Shown: piece by piece, positions 1 through 38,041 of the stretch | How positions within the stretch are numbered: position 1 is the first letter of the stretch | Layout of the letters: every line of letters starts with the position of its first letter | NCBI GenBank assembly: GCA_964587605.1 | Contig: CAZPNN010000436.1 | Span: 1-38,041, forward strand | Reading direction: 5' to 3' | DNA: 38,041 bases | From: an uncultured Chromatiaceae bacterium | GTDB taxonomy: Bacteria > Pseudomonadota > Gammaproteobacteria > Steroidobacterales > GCA-2729495 | Program-made: the position numbers and the translations under genes | The notes under the pieces: generated by a model | Told to the model about the DNA's origin: nothing | What the model saw: the letters and a program-made list of their open reading frames with translations, nothing else | Database searches by the model: none

Positions 1-124
1 TGCGGCCATCCCTGGCCTTCGCTCACTTGACTCGGGCTGGCGCCGGGCTTCCTGCCCGGCTGGCCCTCGACACCCGCGGCAGGCTCTCCCCCCACCCCGC
101 ACCGGGCTGCCACCGGCACCAGCA

Positions 125-144
125 GGCCAGCTGGTTTATAGTCG
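125..144 (+). repeat. 20-nt motif GGCCAGCTGGTTTATAGTCG, copy 1 of 2 (second copy at 36245-36264); contains a TATAGT -10-like hexamer
   Basis: Matches 36245-36264 at 18 of 20 positions in the same orientation. It lies about 25 nt upstream of the fadE ATG. Confidence 0.5.
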
Positions 145-162
145 AGGGCCACCCCACGAGAC

Positions 163-2658
163 TTGGCCATGGCTGATTTCCTGATCTGGCTGACCTGGAG
201 CGTCGCGCTGGCTGCGGTGCCCATCACCCTCGCTTACCGGCGCAGCGACCTCCCCACCGCCACGCTGATCCTCGGGTTCGCACTCGTCGTGTACTCGCTC
301 TTTGGCGTGGGCTGGCTCGCCTGGAAGCTGGTCCTCTGGACACTGTTCGCCGGTCTGGTGGCTCTCAACTCACTGAATTTCCGCCGCGAGCGAATCACCC
401 TGCCGTTGCTGCGCTTCTACCGCACCGTGGTACCGACGCTGTCGGATACCGAGCGCGAGGCACTCGAAGCGGGCACCGTGGGCTGGGACGGCGAGTTGTT
501 CTCCGGCGCCCCGGACTGGGCACGGCTGATGGCTCTGCCGGCCCCGCGGCTCACCGCCGAAGAACAGGCCTTCCTCGATGGCCCGACTGAAGAGCTCTGC
601 CGGATATCCGACGACTGGCAGATCACCCACGAACTCGCCGACCTGCCGCCCAATGTCTGGGCGTTCATCAAGCAGCACCGCTTCTTTGCGATGATTATCC
701 CGAAGCGTTACGGCGGCCTCGAGTTCTCCCCGATCGCCGTGGCCGCCGTTCTGGCCAAGCTCTCCAGCCGCAGCGCGGTGGTGGCCTCCACCGTCGGTGT
801 GCCGAATTCGCTCGGGCCCGCTGAACTGCTGCTCCATTACGGCACGGAGGAACAGCGGGAGCGGTATCTGCCGCGACTCGCCACCGCCGAGGAAATCCCG
901 TGCTTCGCGCTAACCGGCCCTCGCGTGGGCTCGGATGCGGCCTCGATTCCCGACAGCGGTGTGGTTTGCAAGGGCATGTGGCAGGGCCACGAGATCGTCG
1001 GTATCCGGCTCAACTGGGACAAGCGCTACATCACGCTGGCGCCCGTCGCGACGGTGCTCGGGCTGGCCTTCAAGTTGTACGACCCCGACCACCTGATCGG
1101 CACGGAAACGGAACGCGGCATCACCGCGGCGCTGATCCCCGTGCGCACCCCGGGAGTGGAAATCGGCCGCCGGCACTTCCCGCTGAACATCCCGTTCCAG
1201 AATGGTCCCACGCGCGGCCGCGATGTTTTCGTGCCGCTGGACGCCATCATTGGCGGACCGGAACGCGCCGGGCAGGGCTGGAAAATGCTGGTCGAGCAGT
1301 TGTCTGCCGGCCGCGGCATCACGCTCCCGTCGAGCGCTATGGGCGGCAGCAAGGCTGTGGTCTATGCCTCGGGCGCCTATACCCGGCTGCGGAAGCAGTT
1401 CAACGTGCCAGTCTGTGAATTCGAGGGCGTGGGCGAAGCACTGGCGCGGATTGCCGGCTACACCTACATCGTCAATGCCGGCATGACAGTGACCTCCACG
1501 ATGATCGCCCGTGGCGAGAAACCCGCGGTGCCGTCGGCGGTCCTCAAGTACCACTGCACGGAGCTGGCGCGCAAGATCGTCGACGACGCGATGGACGTGC
1601 ACGGCGGCAAGGGGATCATGCTTGGACCGTCCAATTACCTGGCGCGCGGCTACCAGGGTGTACCGATCGCGATCACGGTCGAGGGCGCCAACATCCTGAC
1701 GCGCAGCCTCATCATTTTTGGCCAGGGCGCCATCCGCTGCCACCCCTTCGTACTGAAGGAGATGGAAGCGGCGAAGGACCCGGACTTCGCGCGCGGCCTG
1801 CGCGACTTCGACCGCTACCTGTTCGCCCATATAGGCTATGCCATCAGCAACGCTGCGCGCTCGTTCGTGCTGGCGCTGACCAATGCTGAAGTCAGCGGCA
1901 CCCCGGTGGAAGGCCCGACTGCCAGGTACTTCCAGCACGTCAACCGTTACAGCGCCGCCTTTGCGCTGGCAGCCGACGTGGCCATGCTCGTGCTCGGCGG
2001 CCAGCTGAAGCGCAAGGAAACCCTGTCGGCACGCCTCGGCGACGTCTTCAGCAGCATCTATCTGGCCAGCATGGTGCTGAAGCACTTCGACAACCAGGGC
2101 CGGCAGGACGGCGACCTGCCGCTGGTGGAATGGGCGTGCCGGACGCTGCTGTACCAGGCGCAGGAACAGCTGCACGGCTTTCTGCGGAATTTCCCCAACC
2201 GGCTCGTTGCCGCGATGCTGCGGGTCTGTATTTTCCCGCGGGGACGGATGTACTCGGCCCCGCCGGATGACCTGGGCCGCGAGATCGTGGCGCTCATCAC
2301 CCGACCGACCGAAACCCGCGCGCGACTGTGCGACGGAATCTATGCCGCCCGGCAACCGGATTCGCCACTGGGCCAGCTGCAGACGACCCTGGAAATGGCG
2401 GAGCGACTGGCCCCGCTCGAAGCAAAGATTCGCGACGCGATCCGTGCCGAACTCTTGAAGCCCGGCGACGTCCACGAAGTCACCGCGCAGGCGCGGGAAC
2501 GGGGCCTGATCACGGCCGACGAGGCACGCCAGCTGCAGGAGTTCGACACTGCCGTGATGGCCATCATCAGCGTGGACGACTTCGATACATCAGAGCTACG
2601 GCGCGTGGCACCGTCCGCGACCCTGCCCTTTCATGACACTGCGGGAGCCGTCGGTTAG
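163..2658 (+). CDS. fadE: Long-form acyl-CoA dehydrogenase (FadE type)
   Basis: 831-aa ORF with N-terminal TM segments, then near-colinear similarity to E. coli FadE (PRLTAEEQAFLDGP, FFAMIIPK.YGGLEFS, GVPNSLGPAELL, IPCFALT, RYITLAPVATVLGLAFKL, GRRHFPLN.PFQNGPT, EGANILTRS.IIFGQGAIRCHP). The ORF opens with TTG at 163; ATG at 169 is an equally plausible start. Confidence 0.9.
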   Translation: MAMADFLIWLTWSVALAAVPITLAYRRSDLPTATLILGFALVVYSLFGVGWLAWKLVLWTLFAGLVALNSLNFRRERITLPLLRFYRTVVPTLSDTEREALEAGTVGWDGELFSGAPDWARLMALPAPRLTAEEQAFLDGPTEELCRISDDWQITHELADLPPNVWAFIKQHRFFAMIIPKRYGGLEFSPIAVAAVLAKLSSRSAVVASTVGVPNSLGPAELLLHYGTEEQRERYLPRLATAEEIPCFALTGPRVGSDAASIPDSGVVCKGMWQGHEIVGIRLNWDKRYITLAPVATVLGLAFKLYDPDHLIGTETERGITAALIPVRTPGVEIGRRHFPLNIPFQNGPTRGRDVFVPLDAIIGGPERAGQGWKMLVEQLSAGRGITLPSSAMGGSKAVVYASGAYTRLRKQFNVPVCEFEGVGEALARIAGYTYIVNAGMTVTSTMIARGEKPAVPSAVLKYHCTELARKIVDDAMDVHGGKGIMLGPSNYLARGYQGVPIAITVEGANILTRSLIIFGQGAIRCHPFVLKEMEAAKDPDFARGLRDFDRYLFAHIGYAISNAARSFVLALTNAEVSGTPVEGPTARYFQHVNRYSAAFALAADVAMLVLGGQLKRKETLSARLGDVFSSIYLASMVLKHFDNQGRQDGDLPLVEWACRTLLYQAQEQLHGFLRNFPNRLVAAMLRVCIFPRGRMYSAPPDDLGREIVALITRPTETRARLCDGIYAARQPDSPLGQLQTTLEMAERLAPLEAKIRDAIRAELLKPGDVHEVTAQARERGLITADEARQLQEFDTAVMAIISVDDFDTSELRRVAPSATLPFHDTAGAVG

Positions 2659-2667
2659 TATTTACCC

Positions 2668-3153
2668 ATGAAAGACCACTCATCGAGACTTCTGCTTGCG
2701 GCTTCCCTGGGCCTGATCCTGTCCGGTTGTGGCAAGCCACCTCCCCCAACGACAGCGCCAGCCGGCGAACCAGCGGCAGCCGAGGCACCTGCACTACCCC
2801 GCAACGAAGCACCGGAGGGCGCATCGGTAACGATCCTCAGCCCCAAGGACGGTGACGTGGTGAGTTCCCCCGTGACGGTGCAATTTGACCTGCAGGCCAT
2901 GACCCTGGCCCCGGCCGGCGATGCCACGCCGAATACCGGTCACCATCACCTGCTGGTCGACGTCCCGCCACCGGACCTGGGCCAGGTGATTCCGAAGGAC
3001 GCGCAACATCTGCATTTCGGTCAAGGCCAGGAGACAGCAGAGATCACCCTGGCGCCGGGTCAGCACACGTTGCAGCTCCTGCTCGGCGACGGTAATCACG
3101 TGCCGCACAATCCGCCGGTGCTTTCGCCCCCAATTACCATCACCGTGCAATGA
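2668..3153 (+). CDS. Lipoprotein, DUF4399-like
   Basis: 161-aa ORF starting 9 nt after the fadE stop. It has a signal peptide with lipobox LSGC, a Pro/Ala linker, then a domain with a TGHHHLLVD motif that I associate with DUF4399. Confidence 0.6.
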   Translation: MKDHSSRLLLAASLGLILSGCGKPPPPTTAPAGEPAAAEAPALPRNEAPEGASVTILSPKDGDVVSSPVTVQFDLQAMTLAPAGDATPNTGHHHLLVDVPPPDLGQVIPKDAQHLHFGQGQETAEITLAPGQHTLQLLLGDGNHVPHNPPVLSPPITITVQ

Positions 3154-3206
3154 ATCCTCTAATGGTGGGCTGACAAATCCCACCGTCTGCTAGCGACGGC
3201 ACGCGC

Positions 3207-4703
3207 ATGGCGCCAACGACACACAGCAATTTATCCACAGCTTCCATTGCGGGCCATTCGGGCCTCAGTGGCATGGCGTTGTACCTCCCGCCTTACCGCG
3301 TGGACCTTCAACAGTGGTGCGAGTGGACTGGCGCCGACTGGCAGAAGATCCGGCGCGTGGTCGGCTCCGGCTTCAGGCTGCTGGGGCCACAGCACAGCGT
3401 CTACACGATGGCCGCGAACGCCCTGCTGCGCCTGATTCGCCAATACGACGTAGACCCCGCGCGCATCCGCTACCTGGCCCTCGGCACCGAATCCAGCACG
3501 GACAACTCCGCCGGCGCCATCATCGTCAAGGGCATGGTGGACGAGGCCCTGCGAGGCCTCGGGTTACCGCCAATCGCGCGCAACTGTGAAGTACCCGAAT
3601 TCAAGCACGCATGCCTCGCCGGCATCTATGCGATGAAGAGTGCGGTGCGGTTCCTGAACAACGACGGCGAGCACGGCGTTGCCATCGTCGTCTGCTCGGA
3701 CAAGGCGCTGTACGAAAGAGGTAGCAGCGGTGAGCCAACCCAGGGCGCGGGCGCCGTGGCGATGCTGCTGGAGTCGGAGCCTCGTATTGCCAGCATCAAT
3801 TTGCGCCACTCGGGGACAGCATCCGAGTACCGCGGGATCGATTTCCGCAAACCGCTCACGGGCCGGCTGAATGGCCATGCCCATTGCCTGGACATTCCGG
3901 TCTACAACGGTCGCTATTCGACCAATTGCTACGTGGATGAAGTGCGTCGCGCACTCGACGAACTGTACGCCCGCCGGCAGCTGGAACCAGCCGCCTATCT
4001 GCGCAGCGTCGAGGCCATATTCATGCACCGGCCCTACGCGCGGATGCCGGAAACGGGCTTTGGCGTCGCCTATCTGTTCGCCCTGGCACAGGGCGGTGTG
4101 ACCGATCAGGACGAGCTCGCCACCTACTGCGGAGGCGCTGGCGTGGCGATGGCGGATGTTCTTTCGGAAATGAACACCATGCCGGAGCTCAATGTGCTGG
4201 CCGTCAGCGAGCGCATCCAGGACGAGATATTTCCGTTGTGCATGGCTGTACTGAAGGTATTCCGGCAGAGCGAAGCATTCCAGACCAACATTCACGGAAA
4301 GATGGAACTCGGCACGGAGTGGATGCGCGAAGTCGGCAACCTCTACACCGGCGCTCTGCCAGCCTGGCTGGCCGCCGGGCTTTCAGATGCCTGCCACCGT
4401 GGTATTGACCTGGCCGGCCGGGAACTGCTGACGATTGGCTATGGCAGCGGGAACGCCGCCGACGCAATCCCGCTACAGGTCGTTCCCGGCTGGGAAGAGG
4501 CCGCGCGCCGAATCCACCTGGAAGATGCCTTGCGACCGGCCATCGATATCACGGCGGACCAATACCTCGCCCTGCGCGACGGTGTGGAACCTGCCGGCCT
4601 GAAGGTCGCACCGGCCGGGGAATTCGTGGTTGAGAGAATCGGCTCGCACGCCGGTCATGCCTTTCAGGATGCCGGCGTGGAGTATTACCGCTTCGTCCAC
4701 TGA
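3207..4703 (+). CDS. mvaS: Hydroxymethylglutaryl-CoA synthase family protein (mevalonate pathway)
   Basis: 498-aa ORF with thiolase-fold HMGS motifs: LGTESSTDNS, catalytic-Cys context EFKHACLAG, SGEPTQGAGAVAMLL, GYGSGNA. It is about 100 aa longer than typical bacterial MvaS. Confidence 0.75.
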   Translation: MAPTTHSNLSTASIAGHSGLSGMALYLPPYRVDLQQWCEWTGADWQKIRRVVGSGFRLLGPQHSVYTMAANALLRLIRQYDVDPARIRYLALGTESSTDNSAGAIIVKGMVDEALRGLGLPPIARNCEVPEFKHACLAGIYAMKSAVRFLNNDGEHGVAIVVCSDKALYERGSSGEPTQGAGAVAMLLESEPRIASINLRHSGTASEYRGIDFRKPLTGRLNGHAHCLDIPVYNGRYSTNCYVDEVRRALDELYARRQLEPAAYLRSVEAIFMHRPYARMPETGFGVAYLFALAQGGVTDQDELATYCGGAGVAMADVLSEMNTMPELNVLAVSERIQDEIFPLCMAVLKVFRQSEAFQTNIHGKMELGTEWMREVGNLYTGALPAWLAAGLSDACHRGIDLAGRELLTIGYGSGNAADAIPLQVVPGWEEAARRIHLEDALRPAIDITADQYLALRDGVEPAGLKVAPAGEFVVERIGSHAGHAFQDAGVEYYRFVH

Positions 4704-5815
4704 GCCGGCGCTGCCAGACCTCCCGCCGGTATCGCGCCACCGCGCACACTCAGTCCCGGCGCACACAGTTCGGCGTCCAGCACCGGGTAACCGGCGGCGG
4801 CATAATCCGCCCGCAGCGCCTGCTCCACGTCGCGGGAATCCGTCAGGGCAATCCCGAAATCCCCGCCACCAGCGCCGGATGGCTTGTAGACGGCGGCGTG
4901 CCGGCGTGCGATACCGCCCAGCTGTTCGTGGACCGGGGAAAAGATCCCGATGCCGGCTGATTCGTCCAGGCGACGAAGTCCGGACTCGTAACTGGCCACC
5001 GCGCCGAGCAGGCCACCGAGATCCTCCGCCCGCCACGCGGCAACCGCCTGCCCGGCCGTCGCCCCGAGGCGTTCCATGTGGCCGGAAAAACCTTCCGCGT
5101 TACGCTCGCGGAAGGCCCGCAATCGGCCCAGCATGGCCGGCGTGGAAGCGCTCTGGCCGGACCAGACAGCCACGAGTCGGAGCCGGCGGGGCCAGGCGAC
5201 GGGTAGCGCCTGCACAACCCGGGCATCCGTCACAGGCTGGCGACTGATACTGATGGCTACGGTTCCGCCGGTTATCGATGTAGCCACGTCGATGCCACTA
5301 CCGATGCCGCCCTGGAGACGACGGTGCGCTTCACAACAAATGTCGATCAGGTCCTGTCGGGCAAGAGCAGGCCCACCGGCAAAGCGCAACAGTGCGCCGG
5401 TCAGCGCCACAACAACCGCAGCACTCGAACCAAGGCCGAGCTTCATCCGCTGACCGTCCTTGCCGGCCTGGAAGAAGTCCGCAGTCACGAGTTCGATCTC
5501 ACAGGCCGGCAGCGCGGAAGCGCGTGGCAGCAGACCGCGTGCTGTCAGTATTTCCGCGCACACCTCCAGAGGCAGGCCGAAGGCGCCCGGCGAGTTCTTT
5601 TCCCAGCGGGGGCCACTATCGGATACCCAGCGGAAGCCGAAACGCTGGCCCGTGTCGGGAATCACGAGCTGATTGCCTTGCCCGGGAATCGACCGCAGCC
5701 GGGCCCGGGCCCGCACACCAACGGCGACCGCCAGCCCGGGCGCTCCCTCGAGTACGGCGTATTCACCCGCGAGAACCAGCTTGCCGGGAGCCTCTGCTTC
5801 AATCAGGGCTGCCAC
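4685..5815 (-). CDS. Phosphomevalonate kinase (ERG8-type GHMP kinase)
   Basis: N-terminal APGKLVLAGEYAVLEG is the PMK-type motif rather than the mevalonate-kinase GEHAV type. GHMP motif II is KLGLGSSAAVVVAL. The ORF runs up to ATG 5890, but that start would overlap mvaD by 92 nt. GTG 5815 (GAGGGG about 10 nt upstream) or GTG 5833 is more plausible. The 3' end overlaps the mvaS 3' end by 19 nt. Confidence 0.65.
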   Translation of the reverse strand: MAALIEAEAPGKLVLAGEYAVLEGAPGLAVAVGVRARARLRSIPGQGNQLVIPDTGQRFGFRWVSDSGPRWEKNSPGAFGLPLEVCAEILTARGLLPRASALPACEIELVTADFFQAGKDGQRMKLGLGSSAAVVVALTGALLRFAGGPALARQDLIDICCEAHRRLQGGIGSGIDVATSITGGTVAISISRQPVTDARVVQALPVAWPRRLRLVAVWSGQSASTPAMLGRLRAFRERNAEGFSGHMERLGATAGQAVAAWRAEDLGGLLGAVASYESGLRRLDESAGIGIFSPVHEQLGGIARRHAAVYKPSGAGGGDFGIALTDSRDVEQALRADYAAAGYPVLDAELCAPGLSVRGGAIPAGGLAAPAQWTKR

Positions 5816-6770
5816 GAAGGCGAGCCCCCTCACCCAGCGAACTGCGCAGGATTTGCAGCACCCCGGGTACAGCGCGGAGCGCTGCTGCAACGACCTCCAC
5901 GGCGGCCGGCAGACACACCGCCTTCACCTGAGGCCCGGCATCCACCGTGAAAAAGACGGCCACACCGTTCCGCCGCAACTCCTGAATACGCTGCAGGCAG
6001 GCCAGTGTTCCCGGCGTCCAGTACAGCAGCGGTGGTCTGGTGGTCATCATCACGGCGTGCATCTTGAGGCAATTGTGTTCGGCGAGTTCGGCCAGCGCCG
6101 CAAAGTCTCGCGCGCGAACCGCTGACAATCCGGCGTCCAGATCAGACGCATGGGTCTGCACCCAGGCGTCGTAATAGGGCGAGGTCGCCTCGCTCTGCGC
6201 CATGCCCTCGCGGGAGCTGGTGGCCTTTGGGCCTGCAGTGGTCACCGCCACCACGATCGAAAGCGGCCAGTCCGAGGGTGCTGCAACCTGCTCGCAGACC
6301 GTCGTCTCGCCCCGGTTGGTCAGCAACACGACACCGCCGAGCAGGGACCGCGGTGCCGAACCGGACCCGAGCCTGGCAATCTCGGCGAGGCGGTGGGGTG
6401 CAAGGTGCAGGCCCAGAGCGCCCGCGCCCGCCGTGACGAGGGCTGCGAAGCCCGAGGCGGATGAGGCCAGACCGGCGCCGGTCGGAAAGTCATTGTGCGA
6501 CCTGACCTCCGCGCAACTGGAAACACCAGCCTCCCGGCGCAGCAGATCCAGGCAGGCGGTTACGCGGCCGGTGGTTTCCGGATCCTCGTGTCCGTCCAGC
6601 ACCACCCGGTCGCGGTGCAGCGCAGGGTCGAAGCGCACGCTGGTTTCGGTGGATAGCCCGCCGAGCACCAGTGACAGCGAGCCGGTGGCCGGCAGATTGC
6701 CGACACGGGCCCGTTTGCCCCAGTACTTGATGAGGGCCACGTTAGGGTGCGCCACGGCGACCGCACGCAT
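5799..6770 (-). CDS. mvaD: Diphosphomevalonate decarboxylase
   Basis: Motifs VAHPNVALIKYWGKR and GLASSASGFAAL. The ORF extends to 6815, but ATG 6770 is preceded by GAGGAG at correct spacing. Confidence 0.8.
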   Translation of the reverse strand: MRAVAVAHPNVALIKYWGKRARVGNLPATGSLSLVLGGLSTETSVRFDPALHRDRVVLDGHEDPETTGRVTACLDLLRREAGVSSCAEVRSHNDFPTGAGLASSASGFAALVTAGAGALGLHLAPHRLAEIARLGSGSAPRSLLGGVVLLTNRGETTVCEQVAAPSDWPLSIVVAVTTAGPKATSSREGMAQSEATSPYYDAWVQTHASDLDAGLSAVRARDFAALAELAEHNCLKMHAVMMTTRPPLLYWTPGTLACLQRIQELRRNGVAVFFTVDAGPQVKAVCLPAAVEVVAAALRAVPGVLQILRSSLGEGARLRGSPD

Positions 6771-6857
6771 CGGGACTCCTCGCAAAGCCAACTTCTGCCC
6801 GGCCTCGTGCCGCAACGCTCGAGCGGTGGCCCTGGCCGCAATTATAGCCCCAGGCTT

Positions 6858-6877
6858 GGCTAGCTCCGGCGCTAGCC
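6858..6877. promoter_or_regulatory. Perfect inverted repeat GGCTAGC-N6-GCTAGCC in the mvaD/ispA divergent intergenic region
   Basis: Seen directly in sequence. It sits between a TTGGCT (6856-6861) and TATCCT (6880-6885) promoter-like pair for ispA. A perfect minus-strand TATAAT lies at 6841-6846. Confidence 0.3.
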
Positions 6878-6905
6878 TCTATCCTGTGTCGACGTTTTTA
6901 ACGCG

Positions 6906-7814
6906 ATGATCATTCCGTCCATGTCCTTCCGCACCCGCGCTGACGCCTACGTGGCCCGCATCGAAGGCGTACTTGATCGCTATTTGCCCGCGGTCGACGT
7001 CGCGCCGCAACGGCTGCACGAGGCCATGCGCTATTCCACCCTCGGCGGTGGCAAGCGTATCCGCCCCATCCTGGTCTACGCGGCTGGCGAGGCATTGCAG
7101 ATATCAGTCGACATTCTGGACGCGCCGGCAGCCGCGATCGAATTGATGCATGCCTTTTCGCTGATCCACGACGATCTGCCCGCCATGGACGACGACGACC
7201 TCCGGCGCGGCCGGCCGACGACCCACCGCGCCTACGATGAGGCCACAGCCATCCTCGCCGCCGACGCCATGCAGCCCCTCGCCTTCGAAATTCTCGCCAC
7301 ACACCCGGCGCTCCGCGGGCACCCTGCCGCCCAGGTCAAACTGGTCGCGTTGATCGCTGATGCCTGTGGATCCAATGGCATGACCGGCGGACAGTCGATG
7401 GATCTGGCTGCCGAAGGGCGGCGCATCGACCCTGCCCAACTGGAGCACATCTACAGGCTCAAGACCGGCCGCCTGCTGCGCGCCAGTGTGCTGGCGGCAA
7501 CCTGTTGCCGGAGCGACCTGCCCAACCCGACCCTGCACGCGCTGGAGCGTTTCGTTGATGCCCTGGGGTTGGCCTTTCAGGTGCAGGACGACATTCTCGA
7601 CATCGAGGGCAGCACCGCTGAGACCGGCAAGACCGGTGGTTCGGACCAGGCCAAGGACAAGGCCACCTACCCGCACCTGTTCGGCATGTCCCGGGCCCGG
7701 GAGCGGGCTGATGAGCTGCTGCAGCAGGCAGTGGGGGCACTGGCGGATTTCGGCGCGGAATATGATGGCCTGCGTTGGGCGGCGCGTTATATCGTGCTGC
7801 GGCGGCGGGACTGA
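6906..7814 (+). CDS. ispA: Farnesyl diphosphate synthase (polyprenyl synthetase)
   Basis: First Asp-rich motif LIHDDLPAMDDDDLRRGRPT and second motif FQVQDDILD. Length is 302 aa. Confidence 0.9.
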   Translation: MIIPSMSFRTRADAYVARIEGVLDRYLPAVDVAPQRLHEAMRYSTLGGGKRIRPILVYAAGEALQISVDILDAPAAAIELMHAFSLIHDDLPAMDDDDLRRGRPTTHRAYDEATAILAADAMQPLAFEILATHPALRGHPAAQVKLVALIADACGSNGMTGGQSMDLAAEGRRIDPAQLEHIYRLKTGRLLRASVLAATCCRSDLPNPTLHALERFVDALGLAFQVQDDILDIEGSTAETGKTGGSDQAKDKATYPHLFGMSRARERADELLQQAVGALADFGAEYDGLRWAARYIVLRRRD

Positions 7815-7836
7815 CAGCCTGCTAGTCTGAGTCCTG

Positions 7837-9507
7837 ATGTACACCAGTTTCTTTGGCCTCAACGAGAAGCCATTCTCGATCACCCCCGATCCCCGCTATC
7901 TCTACATGAGCGAGCGGCACGCGGAAGCGCTCGCTCACCTGATCTACGGGGTCAAGGAAAGCGGGGGCTTCATCCAGCTCACAGGGGAAGTGGGCACCGG
8001 CAAAACGACGCTCGTGCGCAGCCTGCTTCAGCAGCTGCCCGACTTTGCCGATGTTGCGGTCGTGCTGAACTCGCAGCTTTCCCGCGTCGAGTTCCTCACG
8101 TCTATCTGCGAAGAACTGCATATCGGGGTCCCGGAACAGCGCAACAGCATCAAGGCGTTGACGGATACCCTCAACGTCTTCCTTCTCAGGAATCACGGCC
8201 TCGGCCGCCGCACCATCCTCATCGTCGACGAAGCCCAGAATCTGCGTGTGGATGTGCTGGAACAGGTCCGCCTGCTCACCAACCTCGAAACGGCGAAGCA
8301 GAAGCTGTTGCAAATCATCCTGATTGGCCAGCCGGAACTCCGCGAGGTGCTCGAGCGCAATGACATGCGGCAGCTCGCCCAGCGCATCACGGGCCGCTAT
8401 CACCTGGAGCCCTTGTCACGGGACGAATCCTCGGCCTACATCGATCACCGGCTCAAGGTCGCTGGGGCCATCGGCCAGATCTTTACAGTCCCGGCCAAGC
8501 GGGAACTGTTCCGACTCTCCGGCGGCATACCCCGCATGATCAACGTCATTGCCGACCGGGCACTGCTCGGCGCCTTCACCCTGGAACAACACCAGCTGAC
8601 GCCTGAACTGGTACGCGAGGCCGCAGCCGAGGTCTTCGACCGCCCCGCAGGCCGTTTTGCCTGGTGGCGACGGTCCTGGTTGACACGCCGGGCAGGTCTC
8701 GTCGGCCTGACCGCAGCCGGACTTGCGATCGTGCTGGCCTCCGCCTTTGCCGGAGTCCAGTGGCTGCGCGCCAACCGTGACGAGCAACCACAGTCGGCGG
8801 CCGTCGTCGCGGCCACAACGCCAGAACCCGAATTACCTGTACCTGTAGCCCCTCTCGCCGCCGCGGAGGATCAGGAACCGGCTGTCCCGCTGGCTACCTT
8901 GCTGAAAGCCAATGCCAGCAAGACCGGCACGGATACTGCCTTCACCACCCTGTTCCGGCTCTGGAACGTGGACCTGAAGGACGACACCAAGCGGCCGTGC
9001 GTCCAGGCTGAGGAACAGGGCCTGCATTGCCTCTACCAGCGAGGCACACTGGACCAGGTGCGCACGCTCGGCCGGCCCGTGATCATGACGCTCCGGGATC
9101 GCAACAGCGACCCGCATCAGGTGGTGCTGGCAGGACTGGGACCGCAGACGGCAGAGATCGATATCGATGGCACGGAGTTCCTGGTGGCCAACAGCGAGCT
9201 TGAGGAGTTGTGGTTCGGTGAGTACCTGCTGCTGTGGCGGCCCGGCACAAGCGCCGTCAAGTCATTTCTGCCCGGCATGCGCGATCCGGATATCCGCTGG
9301 CTGCGAAAGAGCCTCGCTTGGATCCAGGGCAACCCGGTAGACCCGATGGACTCGGACCTCTACGACGACAACCTCACCGCCAGGGTCCGGGACTACCAGC
9401 GCACCCGGCTCCTGCCAGTCGACGGAATAGCGGGCCCCGCCACGCAGGCGGCGATCAACTCGGATCTGGGCGGCGGCGACATGCCGCGCCTGGCGCTGGC
9501 GAACTGA
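7837..9507 (+). CDS. exeA: ExeA/GspA-family AAA ATPase with C-terminal peptidoglycan-binding domain
   Basis: N-terminal FGLNEKPFSITPDPRYLY, Walker A GEVGTGKTT, Walker B ILIVDEAQ, a central TM segment, and a C-terminal PG-binding-like YQRTRLLPVDGIAGPATQAAI. Confidence 0.85.
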   Translation: MYTSFFGLNEKPFSITPDPRYLYMSERHAEALAHLIYGVKESGGFIQLTGEVGTGKTTLVRSLLQQLPDFADVAVVLNSQLSRVEFLTSICEELHIGVPEQRNSIKALTDTLNVFLLRNHGLGRRTILIVDEAQNLRVDVLEQVRLLTNLETAKQKLLQIILIGQPELREVLERNDMRQLAQRITGRYHLEPLSRDESSAYIDHRLKVAGAIGQIFTVPAKRELFRLSGGIPRMINVIADRALLGAFTLEQHQLTPELVREAAAEVFDRPAGRFAWWRRSWLTRRAGLVGLTAAGLAIVLASAFAGVQWLRANRDEQPQSAAVVAATTPEPELPVPVAPLAAAEDQEPAVPLATLLKANASKTGTDTAFTTLFRLWNVDLKDDTKRPCVQAEEQGLHCLYQRGTLDQVRTLGRPVIMTLRDRNSDPHQVVLAGLGPQTAEIDIDGTEFLVANSELEELWFGEYLLLWRPGTSAVKSFLPGMRDPDIRWLRKSLAWIQGNPVDPMDSDLYDDNLTARVRDYQRTRLLPVDGIAGPATQAAINSDLGGGDMPRLALAN

Positions 9508-9523
9508 CCGGCAAGCGCGCGCG

Positions 9524-10213
9524 ATGTCCTTCATCCTGGATGCCCTGCGCAAGAGCGATGCTGAACGGCAGCGCACCGTAACGCCGGGACTCGCCGACGC
9601 TCGCTACGCCGCACCGCGCTCGCGGCGCACTATCTGGTGGCTGCCGATCCTGGTGGTTGTGCTTGCCGCGAACGGGGTCTTCATGGCAATGCAATGGTTT
9701 GACCGTAGTGCTAACGCGCCGGCGCCGGAACCCGTCGTTTCGATCCCGGCCCCAGATACGGAATCACCCCGACCGTCGGACATCCGCCCGCTGGCCCGCG
9801 AAAGTGAGTTCGGCGAACCACTGTTCGAGCCGCCCCTGGAGATTGAGCGCGATCCGCCGATGGTCCAGGAAATGGCCGAGCCGGCGCCGGCGGCGCCCGG
9901 GCCGGCACCTGAATTTGCCGCGGCCGCCGAGGTGCCGGCTGCCCCGGCCAGCGCCAAGCCATCGCGAATCATCGCGGGCAATGAACTGCCGACCACCGAG
10001 CAGTTGATCGGTTCCGGGACGCTGAACATTCCACTGCTGAATCTCGACCTGCACGTCTACAGCAATCAGCCTGCCAGCCGTTTTGTGGTCATCAACACCC
10101 GCAAGTACAAGGAAGGCGAACAACTTAAGGAAGGCCCGACAATTGAAAGCATCACCAGTAACGGGATTGTGCTGTCCAGTCAGGGCCGCCGGTTTACACT
10201 GCTCCGCAAGTGA
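9524..10213 (+). CDS. gspB: GspB/ExeB-like general secretion pathway protein B
   Basis: MSFILDALRKSDAERQR N-terminus, one TM segment, a Pro/Ala-rich linker and a conserved C-terminal domain. It lies directly downstream of exeA. Confidence 0.7.
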   Translation: MSFILDALRKSDAERQRTVTPGLADARYAAPRSRRTIWWLPILVVVLAANGVFMAMQWFDRSANAPAPEPVVSIPAPDTESPRPSDIRPLARESEFGEPLFEPPLEIERDPPMVQEMAEPAPAAPGPAPEFAAAAEVPAAPASAKPSRIIAGNELPTTEQLIGSGTLNIPLLNLDLHVYSNQPASRFVVINTRKYKEGEQLKEGPTIESITSNGIVLSSQGRRFTLLRK

Positions 10214-12045
10214 AACCTCACCTCCCCTTGCGTATCGCCTACCTCGATGGCCGTCGCTTTCAGCGACTGCTGCTCGGGGGCATCTCGCGTCTCATCGGTG
10301 AGCGGGGACACCTGGACCGGATCAACGTCTTTCCGGTACCCGACGGCGACACAGGCACCAATCTCGCACTGACCTTCACTGCCGTTGGCGAGAGGCTGAC
10401 AACCACCTCCACACGCCACGCCGGTGAACTGCTGACCGCGGCAGCCGACGCCGCGCTGGATGGTGCTCGGGGCAATTCCGGCGCCATCTTTGCGCAGTAC
10501 CTGCAGGGACTCAGCGAGTCGCTGGCCGGGCACGAGCGCGTCCGTCCCGAGGAGCTCGCGCTGGCGCTGGCCACCGCCGAAAACTTTGCCCGCAGCGCTA
10601 TCCAGAACCCGGCCGAGGGCACGGTACTGACCGTCATGCGCGACATTGCCGCCGCCGTCGCACCCGGCCAGCTGCCCGAGAAATCCGACTTTCCAACACT
10701 ACTGACGGCGCTGCTCAACCGGGCACGAGAAGCCGTCGCCACCACCCGGAAAACCCTGGCCTCAATGCGCAACGCCGGGGTTGAGGATGCGGGCGCGCGC
10801 GGCCTGCTCGTGCTGCTGGAGGGGATGGCCGACGCCCTGCAGCCGGGCCTCGCGCCCGCCATACCGGCTGTCGAGGACGGTGATCCCGCCGCCCGCAGCG
10901 CCGCCGATCTTGGTCACACCGGTCCGCTGGAACACCGCTATTGCACTGAGTGCCTGATCACGGGCCCGAAGGTCGACCGGGACGGCCTGCGGACCGAACT
11001 GGCCGGCATCGGCAGCAGCGTGGTCGTGGTCGGTGGAGCCACCAAGGCGCGCCTCCACGTGCACGTCAACGACCCGGTTGCTGCCTTCACCATCGCCCGG
11101 CGCTACGGGAAGGTCTCGGCGGAAAAGGCCGACGACATGGAGCGCCAGGAACGTTCGCTGAAGGCCGATGGGCGTCGCGTCGCAATCGTTGCGGACTCCG
11201 GCGCCGATTTGCCGCCCGCCATCTGGGACAAGTTCGGCATTCAGATGGTGCCGCTGCGCGTGAATTTTGGCAGCGAAAGCCACCTCGACAAGGTCGGCAT
11301 GACAGCCGCAGGCTTCTGGGCGGAACTCGGCAGGAATCCCGAGCATCCCAAGACCTCGCAGCCGCCGCCCGGTGATTTTCGCCGCGCCTACGAACTGCTC
11401 TCATCACACTTCGAACACGTTGTGGCAGTCATCCTCACGAGCCGGCTCAGTGGCACCTACCAGGCCGCGCAGTCCGCGGCCAGCCGGATGAGTAAACCCG
11501 GCCAGCTGACCGTTATCGACAGCAAGAACGTCTCGGTCGGGCACGGCCTGGTCATGCTGTGCGCGGCTGAGAATGCCCAGGCGGGCAAGTCCCCCGCGGA
11601 AGTTGTCGCGGCCGCCGAACGGTCGGCGGCCTGCACGCGCACTTACGGCGCGGTGCCGGATCTGAGCTACACAGTGCGGGGCGGCCGCATTCGGCAGCCG
11701 TGGCGCTGGCTGGCTCGCGCGTTGCCACTCAGTTTCCTGCTGGGCACCACCGCGAAGGGCGGCGTCAAGGTCCGGGGAATCCTGCCCCGGGGAGGTGACC
11801 TGGTGTCCGCGCTTCTACGCCTGGTCACCCAGGACCGGCTCCTGAAGTCCGGTTCGGCTTCGTTGCGCCTGGCCATCGCCCATGCCAACGCGCCAGACGC
11901 GGCAGAAGCGCTGCGGATTGCCTGCATCGCGGCCTTTCCGAACCTGGAGTCGATCCTGGTTGCGGATCTCGGCCCGGCCTACAGCGTGCACGCCGGACCG
12001 GGCACGCTCGCCCTGGCCGTTCAGGAATACCAGCCACCCGCCTGA
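10210..12045 (+). CDS. DhaL/DAK2-domain (FakA-like) and DegV (FakB-like) fusion protein
   Basis: N-terminal INVFPVPDGDTGTNL (DAK2/DhaL) motif. The middle region has YCTECLI...ARLHVHVNDP as in YloV/FakA proteins. The C-terminal ~280 aa begin VAIVADSGADLPP, which is DegV-like. The GTG start overlaps the gspB stop (GTGA). Confidence 0.75.
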   Translation: MKPHLPLRIAYLDGRRFQRLLLGGISRLIGERGHLDRINVFPVPDGDTGTNLALTFTAVGERLTTTSTRHAGELLTAAADAALDGARGNSGAIFAQYLQGLSESLAGHERVRPEELALALATAENFARSAIQNPAEGTVLTVMRDIAAAVAPGQLPEKSDFPTLLTALLNRAREAVATTRKTLASMRNAGVEDAGARGLLVLLEGMADALQPGLAPAIPAVEDGDPAARSAADLGHTGPLEHRYCTECLITGPKVDRDGLRTELAGIGSSVVVVGGATKARLHVHVNDPVAAFTIARRYGKVSAEKADDMERQERSLKADGRRVAIVADSGADLPPAIWDKFGIQMVPLRVNFGSESHLDKVGMTAAGFWAELGRNPEHPKTSQPPPGDFRRAYELLSSHFEHVVAVILTSRLSGTYQAAQSAASRMSKPGQLTVIDSKNVSVGHGLVMLCAAENAQAGKSPAEVVAAAERSAACTRTYGAVPDLSYTVRGGRIRQPWRWLARALPLSFLLGTTAKGGVKVRGILPRGGDLVSALLRLVTQDRLLKSGSASLRLAIAHANAPDAAEALRIACIAAFPNLESILVADLGPAYSVHAGPGTLALAVQEYQPPA

Positions 12046-12053
12046 AGCCGCTC

Positions 12054-12827
12054 CTACTCCCGGATCCGGAAGCCGCGATTCAGCATCAGGACGCACGTCC
12101 CGAACAGGACGGCGACACTCAGCACCATCATCAGATACGCGAAGCCGATCGGCACGTCGGACACACCGAGCATCCCGTAGCGGAACGCATTCACCAGGTA
12201 GAGGATCGGATTGAGCCGGGAGATCTGCTGCGCCAGGCCCGGCAACATCTCGATTGAGTAGAACACGCCGCCGAGATAAATCAGCGGCTGCAGGACGAAC
12301 GACGGGATGATGGTGACGTCGTCAAAGTTTCTGGCCACGATACCGTTGATAAGGCCGCCCAGTGAGAAGATGGCGGCACAGAGCAGGAAGACGGAGATTG
12401 TGATCAGAGGGTGCGCAAATGGCAGCGGAGTGAACAGCAGCGCAACGCCCGTCACCGCCAGCCCGACCAACACGCCGCGGATGATTCCTCCCGCCATGTG
12501 CCCGAGAACGATTGTCACATTCGCCATCGGCGCCACGAGCATTTCCTCGAGGTGGCGATTGATCTTCGCCGAGAAGAAAGACGACACCACGTTGCCATAA
12601 GCGTTGGTGATGACGGCCATCATGATCAGGCCGGGGGCTATGTACTGCTTGTAGTCAAAGCCGCCCATTTGCCCGATGCGGCTACCGATCAGGTTGCCGA
12701 AGATGACAAAGTACAGCGCCATGTTGATCGCCGGCGGCAGGATCGTTTGCGCCCAGATCCGCACGACGCGGTGGTACTCCTTCCGGGACAGGGTCGAGAG
12801 GGCGATGGCCTGTTGCCGAAGGCTCAC
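12054..12827 (-). CDS. ABC-2 type transporter permease (YadH-like)
   Basis: 257 aa with about 6 TM segments. It overlaps the upstream ATPase gene by 4 nt. Confidence 0.8.
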   Translation of the reverse strand: MSLRQQAIALSTLSRKEYHRVVRIWAQTILPPAINMALYFVIFGNLIGSRIGQMGGFDYKQYIAPGLIMMAVITNAYGNVVSSFFSAKINRHLEEMLVAPMANVTIVLGHMAGGIIRGVLVGLAVTGVALLFTPLPFAHPLITISVFLLCAAIFSLGGLINGIVARNFDDVTIIPSFVLQPLIYLGGVFYSIEMLPGLAQQISRLNPILYLVNAFRYGMLGVSDVPIGFAYLMMVLSVAVLFGTCVLMLNRGFRIRE

Positions 12828-13783
12828 CGCGGCGCCCCTTTCGACGACTGTCTGCCCGCCGGCGCGGACGGCGCGTTGCGCTCCGTCAGCGTCAGGAACA
12901 GCTCTTCAAGGCGATTGGCCTTGTTGCGCAGGCTTAAGATCTGCACGCCGGCACCAGAGAGCGCCGCAAAGAGCTCGTTCACACTCCGGGTGCGCGGCAT
13001 GGCCACCTCAAGTTCCTGCGGCCCGTTAAGCCGGATCTCGAAACCCGGCAACGACGGCAAGACGTGCACCGGCTCCCGCGGCGTCAGCAGGAATACTTCC
13101 TCGCTGAGCTTGCCCAGCACACCGGTCATTGGCCCCTGCTCGATAACCCGTCCGTGGTCGATGATCGCGATATTCCTGCAAAGGTTCTCCGCCTCTTCCA
13201 GGTAGTGCGTGGTCAGGATGATCGACGTACCGGCGGCATTGAGTTCCCGCAGGAAATCCCACATGGAACGTCGGATCTCGATATCCACGCCCGCGGTGGG
13301 CTCATCCAGGATCAGCAGGCGCGGCTCGTGCACCAGCGCCCGGGCAATCATCAGCCGGCGCTTCATACCGCCGGAAAGCGTCCGTGCGGTGTCATTGCGC
13401 CTGTCCCACAACTGCAGCTGCCGGAGGCACACCTCGGCGCGCTGACGGGCACGGGCGGGGGTCAGGCCATAGAAGCCCGCCTGGTTGACGACGATGTTAT
13501 TGACCTTGTCCCACAGGTTGACGTTGAGCTCCTGGGGAACCACGCCAATGGCGTTCTTGACCGCGTTCAGATCGCGATCGAGGTCGTGGCCAAAAACGCG
13601 AACCGTGCCGCTGGTCTTGGTCACCAGCGAGGTGACGATGCCGATCAGGCTGGTCTTGCCGGCCCCGTTGGGCCCGAGCAGTGCGAAGAAGTCGCCGGTG
13701 GCCACCGCAAGGTCGATTCCGTCCAGCGCGCGAACGCCGTTGGCGTAAACCTTGGTGAGCCTCCGAACCGAGAGCGCGTGCAT
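12824..13783 (-). CDS. ABC transporter ATP-binding protein (YadG-like)
   Basis: Walker A GPNGAGKTS, signature LSGGMKRRL, Walker B LLILDEPT. The ORF extends to 13819, but MHALSVRRLTKVY (ATG 13783) is the typical N-terminus. Confidence 0.85.
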   Translation of the reverse strand: MHALSVRRLTKVYANGVRALDGIDLAVATGDFFALLGPNGAGKTSLIGIVTSLVTKTSGTVRVFGHDLDRDLNAVKNAIGVVPQELNVNLWDKVNNIVVNQAGFYGLTPARARQRAEVCLRQLQLWDRRNDTARTLSGGMKRRLMIARALVHEPRLLILDEPTAGVDIEIRRSMWDFLRELNAAGTSIILTTHYLEEAENLCRNIAIIDHGRVIEQGPMTGVLGKLSEEVFLLTPREPVHVLPSLPGFEIRLNGPQELEVAMPRTRSVNELFAALSGAGVQILSLRNKANRLEELFLTLTERNAPSAPAGRQSSKGAPR

Positions 13784-13831
13784 GGCGCGGCATTGTGCCT
13801 GCTTGCTGCGGCGACACAACGTTGGTGTCTT

Positions 13832-14407
13832 TCAAGTGCGGCTGATGAGCGTGAGCTGGATGAGAGACAGGCGCGTGGCCGTGAGTACCGGGCCAGCCGG
13901 AATGGTGGCGGCCCGCACCAGATCGGGCCACAGGCGCGGATGCCGACAAAACCGCGCCTCAAGGCACTCGGAGGCAACCGCGGCGGTGCGTTGCAGATCG
14001 CGGAAAGCGGCACTGCTGAGATGCTCCACGGTCAGGCTTCCGGGCCCGATGCACAGGGCCGCCAGCAGGCGATCCTGCCGGGCTGTGTGCCACAGCCAGG
14101 CCAGCAGGGAGGCGGCGAACAGGCGCGCGGCATCCGCCTGCGGCCCACGGGCCGCCAGCAACGGCGGTTCCGCTACACCCGGCGCCGTCAACCGCGGGGG
14201 AAGTACCGTAAAGGCCGCCAGCAAACAGGGCGTGGCGGCGACGGCCTCGAGCGCCGCCGGGGCCAGCTGCCGGAGCCGCTGCCGTACGGCCGGGTCCAGG
14301 CCGTAAGCCGCTCCGGGGCTGCCATCGGCACGGATCAGCTCCAGAAACTCGCGGTTGAACTCGTGAATTTCCCGGCGAACCTGTGAATCGGGCCATTTGC
14401 TCGCCAT
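13832..14407 (-). CDS. Hypothetical protein, tentatively FlhD-like (possibly two tandem FlhD-like repeats)
   Basis: The probable start is ATG 14407; the 5' ORF extension crosses the AT-rich promoter region. YGLDPAVRQRLRQLAPAALEAVAATPCLLAAF resembles E. coli FlhD [34 protein letters not shown]. A second similar stretch is GPGSLTVEHLSSAAFRDLQRTAAVASECLEARF. The gene is divergent from the FlhC-like gene and lies 48 nt upstream of the ABC exporter genes. Confidence 0.45.
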   Translation of the reverse strand: MASKWPDSQVRREIHEFNREFLELIRADGSPGAAYGLDPAVRQRLRQLAPAALEAVAATPCLLAAFTVLPPRLTAPGVAEPPLLAARGPQADAARLFAASLLAWLWHTARQDRLLAALCIGPGSLTVEHLSSAAFRDLQRTAAVASECLEARFCRHPRLWPDLVRAATIPAGPVLTATRLSLIQLTLISRT

Positions 14408-14442
14408 TTGCACACTTCCCCCGGGTGACCAGACTGTACTAT

Positions 14443-14464
14443 AAATGGTCCGAATCGACCAAAT
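14443..14464. promoter_or_regulatory. Operator-like site 1: AAATGGTC-N6-GACCAAAT
   Basis: Inverted repeat (core TGGTC/GACCA) in the AT-rich divergent intergenic region. It is adjacent to a minus-strand TATAGT (14438-14443). Confidence 0.4.
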
Positions 14465-14483
14465 AAACATTCTTATCACCATG

Positions 14484-14505
14484 ATTTGGTCCAAATGGAC
14501 CAAAT
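14484..14505. promoter_or_regulatory. Operator-like site 2: ATTTGGTCC-N4-GGACCAAAT (perfect 9-bp arms)
   Basis: Perfect palindrome arms seen directly. It shares the TGGTC..GACCAAAT core with site 1, with centres about 41 bp apart. It lies just upstream of the FlhC-like RBS and start. Confidence 0.45.
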
Positions 14506-14526
14506 CTATTGAAAGTCGAGGGAAAC

Positions 14527-15078
14527 ATGCGTGCCACAGACAACCGCTACGCGGGCGAACGGGAGCGCTTCGACCTGGCCATCCGGATGATCGGGCACGA
14601 GGCCCGGACGGGCACGATCCGCCAGTGCACGGGATTCACCGAGGACCGGATCCGGAAGATTTACGCCAGTTACTTCCCGGGTGGCGACAACGTGCGTCGG
14701 CGCCGTGGCAAGACCCCCAGCCAGATCGCCCCGTTTGTCAGCTCGGCCCGCCGGCAGGGCGAAGCCAGCCTGCTGATCGGCCTGTTCGTCGTTTCCGAAG
14801 TCATGCAGCCGGACGGGGACAGCCGCACGCTGCGGGCCGTCGCCGAGACGGGGGTCAAGCTGGGCAACGGGCTGTGCGATGCCTTCGAGGCATACCGGGC
14901 GATGCACCCGGAGCCGCAGCTGTCCTTCGAATGGACCTGGAATCTGTACCGGTGCGTGGTGTCACGGCGGGAACTGCAGCTCGCCTGGTGCGCGCTGTGC
15001 GAAGGGCCGTACGTGCAGGATGCCTACGCCCTCGACTACCGGCGCTGCCCGTTTTGCGAAGTGAAAGATCATGCGTAA
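14527..15078 (+). CDS. FlhC-family transcriptional regulator (non-flagellar context)
   Basis: [33 protein letters not shown] aligns with E. coli FlhC [65 protein letters not shown] aligns with [31 protein letters not shown]. The zinc-site pattern CxxC-N15-CxxC is conserved. ATG 14527 is preceded by GAGGGA; the ORF track starts at TTG 14509. Confidence 0.7.
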   Translation: [183 protein letters not shown]

Positions 15079-15087
15079 CCTGACCGG

Positions 15088-16020
15088 ATGATTCGCGTCA
15101 CCTTCACGGGCTCGGGTGTGGAGCGCTTTTCCGCGCTGCGCCAGCAGCCGGAGGCACTCGCGGCGGCCTTTGCCGAACCGGAGGCGCGTTTCGTGCCGAT
15201 CTGGCAATCGCGCTGCCTGCTTCGCGACGGCGCTATCGCGGTCTGCCAGCGGGAAGAGATCGAGGTTTTGGTCACCAGCCCCGAGGGGGCGGTTTTTCTC
15301 GGGCGGCGCGAGGGGCGCGCGCTCTTTGCTGTCGAGGTCCGCGGCGACACACCACCGGCCAATCTCCCGGCCGAGGGCTTTCGTGGCCTGCGCGAAGTCG
15401 TCGGCGAGGTGAGCGCGGCCGACGCGGCGCTGCTGGCCTACGCCCGCGCCATGATTCTCTGGCAGGAGCGCCACCGGCACTGCGGTGTGTGCGGCGCGCC
15501 GAACCGGGCTACCGAGGGTGGCTTTGTCATGGCCTGCACAGGCGACGGCTGCGACCACAAGAGCTTTCCCCGCATCGACCCCGCCGTAATCGTGCTGGTA
15601 CACCGGGGCGAGCACTGCCTGCTCGGCCGCCAGGCCACCTGGCCCGAGGGCCGTTTTTCCACGATCGCCGGCTTCGTCGAACCCGGCGAGTCGCTGGAAG
15701 ACGCCGTAGCCCGGGAAGTCCACGAGGAAACAAATATCCGGGTCGGTGAGTGCCGCTACCTCGCGTCGCAACCCTGGCCGTTCCCGGCCGCGATGATGCT
15801 GGGTTTTCACGCCGAGGCGCTGAGCGAGGACATCCGCTTCAATGATGGCGAACTCGTGGAAGCCCGCTGGCTCACGCGACAGGAGATTCGAGCGGGTGCC
15901 ATCGGCCTGCCGCCGCGCGAGTCAATTGCCTTCCAGTTAATTGAACACTGGTTTGACAGTGACAAGGGTAAGCCCTTGGCCAGCCTTGGTTTCGACAGCC
16001 CAATGTTCCGCCGGCCCTGA
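15088..16020 (+). CDS. nudC: NAD+ diphosphatase / NADH pyrophosphatase
   Basis: Zinc ribbon CGVCGAPN...CTGDGC followed by Nudix box GFVEPGESLEDAVAREVHEETNI. It starts 9 nt after the FlhC-like stop. Confidence 0.85.
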   Translation: MIRVTFTGSGVERFSALRQQPEALAAAFAEPEARFVPIWQSRCLLRDGAIAVCQREEIEVLVTSPEGAVFLGRREGRALFAVEVRGDTPPANLPAEGFRGLREVVGEVSAADAALLAYARAMILWQERHRHCGVCGAPNRATEGGFVMACTGDGCDHKSFPRIDPAVIVLVHRGEHCLLGRQATWPEGRFSTIAGFVEPGESLEDAVAREVHEETNIRVGECRYLASQPWPFPAAMMLGFHAEALSEDIRFNDGELVEARWLTRQEIRAGAIGLPPRESIAFQLIEHWFDSDKGKPLASLGFDSPMFRRP

Positions 16021-16030
16021 CGCTGAACCC

Positions 16031-16792
16031 ATGTGCCTGATCGCCATCGCCTGGAACGCCCATCCGCGTTACCCACTGATCCTGCTCGGTAACCGCGACG
16101 AGTTTCATCAGCGGCCTAGCGTGGCGGCGGACTGGTGGCCGGAAGCACCGGACGTGTTCGGCGGCCGGGACCTTAAGGCCGGTGGGAGCTGGCTCGGCGT
16201 GAGCCGAAGCGGTCGGCTGGCCGTGGTCACGAACAACCCGCTGCGGCCCCCGGCAGCTGACCGTCACCTGAGCCGTGGCGCGCTGGTTCGTGACTGGCTT
16301 ACGGGCACGTCCGCAGCCGGTCCGTTCCTCGACGCCGTAGACAGGGACGAAGCGCGGTACGCGGGCTTCAGCCTGCTGGTTGGCACACTGGATCAGGGAC
16401 TTGAGGGCATCGTCGCGCCGGCCGGCACGCTTGGTGCGCGCTGGCAGTTGCCCGCCGGTATCACGGCACTCTCGAATTCCCCGCGGGAAACGCCGTGGCC
16501 GAAGGTCGGCTGGTTACAGCGCGCGCTCGAAGATTACCTGCGCCGACCCGAGGTCGAGACGGAAGAACTGCTGGCCCTGGCTGGCCGGCGCATGCCGGTG
16601 GCAGAGCCGGCGGGCGACACCCCGCAAGACCGGGCCCGCGTCACGCCGTTTGTCACCGGGACCGACTACGGCACGCGCGCGGCCACCCTGATCCTGGCCA
16701 ATGCGCGTGGCGGCTGGCAGTGCATCGAGCGGCGCTTCGGCCCGGGTGGTGTCCCGGCCGGCGAGTCGCAGGGGCGTCACTCGTCGCCGTAG
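16031..16792 (+). CDS. NRDE-family (TANGO2-like, DUF833) protein
   Basis: N-terminus is MCLIAIAWNAHPRYPLILLGNRDEF. ATG 16031 lies after the nudC stop; the ORF-track 5' extension overlaps nudC. Confidence 0.75.
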   Translation: MCLIAIAWNAHPRYPLILLGNRDEFHQRPSVAADWWPEAPDVFGGRDLKAGGSWLGVSRSGRLAVVTNNPLRPPAADRHLSRGALVRDWLTGTSAAGPFLDAVDRDEARYAGFSLLVGTLDQGLEGIVAPAGTLGARWQLPAGITALSNSPRETPWPKVGWLQRALEDYLRRPEVETEELLALAGRRMPVAEPAGDTPQDRARVTPFVTGTDYGTRAATLILANARGGWQCIERRFGPGGVPAGESQGRHSSP

Positions 16793-16800
16793 GAGTGCTT

Positions 16801-17382
16801 TCAGGTGCGGTGGATCAATTCAGCGACGGCGGCCTGCGCGACTGCCAGCTGTTCGCGGCTGAGCTTCCCGGCGATAACTTCCAGGTTCTGCTGGGCCGAC
16901 GGGTGGCCCTGCAGGGCAGCGAGCGTCCACCACTGATAGACCTCGCCGAGATCCGGTTCCCCCGCGGCGCCGTTGTATAGCAGCGCGCCGAGGTTGAATT
17001 GCGCCTTCGGGTGGCCGGTCGTCGCCGCCATCCGGAAGCAGTGCACGGCGGCGGCTTCATTCTTCGCCACGCCGGTCCCGTTCAGGTACATCAACCCGAG
17101 ATTGACCTGGGCGTCGACATTGCCCTGGTCGGCGGCCCGCCGGTACCACTCCGCTGCGGCCTTCTCGTCCTGGGTGACGCCGTCACCGGAGTCGTACATC
17201 AAACCCAGGTGCAATTGGGCGTCGGCATGACCCTGGTCGGCCGCAAGGCGATACCACCGGGCCGCCTCCGCCGCATCCCGGCCGTCTCTCCCGGCGTTGT
17301 CCTCCCCGTTGTCATGGCGGAGCGCCAGTTCGTACTGGGCCTGGGCGTCGCCGCCGGCAGCGGCTGTGAGTAGTGCTTGCAT
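16801..17382 (-). CDS. Sel1-repeat (TPR-like) protein
   Basis: Four to five repeats of the pattern A..WYR.AADQG...AQ..LG.MY..G.GV.. Confidence 0.8.
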   Translation of the reverse strand: MQALLTAAAGGDAQAQYELALRHDNGEDNAGRDGRDAAEAARWYRLAADQGHADAQLHLGLMYDSGDGVTQDEKAAAEWYRRAADQGNVDAQVNLGLMYLNGTGVAKNEAAAVHCFRMAATTGHPKAQFNLGALLYNGAAGEPDLGEVYQWWTLAALQGHPSAQQNLEVIAGKLSREQLAVAQAAVAELIHRT

Positions 17383-17415
17383 GATGACGTCATTGTAGGG
17401 GCGTGAACCCCGCGC

Positions 17416-17443
17416 TTGACACCCGCAGCGATCTGGATACTAT
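17416..17443 (+). promoter_or_regulatory. Candidate sigma70 promoter for argR (TTGACA-N16-TACTAT)
   Basis: Consensus -35 hexamer and a near-consensus -10 hexamer. It is followed by two TATGYGCAT repeats (17441-17449 and 17461-17469) spaced 20 bp apart. Confidence 0.4.
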
Positions 17444-17478
17444 GCGCATCCCTTCGAGCTTATGTGCATGGAGTACTA

Positions 17479-17943
17479 GTGCCCATTTCGGCCGAACAAC
17501 GCGAGCAGCGGCAGCAGGCGATCCTGAAGATCCTGCGGCGGCAGCACGTGTCGCGGCAGGACGAACTGGTAGATCTGCTTCACAAGCGGGGCATAGAGGC
17601 CACCCAGTCCAGCATCAGCCGGGACCTGCACCAGCTCGGGATTTCCAAACTGGACCAGGAGTACCGGCCGGTTGCCGACGGTGAGGAGGCCGACACCGGC
17701 CGCGAGCTCGACGTGCTGGCGGAGTTCGTGCTCGAAACCCGGACGGCAGGGCCGTACCAGACTGTCGTGAAAACGGCGGTTGGCGCGGCCGGACAGGTGG
17801 CGCTGGCGCTGGACCGCAGTGCCTGGCCGGAGATTGTGGGCACAGTGTCCGGCGACGATACGATTTTCATCGCCACCCGCACGGGCGGCGACCAGCGTCG
17901 GCTCGTGGCAAAACTGCGAGCGCGGTTTAACAGCGGTACCTGA
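17479..17943 (+). CDS. argR: Arginine repressor
   Basis: Winged-helix region ILRRQHVSRQDELVDLLHKRGIEATQSSISRDLHQLGISK and C-terminal GDDTIFIATR. GTG 17479 has GGAG 5 nt upstream and gives about 154 aa; the ORF track starts at 17416. Confidence 0.8.
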   Translation: MPISAEQREQRQQAILKILRRQHVSRQDELVDLLHKRGIEATQSSISRDLHQLGISKLDQEYRPVADGEEADTGRELDVLAEFVLETRTAGPYQTVVKTAVGAAGQVALALDRSAWPEIVGTVSGDDTIFIATRTGGDQRRLVAKLRARFNSGT

Positions 17944-17954
17944 CTTGTGTTTGT

Positions 17955-17980
17955 TGGTTATTGAAACAACTAAATAACTA
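17955..17980. promoter_or_regulatory. AT-rich palindrome TGGTTATT-N10-AATAACTA upstream of argG (candidate ArgR operator)
   Basis: Arms match at 7 of 8 positions. It sits within a 65-bp AT-rich gap between argR and argG in an otherwise GC-rich sequence. Confidence 0.3.
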
Positions 17981-18008
17981 AGGTCCGGTACCTTTTTAGA
18001 GGAATGAC

Positions 18009-19235
18009 ATGACGACCCAGAAGAACAGCGCCTCACCGATCATCCTCGGCTTCTCGGGCGGGCTCGACACGTCCTTTTGTGTGCCCTGGCTGAAGGAGCA
18101 CTACGGGCGGCCGATCGTCACCGTGACGATCAACACGGGGGGCATCGACGCCGAGGCCGAGAAGGACCTGGAGCGCCGGTCAAAGGCGCTCGGCGCCATC
18201 GAGCACGTGCTGGTGGAGGCCCGCTCCGTGTTCTTCGAGCGGGTGCTGAAGTACCTGATCTTTGGCAACGTCCGGCGTGGCCACCTGTACCCGCTGTGCG
18301 TGGGCGCCGAGCGCGGCATCCAGGCAACATTACTCGCCGAACTGGCCCGCGCGAGGGGCAGCCAGACCGTGGCCCACGGCTGCACGGCCGCCGGCAACGA
18401 CCAGGTGCGCTTCGAAATCGCGCTGCGGACGATCGCCCCGGGACTCGAAGTGCTGGCGCCCGTTCGCGACCAGGGCTTCATCCGGACCGAGCAGCAGACC
18501 TACCTGGAACAGCACGGCTTCCCCGTGCCGGCGAAGGGCTCTGCGTATTCCATTAATCGTGGCCTGTGGGGCGTGACGATCGGCGGTCGGGAAACGCTGG
18601 ACTCGAAGGAGTCCATTCCGGAAGACGCCTGGGTGTTGTCCGCCAGTGCCTTCGACAAGCCGCGGCCAGCCGCACGGCACACGATCAGCTTCACGCAGGG
18701 CGTGCCAACCGCGCTCGACGGCAAGGCCATGGACCCGGTGACACTCATTGAAACGCTGGAAACGGTTGCCGGCCCCTACGGCATCGGCCGCGGCATCCAC
18801 GTTGGCGACACGGTGCTCGGCACCAAGGGCCGGGTGGCCTTCGAGGCGCCGGCGGCCGACATCCTGCTGACCGCACACCGCGAACTCGAGAAGCTCGTAC
18901 TCTCCGGCCCGCAGCAGCGGATCAAGGACCAGGTCGCCACCCAGTACGGCGACTTCATCCACGAGGGCAAGCAGCTCGACCCGGTGTGCCGGGATATCGA
19001 GGCCCTGCTCAGCTCGGCACAGCAGCGGGTGACCGGCGACGTGAAGATCGTGCTCCGGCCCGGCAACCTGTTCATCGAAGGCGCGCTCTCGCCGCACTCG
19101 CTGTTGGCGGCGACGAAGGGTGTCTACGGCGAGAAGGCCGGCGAGTGGACGCCCGCCGATGCGCTGGGATTCTCCCGGATCCTCTCCCTGCCCGGCACGC
19201 TGCAGACGCGGGCCGCGGGCGGCAAGCCGCAATAA
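18009..19235 (+). CDS. argG: Argininosuccinate synthase
   Basis: N-terminal PP-loop ILGFSGGLDTS. Length 408 aa, colinear with ArgG. Confidence 0.9.
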   Translation: MTTQKNSASPIILGFSGGLDTSFCVPWLKEHYGRPIVTVTINTGGIDAEAEKDLERRSKALGAIEHVLVEARSVFFERVLKYLIFGNVRRGHLYPLCVGAERGIQATLLAELARARGSQTVAHGCTAAGNDQVRFEIALRTIAPGLEVLAPVRDQGFIRTEQQTYLEQHGFPVPAKGSAYSINRGLWGVTIGGRETLDSKESIPEDAWVLSASAFDKPRPAARHTISFTQGVPTALDGKAMDPVTLIETLETVAGPYGIGRGIHVGDTVLGTKGRVAFEAPAADILLTAHRELEKLVLSGPQQRIKDQVATQYGDFIHEGKQLDPVCRDIEALLSSAQQRVTGDVKIVLRPGNLFIEGALSPHSLLAATKGVYGEKAGEWTPADALGFSRILSLPGTLQTRAAGGKPQ

Positions 19236-19261
19236 CGGCCCGGTAACGTACCAGGAATGCC

Positions 19262-20317
19262 ATGAAAACCATTATCGCCGACAAGATCGCCTCCGTTGCC
19301 CAGCACCTGAATCTCAAGCGGGAGCTGCGCGTGAGCGCGGAGCTGCCCTGCGAGGAGGGCGTGCTGATCGCCGCCGAGGTGCTAAATAACAAGAGCAACT
19401 ACAACCAGCTGGAGCTCACCAGCGGGCGCATGGCCGTGGTCAAGAAGGGCGACATCGTGGTCGGCGCGCTCGGCCACCGGAAGGCGCTGTTCGGCTACTC
19501 CGGCCACATTCCCGGGACGCTCGCCGTCGGCGACACGCTTCAGCTGCTGAACATGGGTGGCGTCATCGGCGTTTGCGACTCGATCAATGCCAGCTTCGGC
19601 CAGCCCTTCGATGTGCGCGTGCTCGGCACCGTGCTCGACTTCCCCTTCCTCGGCGAGCGCATCGGCGTGCCGGCACGGGTCGGCATGGAGAAGCTTGTTG
19701 TTGACCCACCCCTGGATACGCGGGGCGTGCCGGTCGTGGCCATCGCGGGGACGTGCATGAACTCGGGCAAGACGGCGGCGGCCTGTGCCATCGTCAGCCG
19801 GCTGCGGCACCACGGGCACACGGTCGATGTCTTCAAGGCCACTGGCGTGGCGCTCCGCCGGGACATCCTCGCCATGGAGGACGCCGGAGCACGGTCGTCG
19901 CTGATCTTTTCCGACTTCGGCGTGGTCTGCACGACGGGCAAGAACGGTCCCGCGGTCACCCGCATGATGCTGACCAGGCTCGCCGCCCAGAAACCGGACG
20001 TGATCGTCTACGAACTCGGCGATGGCATTCTCGGCGCCTACGGTGTGGAGGCCATCCTGCGTGACGAAGGGATAAGGGCCTCCCTTCACTGCCTTGTGCT
20101 GTGCGCCAATGATCCGGTTGCCGCCTGGGGTGGCGTGAAACTGTTGCGGGAGGATTTCGGCATCGAGCCTGCCATCGTCACGGGGCCGGCCACCGACAAC
20201 GACGTGGGCAAGGAGATCATCGTCCAGCGCATGGGCGTGAAGGCGATCAACGCGGTCACCGAGTCCATGCAGATCGGCGACGCCGTCGCCTCGCACCTTA
20301 AGCTTAAGCTGGCATGA
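19262..20317 (+). CDS. Uncharacterised protein with a DTBS/CobQ-like P-loop domain, embedded in the arg operon
   Basis: 351-aa ORF with protein-like composition; the antisense ORF is Arg-rich junk. Walker A-like GTCMNSGKT (aa 163-171), Walker B-like DVIVYELGDG (aa 246-255), and an unrecognised beta-rich N-terminal ~150 aa. The stop overlaps the argC start (ATGA). Confidence 0.7.
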   Translation: MKTIIADKIASVAQHLNLKRELRVSAELPCEEGVLIAAEVLNNKSNYNQLELTSGRMAVVKKGDIVVGALGHRKALFGYSGHIPGTLAVGDTLQLLNMGGVIGVCDSINASFGQPFDVRVLGTVLDFPFLGERIGVPARVGMEKLVVDPPLDTRGVPVVAIAGTCMNSGKTAAACAIVSRLRHHGHTVDVFKATGVALRRDILAMEDAGARSSLIFSDFGVVCTTGKNGPAVTRMMLTRLAAQKPDVIVYELGDGILGAYGVEAILRDEGIRASLHCLVLCANDPVAAWGGVKLLREDFGIEPAIVTGPATDNDVGKEIIVQRMGVKAINAVTESMQIGDAVASHLKLKLA

Positions 20318-21372
20318 GCACCCGGGTTCCGGCCCTGATCGTTGGCGGCACGGGCTACGTGGCGGGCGAGCTGCTGCGGCTCGTTGCGCAGCACCCGCAT
20401 CTGGAGCTCCGTGGCGTCTCGTCGGAGAGCCAGGCTGGCACGAAGGTGAGTGCGGCCTTTACGCACCTGGCCCCGGTTGTTCACGAGCTCGCCTTCATCA
20501 CCCAGGCTGAACTGGCCACGAAGTTCAGCGGGCCGAAAGTCGCACTGTTCTGCGCTGCGCCTCACGTGGTTAGCGCCGGGGTGGTTGCCACGCTGCTGAA
20601 GGCCGCGTCGACGGCCGGCAGCCAGGCGGTGGTTGTGGACGTCTCGTCGGATTTTCGCTTCCGGAACGCGGCGGACTTTGAGGCCGTCTACAAGGAGCCG
20701 CACGGCGCACCGGAGTTGCTGCCGGATTTCGTCTGCGCAATGCCCGAGCACATTTCCGGCATTCCCGCCCTCCATGTCGGTCACCCGGGCTGCTTCGCCA
20801 CGGCCATGCTCGCCGGCCTCGTGCCGCTTTCGAAGCTCGGCCTGAACGACGGACCTGTCTATGCCGTGGGAATTACCGGCAGCACTGGCGCCGGGCGCTC
20901 GCCGATCGCCACGACCCATCACCCGGAGCGGCACTCGAACCTCTTCGCGTACAACCCGCTGAAGCACCGGCACGCCCCGGAAGTGGTGCAGATCTGCAAG
21001 CAGCTGACGGGCGTGGCGCCGGAACTCAACTTTGTCCCGCACTCAGGTCCGTTTGCCCGCGGCATCCACATGACCCTGCAGTGCCGGCTCGCAAGACCGC
21101 AGACCGCAGACCAGCTTCGGGAAGCCTTCGCCAACTTCTACGCCGGCCACGAATTCGTGCGGGTCGTGGACGGCACGCCACGCGTGAAAGATGTCGTCGG
21201 CAGCAACTACTGCCACATCGGCGTTTCGGCATCCGGCCAGAGCGCCGTGGTGCTGGTGGCCATCGACAACCTGGTGAAGGGCGCCGCCGGCGGCGCCGTG
21301 CAATGGATGAACCGGCTGCTCGGAATGCCGGAGTCGGCGGGGCTCAGCGCCCCGGCGATCGGCTGGATATAG
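20314..21372 (+). CDS. argC: N-acetyl-gamma-glutamyl-phosphate reductase
   Basis: N-terminal Rossmann motif IVGGTGYVAGELLRL and active-site Cys context HPGCFATA. Confidence 0.9.
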   Translation: MSTRVPALIVGGTGYVAGELLRLVAQHPHLELRGVSSESQAGTKVSAAFTHLAPVVHELAFITQAELATKFSGPKVALFCAAPHVVSAGVVATLLKAASTAGSQAVVVDVSSDFRFRNAADFEAVYKEPHGAPELLPDFVCAMPEHISGIPALHVGHPGCFATAMLAGLVPLSKLGLNDGPVYAVGITGSTGAGRSPIATTHHPERHSNLFAYNPLKHRHAPEVVQICKQLTGVAPELNFVPHSGPFARGIHMTLQCRLARPQTADQLREAFANFYAGHEFVRVVDGTPRVKDVVGSNYCHIGVSASGQSAVVLVAIDNLVKGAAGGAVQWMNRLLGMPESAGLSAPAIGWI

Positions 21373-21388
21373 GCAGAGGGGCAAGGGC

Positions 21389-22543
21389 ATGACGACGACA
21401 TCCCGACAGGCTGAGGCGCGCCACCTGCTGCAGGTCTACGGCCAGCTGCCGCTGGAAGTCACATCGGCCGAAGGCGTGTACCTGCACGCGGGCAAGCGCC
21501 GCATTATTGACCTCTACGGCGGCCACGCCGTGGCGGCGCTGGGCTATGCGCACCCCGATCTGCTGGCGGCTCTGACGGCGCAGGCAAAGACCATGTACTT
21601 TCAGAGCAATGCCGTGGCGCTCGACGTCCGGGCGAAGGCGGGCGACGCGCTTGCCGCGTTCGCTCCCGCCGGGCTCAATCGCGTGTTCTTCGTCAACAGC
21701 GGCGCCGAGGCCAACGAGAACGCCTTGCGCGTGGCTTGCCGGGCCACCGGCCGGTCCCGGATCCTGGCCATCGAACACGGCTTCCACGGCCGGACGGCCG
21801 CCGCCGCCGCCGTGACCTGGGGCGCGGCAAAAGGCTGGTACGGTTTTCCGCGTACCCCGTTTGACGTGGATTTCATCCCGCGGGATGACGTGGCCAGCGC
21901 CGAGGCAATGATCAACGGCGAGACCGCCGCAGTCATCATCGAGCTCGTGCAGGGGCTCGCCGGTGCATACGACCTGGACACTGGTTTCGTACTGACCGTC
22001 GCCGAGGCTTGTCGCCGGGCCGGCGCACTCCTGATCATCGACGAAGTCCAGAGCGGCGTCGGACGCACCGGGGCGCCGTTTGCCGCCGATCTCTACGGGA
22101 TCAGGCCCGACATGCTGACCACCGCCAAGGCGCTGGGCGGCGGCTTTCCGTGCAGCGCGCTCCTGATGACGGAAGCGCTCGCGGGCACGCTGAAGTCCGG
22201 CGATCTCGGCACCACCTTCGGGGGCGGCCCGATGGCCTGCGCTCTGGTGAGTACCGTCATCGAGGTGATCCGGCGGGACCGGCTGATGGACAACGTCAAA
22301 GCCTTGTCCGCGGCGATCCGCAAAAGCGCGCTCGTGGGACCGGTGGAAGGCATCCAGGGTCGCGGCTTCCTGCTCGGGCTGCGCTGCCGTGGGCCGGCCC
22401 GGGATGTGCAGGCTGCACTTCTGGAACGGGACGTACTGGTTGGCACCAGCTCGGACCCGAAGGTCATCCGGCTGCTGCCGCCACTGACACTTGAGCAGCA
22501 GCATGTGGATAAACTTGTCAACGCGCTTTCTGATATCGGGTAA
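21389..22543 (+). CDS. argD: Acetylornithine aminotransferase (class III PLP aminotransferase)
   Basis: Motifs GGHAVAALGYAHP, LLIIDEVQSGVGRTG and TTAKALGGGFP (PLP Lys). Confidence 0.85.
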   Translation: MTTTSRQAEARHLLQVYGQLPLEVTSAEGVYLHAGKRRIIDLYGGHAVAALGYAHPDLLAALTAQAKTMYFQSNAVALDVRAKAGDALAAFAPAGLNRVFFVNSGAEANENALRVACRATGRSRILAIEHGFHGRTAAAAAVTWGAAKGWYGFPRTPFDVDFIPRDDVASAEAMINGETAAVIIELVQGLAGAYDLDTGFVLTVAEACRRAGALLIIDEVQSGVGRTGAPFAADLYGIRPDMLTTAKALGGGFPCSALLMTEALAGTLKSGDLGTTFGGGPMACALVSTVIEVIRRDRLMDNVKALSAAIRKSALVGPVEGIQGRGFLLGLRCRGPARDVQAALLERDVLVGTSSDPKVIRLLPPLTLEQQHVDKLVNALSDIG

Positions 22544-22568
22544 GCAAGGAACCAGCCAAGGAACCAAC

Positions 22569-23582
22569 ATGGGACTCAAACTTTTCAACGACCTCGCCGA
22601 CTTCAGCATTGCGGACGTGGAGGCAATGCTGGCGCTGGCACGCCGACTGCAGAGCAAACCGGAGCCCCGCGCCCTCGAAGGCAAGGTGCTCGCCCTGCTG
22701 TTCCTGAGTCCGTCCCTGCGCACGCTGTCGTCATTCCAGGCGGCGATGGTGCGGCTCGGCGGCGGCTCGTTCGTGATCTCGCCCGACATGTCCATCCACG
22801 GTCTCGAATCCCGCTCCGGAATCGTGATGGACGGCATGGCAGCCGAGCACCTGCGCGAGGCGATTCCGGTGATCAGCTCCTACGGCGATGCGCTGGGCAT
22901 CCGCGCGTTCGCCAACCGGGAAAAGCTGGAAACCGACCTCGCTGACACCGAGTTTCTGGCGATGCGCGAGCTGGCCAGCGTGCCCCTGATCAACATGGAA
23001 TCCGCCATCCAGCACCCCTGCCAGAGCCTTGCCGACTGGAAGACGATGGACGAACTGAAAGTGCCGAAGAAGGGTGGCAAGTTCGTGCTGTCCTGGTCCT
23101 GGCACCCGAAGGCCTTGCCGCTGGCCGTGCCTTCCGCAACCCTGCACATGGCCGCCATGCGCGGCATGGACGTCACCGTCGTCCGGCCCGACGGCTTCGA
23201 GCTGCCGCCGTCCATCATGGACAAGGCGCGGAAGGCGGCCAGCCTTTCGGGCGGTTCCGTGCGCGAGACCAATAACCGGGCCGAAGCCTATGCAGGTGCG
23301 CACGTGATCTACGCCAAGGAATGGTCGTCGACCAGGCACTACGGCGATCGTGTGGCCGACCAGAAACTGCGCGAACCGCTGCAGGACTGGATCGTGGACG
23401 AACCGACCTTCGCCACCGCCGACCCGTCGGCGCGCCTGATGCACTGCCTGCCGGTGCGGCGGGGCGTGGCGGTCACGGATCGCGTGCTCGACGGCCCACG
23501 CAGCGTGGTGATCCACGAGGCGCAAAACCGCATGTGGGGCCAGATGGCCGTGGTTTACCAGATGATGGGTCCGGGAGCCTGA
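22569..23582 (+). CDS. argF': N-acetylornithine carbamoyltransferase-type transcarbamylase (ArgF')
   Basis: Colinear with my recollection of Xanthomonas AOTCase: INMES..HPCQ, SWSWHPKALPLAV and HCLPVRRGVAVTD. ATG 22569 has an AAGGA RBS; the ORF-track start at 22491 overlaps argD. Confidence 0.8.
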   Translation: MGLKLFNDLADFSIADVEAMLALARRLQSKPEPRALEGKVLALLFLSPSLRTLSSFQAAMVRLGGGSFVISPDMSIHGLESRSGIVMDGMAAEHLREAIPVISSYGDALGIRAFANREKLETDLADTEFLAMRELASVPLINMESAIQHPCQSLADWKTMDELKVPKKGGKFVLSWSWHPKALPLAVPSATLHMAAMRGMDVTVVRPDGFELPPSIMDKARKAASLSGGSVRETNNRAEAYAGAHVIYAKEWSSTRHYGDRVADQKLREPLQDWIVDEPTFATADPSARLMHCLPVRRGVAVTDRVLDGPRSVVIHEAQNRMWGQMAVVYQMMGPGA

Positions 23583-23586
23583 CACC

Positions 23587-24519
23587 ATGCAAAGTCACGA
23601 TAGGGATGTCGTCGTATCGGCCCTCAAGCACGCGGCGCCATACATCCGGCTCTACAAGAAAAAGATTTTCGTCCTCAAGGCAGGCGGGGAAGTCTTCGCC
23701 TCCGACGAGGCCACGGCGCATCTGCTGGAGCAGGTGGCGCTGCTGCACCAGGTGGGCGTCCGCGTGGTGCTCGTGCACGGGGGCGGCCCACAGTTGACAG
23801 AACTGGCCGAGGCACTCGGTGTACCCACCCGGATGGTCGGCGGCCGGCGCGTGACCGACAAGCAGACCCTCGACGTCACGACGATGGTCCTGAACGGCAA
23901 GGTCAACACGCGAATACTTGCCGCCTGCCGCGACCTGCACTTGCCGGCCGTGGGCATCAGCGGCATCGATGCCGGGCTGATCAGGGCTCTCAAGCGCCCG
24001 CCAGTCGAGGTCGAGGGTCATGACGGCGGCCCGGTGGACTTCGGCTTCGTCGGCGACATCGTCGGCGTGGACACGGACGTGATCCGGGCCCAGCTCGACA
24101 ACGGCATGGTGCCGGTCGTCAGCCCGCTCTCGGCCGACGACAAGGGCACGGTGCTGAATATCAACGCCGACACCGTCGCAGCCGCACTCGCCACGGCGCT
24201 CGGCGCCTCCAAGCTGATTATCACGATGGGTGCGCCGGGCATCCTCGAGGACCGGCACGACCCGTCGTCACTCGTGTCCTACCTGGACCTGGAGGATCTG
24301 CAGGAGCTGCGCGCGAACGGCTCACTGGCCGAGGGAATGCTGCCGAAGGCGCGGGCCATCGAGGCGGCGATCAAGGGCGGCGTGCCGCGCGTGCATCTGA
24401 TCTCGTACAAGATTCCCGACAGCCTGCTGCTGGAGATCTTCACCAACGAAGGCACCGGTACGCTGGTTGTCAACGACACGGACACGTTGACGCCGGAAGA
24501 ACAGGAAGCTGGTGCCTGA
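23587..24519 (+). CDS. argB: Acetylglutamate kinase (kinase only, no GNAT domain)
   Basis: Motifs FVLKAGGEV, VLVHGGGPQ and NINADTVA. Length 310 aa. Confidence 0.9.
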   Translation: MQSHDRDVVVSALKHAAPYIRLYKKKIFVLKAGGEVFASDEATAHLLEQVALLHQVGVRVVLVHGGGPQLTELAEALGVPTRMVGGRRVTDKQTLDVTTMVLNGKVNTRILAACRDLHLPAVGISGIDAGLIRALKRPPVEVEGHDGGPVDFGFVGDIVGVDTDVIRAQLDNGMVPVVSPLSADDKGTVLNINADTVAAALATALGASKLIITMGAPGILEDRHDPSSLVSYLDLEDLQELRANGSLAEGMLPKARAIEAAIKGGVPRVHLISYKIPDSLLLEIFTNEGTGTLVVNDTDTLTPEEQEAGA

Positions 24520-24531
24520 GGGGGCTCCGCC

Positions 24532-25719
24532 ATGAAACGTCTCTGGGACAAGGGCGAACCGCTCGACTCGCGAATCCTCCGCTACACGGCCGGCGAGGAT
24601 CACCTGCTTGACGCGCGACTGGTGTCCTACGATGTCCGCGCCTCGATTGCTCACGCCCAGATGCTGGGCGCGCAGAAGCTGCTGTCCGCCGATGATGTCG
24701 CGCTGATCATCGGCGGACTCGAGTCGCTCGCGGTGTCGCACGCCGCCGGGGAGTGGACAATCAGCCTCGAAGACGAGGACTGTCACACGGCGCTGGAACA
24801 GCACCTCACGCAAATGATCGGCGAAGCCGGCCGGCGCGTGCACCTCGGCCGCTCGCGCAACGACCAGGTCCTGGCCGCCCTGCGCCTGTACCTGCTGGAC
24901 GCCGCTGCTGGCATCGCGGCCGCGGCTTCGGACGTGGCCACAGCACTCGACGAGCTCGCCGCGCGGGAGCAATCAACCGTGCTGCCCGGCTACACCCACA
25001 TGCAGCAGGCCATGCCCAGTTCCGTGCCGTTGTGGGCCGGCGGCTTTGCCGCCGAACTGCGTGATGACGCCGATGGCATCACGGCCAGTCGTCGGCGCCT
25101 CAGCAAGAATCCGCTCGGCAGTGCGGCGGGCTACGGTGTGCCGGGCCTGCCGATCGATCGTGAAGCAACGCGCCGCACGCTGCACTTCGACGCCGTGCAC
25201 GAACCCGTCACCGCGGTGCAGATTTCGCGCGGCAAGGGCGAAGCCGGGCTGGTCTTCGAGTTGTGCCTGCTGACCCAGGACCTGGGCCGGATGGCCGCCG
25301 ACCTCCTGCTGTTCTATACGCAGGAGTTTCGCTTCGTCTCGCTACCGGAATCGATGACGACCGGCTCGTCGATCATGCCCCAGAAGCGCAACCCGGATGT
25401 GCTCGAACTGGTGCGCGGGGCGGCGCCCACCCTGCAGGCGGCACTGGTTGAAATTCTCGCCCTGCCCGCCAAGCTCGGTTCCGGCTACCAGCGCGATCTG
25501 CAGCGGATGAAGTCGCCGCTGTTCCGCGCCATCGACCTCGCCGGTGACTCCGCCCGGGTGATGGCGCACCTGATCCGGGGGCTCAGTTTCCTGCCGGAAA
25601 ACATCCACCTCGACGACTCGATACACGCCGCCGAGCGGGCCAACGCGCTGGTCCTGAAGGAAGGCATCAGCTTCCGGGAGGCGTATCAGCGGGTAGGTGC
25701 AGGGCTAAAGCGCGGATAG
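24532..25719 (+). CDS. argH: Argininosuccinate lyase, C-terminally short
   Basis: Fumarate-lyase signature GSSIMPQKRNPDVLE at aa 278. The protein ends at FREAYQRVGAGLKRG*, which is about 58 aa short of the E. coli ArgH C-terminus measured from the signature. The last 10 codons lie within a 30-bp repeat. Confidence 0.85.
   Translation: MKRLWDKGEPLDSRILRYTAGEDHLLDARLVSYDVRASIAHAQMLGAQKLLSADDVALIIGGLESLAVSHAAGEWTISLEDEDCHTALEQHLTQMIGEAGRRVHLGRSRNDQVLAALRLYLLDAAAGIAAAASDVATALDELAAREQSTVLPGYTHMQQAMPSSVPLWAGGFAAELRDDADGITASRRRLSKNPLGSAAGYGVPGLPIDREATRRTLHFDAVHEPVTAVQISRGKGEAGLVFELCLLTQDLGRMAADLLLFYTQEFRFVSLPESMTTGSSIMPQKRNPDVLELVRGAAPTLQAALVEILALPAKLGSGYQRDLQRMKSPLFRAIDLAGDSARVMAHLIRGLSFLPENIHLDDSIHAAERANALVLKEGISFREAYQRVGAGLKRG
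25687..25716 (+). repeat. 30-bp direct repeat copy A (CAGCGGGTAGGTGCAGGGCTAAAGCGCGGA)
   Basis: Identical at 28 of 30 positions to 26835-26864. It forms the 3' end of argH. Confidence 0.8.
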
Positions 25720-25817
25720 ACAGTTACACAAGGGAAGAGACTCGCAGCCTGCGCGACTCCTGCGCCGCCTTATACTCCTTGACCCATTCCTCCCGACCCG
25801 ACCCGCGAGGCAATCCC

Positions 25818-26807
25818 ATGCAATACACCAAGCTCGGCCGGACTGGCCTGTCTGTTTCCAGGCTGATGCTGGGCACCATGAATTTTGGCGAGTACACGAC
25901 AGAGCCGGATGCCCACCGGATACTCGACCGCGCCCTCGAGCACGGCATCAACTTCGTCGACACAGCCAACATGTACGGCGGTGCCGCCGGCCCAGGCATC
26001 ACCGAGGAGATCATCGGCCGCTGGTTCGCCCGGGGCGATGGTCGGCGCGAGCGCACCGTGCTCGCGACCAAGCTCTACGGCTCGATGAAGGGCTTTGGCC
26101 GCACCGACAACTGGCCAAACACGACACGCCTCTCCGCCGTGAACATCCGGCAGTCCTGCGACGCGTCGCTGCAGCGGCTCCAGACTGACCACATTGACCT
26201 CTACCAGATGCACCACATCGATCGGGAAACACCGTTCGACGAGATCTGGGAGGCCTTCTCTGTGCTGAAGCAACAGGGCAAGGTCACCTACTTCGGGTCA
26301 TCGAACTTCGCGGGCTGGCATCTCGCGCAGGCCCAGGAGTCCGCGCGCAATCGGGGGATGCTCGGCCTGGTGTCCGAGCAGTCCCTTTACAACCTGCGGT
26401 GCCGGACCGTGGAGCTGGAAGTCCTGCCAGCCGCGCGCGCCTTCGGCATCGGACTGATTCCCTGGTCACCCCTGGCTGGCGGTCTGCTCGGGGGCGTCCT
26501 GCGCAAGGCCCGGGAGGGGCGCAGCGCTGGCCCGATGACCACCCGGGGACTGGAGCAGCACGCCGCCACGATTCAGAAGTGGGAGGACCAGTGCGCAGAA
26601 CTGGGCGAGCACCCGGCCGACGTCGCACTCGCCTGGCTGCTGCACCAGCCGGGCGTTACAGCACCGATCATTGGGCCCCGAACCGTGGCCCAGCTCGACG
26701 GCTCGCTGCGCTCCCTGGAAATCACGCTCGGCGGGGATTTCCTCGCGCGCCTCGACGAACTCTTTCCCGGACCTGGCGGTCCCGCGCCGGAGGCCTACGC
26801 CTGGTAG
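25818..26807 (+). CDS. Aldo/keto reductase
   Basis: N-terminus is MQYTKLGRTGLSVSRLMLGTMNFG; also INFVDTANMYG and DLYQMHHID. ATG 25818 has an upstream GCGAGG. Confidence 0.85.
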   Translation: MQYTKLGRTGLSVSRLMLGTMNFGEYTTEPDAHRILDRALEHGINFVDTANMYGGAAGPGITEEIIGRWFARGDGRRERTVLATKLYGSMKGFGRTDNWPNTTRLSAVNIRQSCDASLQRLQTDHIDLYQMHHIDRETPFDEIWEAFSVLKQQGKVTYFGSSNFAGWHLAQAQESARNRGMLGLVSEQSLYNLRCRTVELEVLPAARAFGIGLIPWSPLAGGLLGGVLRKAREGRSAGPMTTRGLEQHAATIQKWEDQCAELGEHPADVALAWLLHQPGVTAPIIGPRTVAQLDGSLRSLEITLGGDFLARLDELFPGPGGPAPEAYAW

Positions 26808-26834
26808 TCGACAGGCAGGACGATCGTCCTGCTT

Positions 26835-26864
26835 CAGCGGGTGGGTGCAGGGCTGAAGCGCGGA
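26835..26864 (+). repeat. 30-bp direct repeat copy B (CAGCGGGTGGGTGCAGGGCTGAAGCGCGGA)
   Basis: Intergenic, 28 nt after the AKR stop. Together with copy A it brackets the AKR gene. Confidence 0.8.
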
Positions 26865-26897
26865 AACCAGGCCGTAGCCGTTCCGCTGCACGAGCCT

Positions 26898-26927
26898 GGC
26901 AAGGCCGGCGCCAGCGCCGGCCTTGCC
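26898..26927 (+). terminator. Strong GC hairpin (14-nt arms GGCAAGGCCGGCGC / GCGCCGGCCTTGCC), possibly a terminator or REP-type structure
   Basis: Perfect inverted repeat seen directly. There is no downstream T-tract, so intrinsic-terminator function is uncertain. Confidence 0.35.
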
Positions 26928-26942
26928 CCGTATAATTCCGCC

Positions 26943-27122
26943 ATGAGAAAGCTCAGTTGCCTGCTGCTTGTCGCACTTCTTGCCGCCTGCGGCATGAAGG
27001 GCGATCTCTTCGAAAAAACGCCGCCGCCGCCCGTCGATGAACCCGCACCGGTTGATACGGATGAGGACAAGGGTGAGCGCAAGACCATTCCCGCCGACCC
27101 CGATCCGGCACTGTCCCGGTGA
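26943..27122 (+). CDS. lptM: Small lipoprotein, LptM/YifL-like
   Basis: 59 aa with signal peptide and lipobox LAAC followed by GMKGDLF (compare the CG.KGPLY family motif) and a Pro/Asp-rich tail. It lies immediately upstream of polA. Confidence 0.6.
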   Translation: MRKLSCLLLVALLAACGMKGDLFEKTPPPPVDEPAPVDTDEDKGERKTIPADPDPALSR

Positions 27123-27137
27123 TCGGGCGGGCCTGAC

Positions 27138-29921
27138 ATGAGCGAACGGCGCCGCCTCGTCCTCGTCGACGGGTTTTCCTTTCTGTACCGGGCCTTCCAC
27201 GCGCTCCCGCCACTGACCACCGCGAAGGGCCAGCCGACCGGGGCCATCTTCGGCTTTCTCAACATGCTCCGTCAGATCCAGCGCACGCGAAAGCCGGACC
27301 TGATCGCCGTGGTCATGGACGCGCCGGGGCCGACCTTCAGGGACGAGCTGTACGCGGAGTACAAAGCCACGCGACAAGCCATGCCGGACGACCTGCAGTC
27401 GCAGGTTGAACCCTTGAAGCAGATGGTTCGGGCGCTCGGCCTGCCACTCCTGTGCGAGCCCGGCGTGGAAGCCGACGACGTGATCGGCACGCTCGCACTG
27501 CAGGCGGCGGCAGCGGGCCTCGACACGCTGATTGCCACCAGCGACAAGGACATGGCGCAGCTCGTCAGCGAGCACATCCACCTGTACGACGGCATCAGCA
27601 ACCGGGAACTGGATCCCGCGGGTGTCGTCGCCAAATTCGGCGTGCCGCCTGAACGGATCATCGACTACCTGGCGCTCGTCGGCGACACCTCCGACAACAT
27701 TCCGGGTGTGCGCAGTGTCGGCCCCAAGACTGCGGCGAAGTGGCTGGGGATTTACGGCAGCCTCGACGAGATCGTGGCACGCGCCGACGAGATCAAGGGC
27801 GCGGTTGGCGAGAAGTTGCGCGAAAGTCTCGGGCAGATTCCGCTGTCCCGGCAACTCGCCACGATCCACGTCGGGGTTCCGCTGAAACTGAAGCCCGAAG
27901 AACTCGTGCCATCGCCGCCCGATGTGGCTGAGCTTAAGCGGCTCGCGGCAGAGCTGGAGATCCGCAGCCTTCTCCGGGTCGCCGAGGAAGCCACCGGAGA
28001 CGATGCGCCGGCGCCCGACGGCCTCCGCGCCGTGCCGGCGGCACAGGAGCCGGCTGCCGGCGGAGCGATCGACGAGACGCCCGCCGTACCGATCCGGCTT
28101 CCCGACCCCGTCACGCGCCACTACGAGACGATCCTGTCTGCCGAGCAACTCGATGTCTGGCTGATCCTCATCGAGAACGCGGAGCTGGTGGCCTTCGACA
28201 CCGAGACCACGAGCCTTGATTACATGGCTGCCGAAGTCGTCGGGCTGTCCTTCGGCCTGGCGGCGGGCAAGGCGGCTTACCTGCCCGTCGCGCACCGCTA
28301 TGTGGGGGCGCCTCCGCAGCTGAACCGTGAAGCCGTGCTGGCGCGCCTTACACCCTGGCTCGAGAACCCGGACGCCCACAAGGTGGGCCACCATCTGAAG
28401 TACGACGCGCACGTGCTGGCGAACCACGGCATCCGTCTCGCCGGCATGCGCTACGACTCCATGCTGGAGTCCTACGTGCTGGACAGCACCGCGACCCGGC
28501 ACGACATGGACTCGGTGGCGAAGAAGTACCTGGGCCTCGATACGATTCATTTCGAGGACGTGGCCGGCAAGGGCGCCAGGCAGATCACCTTCGATCAGGT
28601 GGCGGTGGACAAGGCGGCCGAGTACGCCGCGGAGGATGCCGACATCACGCTCCGCCTCCATCACGTCCTCTGGCCAAAGATCGAGGAGACGCCGGGCCTC
28701 GCCACCCTCTACGACACGATCGAGCAGCCCCTCGTCCCGGTGCTCACCCGGATGGAAGAAACCGGCGTCCTGGTGGATGCCAGGCTGCTGCGGGCGATGT
28801 CCGGGGAATTTGCCGGGAAGATGGCCATCCTGGAAAAGGAGGCCCACAAGGAAGCGGGGCACCCCTTCAATATCGCGTCGCCGAAACAGCTGCAGGAAGT
28901 CCTGTACAACGAACTCAAGCTGCCGGTGACCCAGTACACGCCGACCAAACAGCCCTCGACCAACGAGGACGCGCTGGCGGAACTGGCCGAACAGCACCGG
29001 CTGCCGCAACTGATCCTCGACTACCGTTCGCTGAGTAAACTCAAATCCACTTACACGGACAAGTTGCCGGAGCAGGTCTGCGCGAGGACCGGTCGCATCC
29101 ACACGTCGTATCACCAGGCCGTGGCGGCCACTGGCCGGCTGTCCTCCTCGGATCCGAACCTGCAGAACATCCCGATTCGCACCGAAGAAGGCCGGCGGAT
29201 TCGCCAGGCGTTCATACCGAAGCCGGGCTGCACGCTGCTGGCGGCGGATTACTCCCAGATTGAACTCCGGATCATGGCCCACCTGTCGGAGGATGAAGGC
29301 CTGCTGAAGGCCTTTGCGGAGGACCGGGACGTGCACCAGGCGACAGCGGCCGAAGTTTTTGGCGTGGCGCTGAAAGACGTGACCACCGATCAGCGCCGCT
29401 CCGCGAAGGCCATCAATTTCGGCCTGATTTACGGCATGTCGGCCTTTGGCCTGGCTCGCCAGCTCGGCATCGCGCGGGACGAGGCGCAGCAGTATGTAGC
29501 GTTGTATTTCGCACGCTATCCCGGCGTGAAGGCCTATATGGACCGCACGAGGGGTAAGGCCCGCGAACAGGGTTACGTCGAGACGGTCTTCGGCCGGCGA
29601 CTGTATCTGCCGGATATCCAGGCACGGCAGCAGGCTCGCCGGCAGTACGCCGAGCGCAGCGCCATCAACGCGCCCATGCAGGGCACGGCGGCGGACATCA
29701 TCAAGAAAGCGATGATCAGTGTGGACGCGTGGCTGCGACAGAGCGGAACCGGCGCCGAGATCATCATGCAGGTGCACGACGAACTGGTGCTGGAAGTGCC
29801 AACCATGGCGCTAGCGACCGTGCGCGAGCAAGTGACGGCACTGATGGCCGGCGCCGCGGACCTGCGTGTTCCGCTCAGGGTGGATGCGGGCAGCGGTGCA
29901 AACTGGGACGAGGCGCACTAG
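27138..29921 (+). CDS. polA: DNA polymerase I
   Basis: 927 aa with a 5'-nuclease domain, a 3'-5' exonuclease domain (VAFDTETTSLD) and polymerase motifs (LLAADYSQIELRIMAH, RRSAKAINFGLIYG, QVHDELV). Confidence 0.95.
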   Translation: MSERRRLVLVDGFSFLYRAFHALPPLTTAKGQPTGAIFGFLNMLRQIQRTRKPDLIAVVMDAPGPTFRDELYAEYKATRQAMPDDLQSQVEPLKQMVRALGLPLLCEPGVEADDVIGTLALQAAAAGLDTLIATSDKDMAQLVSEHIHLYDGISNRELDPAGVVAKFGVPPERIIDYLALVGDTSDNIPGVRSVGPKTAAKWLGIYGSLDEIVARADEIKGAVGEKLRESLGQIPLSRQLATIHVGVPLKLKPEELVPSPPDVAELKRLAAELEIRSLLRVAEEATGDDAPAPDGLRAVPAAQEPAAGGAIDETPAVPIRLPDPVTRHYETILSAEQLDVWLILIENAELVAFDTETTSLDYMAAEVVGLSFGLAAGKAAYLPVAHRYVGAPPQLNREAVLARLTPWLENPDAHKVGHHLKYDAHVLANHGIRLAGMRYDSMLESYVLDSTATRHDMDSVAKKYLGLDTIHFEDVAGKGARQITFDQVAVDKAAEYAAEDADITLRLHHVLWPKIEETPGLATLYDTIEQPLVPVLTRMEETGVLVDARLLRAMSGEFAGKMAILEKEAHKEAGHPFNIASPKQLQEVLYNELKLPVTQYTPTKQPSTNEDALAELAEQHRLPQLILDYRSLSKLKSTYTDKLPEQVCARTGRIHTSYHQAVAATGRLSSSDPNLQNIPIRTEEGRRIRQAFIPKPGCTLLAADYSQIELRIMAHLSEDEGLLKAFAEDRDVHQATAAEVFGVALKDVTTDQRRSAKAINFGLIYGMSAFGLARQLGIARDEAQQYVALYFARYPGVKAYMDRTRGKAREQGYVETVFGRRLYLPDIQARQQARRQYAERSAINAPMQGTAADIIKKAMISVDAWLRQSGTGAEIIMQVHDELVLEVPTMALATVREQVTALMAGAADLRVPLRVDAGSGANWDEAH

Positions 29922-29923
29922 TC

Positions 29924-29946
29924 GTAGGAGCGGCTTCAGCCGCGAC
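29924..29946. repeat. REP-like element GTAGGAGCGGCTTCAGCCGCGAC
   Basis: It has a GTAGGAGC head plus a palindrome GCGGCT-TC-AGCCGC, 3 nt after the polA stop. Its reverse complement shares a GGCTGAAGC core with the 30-bp repeats. Confidence 0.45.
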
Positions 29947-30043
29947 AACGCGCTCCGTGGCCCGCGGGCGCGGTCGGGGAAAGTTTTCCGCTACCGTGAG
30001 TACACGGTTAGCGCTTGGAAAACCCTCCCCGCCCGCGCCCGCT

Positions 30044-30061
30044 CTGTAGGAGTGCCTACAG
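30044..30061. terminator. Hairpin CTGTAGG-AGTG-CCTACAG overlapping the engB stop codon
   Basis: Perfect 7-bp stem in the polA/engB convergent gap. There is no clear T-tract. Confidence 0.3.
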
Positions 30062-30652
30062 GCGTTCGCTGGCGAGCATCTCGGTCAGCGCCGCGCGCGC
30101 CGGATCCAGTCCGAGTCTTGAGGTGGCTGAAAACAGCTGCACGGTCACCGGCAGTTCCCGCAGTTCCTGTTCTGCGGCGGCCAGCGTGGCGGCGGCCTCC
30201 TGTCGGGAAAGCTTGTCGGCCTTCGTGAGCAGTACATGAAGCTGACAGCCGAGTGTGCCAGCCCAGTCGAGCATTTGCCGGTCGAAATCGCCGATTCCGC
30301 GCCGGCTGTCGACTATCACCATCAAGCCGGCCAGCGACTGGCGGTTATTGAAGTAGTTGCCCAGCAGTTCGCGCCATTGCTCGCGCATCTCGTCGGTCAC
30401 ACGCGCGTAACCGTAACCCGGCAGGTCGACCAGACGCTGACCATCAGCCAGGGCGAAGAAATTGATCAGTTGGGTTCGACCGGGGGTCTTGCTGGTCCGC
30501 GCGAAATCCCGGCGGCCGACGATCGTATTGATCGCGCTCGACTTGCCCGCGTTCGAACGACCCGCGAACGCAACCTCCGCGCCCTCGTCGGGCAAAAACT
30601 GGGCGGCTCGGGCGGCACTGGTGACAAACCGGGCCTCGGGATACAGGGACAT
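30056..30652 (-). CDS. engB: Ribosome-biogenesis GTPase YihA/EngB
   Basis: G1 motif GRSNAGKSS, DLPGYGYA, and TKADKL (G4). ATG 30652 gives 198 aa; the ORF-track start is at 30718. Confidence 0.85.
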   Translation of the reverse strand: MSLYPEARFVTSAARAAQFLPDEGAEVAFAGRSNAGKSSAINTIVGRRDFARTSKTPGRTQLINFFALADGQRLVDLPGYGYARVTDEMREQWRELLGNYFNNRQSLAGLMVIVDSRRGIGDFDRQMLDWAGTLGCQLHVLLTKADKLSRQEAAATLAAAEQELRELPVTVQLFSATSRLGLDPARAALTEMLASERL

Positions 30653-30745
30653 CAGGGTGGCTCGGCTGGGACGCTGGTGTACAATTCCGCGCGGTTCGAG
30701 TCTAGCATGGGACTCCACGCGAATTTCCCTTACAGAACAAGCGCT

Positions 30746-31381
30746 ATGGATATGCTGAACGCATCATTTTCGAAGGCTTCCCGAGGTGCATTGCTGGGCC
30801 TGATGGCCCTCATCTTTGCCGGCACTTCCCTGGCCGCAGGTTCGCCGGAAGCCGGGCAGGCCAAGGCGGCGACCTGTGCCGCGTGTCACGGCATGGACGG
30901 CAATAGCCAGAACCCCGAGTGGCCGAGCATCGCTGGCCAGCACGAGAGCTATCTCGTCAAGTCGCTTAAGTCCTTCAAGAGCGGCGAGCGGCAGAACGTC
31001 CTGATGAGCGGCATGGCCATGCCGCTCTCCGACGAAGACATGGCGGACCTCGCTGCGTACTTCTCCAGTCAGAAGCGCGCCGGCAACGTCGCCGACCCGG
31101 CCATCGTCGCTGCCGGTGAGCGCCTGTACCGGGGCGGCAACAAGGACACCGGCGTGTCAGCCTGTCTTGCCTGCCACGGTCCTGCCGGGCAGGGCAATCC
31201 CGCCGCCGGCTGGCCGGCTATCGCAGGTCAACATGCGGCGTACTCGGCAGCACAGCTCGTGGCCTATCGGGGCAAGCAGCGGTCAACCGATGGCGACACC
31301 CAGATGATGCGCAACGTGGCGGCCGCGCTGACCGATGATGAAATCAAGGCGGTTTCTTCCTACATCCAGGGCCTGCGCTGA
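30746..31381 (+). CDS. cc4: Dihaem cytochrome c4
   Basis: Signal peptide and two haem motifs, CAACHG and CLACHG. The real start is ATG 30746; the long ORF-track 5' extension from 30236 is antisense to engB. Confidence 0.85.
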   Translation: MDMLNASFSKASRGALLGLMALIFAGTSLAAGSPEAGQAKAATCAACHGMDGNSQNPEWPSIAGQHESYLVKSLKSFKSGERQNVLMSGMAMPLSDEDMADLAAYFSSQKRAGNVADPAIVAAGERLYRGGNKDTGVSACLACHGPAGQGNPAAGWPAIAGQHAAYSAAQLVAYRGKQRSTDGDTQMMRNVAAALTDDEIKAVSSYIQGLR

Positions 31382-31405
31382 AGCGCGGCGATTGAGGACA
31401 GCTCC

Positions 31406-32320
31406 ATGATCCAGGTTCAAGTTCTTCTGTTGGCTGCTGCCTTCTGCGTTGTCGCTGCCTGTGGCAAGGCGCCCGAAACGCCTGCACAGACGCCTGCCGA
31501 GGTCCCTGCCGCGGCGCCAGAAATTGCTCTGCCGGCGCCCGTCGCAATACCCGCGCCAGCGGCTGATGCCACCGCCGCGCCTGCTGTCGTAGCCGCGGTC
31601 GAGGAATCGGCCAGCACCGAAATGGCGGCACCTGCCGACAAGAACCCGCTGGGCAAGGACATCGTGCTTGCGCAGAACCAGGCCCGCTCCCCGGCCAGTG
31701 CCCCGGCCACTGCACCGGCCAGTGCACCGGCCACTGCACCGGCCAAGGCGGACTGGAAGTACGCGGAAGGCGATTTCTTCACCACACTGCCCGCGGCGCA
31801 AGGCACCAGCAGCCCGGCCGGCAAGATCGAGGTCGCGGAAGTCTTCTGGTACGGCTGCGGCCACTGCTACAACCTGGAGCCGCTGATCACCGATTGGAAG
31901 AAAAAATTACCCTCCGACGTGAATTTCGTGCGGATCCCCGTCATGTGGAATCCCGCCAACGAGATTCACGGCCGCGCCTATTACACGGCCGAAGCCCTCG
32001 GCAAGCTCGACGACATAACGCCGGCGATATTCGGCGCCATCCACGTCGACAACAAGCCGATGACGGACGAAAAGGAAATCCAGAAACTGTTCGAACAGCA
32101 CGGCGTCTCGGCAGCGGATTTCAACCGGACCTTCCGGTCCTTCTCGGTCGACAGCCAGTTGAAGCGGGCCAAGGACCTCACGGTGAAATACCGGGTACAG
32201 GGCGTGCCCCTGCTGGTGGTCAACGGCAAATACACCACCAATGGGCCGCAAATTCGCAGCCATCAGGACCTGCTGGCTGTTACGGAAGAACTGGTCCAGC
32301 GGGAGCGTCAGAGGAACTGA
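31406..32320 (+). CDS. dsbA: Thiol:disulfide interchange protein DsbA, lipoprotein form with a long Ala/Pro linker
   Basis: Lipobox VAAC, a low-complexity linker of roughly 100-120 aa, then FWYGCGHCYNLEP (CGHC active site) and VQGVPLLVVNGKY (cis-Pro loop). Confidence 0.8.
   Translation: MIQVQVLLLAAAFCVVAACGKAPETPAQTPAEVPAAAPEIALPAPVAIPAPAADATAAPAVVAAVEESASTEMAAPADKNPLGKDIVLAQNQARSPASAPATAPASAPATAPAKADWKYAEGDFFTTLPAAQGTSSPAGKIEVAEVFWYGCGHCYNLEPLITDWKKKLPSDVNFVRIPVMWNPANEIHGRAYYTAEALGKLDDITPAIFGAIHVDNKPMTDEKEIQKLFEQHGVSAADFNRTFRSFSVDSQLKRAKDLTVKYRVQGVPLLVVNGKYTTNGPQIRSHQDLLAVTEELVQRERQRN
31691..31744 (+). repeat. 4.5 copies of a 12-nt tandem repeat CCGGCCAGTGCM/CCGGCCACTGCA inside dsbA
   Basis: Seen directly. 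It encodes PASAPATAPASAPATAPA in the linker. Confidence 0.85.
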
Positions 32321-32735
32321 CCTCGCAGTTGATCCAGCCGGAGTCCCCTTCGGCGTAGTGCTCCTTCTTCCAGATTGGCACCCGGGTCTTCACTTCGTCG
32401 ATGATGTAGCGGCAGGCCGCGAAGGCCGCTTCCCGGTGGGCCGCGGTTACCCCCACCCACACCGCCAGGTCACCGATCTCAAGGATGCCGAGCCGGTGCA
32501 CGCAATGCGCCTTCGCAATTTGAAACCGGGCGAAGGCTTCCGCAACAACCCGGTCGCCCTCCTTGATGCCCAGCGCCTCGTAGCCCTCGTACTCAAGGCG
32601 CACGACGCCGCGCCCGTCATTGTGGTTGCGCACCCAGCCCTCAAAGCTTGCATAGCCGCCGGCGACGGGGTCAGCAACCAGGGCGCGATAGCATTCCGGC
32701 GTGAACGGCTCGCGACTGAAGGCGAAATGGCTCAC
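32280..32735 (-). CDS. moaE: Molybdopterin synthase catalytic subunit
   Basis: Motifs GGYASFEGWVRNHN, AHREAAFAACRYIIDEVKTRVPIWKKEHY. The 3' end overlaps the dsbA 3' end by 41 nt. Confidence 0.9.
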   Translation of the reverse strand: MSHFAFSREPFTPECYRALVADPVAGGYASFEGWVRNHNDGRGVVRLEYEGYEALGIKEGDRVVAEAFARFQIAKAHCVHRLGILEIGDLAVWVGVTAAHREAAFAACRYIIDEVKTRVPIWKKEHYAEGDSGWINCEVSSSDAPAGPVLP

Positions 32736-32971
32736 CCGCCCGCGACTGGCGGGATGAACACGACGAAGTCGCCGTCGTGCAGCGGCGCGGTCCAGTCCCG
32801 GAACTCGTCGTTGACCGCCACTTTCACACGGCCGACTGCCGGGAAGGCGTAACGCTGGTCCAGTTCGGCGTAGAGCTCGCCAACCGTGGTGGCGGCAGTG
32901 CGCAACTCCTCCCCGGCACAGCCCACGTGCTCGCGCAGGACGGCAAAGTACTCAATCCGGATCACAGCCAT
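32732..32971 (-). CDS. moaD: Molybdopterin synthase sulfur-carrier subunit
   Basis: 79 aa ending in PPVAGG. It overlaps moaE by 4 nt. Confidence 0.85.
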   Translation of the reverse strand: MAVIRIEYFAVLREHVGCAGEELRTAATTVGELYAELDQRYAFPAVGRVKVAVNDEFRDWTAPLHDGDFVVFIPPVAGG

Positions 32972-32974
32972 GAC

Positions 32975-33559
32975 TCATTGTGCCGGAGCCGCTTCGAGCC
33001 GCGCCAGATCCTCGGGCGTGTCGATGTCGAAAGCCGCGTGCGGCATGGGTACCGCCGTGTGTTCCGCGTGCCATTCGAGCAGGCTGCGGGCGCCCTGGTC
33101 GCCGCGCAACGCAGCGAGCTGGGGCCAGACGGATCGCGGCATGATCACCGGCGGGCCGAGCCGGTCGCTGAAGCCGGCGGCGGCAATCAGTTCCGGCTCA
33201 ATGTGCCAGGCGGCAATCAGGGCGTCGAGATCATCTGCCGTAACAGCCGGCTGGTCGCAGAGCAGGATGAGCACCGCATCGGCCTCGGCGGGCAGGGCCG
33301 CAACACCGCGCACGAGTGACGTCGACAGGCCGCTCTCCCAGTCCGGGTTCTCGACGAAAGCGACGGTCTCCGCAGTGAGTGCCGCGCGCACACCGTCCGC
33401 CGACGCGCCCACCACCACGTATACGCCCGCTGGACAGCGCGGAGTCAGTAGCTGGACGCCGCGCCGAACCAGCGGCTTGCCATGAAACGGCGCCAGCACC
33501 TTCGGCGACCCGAACCGCGCGGCGCCACCTGCCGCAAGCAACAATCCTGCCAGTTTCAT
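32975..33559 (-). CDS. MobA/MocA-like nucleotidyltransferase (molybdenum cofactor cytidylyl/guanylyl-transferase family)
   Basis: N-terminal GLLLAAGGAARFGSPKVL and 194 aa. It sits in the operon with moaDE. Confidence 0.7.
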   Translation of the reverse strand: MKLAGLLLAAGGAARFGSPKVLAPFHGKPLVRRGVQLLTPRCPAGVYVVVGASADGVRAALTAETVAFVENPDWESGLSTSLVRGVAALPAEADAVLILLCDQPAVTADDLDALIAAWHIEPELIAAAGFSDRLGPPVIMPRSVWPQLAALRGDQGARSLLEWHAEHTAVPMPHAAFDIDTPEDLARLEAAPAQ

Positions 33560-34623
33560 CCAGCACCTCCAGTGTTCTGCCAGTCATAGGGATCCCAGGC
33601 CACCGGCGCCGAGGTCAGCGCGCCTTCGAGCTCAAGGAGAATAGTGTCGAGCGGAATCGATGAGGGTGTTCCGTCTTTGCGCTTAAGCCGCGGCACGATG
33701 TCCATCGGACTCTGTGCCACCCACACGGGAGATCCCCGCTCCAGCTCGTTCAGGCGCGCTGCCAGACCGTCCAGGTGAACCCGCAACGGCACGCGGCGCG
33801 TCGCCAGTTGCAGCCAGCTCTCGTAACGGTACTCAAACTCGTAGTGATTACCCTGCACCCGCAGGATCCGGGAACACTGCGTCGCGCTGTTGATGGCAAA
33901 CGGATGGATCACGGCAGACTCGTCCGCCAGGTAGCGCCGCACCTGTCGCTGCCGCAGGTACGACGGTATCCGTACCACCGCCAGATCGAGCTCCGGCGAC
34001 TCCACCACCGTCACGACACCGTCAGTCAGTAACGTGCGGCTCGCGGTGAGGTGCTCATCCTGCAGCGCCCAGAGATCGCCGTACCGGGGCCAGCCATCGC
34101 AACAGTCACGCAGGAGTGCGGGCAGCGCCTCCAGCATGGCCGTGTACAACGCCGCCACCCGATCTGCCTCGTCGAAAATCTCCGCCGGCAGAAGCGCTGC
34201 ATCGGGATCGGTCAGGTTCTCGATGACAAAGCACAGGCGCGCCGCGTCCTGCTCAGTCACCACGCCGAAGTCCCCCGCCAGGGACGCGGCGATCAGCAAG
34301 TCCCGGTGCTCGCGTGCCCGCACCGGATCAGTGATGGCGTACATGCTGAACAGGCCGTCCTCGTCGAAGTGATTGTTGGTCACCCAGGGCACGGCCTGGT
34401 GTAAATGAACGGCATCCAGGTAAGCAAAGGCTGTGGCGGTGGAGGTGTCGCGCCGAAGCGAGGGCGGCGACTGGTTATTCGGCCAGTGCGACAACGTGAG
34501 CAGCGTGGTGGGCAGCGGCGCCCCGTCGACAACGATATTCGGCAGGGCGCGAGCCGCCGCGTAGGGCGTGAATCGCGCGGGGGGCGGCGTCAGAGCCGGC
34601 GGGCGATCAGGCACCCGATCCAC
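33556..34623 (-). CDS. Hypothetical protein (355 aa)
   Basis: Long ORF with protein-like composition. It overlaps the mocA-like gene by 4 nt. I did not recognise a family. It contains NNHFDEDGLFS, reminiscent of DHH-phosphoesterase motif I. The start is GTG. Confidence 0.6.
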   Translation of the reverse strand: MDRVPDRPPALTPPPARFTPYAAARALPNIVVDGAPLPTTLLTLSHWPNNQSPPSLRRDTSTATAFAYLDAVHLHQAVPWVTNNHFDEDGLFSMYAITDPVRAREHRDLLIAASLAGDFGVVTEQDAARLCFVIENLTDPDAALLPAEIFDEADRVAALYTAMLEALPALLRDCCDGWPRYGDLWALQDEHLTASRTLLTDGVVTVVESPELDLAVVRIPSYLRQRQVRRYLADESAVIHPFAINSATQCSRILRVQGNHYEFEYRYESWLQLATRRVPLRVHLDGLAARLNELERGSPVWVAQSPMDIVPRLKRKDGTPSSIPLDTILLELEGALTSAPVAWDPYDWQNTGGAG

Positions 34624-34976
34624 GCGACGAGACTGAGCAGAAGAACGCCCATCAGTACGTACTGCGGACCCGCAATGTACTCAGCTCCCGGAGCCACTTC
34701 GGCAGGGAAGACGGCCCGGAACAGGTACCAGATCGCACCGAGCACGGCGGGAATGGCCGTGGGCCACAACGCAATGCGCTGGCCCTTGCCCGCGCGATTT
34801 GCGCCCCGGAGCAACAGGGCGGAAACCAGCCCGGCAATGAGCATGGGCACAAGATTCAGGCTGAACACGGTGATCAGGGTGTCAGTGCGGTCACCAAACA
34901 CGATCAGCGCTGCAAGCGTTGCCGCCACGGGCAGCAACAGCATGCCGAGCAGGTTCAACTTGCCGTAGTTCGTCAT
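34590..34976 (-). CDS. Small membrane protein (4 predicted TM segments)
   Basis: 128 aa and strongly hydrophobic. It overlaps the next gene by 34 nt. Confidence 0.55.
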   Translation of the reverse strand: MTNYGKLNLLGMLLLPVAATLAALIVFGDRTDTLITVFSLNLVPMLIAGLVSALLLRGANRAGKGQRIALWPTAIPAVLGAIWYLFRAVFPAEVAPGAEYIAGPQYVLMGVLLLSLVAWIGCLIARRL

Positions 34977-35001
34977 CGCCTCGACCCCTCAGTACCCACG
35001 T

Positions 35002-35400
35002 TCAGCCTACCACCTGGAATTCCGTCTCGTCAGCCGGCCAGCCGCCCTCGAAGCAGTAGGCTTCAAGTACGGCCAGTCGCCCGGCGCGAAGCTGCAGCAG
35101 GAATTCGGCACGTTCCGTCAGCTGCGGATGGTCCGCGAATACCGCACGCAGCCGGGGTATGGCGGCCTCCGGCACGGCGGCAACCTCGTCCGGCACGGCG
35201 ATGCGGGTGACAAAACCCACGCCGCTGTGCGTGCGCGACACCACGGTTGCCCGCGCGAGCTGGGCCTTAAGAACCGCGAAACCGTCGCCCTTGCCCTCAC
35301 AGTCGACCTTGAGCATGGCCGTGAGCACGGTGCGCTCGAGCTCGGATAAGGGGCCGGGTCCCTGGGTGGCGCCGGGACGCTGTGGAGCGTGTTGCTGCAT
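35002..35400 (-). CDS. Hypothetical protein (132 aa)
   Basis: ORF packed in the same-strand array, 7 nt after the DUF2784 stop. No family recognised. Confidence 0.5.
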   Translation of the reverse strand: MQQHAPQRPGATQGPGPLSELERTVLTAMLKVDCEGKGDGFAVLKAQLARATVVSRTHSGVGFVTRIAVPDEVAAVPEAAIPRLRAVFADHPQLTERAEFLLQLRAGRLAVLEAYCFEGGWPADETEFQVVG

Positions 35401-35407
35401 GACGATC

Positions 35408-35818
35408 TCAGTCTAGCTGATCGCGCTGCGGCCGCCGGCGAACCGGCGGGGCAAACCACCAGACGAGCGCCACGGCCGCCCCGAACAGAGAATAGACAAC
35501 GGCAAAGATGTGGGTGTCGGCCCGGTAGTACAGCAGCCGGTACAGCCAGTGCTGGATAAAGGAAATGCCGTACCCGGCTTCACCCGCCTGCAGTCGCAGG
35601 GCACTTTCCAGGGTGGTCAGCGGGCATTCCATCCCGATCCATACCTGCAGGACCACGATGCCGATCGCGGCGAGGTGGGCGTAACGAAACCCCCGATGCC
35701 GCACCCACGGCCAGCCGCGCGCAAGCCCAAGCAGGATCAGGGCAAAACCGATCACGACGAAGCCCACATACAACCCGTGCACCACCAGCACCAGGTCCGC
35801 GAGGATGCCCGGGAGCAC
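35408..35818 (-). CDS. DUF2784-like membrane protein
   Basis: TM segments and a MECPLTTLESALR motif (CPLT..E..LR) that I associate with DUF2784. Confidence 0.6.
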   Translation of the reverse strand: MLPGILADLVLVVHGLYVGFVVIGFALILLGLARGWPWVRHRGFRYAHLAAIGIVVLQVWIGMECPLTTLESALRLQAGEAGYGISFIQHWLYRLLYYRADTHIFAVVYSLFGAAVALVWWFAPPVRRRPQRDQLD

Positions 35819-35821
35819 GGT

Positions 35822-36136
35822 TCAGGACGCCAGCTTCAGGCCCAGGATACCGGCCACGATCAGGCCGATGCAGGCGAGCCTGAGTGCGCTGGCCGGCTCC
35901 GCGAACAGCAGGATACCGAGCGCGGCGGTACCGACGGCGCCGATCCCGGTCCAGACAGCGTAGGCGGTGCCAAGGGGGATGGACTTGAGGGCCAGGGCCA
36001 GCAGCCAGAAGCTGCCGATCATGGCAAGCACGGTCAAAACAGTCGGTACTGGCCGGCTGAAACCATCGGTGTACTTGAGGCCGACTGCCCAGCCAATCTC
36101 GAACAGACCGGCGATGGTGAGAAAAATCCAGGCCAT
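35822..36136 (-). CDS. sugE: SMR-family guanidinium/quaternary-ammonium exporter SugE/Gdx
   Basis: 104 aa, near-colinear with E. coli SugE ([38 protein letters not shown]). ATG 36136 is preceded by GGAAGGG. Confidence 0.9.
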
Positions 36137-36244
36137 GGCATTACCCTTCCGCAGTCGCGTGCAGCTGCAGCGTGAGCGCAACAGAACGGGGTTTTGCGCT
36201 CGTGATAGAGACTGAAGCTTATGTATAATTTGGCTTGCGCGTAA

Positions 36245-36264
36245 GGCCACCGGGTTTATAGTCG
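36245..36264 (+). repeat. 20-nt motif GGCCACCGGGTTTATAGTCG, copy 2 of 2
   Basis: Matches 125-144 at 18 of 20 positions. TTGCGC (36235-36240)-N17-TATAGT (36258-36263) forms a plausible promoter for the small + strand ORF. Confidence 0.5.
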
Positions 36265-36307
36265 TCATAACTAAAAAACCACACTCCGACACAGAAGAAG
36301 AACAACA

Positions 36308-36511
36308 ATGTCTGCCCCAAAGCACCCCGGGGATGCGCACCCCGCCCATGTGATCGACTCGGATATCGACTTCGCCGGCTACGACCCGTACATCGTTGCG
36401 ATTACCGGCGGTGGTCCCGCCAGCCTTCGAAATGACAGGCGCGGTGCCGATTCGGCGGCTGAAAGCCGCAAGGTGAAGTTAATGACCTGGCTGCGCGAGC
36501 ACGGCAGCTAG
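36308..36511 (+). CDS. Hypothetical small protein (67 aa)
   Basis: High GC3 codon pattern consistent with coding. There is no clear SD and no family recognised. Confidence 0.35.
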
Positions 36512-36945
36512 CCGGCCGCCTTCCGCATCGCATCCAGCGCTGCGCGGGCAAGAAACCCAGAACGGGTCTCTCCCTGCTTGCGCGCATGGGCATCAACCGC
36601 ACGAAGAATCCGCTGCGGCAACGTAATGTTGATCCGAGCGGCCTTATCTCCAAGCTCGCTGACATCGATATCGACAATTGCCCAGGTCCAGCCGCGTTAG
36701 CTGCGTTTCTTCCGCAATTGTTCGATAGCGGCCGGTTTCGGGAAGGGCTTGCCATCATCCAGTAAGCCCTCCAGATGAAGCAAAATGGCCTCTCGTGCGT
36801 TGGTCAGCGCTTCGTCCAGCGTATCCCCTGCCGAAAAGCAGCCAGGCAAGTCAGGTACAACGACCCCGTACGCGTGTTTGGTATCGCCCTCACCAAGCCT
36901 TTGCCCAGATCCTTCTTTGGATGCTGATGACGTCGACCTGGTTGG
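36508..36945 (-). pseudogene. hicB: hicB-family antitoxin pseudogene (in-frame TAA, no start codon)
   Basis: My own translation of the minus strand gives HAYGVVVPDLPGCFSAGDTLDEALTNAREAILLHLEGLLDDGKPFPKPAAIEQLRKKRS, then TAA at 36697-36699. The same frame continues [62 protein letters not shown], i.e. a HicB fold followed by an RHH domain. There is no ATG, GTG or TTG between the upstream in-frame TAG (36946-36948) and the conserved core. Confidence 0.65.
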
Positions 36946-36950
36946 CTACC
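36882..36950 (-). pseudogene. hicA: hicA-toxin remnant
   Basis: Another minus frame reads GSQPGRRHQHPKKDLGKGLVRAI, matching the HicA C-terminal consensus (..HP.KDL..G.....I). That frame then runs into the hicB N-terminal coding region instead of terminating. The upstream part is not recognisably intact, and the 5' limit is uncertain. Confidence 0.4.
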
Positions 36951-37090
36951 ACTGAGGGGTGATTGCAATGGCCATGAAGAACCCGCTGCACATGAGCAGT
37001 TTCGTGTGGCGGGAGATGTCCCGCCAGAAACTGGCGGCGCAGTCCACGGCAACCACGGCCAAGATCGCAACGGCCGACGGCAGGGGCTGA

Positions 37091-38023
37091 TCAGGGACCG
37101 CGCACCACCGACATGATCTGGTTCATGTCGAGCGTGCTCGCCTTCTGCTCAATCTGGGGCAGGTACTGCTGCTGCATCGTCCGCCCCTGACTGGTCAGTT
37201 CCGTGAAGGTTTGCTTGAGCACAGCATTGCTCATGACGCGGCCACCGGCGTAGTAGCGCTTGGCCAGCTGCCCCAGGGCGTAGGTTGTGGCAAAGGAAAA
37301 GGCGGCCCCCGTGGCCGTCCGCCCGATTGATCCGACCATGCCCCCGGCCGCCTTGCCGAGAATCCCGCCCAGCAGTTTGCGGCCGATGCCCTCGAGGTAC
37401 TGGCCAGTGAGGCCAACGCCCAGGGTGGCCAGCAGGTCCTTGATATGGCCCCGGTCCAGCTCAAAGCCGTGGGCCTGGCCGATCCTGTAAACGAGCTTCA
37501 TCTGCAACGGAATAATGGCCAGCGACGCCATGGACTGGGGCAACAGCTCCAGCGCGCCGTTGAGGATCGATGCATTGAGGATGCTCCGGTCCAGTTCGGC
37601 GTCGGAGATCCTGGCAGGCCCGGCGACGGCCGCGGCCTCAGTTGCAGCCAGCGGTGCGGTAGCCATGGCATCGGCCTCCGCAGCAACCATGATCATGGCC
37701 GGTTGCCCCAGCCCCAGAGCAGCGCCGAGCGTAGCGAGAAACTGGTTTTCGGCGTCATTGCGCAGTCCATCTGCATCGCAGACGCCAATCGCTATCTCGT
37801 AAGCCAGCTGGCGCAGGGCCGGCGTGGACAACGCCGCGGTGGCTGACGCGACGTCAACGCGACCCAGCAGCACATCCTGATAGACAGCCGCGACGTTGAG
37901 ATCACCGCCCAGGGACTCGGCAACCTGGCGCACTTCATCCCGCTCCCGATTGTCCTTCTGGCTATCGGCGAAGGCCGCCAGCATGGCGATGCTCAGCAAT
38001 GCCTTCATCTCGGTCGGGTTCAT
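37091..38023 (-). CDS. TerB-like N-terminal domain / DUF697-like C-terminal domain protein
   Basis: The N-terminus LSIAMLAAFADSQKDNRERDEVRQVAESLG...LAYEIAIGVCDADGLRNDAENQFLATL is TerB-like. The C-terminus LAIIPLQMKLVYRIGQAHGFELD...GVGLTGQYL resembles DUF697/YcjF-type domains. Confidence 0.55.
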   Translation of the reverse strand: MNPTEMKALLSIAMLAAFADSQKDNRERDEVRQVAESLGGDLNVAAVYQDVLLGRVDVASATAALSTPALRQLAYEIAIGVCDADGLRNDAENQFLATLGAALGLGQPAMIMVAAEADAMATAPLAATEAAAVAGPARISDAELDRSILNASILNGALELLPQSMASLAIIPLQMKLVYRIGQAHGFELDRGHIKDLLATLGVGLTGQYLEGIGRKLLGGILGKAAGGMVGSIGRTATGAAFSFATTYALGQLAKRYYAGGRVMSNAVLKQTFTELTSQGRTMQQQYLPQIEQKASTLDMNQIMSVVRGP

Positions 38024-38041
38024 CGATGCGTCTCTCCAGGC

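Follow-up and report, generated by a model that had tools for sequence, protein, structure and literature searches.

The window analyzed here is a stretch of 38,041 nt from contig CAZPNN010000436.1 (assembly GCA_964587605.1) of an uncultured Chromatiaceae bacterium (Gammaproteobacteria; Steroidobacterales; GCA-2729495). Two divergent genes, coding for proteins referred to as the C and D subunits, are located in this window, together with the following genes and features:

12054..12827, minus strand: ABC-2 exporter permease of the YadH type, at the end of the D-subunit operon
12824..13783, minus strand: ABC exporter ATPase of the DrrA/YadG type (Pfam ABC_tran, E 1.7e-31; NCBIfam drrA subfamily, E 8.6e-70; synteny)
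13832..14407, minus strand: D subunit, 191 aa, starting at an ATG (MASKWPD...) within a longer open frame (13832-14503)
14408..14526: control region of 119 bp between the divergent genes, common to both start codons
14437..14443: invariant TACTATA, a -10-like hexamer on both strands (TACTAT on the plus strand, TATAGT on the minus strand)
14445..14464: candidate operator site 1, imperfect palindrome ATGGTCCGAATCGACCAAAT
14483..14506: candidate operator site 2, perfect 11+11 palindrome GATTTGGTCCA-AA-TGGACCAAATC, 41 bp downstream of site 1
14527..15078, plus strand: C subunit, 183 aa, starting at an ATG (MRATDNRY...) within a longer open frame (14509-15078)
15088..16020, plus strand: nudC, NAD(+) diphosphatase (NCBIfam NF001299, 252.7 bits, cut-off 158; synteny)
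16031..16792, plus strand: TANGO2/NRDE-family gene (Pfam TANGO2, E 7.7e-53, match from residue 31 of the open frame)

The exporter permease matches Pfam ABC2_membrane (E 1e-34) and, over its full length, NCBIfam NF011648 (PRK15066; 370 bits, cut-off 225). Its position is kept in the related loci whose sequence extends that far. The end of the ATPase ORF (12824) and the annotated start of the permease ORF (12827) overlap by 4 nt, and 48 nt separate the stop of the D gene (13832) from the ATG of the ATPase (13783). On the other side, 9 nt separate the stop of the C gene (15078) from the ATG of nudC (15088), which is probably part of the same transcript as the C gene. The nudC product shows Pfam NUDIX, NUDIX-like and Zn_ribbon_NUD matches. 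The likely ATG of the TANGO2/NRDE gene lies 10 nt past the nudC stop, and this gene is found in many, not all, related loci. A first-pass annotation had read both the 48-nt and 9-nt gaps and the identity of the neighbors (an ABC-2 exporter, NudC and an NRDE protein) from the letters; the coordinates and the Pfam/NCBIfam matches agree with it. The GC content is flat across the locus of the pair.

The 183-aa protein encoded on the plus strand has the FlhC fold. It matches the Pfam FlhC profile (PF05280) with an E-value of 6.7e-7 and 29.7 bits, above the gathering score of 27, over residues 11-179 (profile positions 9-162 of 173). The Cys4 zinc site, C155-x2-C158-x15-C174-x2-C177, is invariant in 39 homologs, and its four cysteines align with the FlhC cysteines of 8j56_C and 2avu_E. 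The MRATDNRY start is common to all homologs and a 21-residue N-terminal segment is invariant. The C-family profile finds FlhC chains in the PDB with E-values of 9e-6 and 1.5e-3. The AlphaFold model (pLDDT 84) was compared with Foldseek, giving E-values of 3.7e-6 to 1.3e-5 and TM-scores of 0.68-0.80 over about 175 columns; the best matches are 8j56_C (E 3.7e-6, TM 0.69/0.78) and 2avu_E (E 1.3e-5), and FlhC chains are the only significant ones. The first-pass annotation had described this protein as FlhC-like along its length, zinc site included, and both the profile and the structure comparison that it had proposed bear this description out. Against the flagellar FlhC equivalog (NCBIfam NF009365), the C subunit reaches 26.7 bits, with a cut-off of 216.

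The D protein of the window, taken individually, has no Pfam match at E-values up to 1 and no NCBIfam match. Among 64 D-family members, 26 individually match Pfam FlhD (PF05247), with a best E-value of 1e-7; the six matches given in full and the precomputed ones lie below or near the gathering score. A clearer relation appears at the family level. The profile of a diverse 64-member alignment (A4), built from an exhaustive HMMER search, finds the FlhD chains 8j56_A (E 5.9e-9), 5hxg_B (8.6e-6) and 1g8e_A (1.6e-5) in the PDB, and hhalign relates the D family to the FlhD alignment with 84% probability. The N-terminal half (about residues 7-84) and the C-terminal half (about 95-180), joined by a low-confidence linker (about 69-88), each match FlhD when compared alone (P 7e-7 and 8e-6, respectively). 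They also match each other (P 2.6e-5), the reversed-sequence controls for these comparisons giving P values of 0.13-0.77. Because both halves match FlhD as well as each other and the reversed controls are negative, the D subunit is, as judged from sequence profiles, a tandem duplication of the FlhD fold. A comparison of the halves with the C family gave no support for FlhC-like halves (P 0.06 and 0.45). Instead of a single homodimerizing FlhD domain of about 105-120 aa, the D subunit thus has 191 aa and two FlhD-like halves.

With an alignment of the closest 39 D homologs (A1), the FlhD signal is only weak (E 0.008 in the PDB, 70% probability in hhalign) and an internal repeat is not apparent. 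This negative outcome is misleading because the alignment is shallow; the diverse alignment reversed it. The AlphaFold model of the D subunit is compact (pLDDT 82.8, pTM 0.82). Its Foldseek E-values against the PDB are not significant; a good target-normalized TM-score is reached with FlhD chains alone (up to 0.73, the output not stating which half is aligned). The first-pass annotation had noticed an FlhD-like stretch and a second, weaker copy in this protein, and had guessed at a fused pseudo-dimer. Both copies are real at the profile level and the guess is supported by the match between the halves. Of the FlhD checks that it had suggested, the single-protein PF05247 search and the Foldseek E-values came out negative, and the family profile and the target-normalized TM-score positive.

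About 90 chromosomal loci of uncultured Gammaproteobacteria contain the divergent pair, in which the D gene is followed by a YadGH-type ABC-2 exporter and the C gene usually by nudC. Based on HMM scans, a D gene divergently adjoins the C gene in 88 of 91 C-gene loci, the three exceptions being two contig edges and one plasmid. The divergent order, which the first-pass annotation had pointed out, is the rule in every chromosomal locus in which both flanks of the C gene are covered by sequence, and it persists at 21% D identity and in other distant members. A neighborhood of gspAB, fakA-degV, the exporter, the pair, nudC and the argR-arg cluster is present in most of the approximately 80 species-level genomes examined, and recurs down to 47% C identity and 21% D identity. 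The chromosomal branch as a whole was found in 149 species-level genomes, and the D subunit falls into 610 clusters at 50% identity. Both proteins are almost always annotated as “hypothetical protein”.

Pfam scans of the other ORFs of at least 150 aa that were accepted as genes in the 38-kb window revealed no flagellar, integrase, relaxase or T4SS/conjugation families; six ORFs in these scans had no match at all. The tRNA and Rfam scans of the window found nothing. The non-flagellar, non-ICE context proposed by the first-pass annotation thus holds for the window, and the wider inspection that it called for leads to housekeeping synteny in the species-level genomes mentioned above. A tblastn search of 72,556 plasmids found no close relatives of the C subunit (E 0.04 or worse), and a scan of viral contigs found no relatives. 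A recent mobile-element origin was rejected, since there are no close plasmid or viral relatives. In three plasmid loci (L084-L086), the C/D pair lies inside conjugation modules.

The intergenic region contains elements that are conserved together with the genes. In 66 of 84 upstream regions there is an exact ACTATA, usually 89-91 nt ahead of the ATG of the C gene, and TACTATA may represent a -10 element. A consensus promoter scan of positions 13700-15200 did not find a sigma-70 consensus promoter; terminator-like matches in the same interval were uninformative. Relative to the ATG of the C gene, site 1 is located at -81 or -83 in each of the 18 close loci, and site 2 at -40 or -42 in 17 of them, with L017 as the exception. 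The two distances are paired as -81/-40, or as -83/-42 in L020. The TGG...CCA core of site 1 is conserved over the anchored loci, and a TACTATA-WATGG...CCAW core is kept across subclades. With zero or one mismatch, only the two intergenic sites match the operator in the 38-kb window. With two mismatches, the matches outside the intergenic region in the window and in 17 close loci are at chance level (12-30 expected in shuffles). Targets farther away in these genomes, flagellar genes included, are conceivable.

If TACTATA serves as the -10 element, site 1 would fall between the -10 and -35 elements of the D promoter and coincide with the start site of a C promoter. Such a location between -10 and -35 would be repressor-like or MerR-like, unlike the class II position reported for SetCD. 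The geometry of the candidate operators is ambiguous between activation and repression. They could also belong to another regulator. ArgR was considered as a binder solely from proximity, and the palindrome is probably unlike an ARG box. The operator, TGGTCC-N4-GGACCA with AT-rich flanks, is presumably also unlike the FlhDC box.

The C and D subunits probably constitute a two-subunit FlhDC-family transcription factor that is fixed in the chromosome and autoregulates both divergent operons, a reading in which we have reasonable confidence. As the D polypeptide consists of two FlhD-like halves, one D chain would take the place of the FlhD dimer of FlhD4C2, resulting in a complex of the D'2C2 type. 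This heteromer would bind the two candidate operators in the 119-bp region and could from there co-ordinately autoregulate the two operons, one comprising D and the YadGH-type ABC-2 exporter and the other comprising C, nudC and the TANGO2-family gene. In FlhDC, SetCD, AcaCD and BisDC, both subunits are needed and act at promoters (PMC4344509; PMC4207636; PMC7423338). SetCD-dependent promoters have no recognizable -35 element (PMC4344509).

The pair shares several properties with FlhD4C2 of Enterobacterales and Burkholderiales (PDB 2AVU, 8J56). The C subunit has the whole FlhC fold with its Cys4 zinc site, the FlhD fold makes up the D subunit, and the two presumably form a heteromeric DNA-binding factor that reads inverted repeats. 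It differs in that D is a 191-aa tandem protein whereas FlhD is a 116-aa monomer that dimerizes, and in that the genes are divergent whereas flhD is directly upstream of flhC and co-transcribed with it. In addition, no flagellar context is present here and the C subunit stays below the NCBIfam FlhC cut-off. SetCD of the SXT/R391 ICEs, AcaCD of the IncA/C plasmids and SgaCD of SGI1 are likewise distant FlhDC-family pairs, and they require both subunits (PMC4344509; PMC4207636). The long D subunit is shared with AcaCD, and an alignment with a 201-aa plasmid D protein runs collinearly through both halves. However, the genes of these systems are in tandem and overlapping, from D to C, within conjugation modules, and activate tra, xis and int genes, whereas the divergent pair described here adjoins an exporter and nudC, and is chromosomal and vertically inherited. 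Sequence similarity to the mobile-element subunits is marginal, with hhalign P values of 2e-4 (D) and 2e-5 (C).

BisDC of ICEclc is a two-subunit activator with positive autoregulation, in which BisC (Pfam DUF2857) was reported to be FlhC-like, whereas BisD resembles ParB and lacks an FlhD domain (PMC7423338). In the family described here, five D members have weak DUF2857 matches, which are located in the C-terminal half of D and not in the C subunit; the D subunit contains no ParB domain, and BisDC, unlike this pair, belongs to an ICE. The design also resembles that of divergently encoded local efflux-pump regulators such as TetR/TetA, with a regulator located back-to-back with an exporter operon and, in the region between them, palindromes overlapping putative core promoter elements. 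According to a 2026 study, the YadGH exporter of E. coli pumps out macrolides and is activated by MarA (PMC13462070). Unlike TetR/TetA and the control of YadGH by MarA, the regulator family here is a two-gene FlhDC type, and, unlike in TetR/TetA, one subunit gene probably shares its transcript with the pump and the other with nudC.

Other explanations of the locus were weighed against the same data. It is rather unlikely that the two proteins work separately, C as a stand-alone zinc-ribbon regulator of nudC and D as a factor that assists or regulates the ABC exporter (such as a substrate sensor or an anti-activator). Each of the genes does stand first in its operon, divergence is much faster in the D family (30-40% identity for D and 50-60% for C within the same genomes), and FlhC alone has been reported to bind DNA. 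The genes are nevertheless adjacent and co-inherited in every chromosomal locus that can be judged, and they have a common control region with paired candidate operators. The known members of both families are moreover obligate partners (PMC7423338; PMC4207636).

That the pair is instead a divergent but true FlhDC, encoded away from the flagellar genes it controls and merely autoregulated by the local operators, is improbable. The protein families are the same, and binding of E. coli FlhDC to many non-flagellar targets has been reported (PMC9962212). Against it stand the low score for the FlhC equivalog, the 191-aa tandem D protein compared with the 116 aa of FlhD, the divergent gene order in place of an flhDC operon, the window devoid of flagellar genes and a deep synteny with the exporter and nudC instead of mot, che or fli genes. 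In Gammaproteobacteria outside the Enterobacterales, FleQ/FlrA-type proteins are furthermore the usual flagellar master regulators. Very unlikely is a domesticated or remnant SetCD/AcaCD-type activator in a decayed island. The long D subunit does resemble those of mobile elements, AcaD having 22.8 kDa (PMC4207636), and the 201-aa D protein of the Vibrio plasmid pLH80-1 can be aligned with the family from end to end (P 1.9e-4; reversed 0.58). But instead of lying inside an ICE, a plasmid or an island beside transfer genes, the pair sits in a housekeeping neighborhood that recurs in most of about 80 species-level genomes, at a locus with flat GC content and in a window without an integrase, relaxase, T4SS gene or tRNA, and its only plasmid matches are very weak, with none among viral contigs. 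Domestication long ago, at the base of the clade, is possible; the present-day function would stay the same.

The preferred reading of an autoregulating two-subunit factor can be extended, more tentatively and as one possibility, to a third branch of the FlhDC family, vertically inherited, neither flagellar nor mobile and with a housekeeping role, in which a tandem-D D'2C2 complex would control the pump, NudC and TANGO2. The pair would act from two operators overlapping the core promoters of the divergent operons and might be a repressor or a dual regulator, not a pure activator. This branch would extend over a large gammaproteobacterial clade whose uncultured members come from environmental metagenomes, and its tandem-D architecture would explain the long D subunits of conjugative elements, AcaD and probably SetD.

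In the literature searched, the FlhDC family appears in two roles only, as flagellar master switch and as activator of conjugative elements (SetCD, AcaCD, SgaCD, BisDC). The works found under “FlhDC-like” all concern mobile elements, except one on Campylobacter flagellar ncRNAs. With a pair that is part of the core chromosome and has an exporter and an NAD-cleaving enzyme as neighbors, the family would have a third use. Its functional range would be broader if it included a chromosomal branch linked to an efflux-type ABC exporter and an NAD-cap/NADH hydrolase. The annotation of the family can be improved as well, because its proteins are almost always labeled as hypothetical. With 119 bp, two candidate operators and two small proteins, the locus offers a compact system for studying DNA reading of the FlhDC type. 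The tandem FlhD leads to a structural rule that can be tested, namely that a single D' chain corresponds to one FlhD2 dimer, and this rule may explain the size of the AcaD-type subunits of resistance plasmids.

Sequence comparison and structure models support reading the locus as a FlhDC-family pair that is divergently arranged, has a tandem D subunit in a single chain and occupies a conserved chromosomal context, neither flagellar nor mobile. The region 13832-15078 consists of two divergent ORFs with 119 bp between them, in which two palindromes were identified:

13832-14407, - strand: D gene, 191-aa FlhD-like protein, N-terminus MASKWPD
14445-14464: site 1, putative operator, palindrome ATGGTCCGAATCGACCAAAT
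14483-14506: site 2, putative operator, perfect 11+11 palindrome GATTTGGTCCA-AA-TGGACCAAATC
14527-15078, + strand: C gene, 183-aa FlhC-like protein, N-terminus MRATDNRY

The D gene has a ribosome-binding site, GGGGGAAG, 7 nt before its start, and the C gene has GAGGG 5 nt before its own; the MRATDNRY N-terminus is common to all 38 aligned C homologs. On the minus strand, the ATG of an ABC ATPase gene (13783) lies 48 nt past the D gene, and the end of this ORF and the annotated start of an ABC-2 permease ORF have 4 nt in common. The YadH-type model NF011648 matches this permease over its full length. On the plus strand, nudC lies 9 nt past the C gene and is followed after a further 10 nt by a TANGO2/NRDE-family gene. 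The first-pass annotation had described the divergent ORFs, the 48-nt and 9-nt gaps and the exporter, nudC and NRDE neighbours, all correctly on re-check; its observation as a whole is confirmed and its interpretation supported, with functional claims that rest on computation.

The plus-strand protein had been proposed to resemble FlhC along its length, and profiles and model agree that it is a FlhC-fold protein. Pfam FlhC (PF05280) covers almost the entire protein (29.7 bits; gathering score 27; E 6.7e-7), and the PDB chains matched by a 39-homolog C profile were all FlhC (8j56_C, E 9e-6; 2avu_E, 1.5e-3). FlhC chains were also the only significant Foldseek matches of the AlphaFold2 model (pLDDT 84, pTM 0.81), with E-values of 3.7e-6 to 1.3e-5, a probability of 1.00 and TM-scores of 0.68-0.80 over ~175 columns. 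The CxxC-N15-CxxC zinc site is present, its four cysteines (C155, C158, C174, C177) being invariant among the 39 homologs. Because it scores only 26.7 bits against the cut-off of 216 for the NCBIfam flagellar FlhC equivalog, C is judged not to be an orthodox flagellar FlhC. Residues 17-50 (window 14527-14680) are almost invariant in these homologs, which are otherwise down to 57% identical. This segment corresponds by alignment to the N-terminal helices in FlhC; it is a candidate surface for reading DNA or contacting D, in keeping with the invariant TGG/CCA operator core.

Pfam and NCBIfam gave no match to the D protein alone, and the profile built from its 39 closest relatives had FlhD as its top PDB match, weakly (E 0.008). 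In an exhaustive HMMER search, this profile retrieved 610 representatives (50%-identity clusters) at E <=1e-3; among the 150 listed, nearly all are 190-250 aa long with a full-length match. Although the single protein lacks a Pfam match, the proposed resemblance to FlhD holds for the diverse family: a profile of 64 members (20-68% identity) gave far better matches, to the FlhD chains 8j56_A (E 5.9e-9), 5hxg_B (8.6e-6) and 1g8e_A (1.6e-5). Pfam FlhD was matched individually by 26 of the 64 members, and hhalign against an enterobacterial FlhD alignment gave 84% probability.

The D alignment was split into halves at a low-confidence linker. The N-half matched FlhD (P 7e-7), the C-half matched nearly full-length FlhD (positions 11-95, P 8e-6) and the halves matched each other (P 2.6e-5), with reversed-sequence controls all at P 0.13-0.77; these results support the earlier guess of a "fused pseudo-dimer of the FlhD fold". 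AlphaFold gave a compact model (pLDDT 82.8, pTM 0.82), in which each half combines one long helix and further short ones with a single strand (64-66 and 149-151). Foldseek with this model gave no significant E-values, and good TM-scores (0.51-0.73, target-normalised) were limited to FlhD chains. Alignment and model thus support a tandem FlhD with both halves of the FlhD fold. One D chain may replace the FlhD dimer, giving a D'2C2 complex. Pfam DUF2857 was matched weakly by five of the 64 members (best E 3.3e-5; e.g., residues 97-144 of the family member P0443), within the C-terminal FlhD-like half. The same domain characterises BisC of ICEclc, a protein reported to be FlhC-like (PMC7423338); given where the similarity lies in D, it may be worth re-examining how BisC relates to FlhC or FlhD.

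The pair is a vertically inherited chromosomal module. Relatives were found in 149 species (one genome scanned per GTDB species); the 80 listed genomes are all metagenome-derived or uncultured, labelled mostly Gammaproteobacteria, Chromatiales and Woeseiaceae. The order permease <- ATPase <- D, C -> nudC occurs in nearly all of the 80 retrieved loci with sequence there, down to 47% C identity. TANGO2 and argR often come next after nudC, which is absent or displaced in a few loci (e.g., L029, L035, L056, L075, L082, L083). The two genes are strictly co-inherited. HMM scans placed D divergently beside C in 88 of 91 loci, which comprise all the chromosomal ones with sequence on both flanks; the other three are two contig edges and one plasmid. 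The divergence noted earlier, as against the usual tandem order, is thus the rule. D evolves much faster than C; a 21%-identical D homolog has the same neighbourhood, and further distant members likewise retain a divergent partner.

Pfam was run on the other window ORFs of 150 aa or more, taken as genes (six without a match). They encode core metabolism and housekeeping: a fadE-type acyl-CoA dehydrogenase, mevalonate-pathway genes, ispA, gspA/gspB, a FakA-DegV fusion, argR with an arginine-biosynthesis cluster, polA, an EngB-type GTPase, cytochrome c and DsbA. As first remarked, no flagellar, integrase, relaxase or T4SS families were detected among these ORFs across the 38-kb window, and the related chromosomal loci show exporter-pair-nudC synteny instead. 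A genomic island was considered and rejected on the conserved chromosomal synteny, the lack of relatives in the viral contigs scanned and the plasmid search, which gave very weak matches only. GC content is flat across the locus, and the window holds no tRNAs or Rfam matches.

Several other features of the window were observed. A 611-aa protein (10210-12045, +) combines a FakA-like N-terminus (Dak2 and FakA middle domain) with a complete DegV (FakB-like) domain and looks like a fatty-acid kinase fused to its binding subunit; the position of its gene beside the exporter is conserved in many of the related loci. HMG-CoA synthase, two GHMP-family kinases and diphosphomevalonate decarboxylase adjoin ispA at 3207-6815, a mevalonate-pathway cluster, unusual for Gammaproteobacteria, also present in the related loci L001 and L089. 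A 351-aa ORF without Pfam match (19262-20317, +), between argG and a semialdehyde dehydrogenase (argC-type) gene, may be an uncharacterised conserved arginine-cluster member; the related locus L088 has a 353-aa gene without Pfam match at the equivalent place. GC falls to 0.578 at 36001-37000 (~0.65 elsewhere), overlapping a stretch without long annotated ORF (36349-37091).

The palindromes start 41 bp apart, about four helical turns, and are the only 0-1-mismatch operator matches in the window. Relative to the C-gene ATG they lie at -81/-40 in 18 close loci (L020: -83/-42; in L017, site 2 is below the match threshold), other matches being at chance level. Across subclades, an invariant TACTATA, usually 89-91 nt ahead of the C start, is followed by WATGG(T/G)C-N5-6-G(A)CCAWAWAA; distant subclades have one long palindrome instead, or two CCATATATGG-type sites. 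TACTATA offers a -10-like hexamer on either strand, and neither putative promoter has a good -35. If TATAGT is the D-promoter -10, site 1 spans ~-14 to -33 and the centre of site 2 is near -63; if TACTAT is that of C, the transcription start falls within site 1. A -35 is likewise missing from SetCD-dependent promoters, whose box abuts the -35 position (PMC4344509), whereas the putative operators here are nearer the core promoter. At 14392-14411, two copies of the direct repeat GCCATTTGC lie 11 bp apart and span the D start codon; CATTTG at this start is also found in most close relatives, and the repeat may simply be conserved D N-terminus and RBS context.

FlhDC, SetCD, AcaCD and BisDC act as heteromers (PMC4344509, PMC7423338, PMC4207636). 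By analogy, C and D would form a heteromer that binds the paired operators and co-ordinately autoregulates two operons as its predicted regulon, D with the exporter and C with nudC and TANGO2. According to a 2026 report, E. coli YadGH is an ABC efflux pump for macrolides that MarA activates (PMC13462070); since the permease here is YadH-type, the module resembles a locally regulated efflux locus.

The pair probably works like a FlhDC-family heteromeric regulator outside every described subgroup. It differs from flagellar FlhDC in failing the FlhC equivalog, the single-domain FlhD definition and the flhDC operon layout, from SetCD, AcaCD and SgaCD in not residing on mobile elements, and from BisDC in that BisD is ParB-like and D is not. 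In architecture, D most resembles the long D subunits found on mobile elements, such as AcaD (22.8 kDa; PMC4207636). The MobI(A/C)-type Vibrio parahaemolyticus plasmid pLH80-1 encodes a 201-aa D protein (L086:2346-2951) upstream of its FlhC-family gene. This protein is collinear with the tandem-FlhD family over both halves (P 1.9e-4; reversed control 0.58), each of which FlhD matches weakly; other plasmid D proteins are shorter (115 and 158 aa). Long D subunits of conjugative elements may thus also be tandem FlhD duplications, which was not found stated in the literature searched on these systems. In databases, the C and D proteins of this family are annotated as hypothetical, and the searchable literature discusses "FlhDC-like" proteins almost only for mobile elements, a Campylobacter ncRNA paper being the exception. 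This third context, together with the tandem D, is informative for work on FlhDC or SetCD-type regulators.

Follow-up and report, generated by a model that had tools for sequence, protein, structure and literature searches.

A P-loop protein encoded between argG and argC in a gammaproteobacterial arginine cluster: a candidate for the first step of arginine synthesis

An arginine cluster that contains a single uncharacterised gene, and in which argA, argJ and argE are missing, raises a simple question: does the uncharacterised protein perform one of the missing steps, and if so, which one? The cluster considered here lies within a window of 38,041 nucleotides, the whole stretch of DNA that was analysed, and the gene, here called X, is positioned between argG and argC. 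No match to argA, argJ, argE or a GNAT protein is found anywhere in this 38-kb window.

The idea that such a protein fills a gap in the pathway, and most of the comparative-genomic support for it, is already public. The Steroidobacter orthologue ACG33_RS14135 was predicted in the GapMind 2026 preprint to be a replacement for ArgA that makes N-succinylglutamate, a prediction based on synteny, on a missing ArgA, and on a weak Foldseek match to DgcN (10.1101/2024.10.14.618325). Steroidobacter denitrificans can grow on minimal medium; a recognisable ArgA is missing from it, as is ArgE, and homologues of ACG33_RS14135 never co-occur with an ArgA of the P. aeruginosa type (10.1101/2024.10.14.618325). 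The literature yielded no report in which a member of the family had been tested, biochemically or genetically. The finding described below is genuine, was partly misread in the first-pass annotation of this DNA, and is not new; what is added concerns the domains of X and their remote relatives.

Gene X and the arginine cluster

X is an open reading frame on the forward strand (19262-20317) that starts with ATG, has an AGGA sequence 7-10 nt 5' of this start, and encodes 351 amino acids. It is contained within the gene order argR-argG-X-argC-argD-argF'-argB-argH, all on the forward strand, in which the consecutive gaps from argR to argH are 65, 26, -4, 16, 25, 4, and 12 nt. The negative value reflects the junction of X with argC, GCATGA, where the argC start codon (20314-20316) overlaps the TGA stop codon of X (20315-20317); the resulting ATGA (20314-20317) is an arrangement typical of translational coupling.

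All of the genes around X are identified through Pfam or NCBIfam. Upstream are the arginine repressor gene argR (17416-17943; PF01316, PF02863, TIGR01529), whose exact start is uncertain because the Pfam match begins only at residue 28, and the argininosuccinate synthase gene argG (18009-19235; PF00764, PF20979, and TIGR00032 at 288 bits, cutoff 268). Downstream are argC (20314-21372; TIGR01850 at 297 bits, cutoff 234), argD for N-acylornithine aminotransferase (21389-22543; PF00202, TIGR00707), argF' for an N-acylornithine carbamoyltransferase of putative succinyl type (22569-23582; NF003384 at 329.9 bits, cutoff 288), argB for N-acylglutamate kinase (23587-24519), and argH for a short, 395-residue form of argininosuccinate lyase (24532-25719; TIGR00838 at 292 bits, cutoff 279.5). 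The 310-residue ArgB matches PF00696 only (TIGR00761 at 216 bits) and thus has no acyltransferase domain. The first-pass annotation had described X and its overlap with argC, a one-strand gene order with gaps of at most 65 nt or an overlap, a kinase-only ArgB, and a cluster without argA/argJ and argE; each of these points held when the coordinates and family assignments were gone over again. Of all genes in the cluster, X alone is uncharacterised; it is a strong candidate for supplying one of the missing arginine steps as a non-orthologous replacement.

Acyl type of the pathway and linkage of the X family to arginine genes

The acyl group probably carried by the intermediates is indicated by ArgF'. 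As had been recognised from its SWSWHPK and HCLPVRR motifs, this protein belongs to the acyl-ornithine transcarbamylase family, and it passes the NF003384 cutoff. The first-pass annotation had placed the Glu of HGLESR at the position that determines specificity, which suggested an N-acetylornithine-type pathway. This was a misalignment: that Glu is residue 80 and aligns with Glu80 (WPIEFN) of the X. campestris AOTCase, while position 92 of AOTCase (VMDGDT-E-EH) aligns with an Ala in ArgF' (VMDGMA-A-EH; codon 22842-22844). The specificity position is pinned unambiguously, because position 92 is the sole difference between wild type and PDB chains 3l02, 3l05, and 3l06; the best PDB match of ArgF' is 3l02, a chain with Ala at this position. 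All 63 of 63 related loci, like the window, have Ala there, and distant loci have A, Q, T, and A; Glu never occurs. Judged by this residue, ArgF' is of the succinylornithine (SOTCase-like) type within NF003384 rather than of the acetylornithine type, and its constancy across the window and the related loci indicates that the arginine intermediates are probably succinylated. Given N-succinyl intermediates, the product of X would be N-succinylglutamate. The same succinyl conclusion was drawn in the preprint, where the neighbouring ArgF' likewise is without Glu at position 92 (10.1101/2024.10.14.618325).

The X family is large, with at least 7,828 homologues that form 1,653 clusters at 50% identity and occur in at least 591 GTDB species, and it ranges over Woeseiaceae, Steroidobacteraceae, Planctomycetes, Acidobacteriota, CPR, and an Asgard archaeon. 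Complete genomes that have X include CP070671.1 and OZ245053.1 (loci L008 and L063). The MAGs closest to the window X are labelled 'Chromatiaceae/Chromatiales'. X is 64-70% identical to many copies in Steroidobacteraceae MAGs that occupy the same operon position, and from these orthologues we infer with high confidence that it is a member of the ACG33_RS14135 family. (With a Steroidobacteraceae copy as query against a large database, all matches were MAG proteins.)

Co-occurrence of X homologues with arg genes, which the first-pass annotation had proposed as a check, is borne out. The gene directly after X is argC in 82 of 85 testable loci, argG is upstream in 76 of 87, and seven of eight distant homologues (35-40% identity) lie in arg clusters, in Planctomycetes, Gracilibacteria, Acidobacteriota, an Asgard archaeon, and others. 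The seven distant clusters annotated with Pfam resemble the window in that their ArgB is kinase-only (265-315 aa, AA_kinase only), and neither a GNAT protein nor ArgJ is present in these seven. In some genomes the arrangement is reduced to an X-argC-argB unit that stands among unrelated genes (tamAB; DoxX and VIT1). Two distant clusters have a separate hydrolase beside X, an M20 peptidase in L082 and a member of the AstE/AspA desuccinylase family in L083.

Two other features of the family were considered and set aside. An apparent X-ArgC fusion (P0402, 549 aa) comes from a contig rich in fragmented genes and is therefore taken as a frameshift artefact. A clade-specific insertion, FPFLGERIGVPAR (X residues 126-138), was rejected as a marker of lineages that have no clustered deacylase, since L084 and L085 are without both. 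One of the eight distant homologues is solitary, outside any arg cluster, an observation that counts against an arginine-specific first-step function.

Taken together, these comparisons favour the first step (ArgA) over deacylation as the role of X. The free-standing X-argC-argB unit places X alongside steps 2 and 3 of the pathway, and the hydrolases of L082 and L083 indicate that the deacylase role in those clusters is filled by another protein, so that X fits the first step. The proposal that X replaces one missing step is in this way supported as to its candidate status and narrowed to the ArgA role. With a probability that we put just above even, X would catalyse the first committed step of arginine synthesis, the N-succinylation of L-glutamate, in place of the GNAT-type ArgA and of ArgJ.

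Domains of X and their remote relatives

X scores below threshold with every Pfam and NCBIfam model; the top-scoring match in both collections is MobB. The predicted structure has a beta-rich N-terminus and a Rossmann/P-loop C-terminus. The N-terminal domain (residues 1-152, 19262-19717; AF2 pLDDT 93.9, pTM 0.86) has invariant S11, R73, and P84, a near-invariant E51, and the motif GALGxRxALxGxxGxxP. The first-pass annotation had called this domain beta-rich and unrecognised, which agrees with the model: a Foldseek search of the domain against the PDB gave no structural neighbour (best E = 1.7), and 7xrj, the structure of DgcN, is not among its top 50 matches. The N-domain, as modelled, is without a structural neighbour in the PDB and is not DgcN-like, a result new in this analysis.

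The C-terminal domain contains a Walker A motif, GTCMNSGKT (residues 163-171, 19748-19774), with invariant G169, K170, and T171; an invariant Lys192 (19835-19837), placed where beta-2 ends and aligned with the 'CKPV' Lys of BioD chains, a residue that we take to be the catalytic Lys37; a Walker-B-like strand, DVIVYELGDG (residues 246-255, 19997-20026), with invariant E251; and an invariant Asp284 in a CANDP motif (20111-20113). The position given earlier for the Walker A motif and the sequence given for the Walker-B-like strand are correct. The Walker A Lys and Thr and E251 remain invariant down to 27% identity. A Foldseek search with the X model gave 143 PDB matches at E <= 1e-3, and the top 50 listed are all of the SIMIBI class (SRP GTPases, HypB, BioD, CTP synthase). 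The structural comparison thus places the C-domain, as modelled, among SIMIBI-class P-loop NTPase folds, and leaves the N-domain without a PDB neighbour.

For the preferred first-step reading we infer the reaction, the acyl donor, and the ligands of the domains as follows. The C-terminal P-loop domain (GTxxxxGKT, Lys192, Glu251, Asp284) would bind the nucleotide/pyrophosphate part of succinyl-CoA, modelled on the assumed binding of acetyl-CoA in the remote relative DgcN; the N-terminal beta domain (Ser11, Arg73, and the Pro84 loop) would supply the site for glutamate and the succinyl carboxylate at the domain interface. N-succinylglutamate would pass to ArgB and to the translationally coupled ArgC, after which ArgD and the succinyl-type ArgF' would carry the pathway on to N-succinylcitrulline.

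How close X is to DgcN bears directly on this scheme. The structure 7xrj, titled 'N-acetyltransferase DgcN' in the PDB, ranks seventh in the Foldseek list of X (E = 1.8e-5, 234 columns, rmsd 5.3 Å). Among sequence profiles, PF07755 (DUF1611_C) matches X at 13.1 bits (cutoff 25, E = 0.062) over residues 156-195 only; weak matches to it occur in 15 of 32 diverse family members (best E = 2.8e-4), and precomputed ones exist for two distant members. PF17396 (DUF1611_N) matches none of the 32 at E <= 0.1, and 7xrj was never among the matches in searches of PDB sequences with X, A1, A2, or P0305. The DUF1611/DgcN lead of the first-pass annotation accordingly stands for a weak similarity of the P-loop domain, on which the preprint argues likewise, and fails for the unrelated N-domain. 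That the N-domain of X is unrelated to that of DgcN counts against the first-step reading. So does the observation that the resemblance of X to DgcN is no better than to SRP GTPases, HypB, dethiobiotin synthetase, or CTP synthase, and that BioD rather than DgcN tops the sequence-profile matches in the PDB.

The similarity to BioD agrees with the early description of the Walker A motif as dethiobiotin-synthetase/CobQ-like. With the A2 profile, BioD chains are the best matches in PDB sequences (E = 2.6e-4), in an alignment that spans GTxxxxGKT through Lys192. Target-normalised Foldseek TM scores are 0.63 for HypB and 0.51-0.60 for dethiobiotin synthetase against 0.41 for DgcN; X matches AAA_26 at 13.7 bits (cutoff 27), CbiA matches weakly in 17 of 32 family members (best E = 3.4e-6), and CbiA and AAA_26 matches in the family equal those of DUF1611 in frequency and strength. 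The match of the X P-loop domain to dethiobiotin synthetase is thus no worse than that to DgcN, also a new result, and for this reason a second reading is kept: X may be an ATP-dependent amide ligase of the dethiobiotin-synthetase/CobQ/CTP-synthase type, in which succinate would be phosphorylated and attacked by the alpha-amino group of glutamate to give N-succinylglutamate, ADP, and Pi without CoA. The invariance of the Walker A Lys and Thr and of E251 is as expected for Mg-NTP chemistry, but binding of CoA would likewise predict conservation of the P-loop. Since DgcN, the sole relative that forms an N-acyl-glutamate, is described as an acetyltransferase, and since no enzyme is known to ligate succinate and an amino acid in such a way, the ligase is unlikely.

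The same SIMIBI relatives are compatible with a protein that does not catalyse a step at all. Many of them are GTPase/ATPase switches or chaperones (HypB, FlhF, SRP), and X, with MobB as its top profile match and its coupling to ArgC, could be a non-catalytic NTPase accessory to ArgC/ArgB. It might, for example, serve as a scaffold for channelling the labile N-acylglutamyl phosphate, act as a regulator, or be a SIMIBI protein of the metallochaperone kind. The true acyl-glutamate synthase would then be encoded elsewhere in the genome, and the absence of argA/argJ seen here covers only the 38 kb of the genome in the window. Against this, S. denitrificans is prototrophic without a recognisable N-acylglutamate synthase, and the family never occurs together with P. 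aeruginosa-type ArgA (10.1101/2024.10.14.618325); moreover, the conserved glycine-rich N-domain with its invariant Arg and Ser resembles a ligand-binding or catalytic site. An accessory role is thus quite improbable.

The missing deacylase and the consequences for the pathway

The clade to which the window belongs is also without a recognisable N-acylcitrulline hydrolase, a second gap that competes for X and so counts against its assignment to the first step. X lies at what we take to be the argE' position of Xanthomonas-type clusters. No ArgE-like gene is found in the window cluster, and S. denitrificans is also without ArgE (10.1101/2024.10.14.618325), so X could be the hydrolase of N-succinylcitrulline (or N-acylornithine) that replaces ArgE; but the P-loop NTPase fold is not known as an amidohydrolase scaffold, X shares clusters with the hydrolases of L082 and L083, and the X-argC-argB unit ties it to early rather than late steps, which makes this highly improbable. 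ArgJ carries out transacylation in the acetyl cycle. An ArgJ-like X that moves succinyl from N-succinylcitrulline to glutamate, with succinyl-CoA needed for priming only, would close the ArgA and ArgE gaps of Woeseia/Steroidobacter-type genomes together, and both functions are missing from the window cluster as from S. denitrificans (10.1101/2024.10.14.618325), but it has very little chance of being right, given that the fold of X is without precedent for acyl-enzyme transfer, that L082 and L083 still carry a separate hydrolase, and that lineages without a clustered one are not marked by the insertion at residues 126-138. A combined proposal, that X is a new ATP-dependent amino-acid N-acyl ligase (succinate + glutamate + ATP) or doubles as an ArgJ-like transacylase that closes the deacylase gap, would draw on the dethiobiotin-synthetase-like P-loop domain together with an N-terminal beta domain that has no known structural relative; it has a small but appreciable chance.

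If X acts at the first step, the first committed reaction of arginine synthesis would be performed by a P-loop protein that is unrelated to GNAT enzymes or ArgJ, and the N-succinyl variant of the pathway would extend well beyond Bacteroidetes. A ligase or transacylase would be a third, mechanistically unrelated solution to this step. X genes are currently annotated as hypothetical, so reconstructions made without the GapMind update could score such genomes as arginine auxotrophs; Woeseiaceae, among which the family occurs, are very abundant in marine sediments. What is still of value is the question of whether succinyl-CoA, or succinate together with ATP, provides the acyl group, as is the N-succinylcitrulline desuccinylase missing in the clade.

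Among known systems, the nearest is ACG33_RS14135 itself, also a hypothetical protein within the arg cluster of Steroidobacter and its relatives. Its similarity to 7XRJ is as weak (rmsd 5.6 Å, 10.1101/2024.10.14.618325, versus 5.3 Å for X), and in the features compared the two do not differ in substance, X coming from another gammaproteobacterial lineage. DgcN, a D-glutamate N-acetyltransferase of DUF1611, shares with X a C-terminal P-loop domain of the SIMIBI class, including a loop of the GTxxxxGKT type, and, if the proposal for X is right, glutamate N-acylation as the type of reaction; it is reportedly supplied by acetyl-CoA, without ATP. It differs in its N-domain, in acting on D-Glu with acetyl rather than, as proposed for X, on L-Glu with succinyl, and in having a catabolic rather than a biosynthetic role. 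The P-loop domains of BioD and of the CobQ/CobB/CTP-synthase amidoligases have the identical P-loop spacing and the Lys after beta-2 (K192 in X), and in BioD, too, the Walker-B strand ends in an acidic residue; the sequence match to BioD covers only ~40 residues, and X has an additional N-terminal domain of 150 residues. The role proposed for X is that of ArgA (AAK+GNAT), ArgJ, the bifunctional ArgA/B of Xanthomonas, and the Bacteroides GNAT protein BT3761, an N-succinylglutamate synthase that, like X, is located in the arg operon of a succinyl-type pathway. These canonical N-acylglutamate synthases have GNAT or DmpA/ArgJ folds, whereas X combines a P-loop domain with a beta domain and is related to them neither in sequence nor in fold.

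Gene X and its arginine cluster

Gene X (19262-20317, + strand) is an ATG-initiated ORF of 351 aa with an AGGA upstream, and its TGA stop overlaps the ATG of argC (GCATGA, 20314-20317). Pfam and NCBIfam matches identify the surrounding genes as argR (17416-17943), argG (18009-19235), argC (20314-21372), argD (21389-22543), argB (23587-24519, encoding a kinase-only protein of 310 aa), and argH (24532-25719); argF' (22569-23582) scores 329.9 bits with NF003384 (cutoff, 288). The intergenic distances from argR to argH are, in order, 65, 26, -4, 16, 25, 4, and 12 nt. The motifs named in the first-pass annotation (GTCMNSGKT at 19748-19774, DVIVYELGDG, SWSWHPK, and HCLPVRR) are all present, and none of the other ORFs across the 38-kb window matches argA, argJ, argE, or a GNAT.

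Position 92 of ArgF', the N-acylornithine carbamoyltransferase, was fixed through a PDB search comparing wild-type X. campestris AOTCase with 3l02, 3l05, and 3l06; these differ from wild type at a single residue, within VMDGDT-x-EH, making the position unambiguous. Window ArgF' has Ala here (VMDGMA-A-EH), as does its top-scoring PDB chain, 3l02. Ala92 is also present in 63/63 ArgF' copies adjoining X homologues in related loci, and in the distant clusters the residue is A, Q, T, and A, never Glu. Replacement of AOTCase E92 with A, P, S, or V is reported to switch the enzyme to N-succinylornithine (Shi et al. 2007, as described in 10.1101/2024.10.14.618325). Given this switch and the Ala at position 92, the arginine pathway in the window is probably N-succinylated. 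An earlier assignment to the acetyl type, which had placed the Glu of HGLESR at the specificity position, was wrong; that Glu aligns with Glu80.

Window ArgH (395 aa; 396 aa in the related locus L001) covers positions 23-388 of the 455 in TIGR00838, with just a fragment of ASL_C2, and the lyases of distant clusters have 436-470 aa; in this clade, argininosuccinate lyase seems to be characteristically short at its C terminus. An aldo/keto reductase gene (25779-26807) separates argH from polA and looks like a local insertion, because polA directly follows argH in most related loci. Elsewhere, this GC-rich gammaproteobacterial window carries a mevalonate-pathway cluster (3207-7814) with genes for an HMG-CoA-synthase-like protein (3207-4703), a GHMP kinase (4685-5890, minus strand), a diphosphomevalonate-decarboxylase-like protein (5799-6815, minus strand), and a polyprenyl synthetase (6906-7814). 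A single 611-aa protein with Dak2, FakA-like_M, and DegV domains (10210-12045), conserved in L001, is an apparent fusion of two fatty-acid-kinase subunits. An FlhC-like gene (14509-15078; PF05280, E = 7.6e-7) and the divergent ORF adjoining it (13832-14503, minus strand), whose L001 counterpart has a faint FlhD match, look like diverged FlhDC-like regulators beside an ABC-2 transporter.

Family and fold of X

Homologues of X, all named hypothetical, number at least 7,828 in a large database, and X is encoded in at least 591 GTDB species representatives; an exhaustive profile search gave 1,653 clusters (50% identity) at E <= 1e-3 and 257 at E <= 1e-30. Among the matches listed, Woeseiaceae, Steroidobacteraceae, and 'Chromatiales' MAGs supply the close relatives (64-89% identity); the distant ones (27-45%) are found in Chloroflexota, Planctomycetes, Acidobacteriota, the CPR groups Gracilibacteria and Peregrinibacteria, and an Asgard MAG (Ranarchaeia). 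Residues S11, R73, P84, G169-K170-T171, K192, A210, E251, and D284 are invariant in 32 diverse full-length members.

No curated Pfam or NCBIfam family was found above cutoff for X. The best scores (MobB, 16.6 and 19.6 bits; AAA_26, 13.7; DUF1611_C, 13.1) lie far under the cutoffs and are limited to the P-loop region, and the 120 homologues listed have no precomputed Pfam domain. Weak matches among the 32 diverse members are to CbiA (17), MobB (15), DUF1611_C (15), and AAA_26 (6), with DUF1611_N matched in 0/32.

In the full-length AF2 model (pLDDT 79.5), a beta-rich N-domain is followed by a C-domain of Rossmann/P-loop type. Foldseek against the PDB gave 143 matches at E <= 1e-3, the best 50 of which are all SIMIBI-class P-loop proteins (FtsY, Ffh, HypB, dethiobiotin synthetase, CTP synthase, FlhF). 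The structure 7xrj ('N-acetyltransferase DgcN') ranks seventh (E = 1.8e-5, rmsd 5.3 Å), with a target-normalised TM of 0.41 that is exceeded by HypB (0.63) and dethiobiotin synthetase (0.51-0.60). The N-domain (residues 1-152), modelled alone with a diverse alignment (pLDDT 93.9, pTM 0.86), has no PDB structural neighbour by Foldseek (best E = 1.7, TM < 0.25). With such an N-domain, with DUF1611_N unmatched, and with the P-loop domain at most generically shared with DgcN, X does not have the architecture of a DUF1611 protein. A sequence-profile search of the PDB matched BioD chains only (E = 2.6e-4), in an alignment that extends from the P-loop as far as Lys192; this invariant residue coincides with the Lys of BioD 'CKPV', presumably the catalytic Lys37.

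Genomic context and the missing steps

Among 89 loci with X, 85 could be tested for the gene that follows, which is argC in 82; in 76/87, the gene directly before X is argG. argC fails to follow X in three loci: L087, where X stands alone; L086, a frameshifted assembly; and L019, whose argC is probably degraded. In L087, the distant homologue P0297 (7001-8032) has a PrsW protease gene on one side and SMC-like and ThrRS genes on the other, and arg genes are absent within 7 kb; this copy could be a paralogue of other function, or that genome could have dispersed arg genes. The 549-aa 'X-ArgC fusion' P0402 (L086, 6001-7650; Steroidobacteraceae-type contig) was rejected as an artefact of a frameshift-riddled assembly, because its neighbours are also broken (TamB in three pieces, a truncated Omp85).

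Of eight distant homologues, seven directly precede argC within an arg cluster. The window and 7/7 Pfam-annotated distant clusters have a kinase-only ArgB, and no GNAT or ArgJ is found in those seven. Several Steroidobacteraceae-type genomes retain X-argC-argB alone amid unrelated genes (tamA and tamB upstream; DoxX, VIT1, and others downstream), an arrangement that places X alongside steps 2 and 3.

Taken together, these results are best explained if X is an N-succinylglutamate synthase, a reading that we hold to be somewhat better than evenly probable. X would make N-succinylglutamate from L-glutamate and succinyl-CoA, and the product would feed ArgB and the translationally coupled ArgC; we infer this reaction, its acyl donor, and any roles of the two domains, whereas the gene itself, its conservation and linkage, its fold class, and the succinyl-type residue of ArgF' were established directly. 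The finding of X is real and biologically meaningful. The first-pass annotation, with its DgcN lead, had proposed X as a candidate for non-orthologous replacement of a missing arginine step, and this was right in outline, apart from the acetyl assignment.

A serious variant, if a rather improbable one, keeps the same step with other chemistry: ATP-dependent ligation of succinate and glutamate, for which the BioD-like P-loop, Lys192, and Glu251 speak. It is unlikely that X is a non-catalytic accessory NTPase. That X is the missing deacylase is very improbable, since the X-argC-argB unit ties it to steps 2 and 3 and a hydrolase already accompanies X in two clusters: between argB and argH, a Planctomycetes MAG (L082) has an M20 peptidase gene (13288-14355) and a Gracilibacteria MAG (L083) an AstE/AspA-family gene (PF24827, 12050-12916). 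Both products are plausible N-succinylcitrulline deacylases, so the role there is filled independently of X. AstE/AspA is the succinylglutamate-desuccinylase family, and the L083 enzyme again fits succinyl chemistry. (The apparently complete arg cluster of L083 is itself notable in a CPR genome.) The X-argC-argB unit and the hydrolases clustered with X are the features that tell the two missing steps, synthase and deacylase, apart. An ArgJ-like transacylase closing both gaps is likewise very improbable.

In most Woeseia/Steroidobacter-type loci, a NUDIX gene of NADH-pyrophosphatase type (15088-16020 in the window) and a TANGO2-family gene (15941-16792; N-terminal MCLIAI...NRDE) lie upstream of argR, outside the operon; both are absent from distant clusters. 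Because this clade has no recognisable N-succinylcitrulline desuccinylase, TANGO2, which is Ntn-hydrolase-like, might be a speculative candidate on account of its conserved neighbourhood.

Relation to the published prediction and to known enzymes

The same prediction is already public. The GapMind 2026 preprint predicts synthesis of N-succinylglutamate by ACG33_RS14135, a hypothetical protein that 'Steroidobacter and related bacteria' encode in their arg cluster, on these grounds: the Steroidobacter organism grows on minimal medium without a recognisable ArgA; nearly every homologue is encoded in an arg operon, and none co-occurs with P. aeruginosa-type ArgA; Foldseek gives a weak similarity to 7XRJ; and 90% of neighbours have A, P, S, or V at position 92 of ArgF' (10.1101/2024.10.14.618325). 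The preprint adds that this organism lacks ArgE as well. It contains no experiment on the protein, and a literature search found no further mention of it. X and ACG33_RS14135 probably belong to one family, because many Steroidobacteraceae copies share 64-70% identity with X and occupy the same operon, in which X is the sole hypothetical gene, and the Foldseek result against 7XRJ is near-identical.

To this, the present analysis adds a phylogenetic range that takes in CPR and Asgard, an N-domain with no PDB structural neighbour, the BioD-like features behind the ATP-dependent variant, the core unit X-argC-argB, and the hydrolases of AstE type and M20 type clustered with X. The only N-succinylglutamate synthase with experimental (genetic) support is the GNAT BT3761, which is unrelated to X, and DgcN has at most a generic P-loop domain in common with X.
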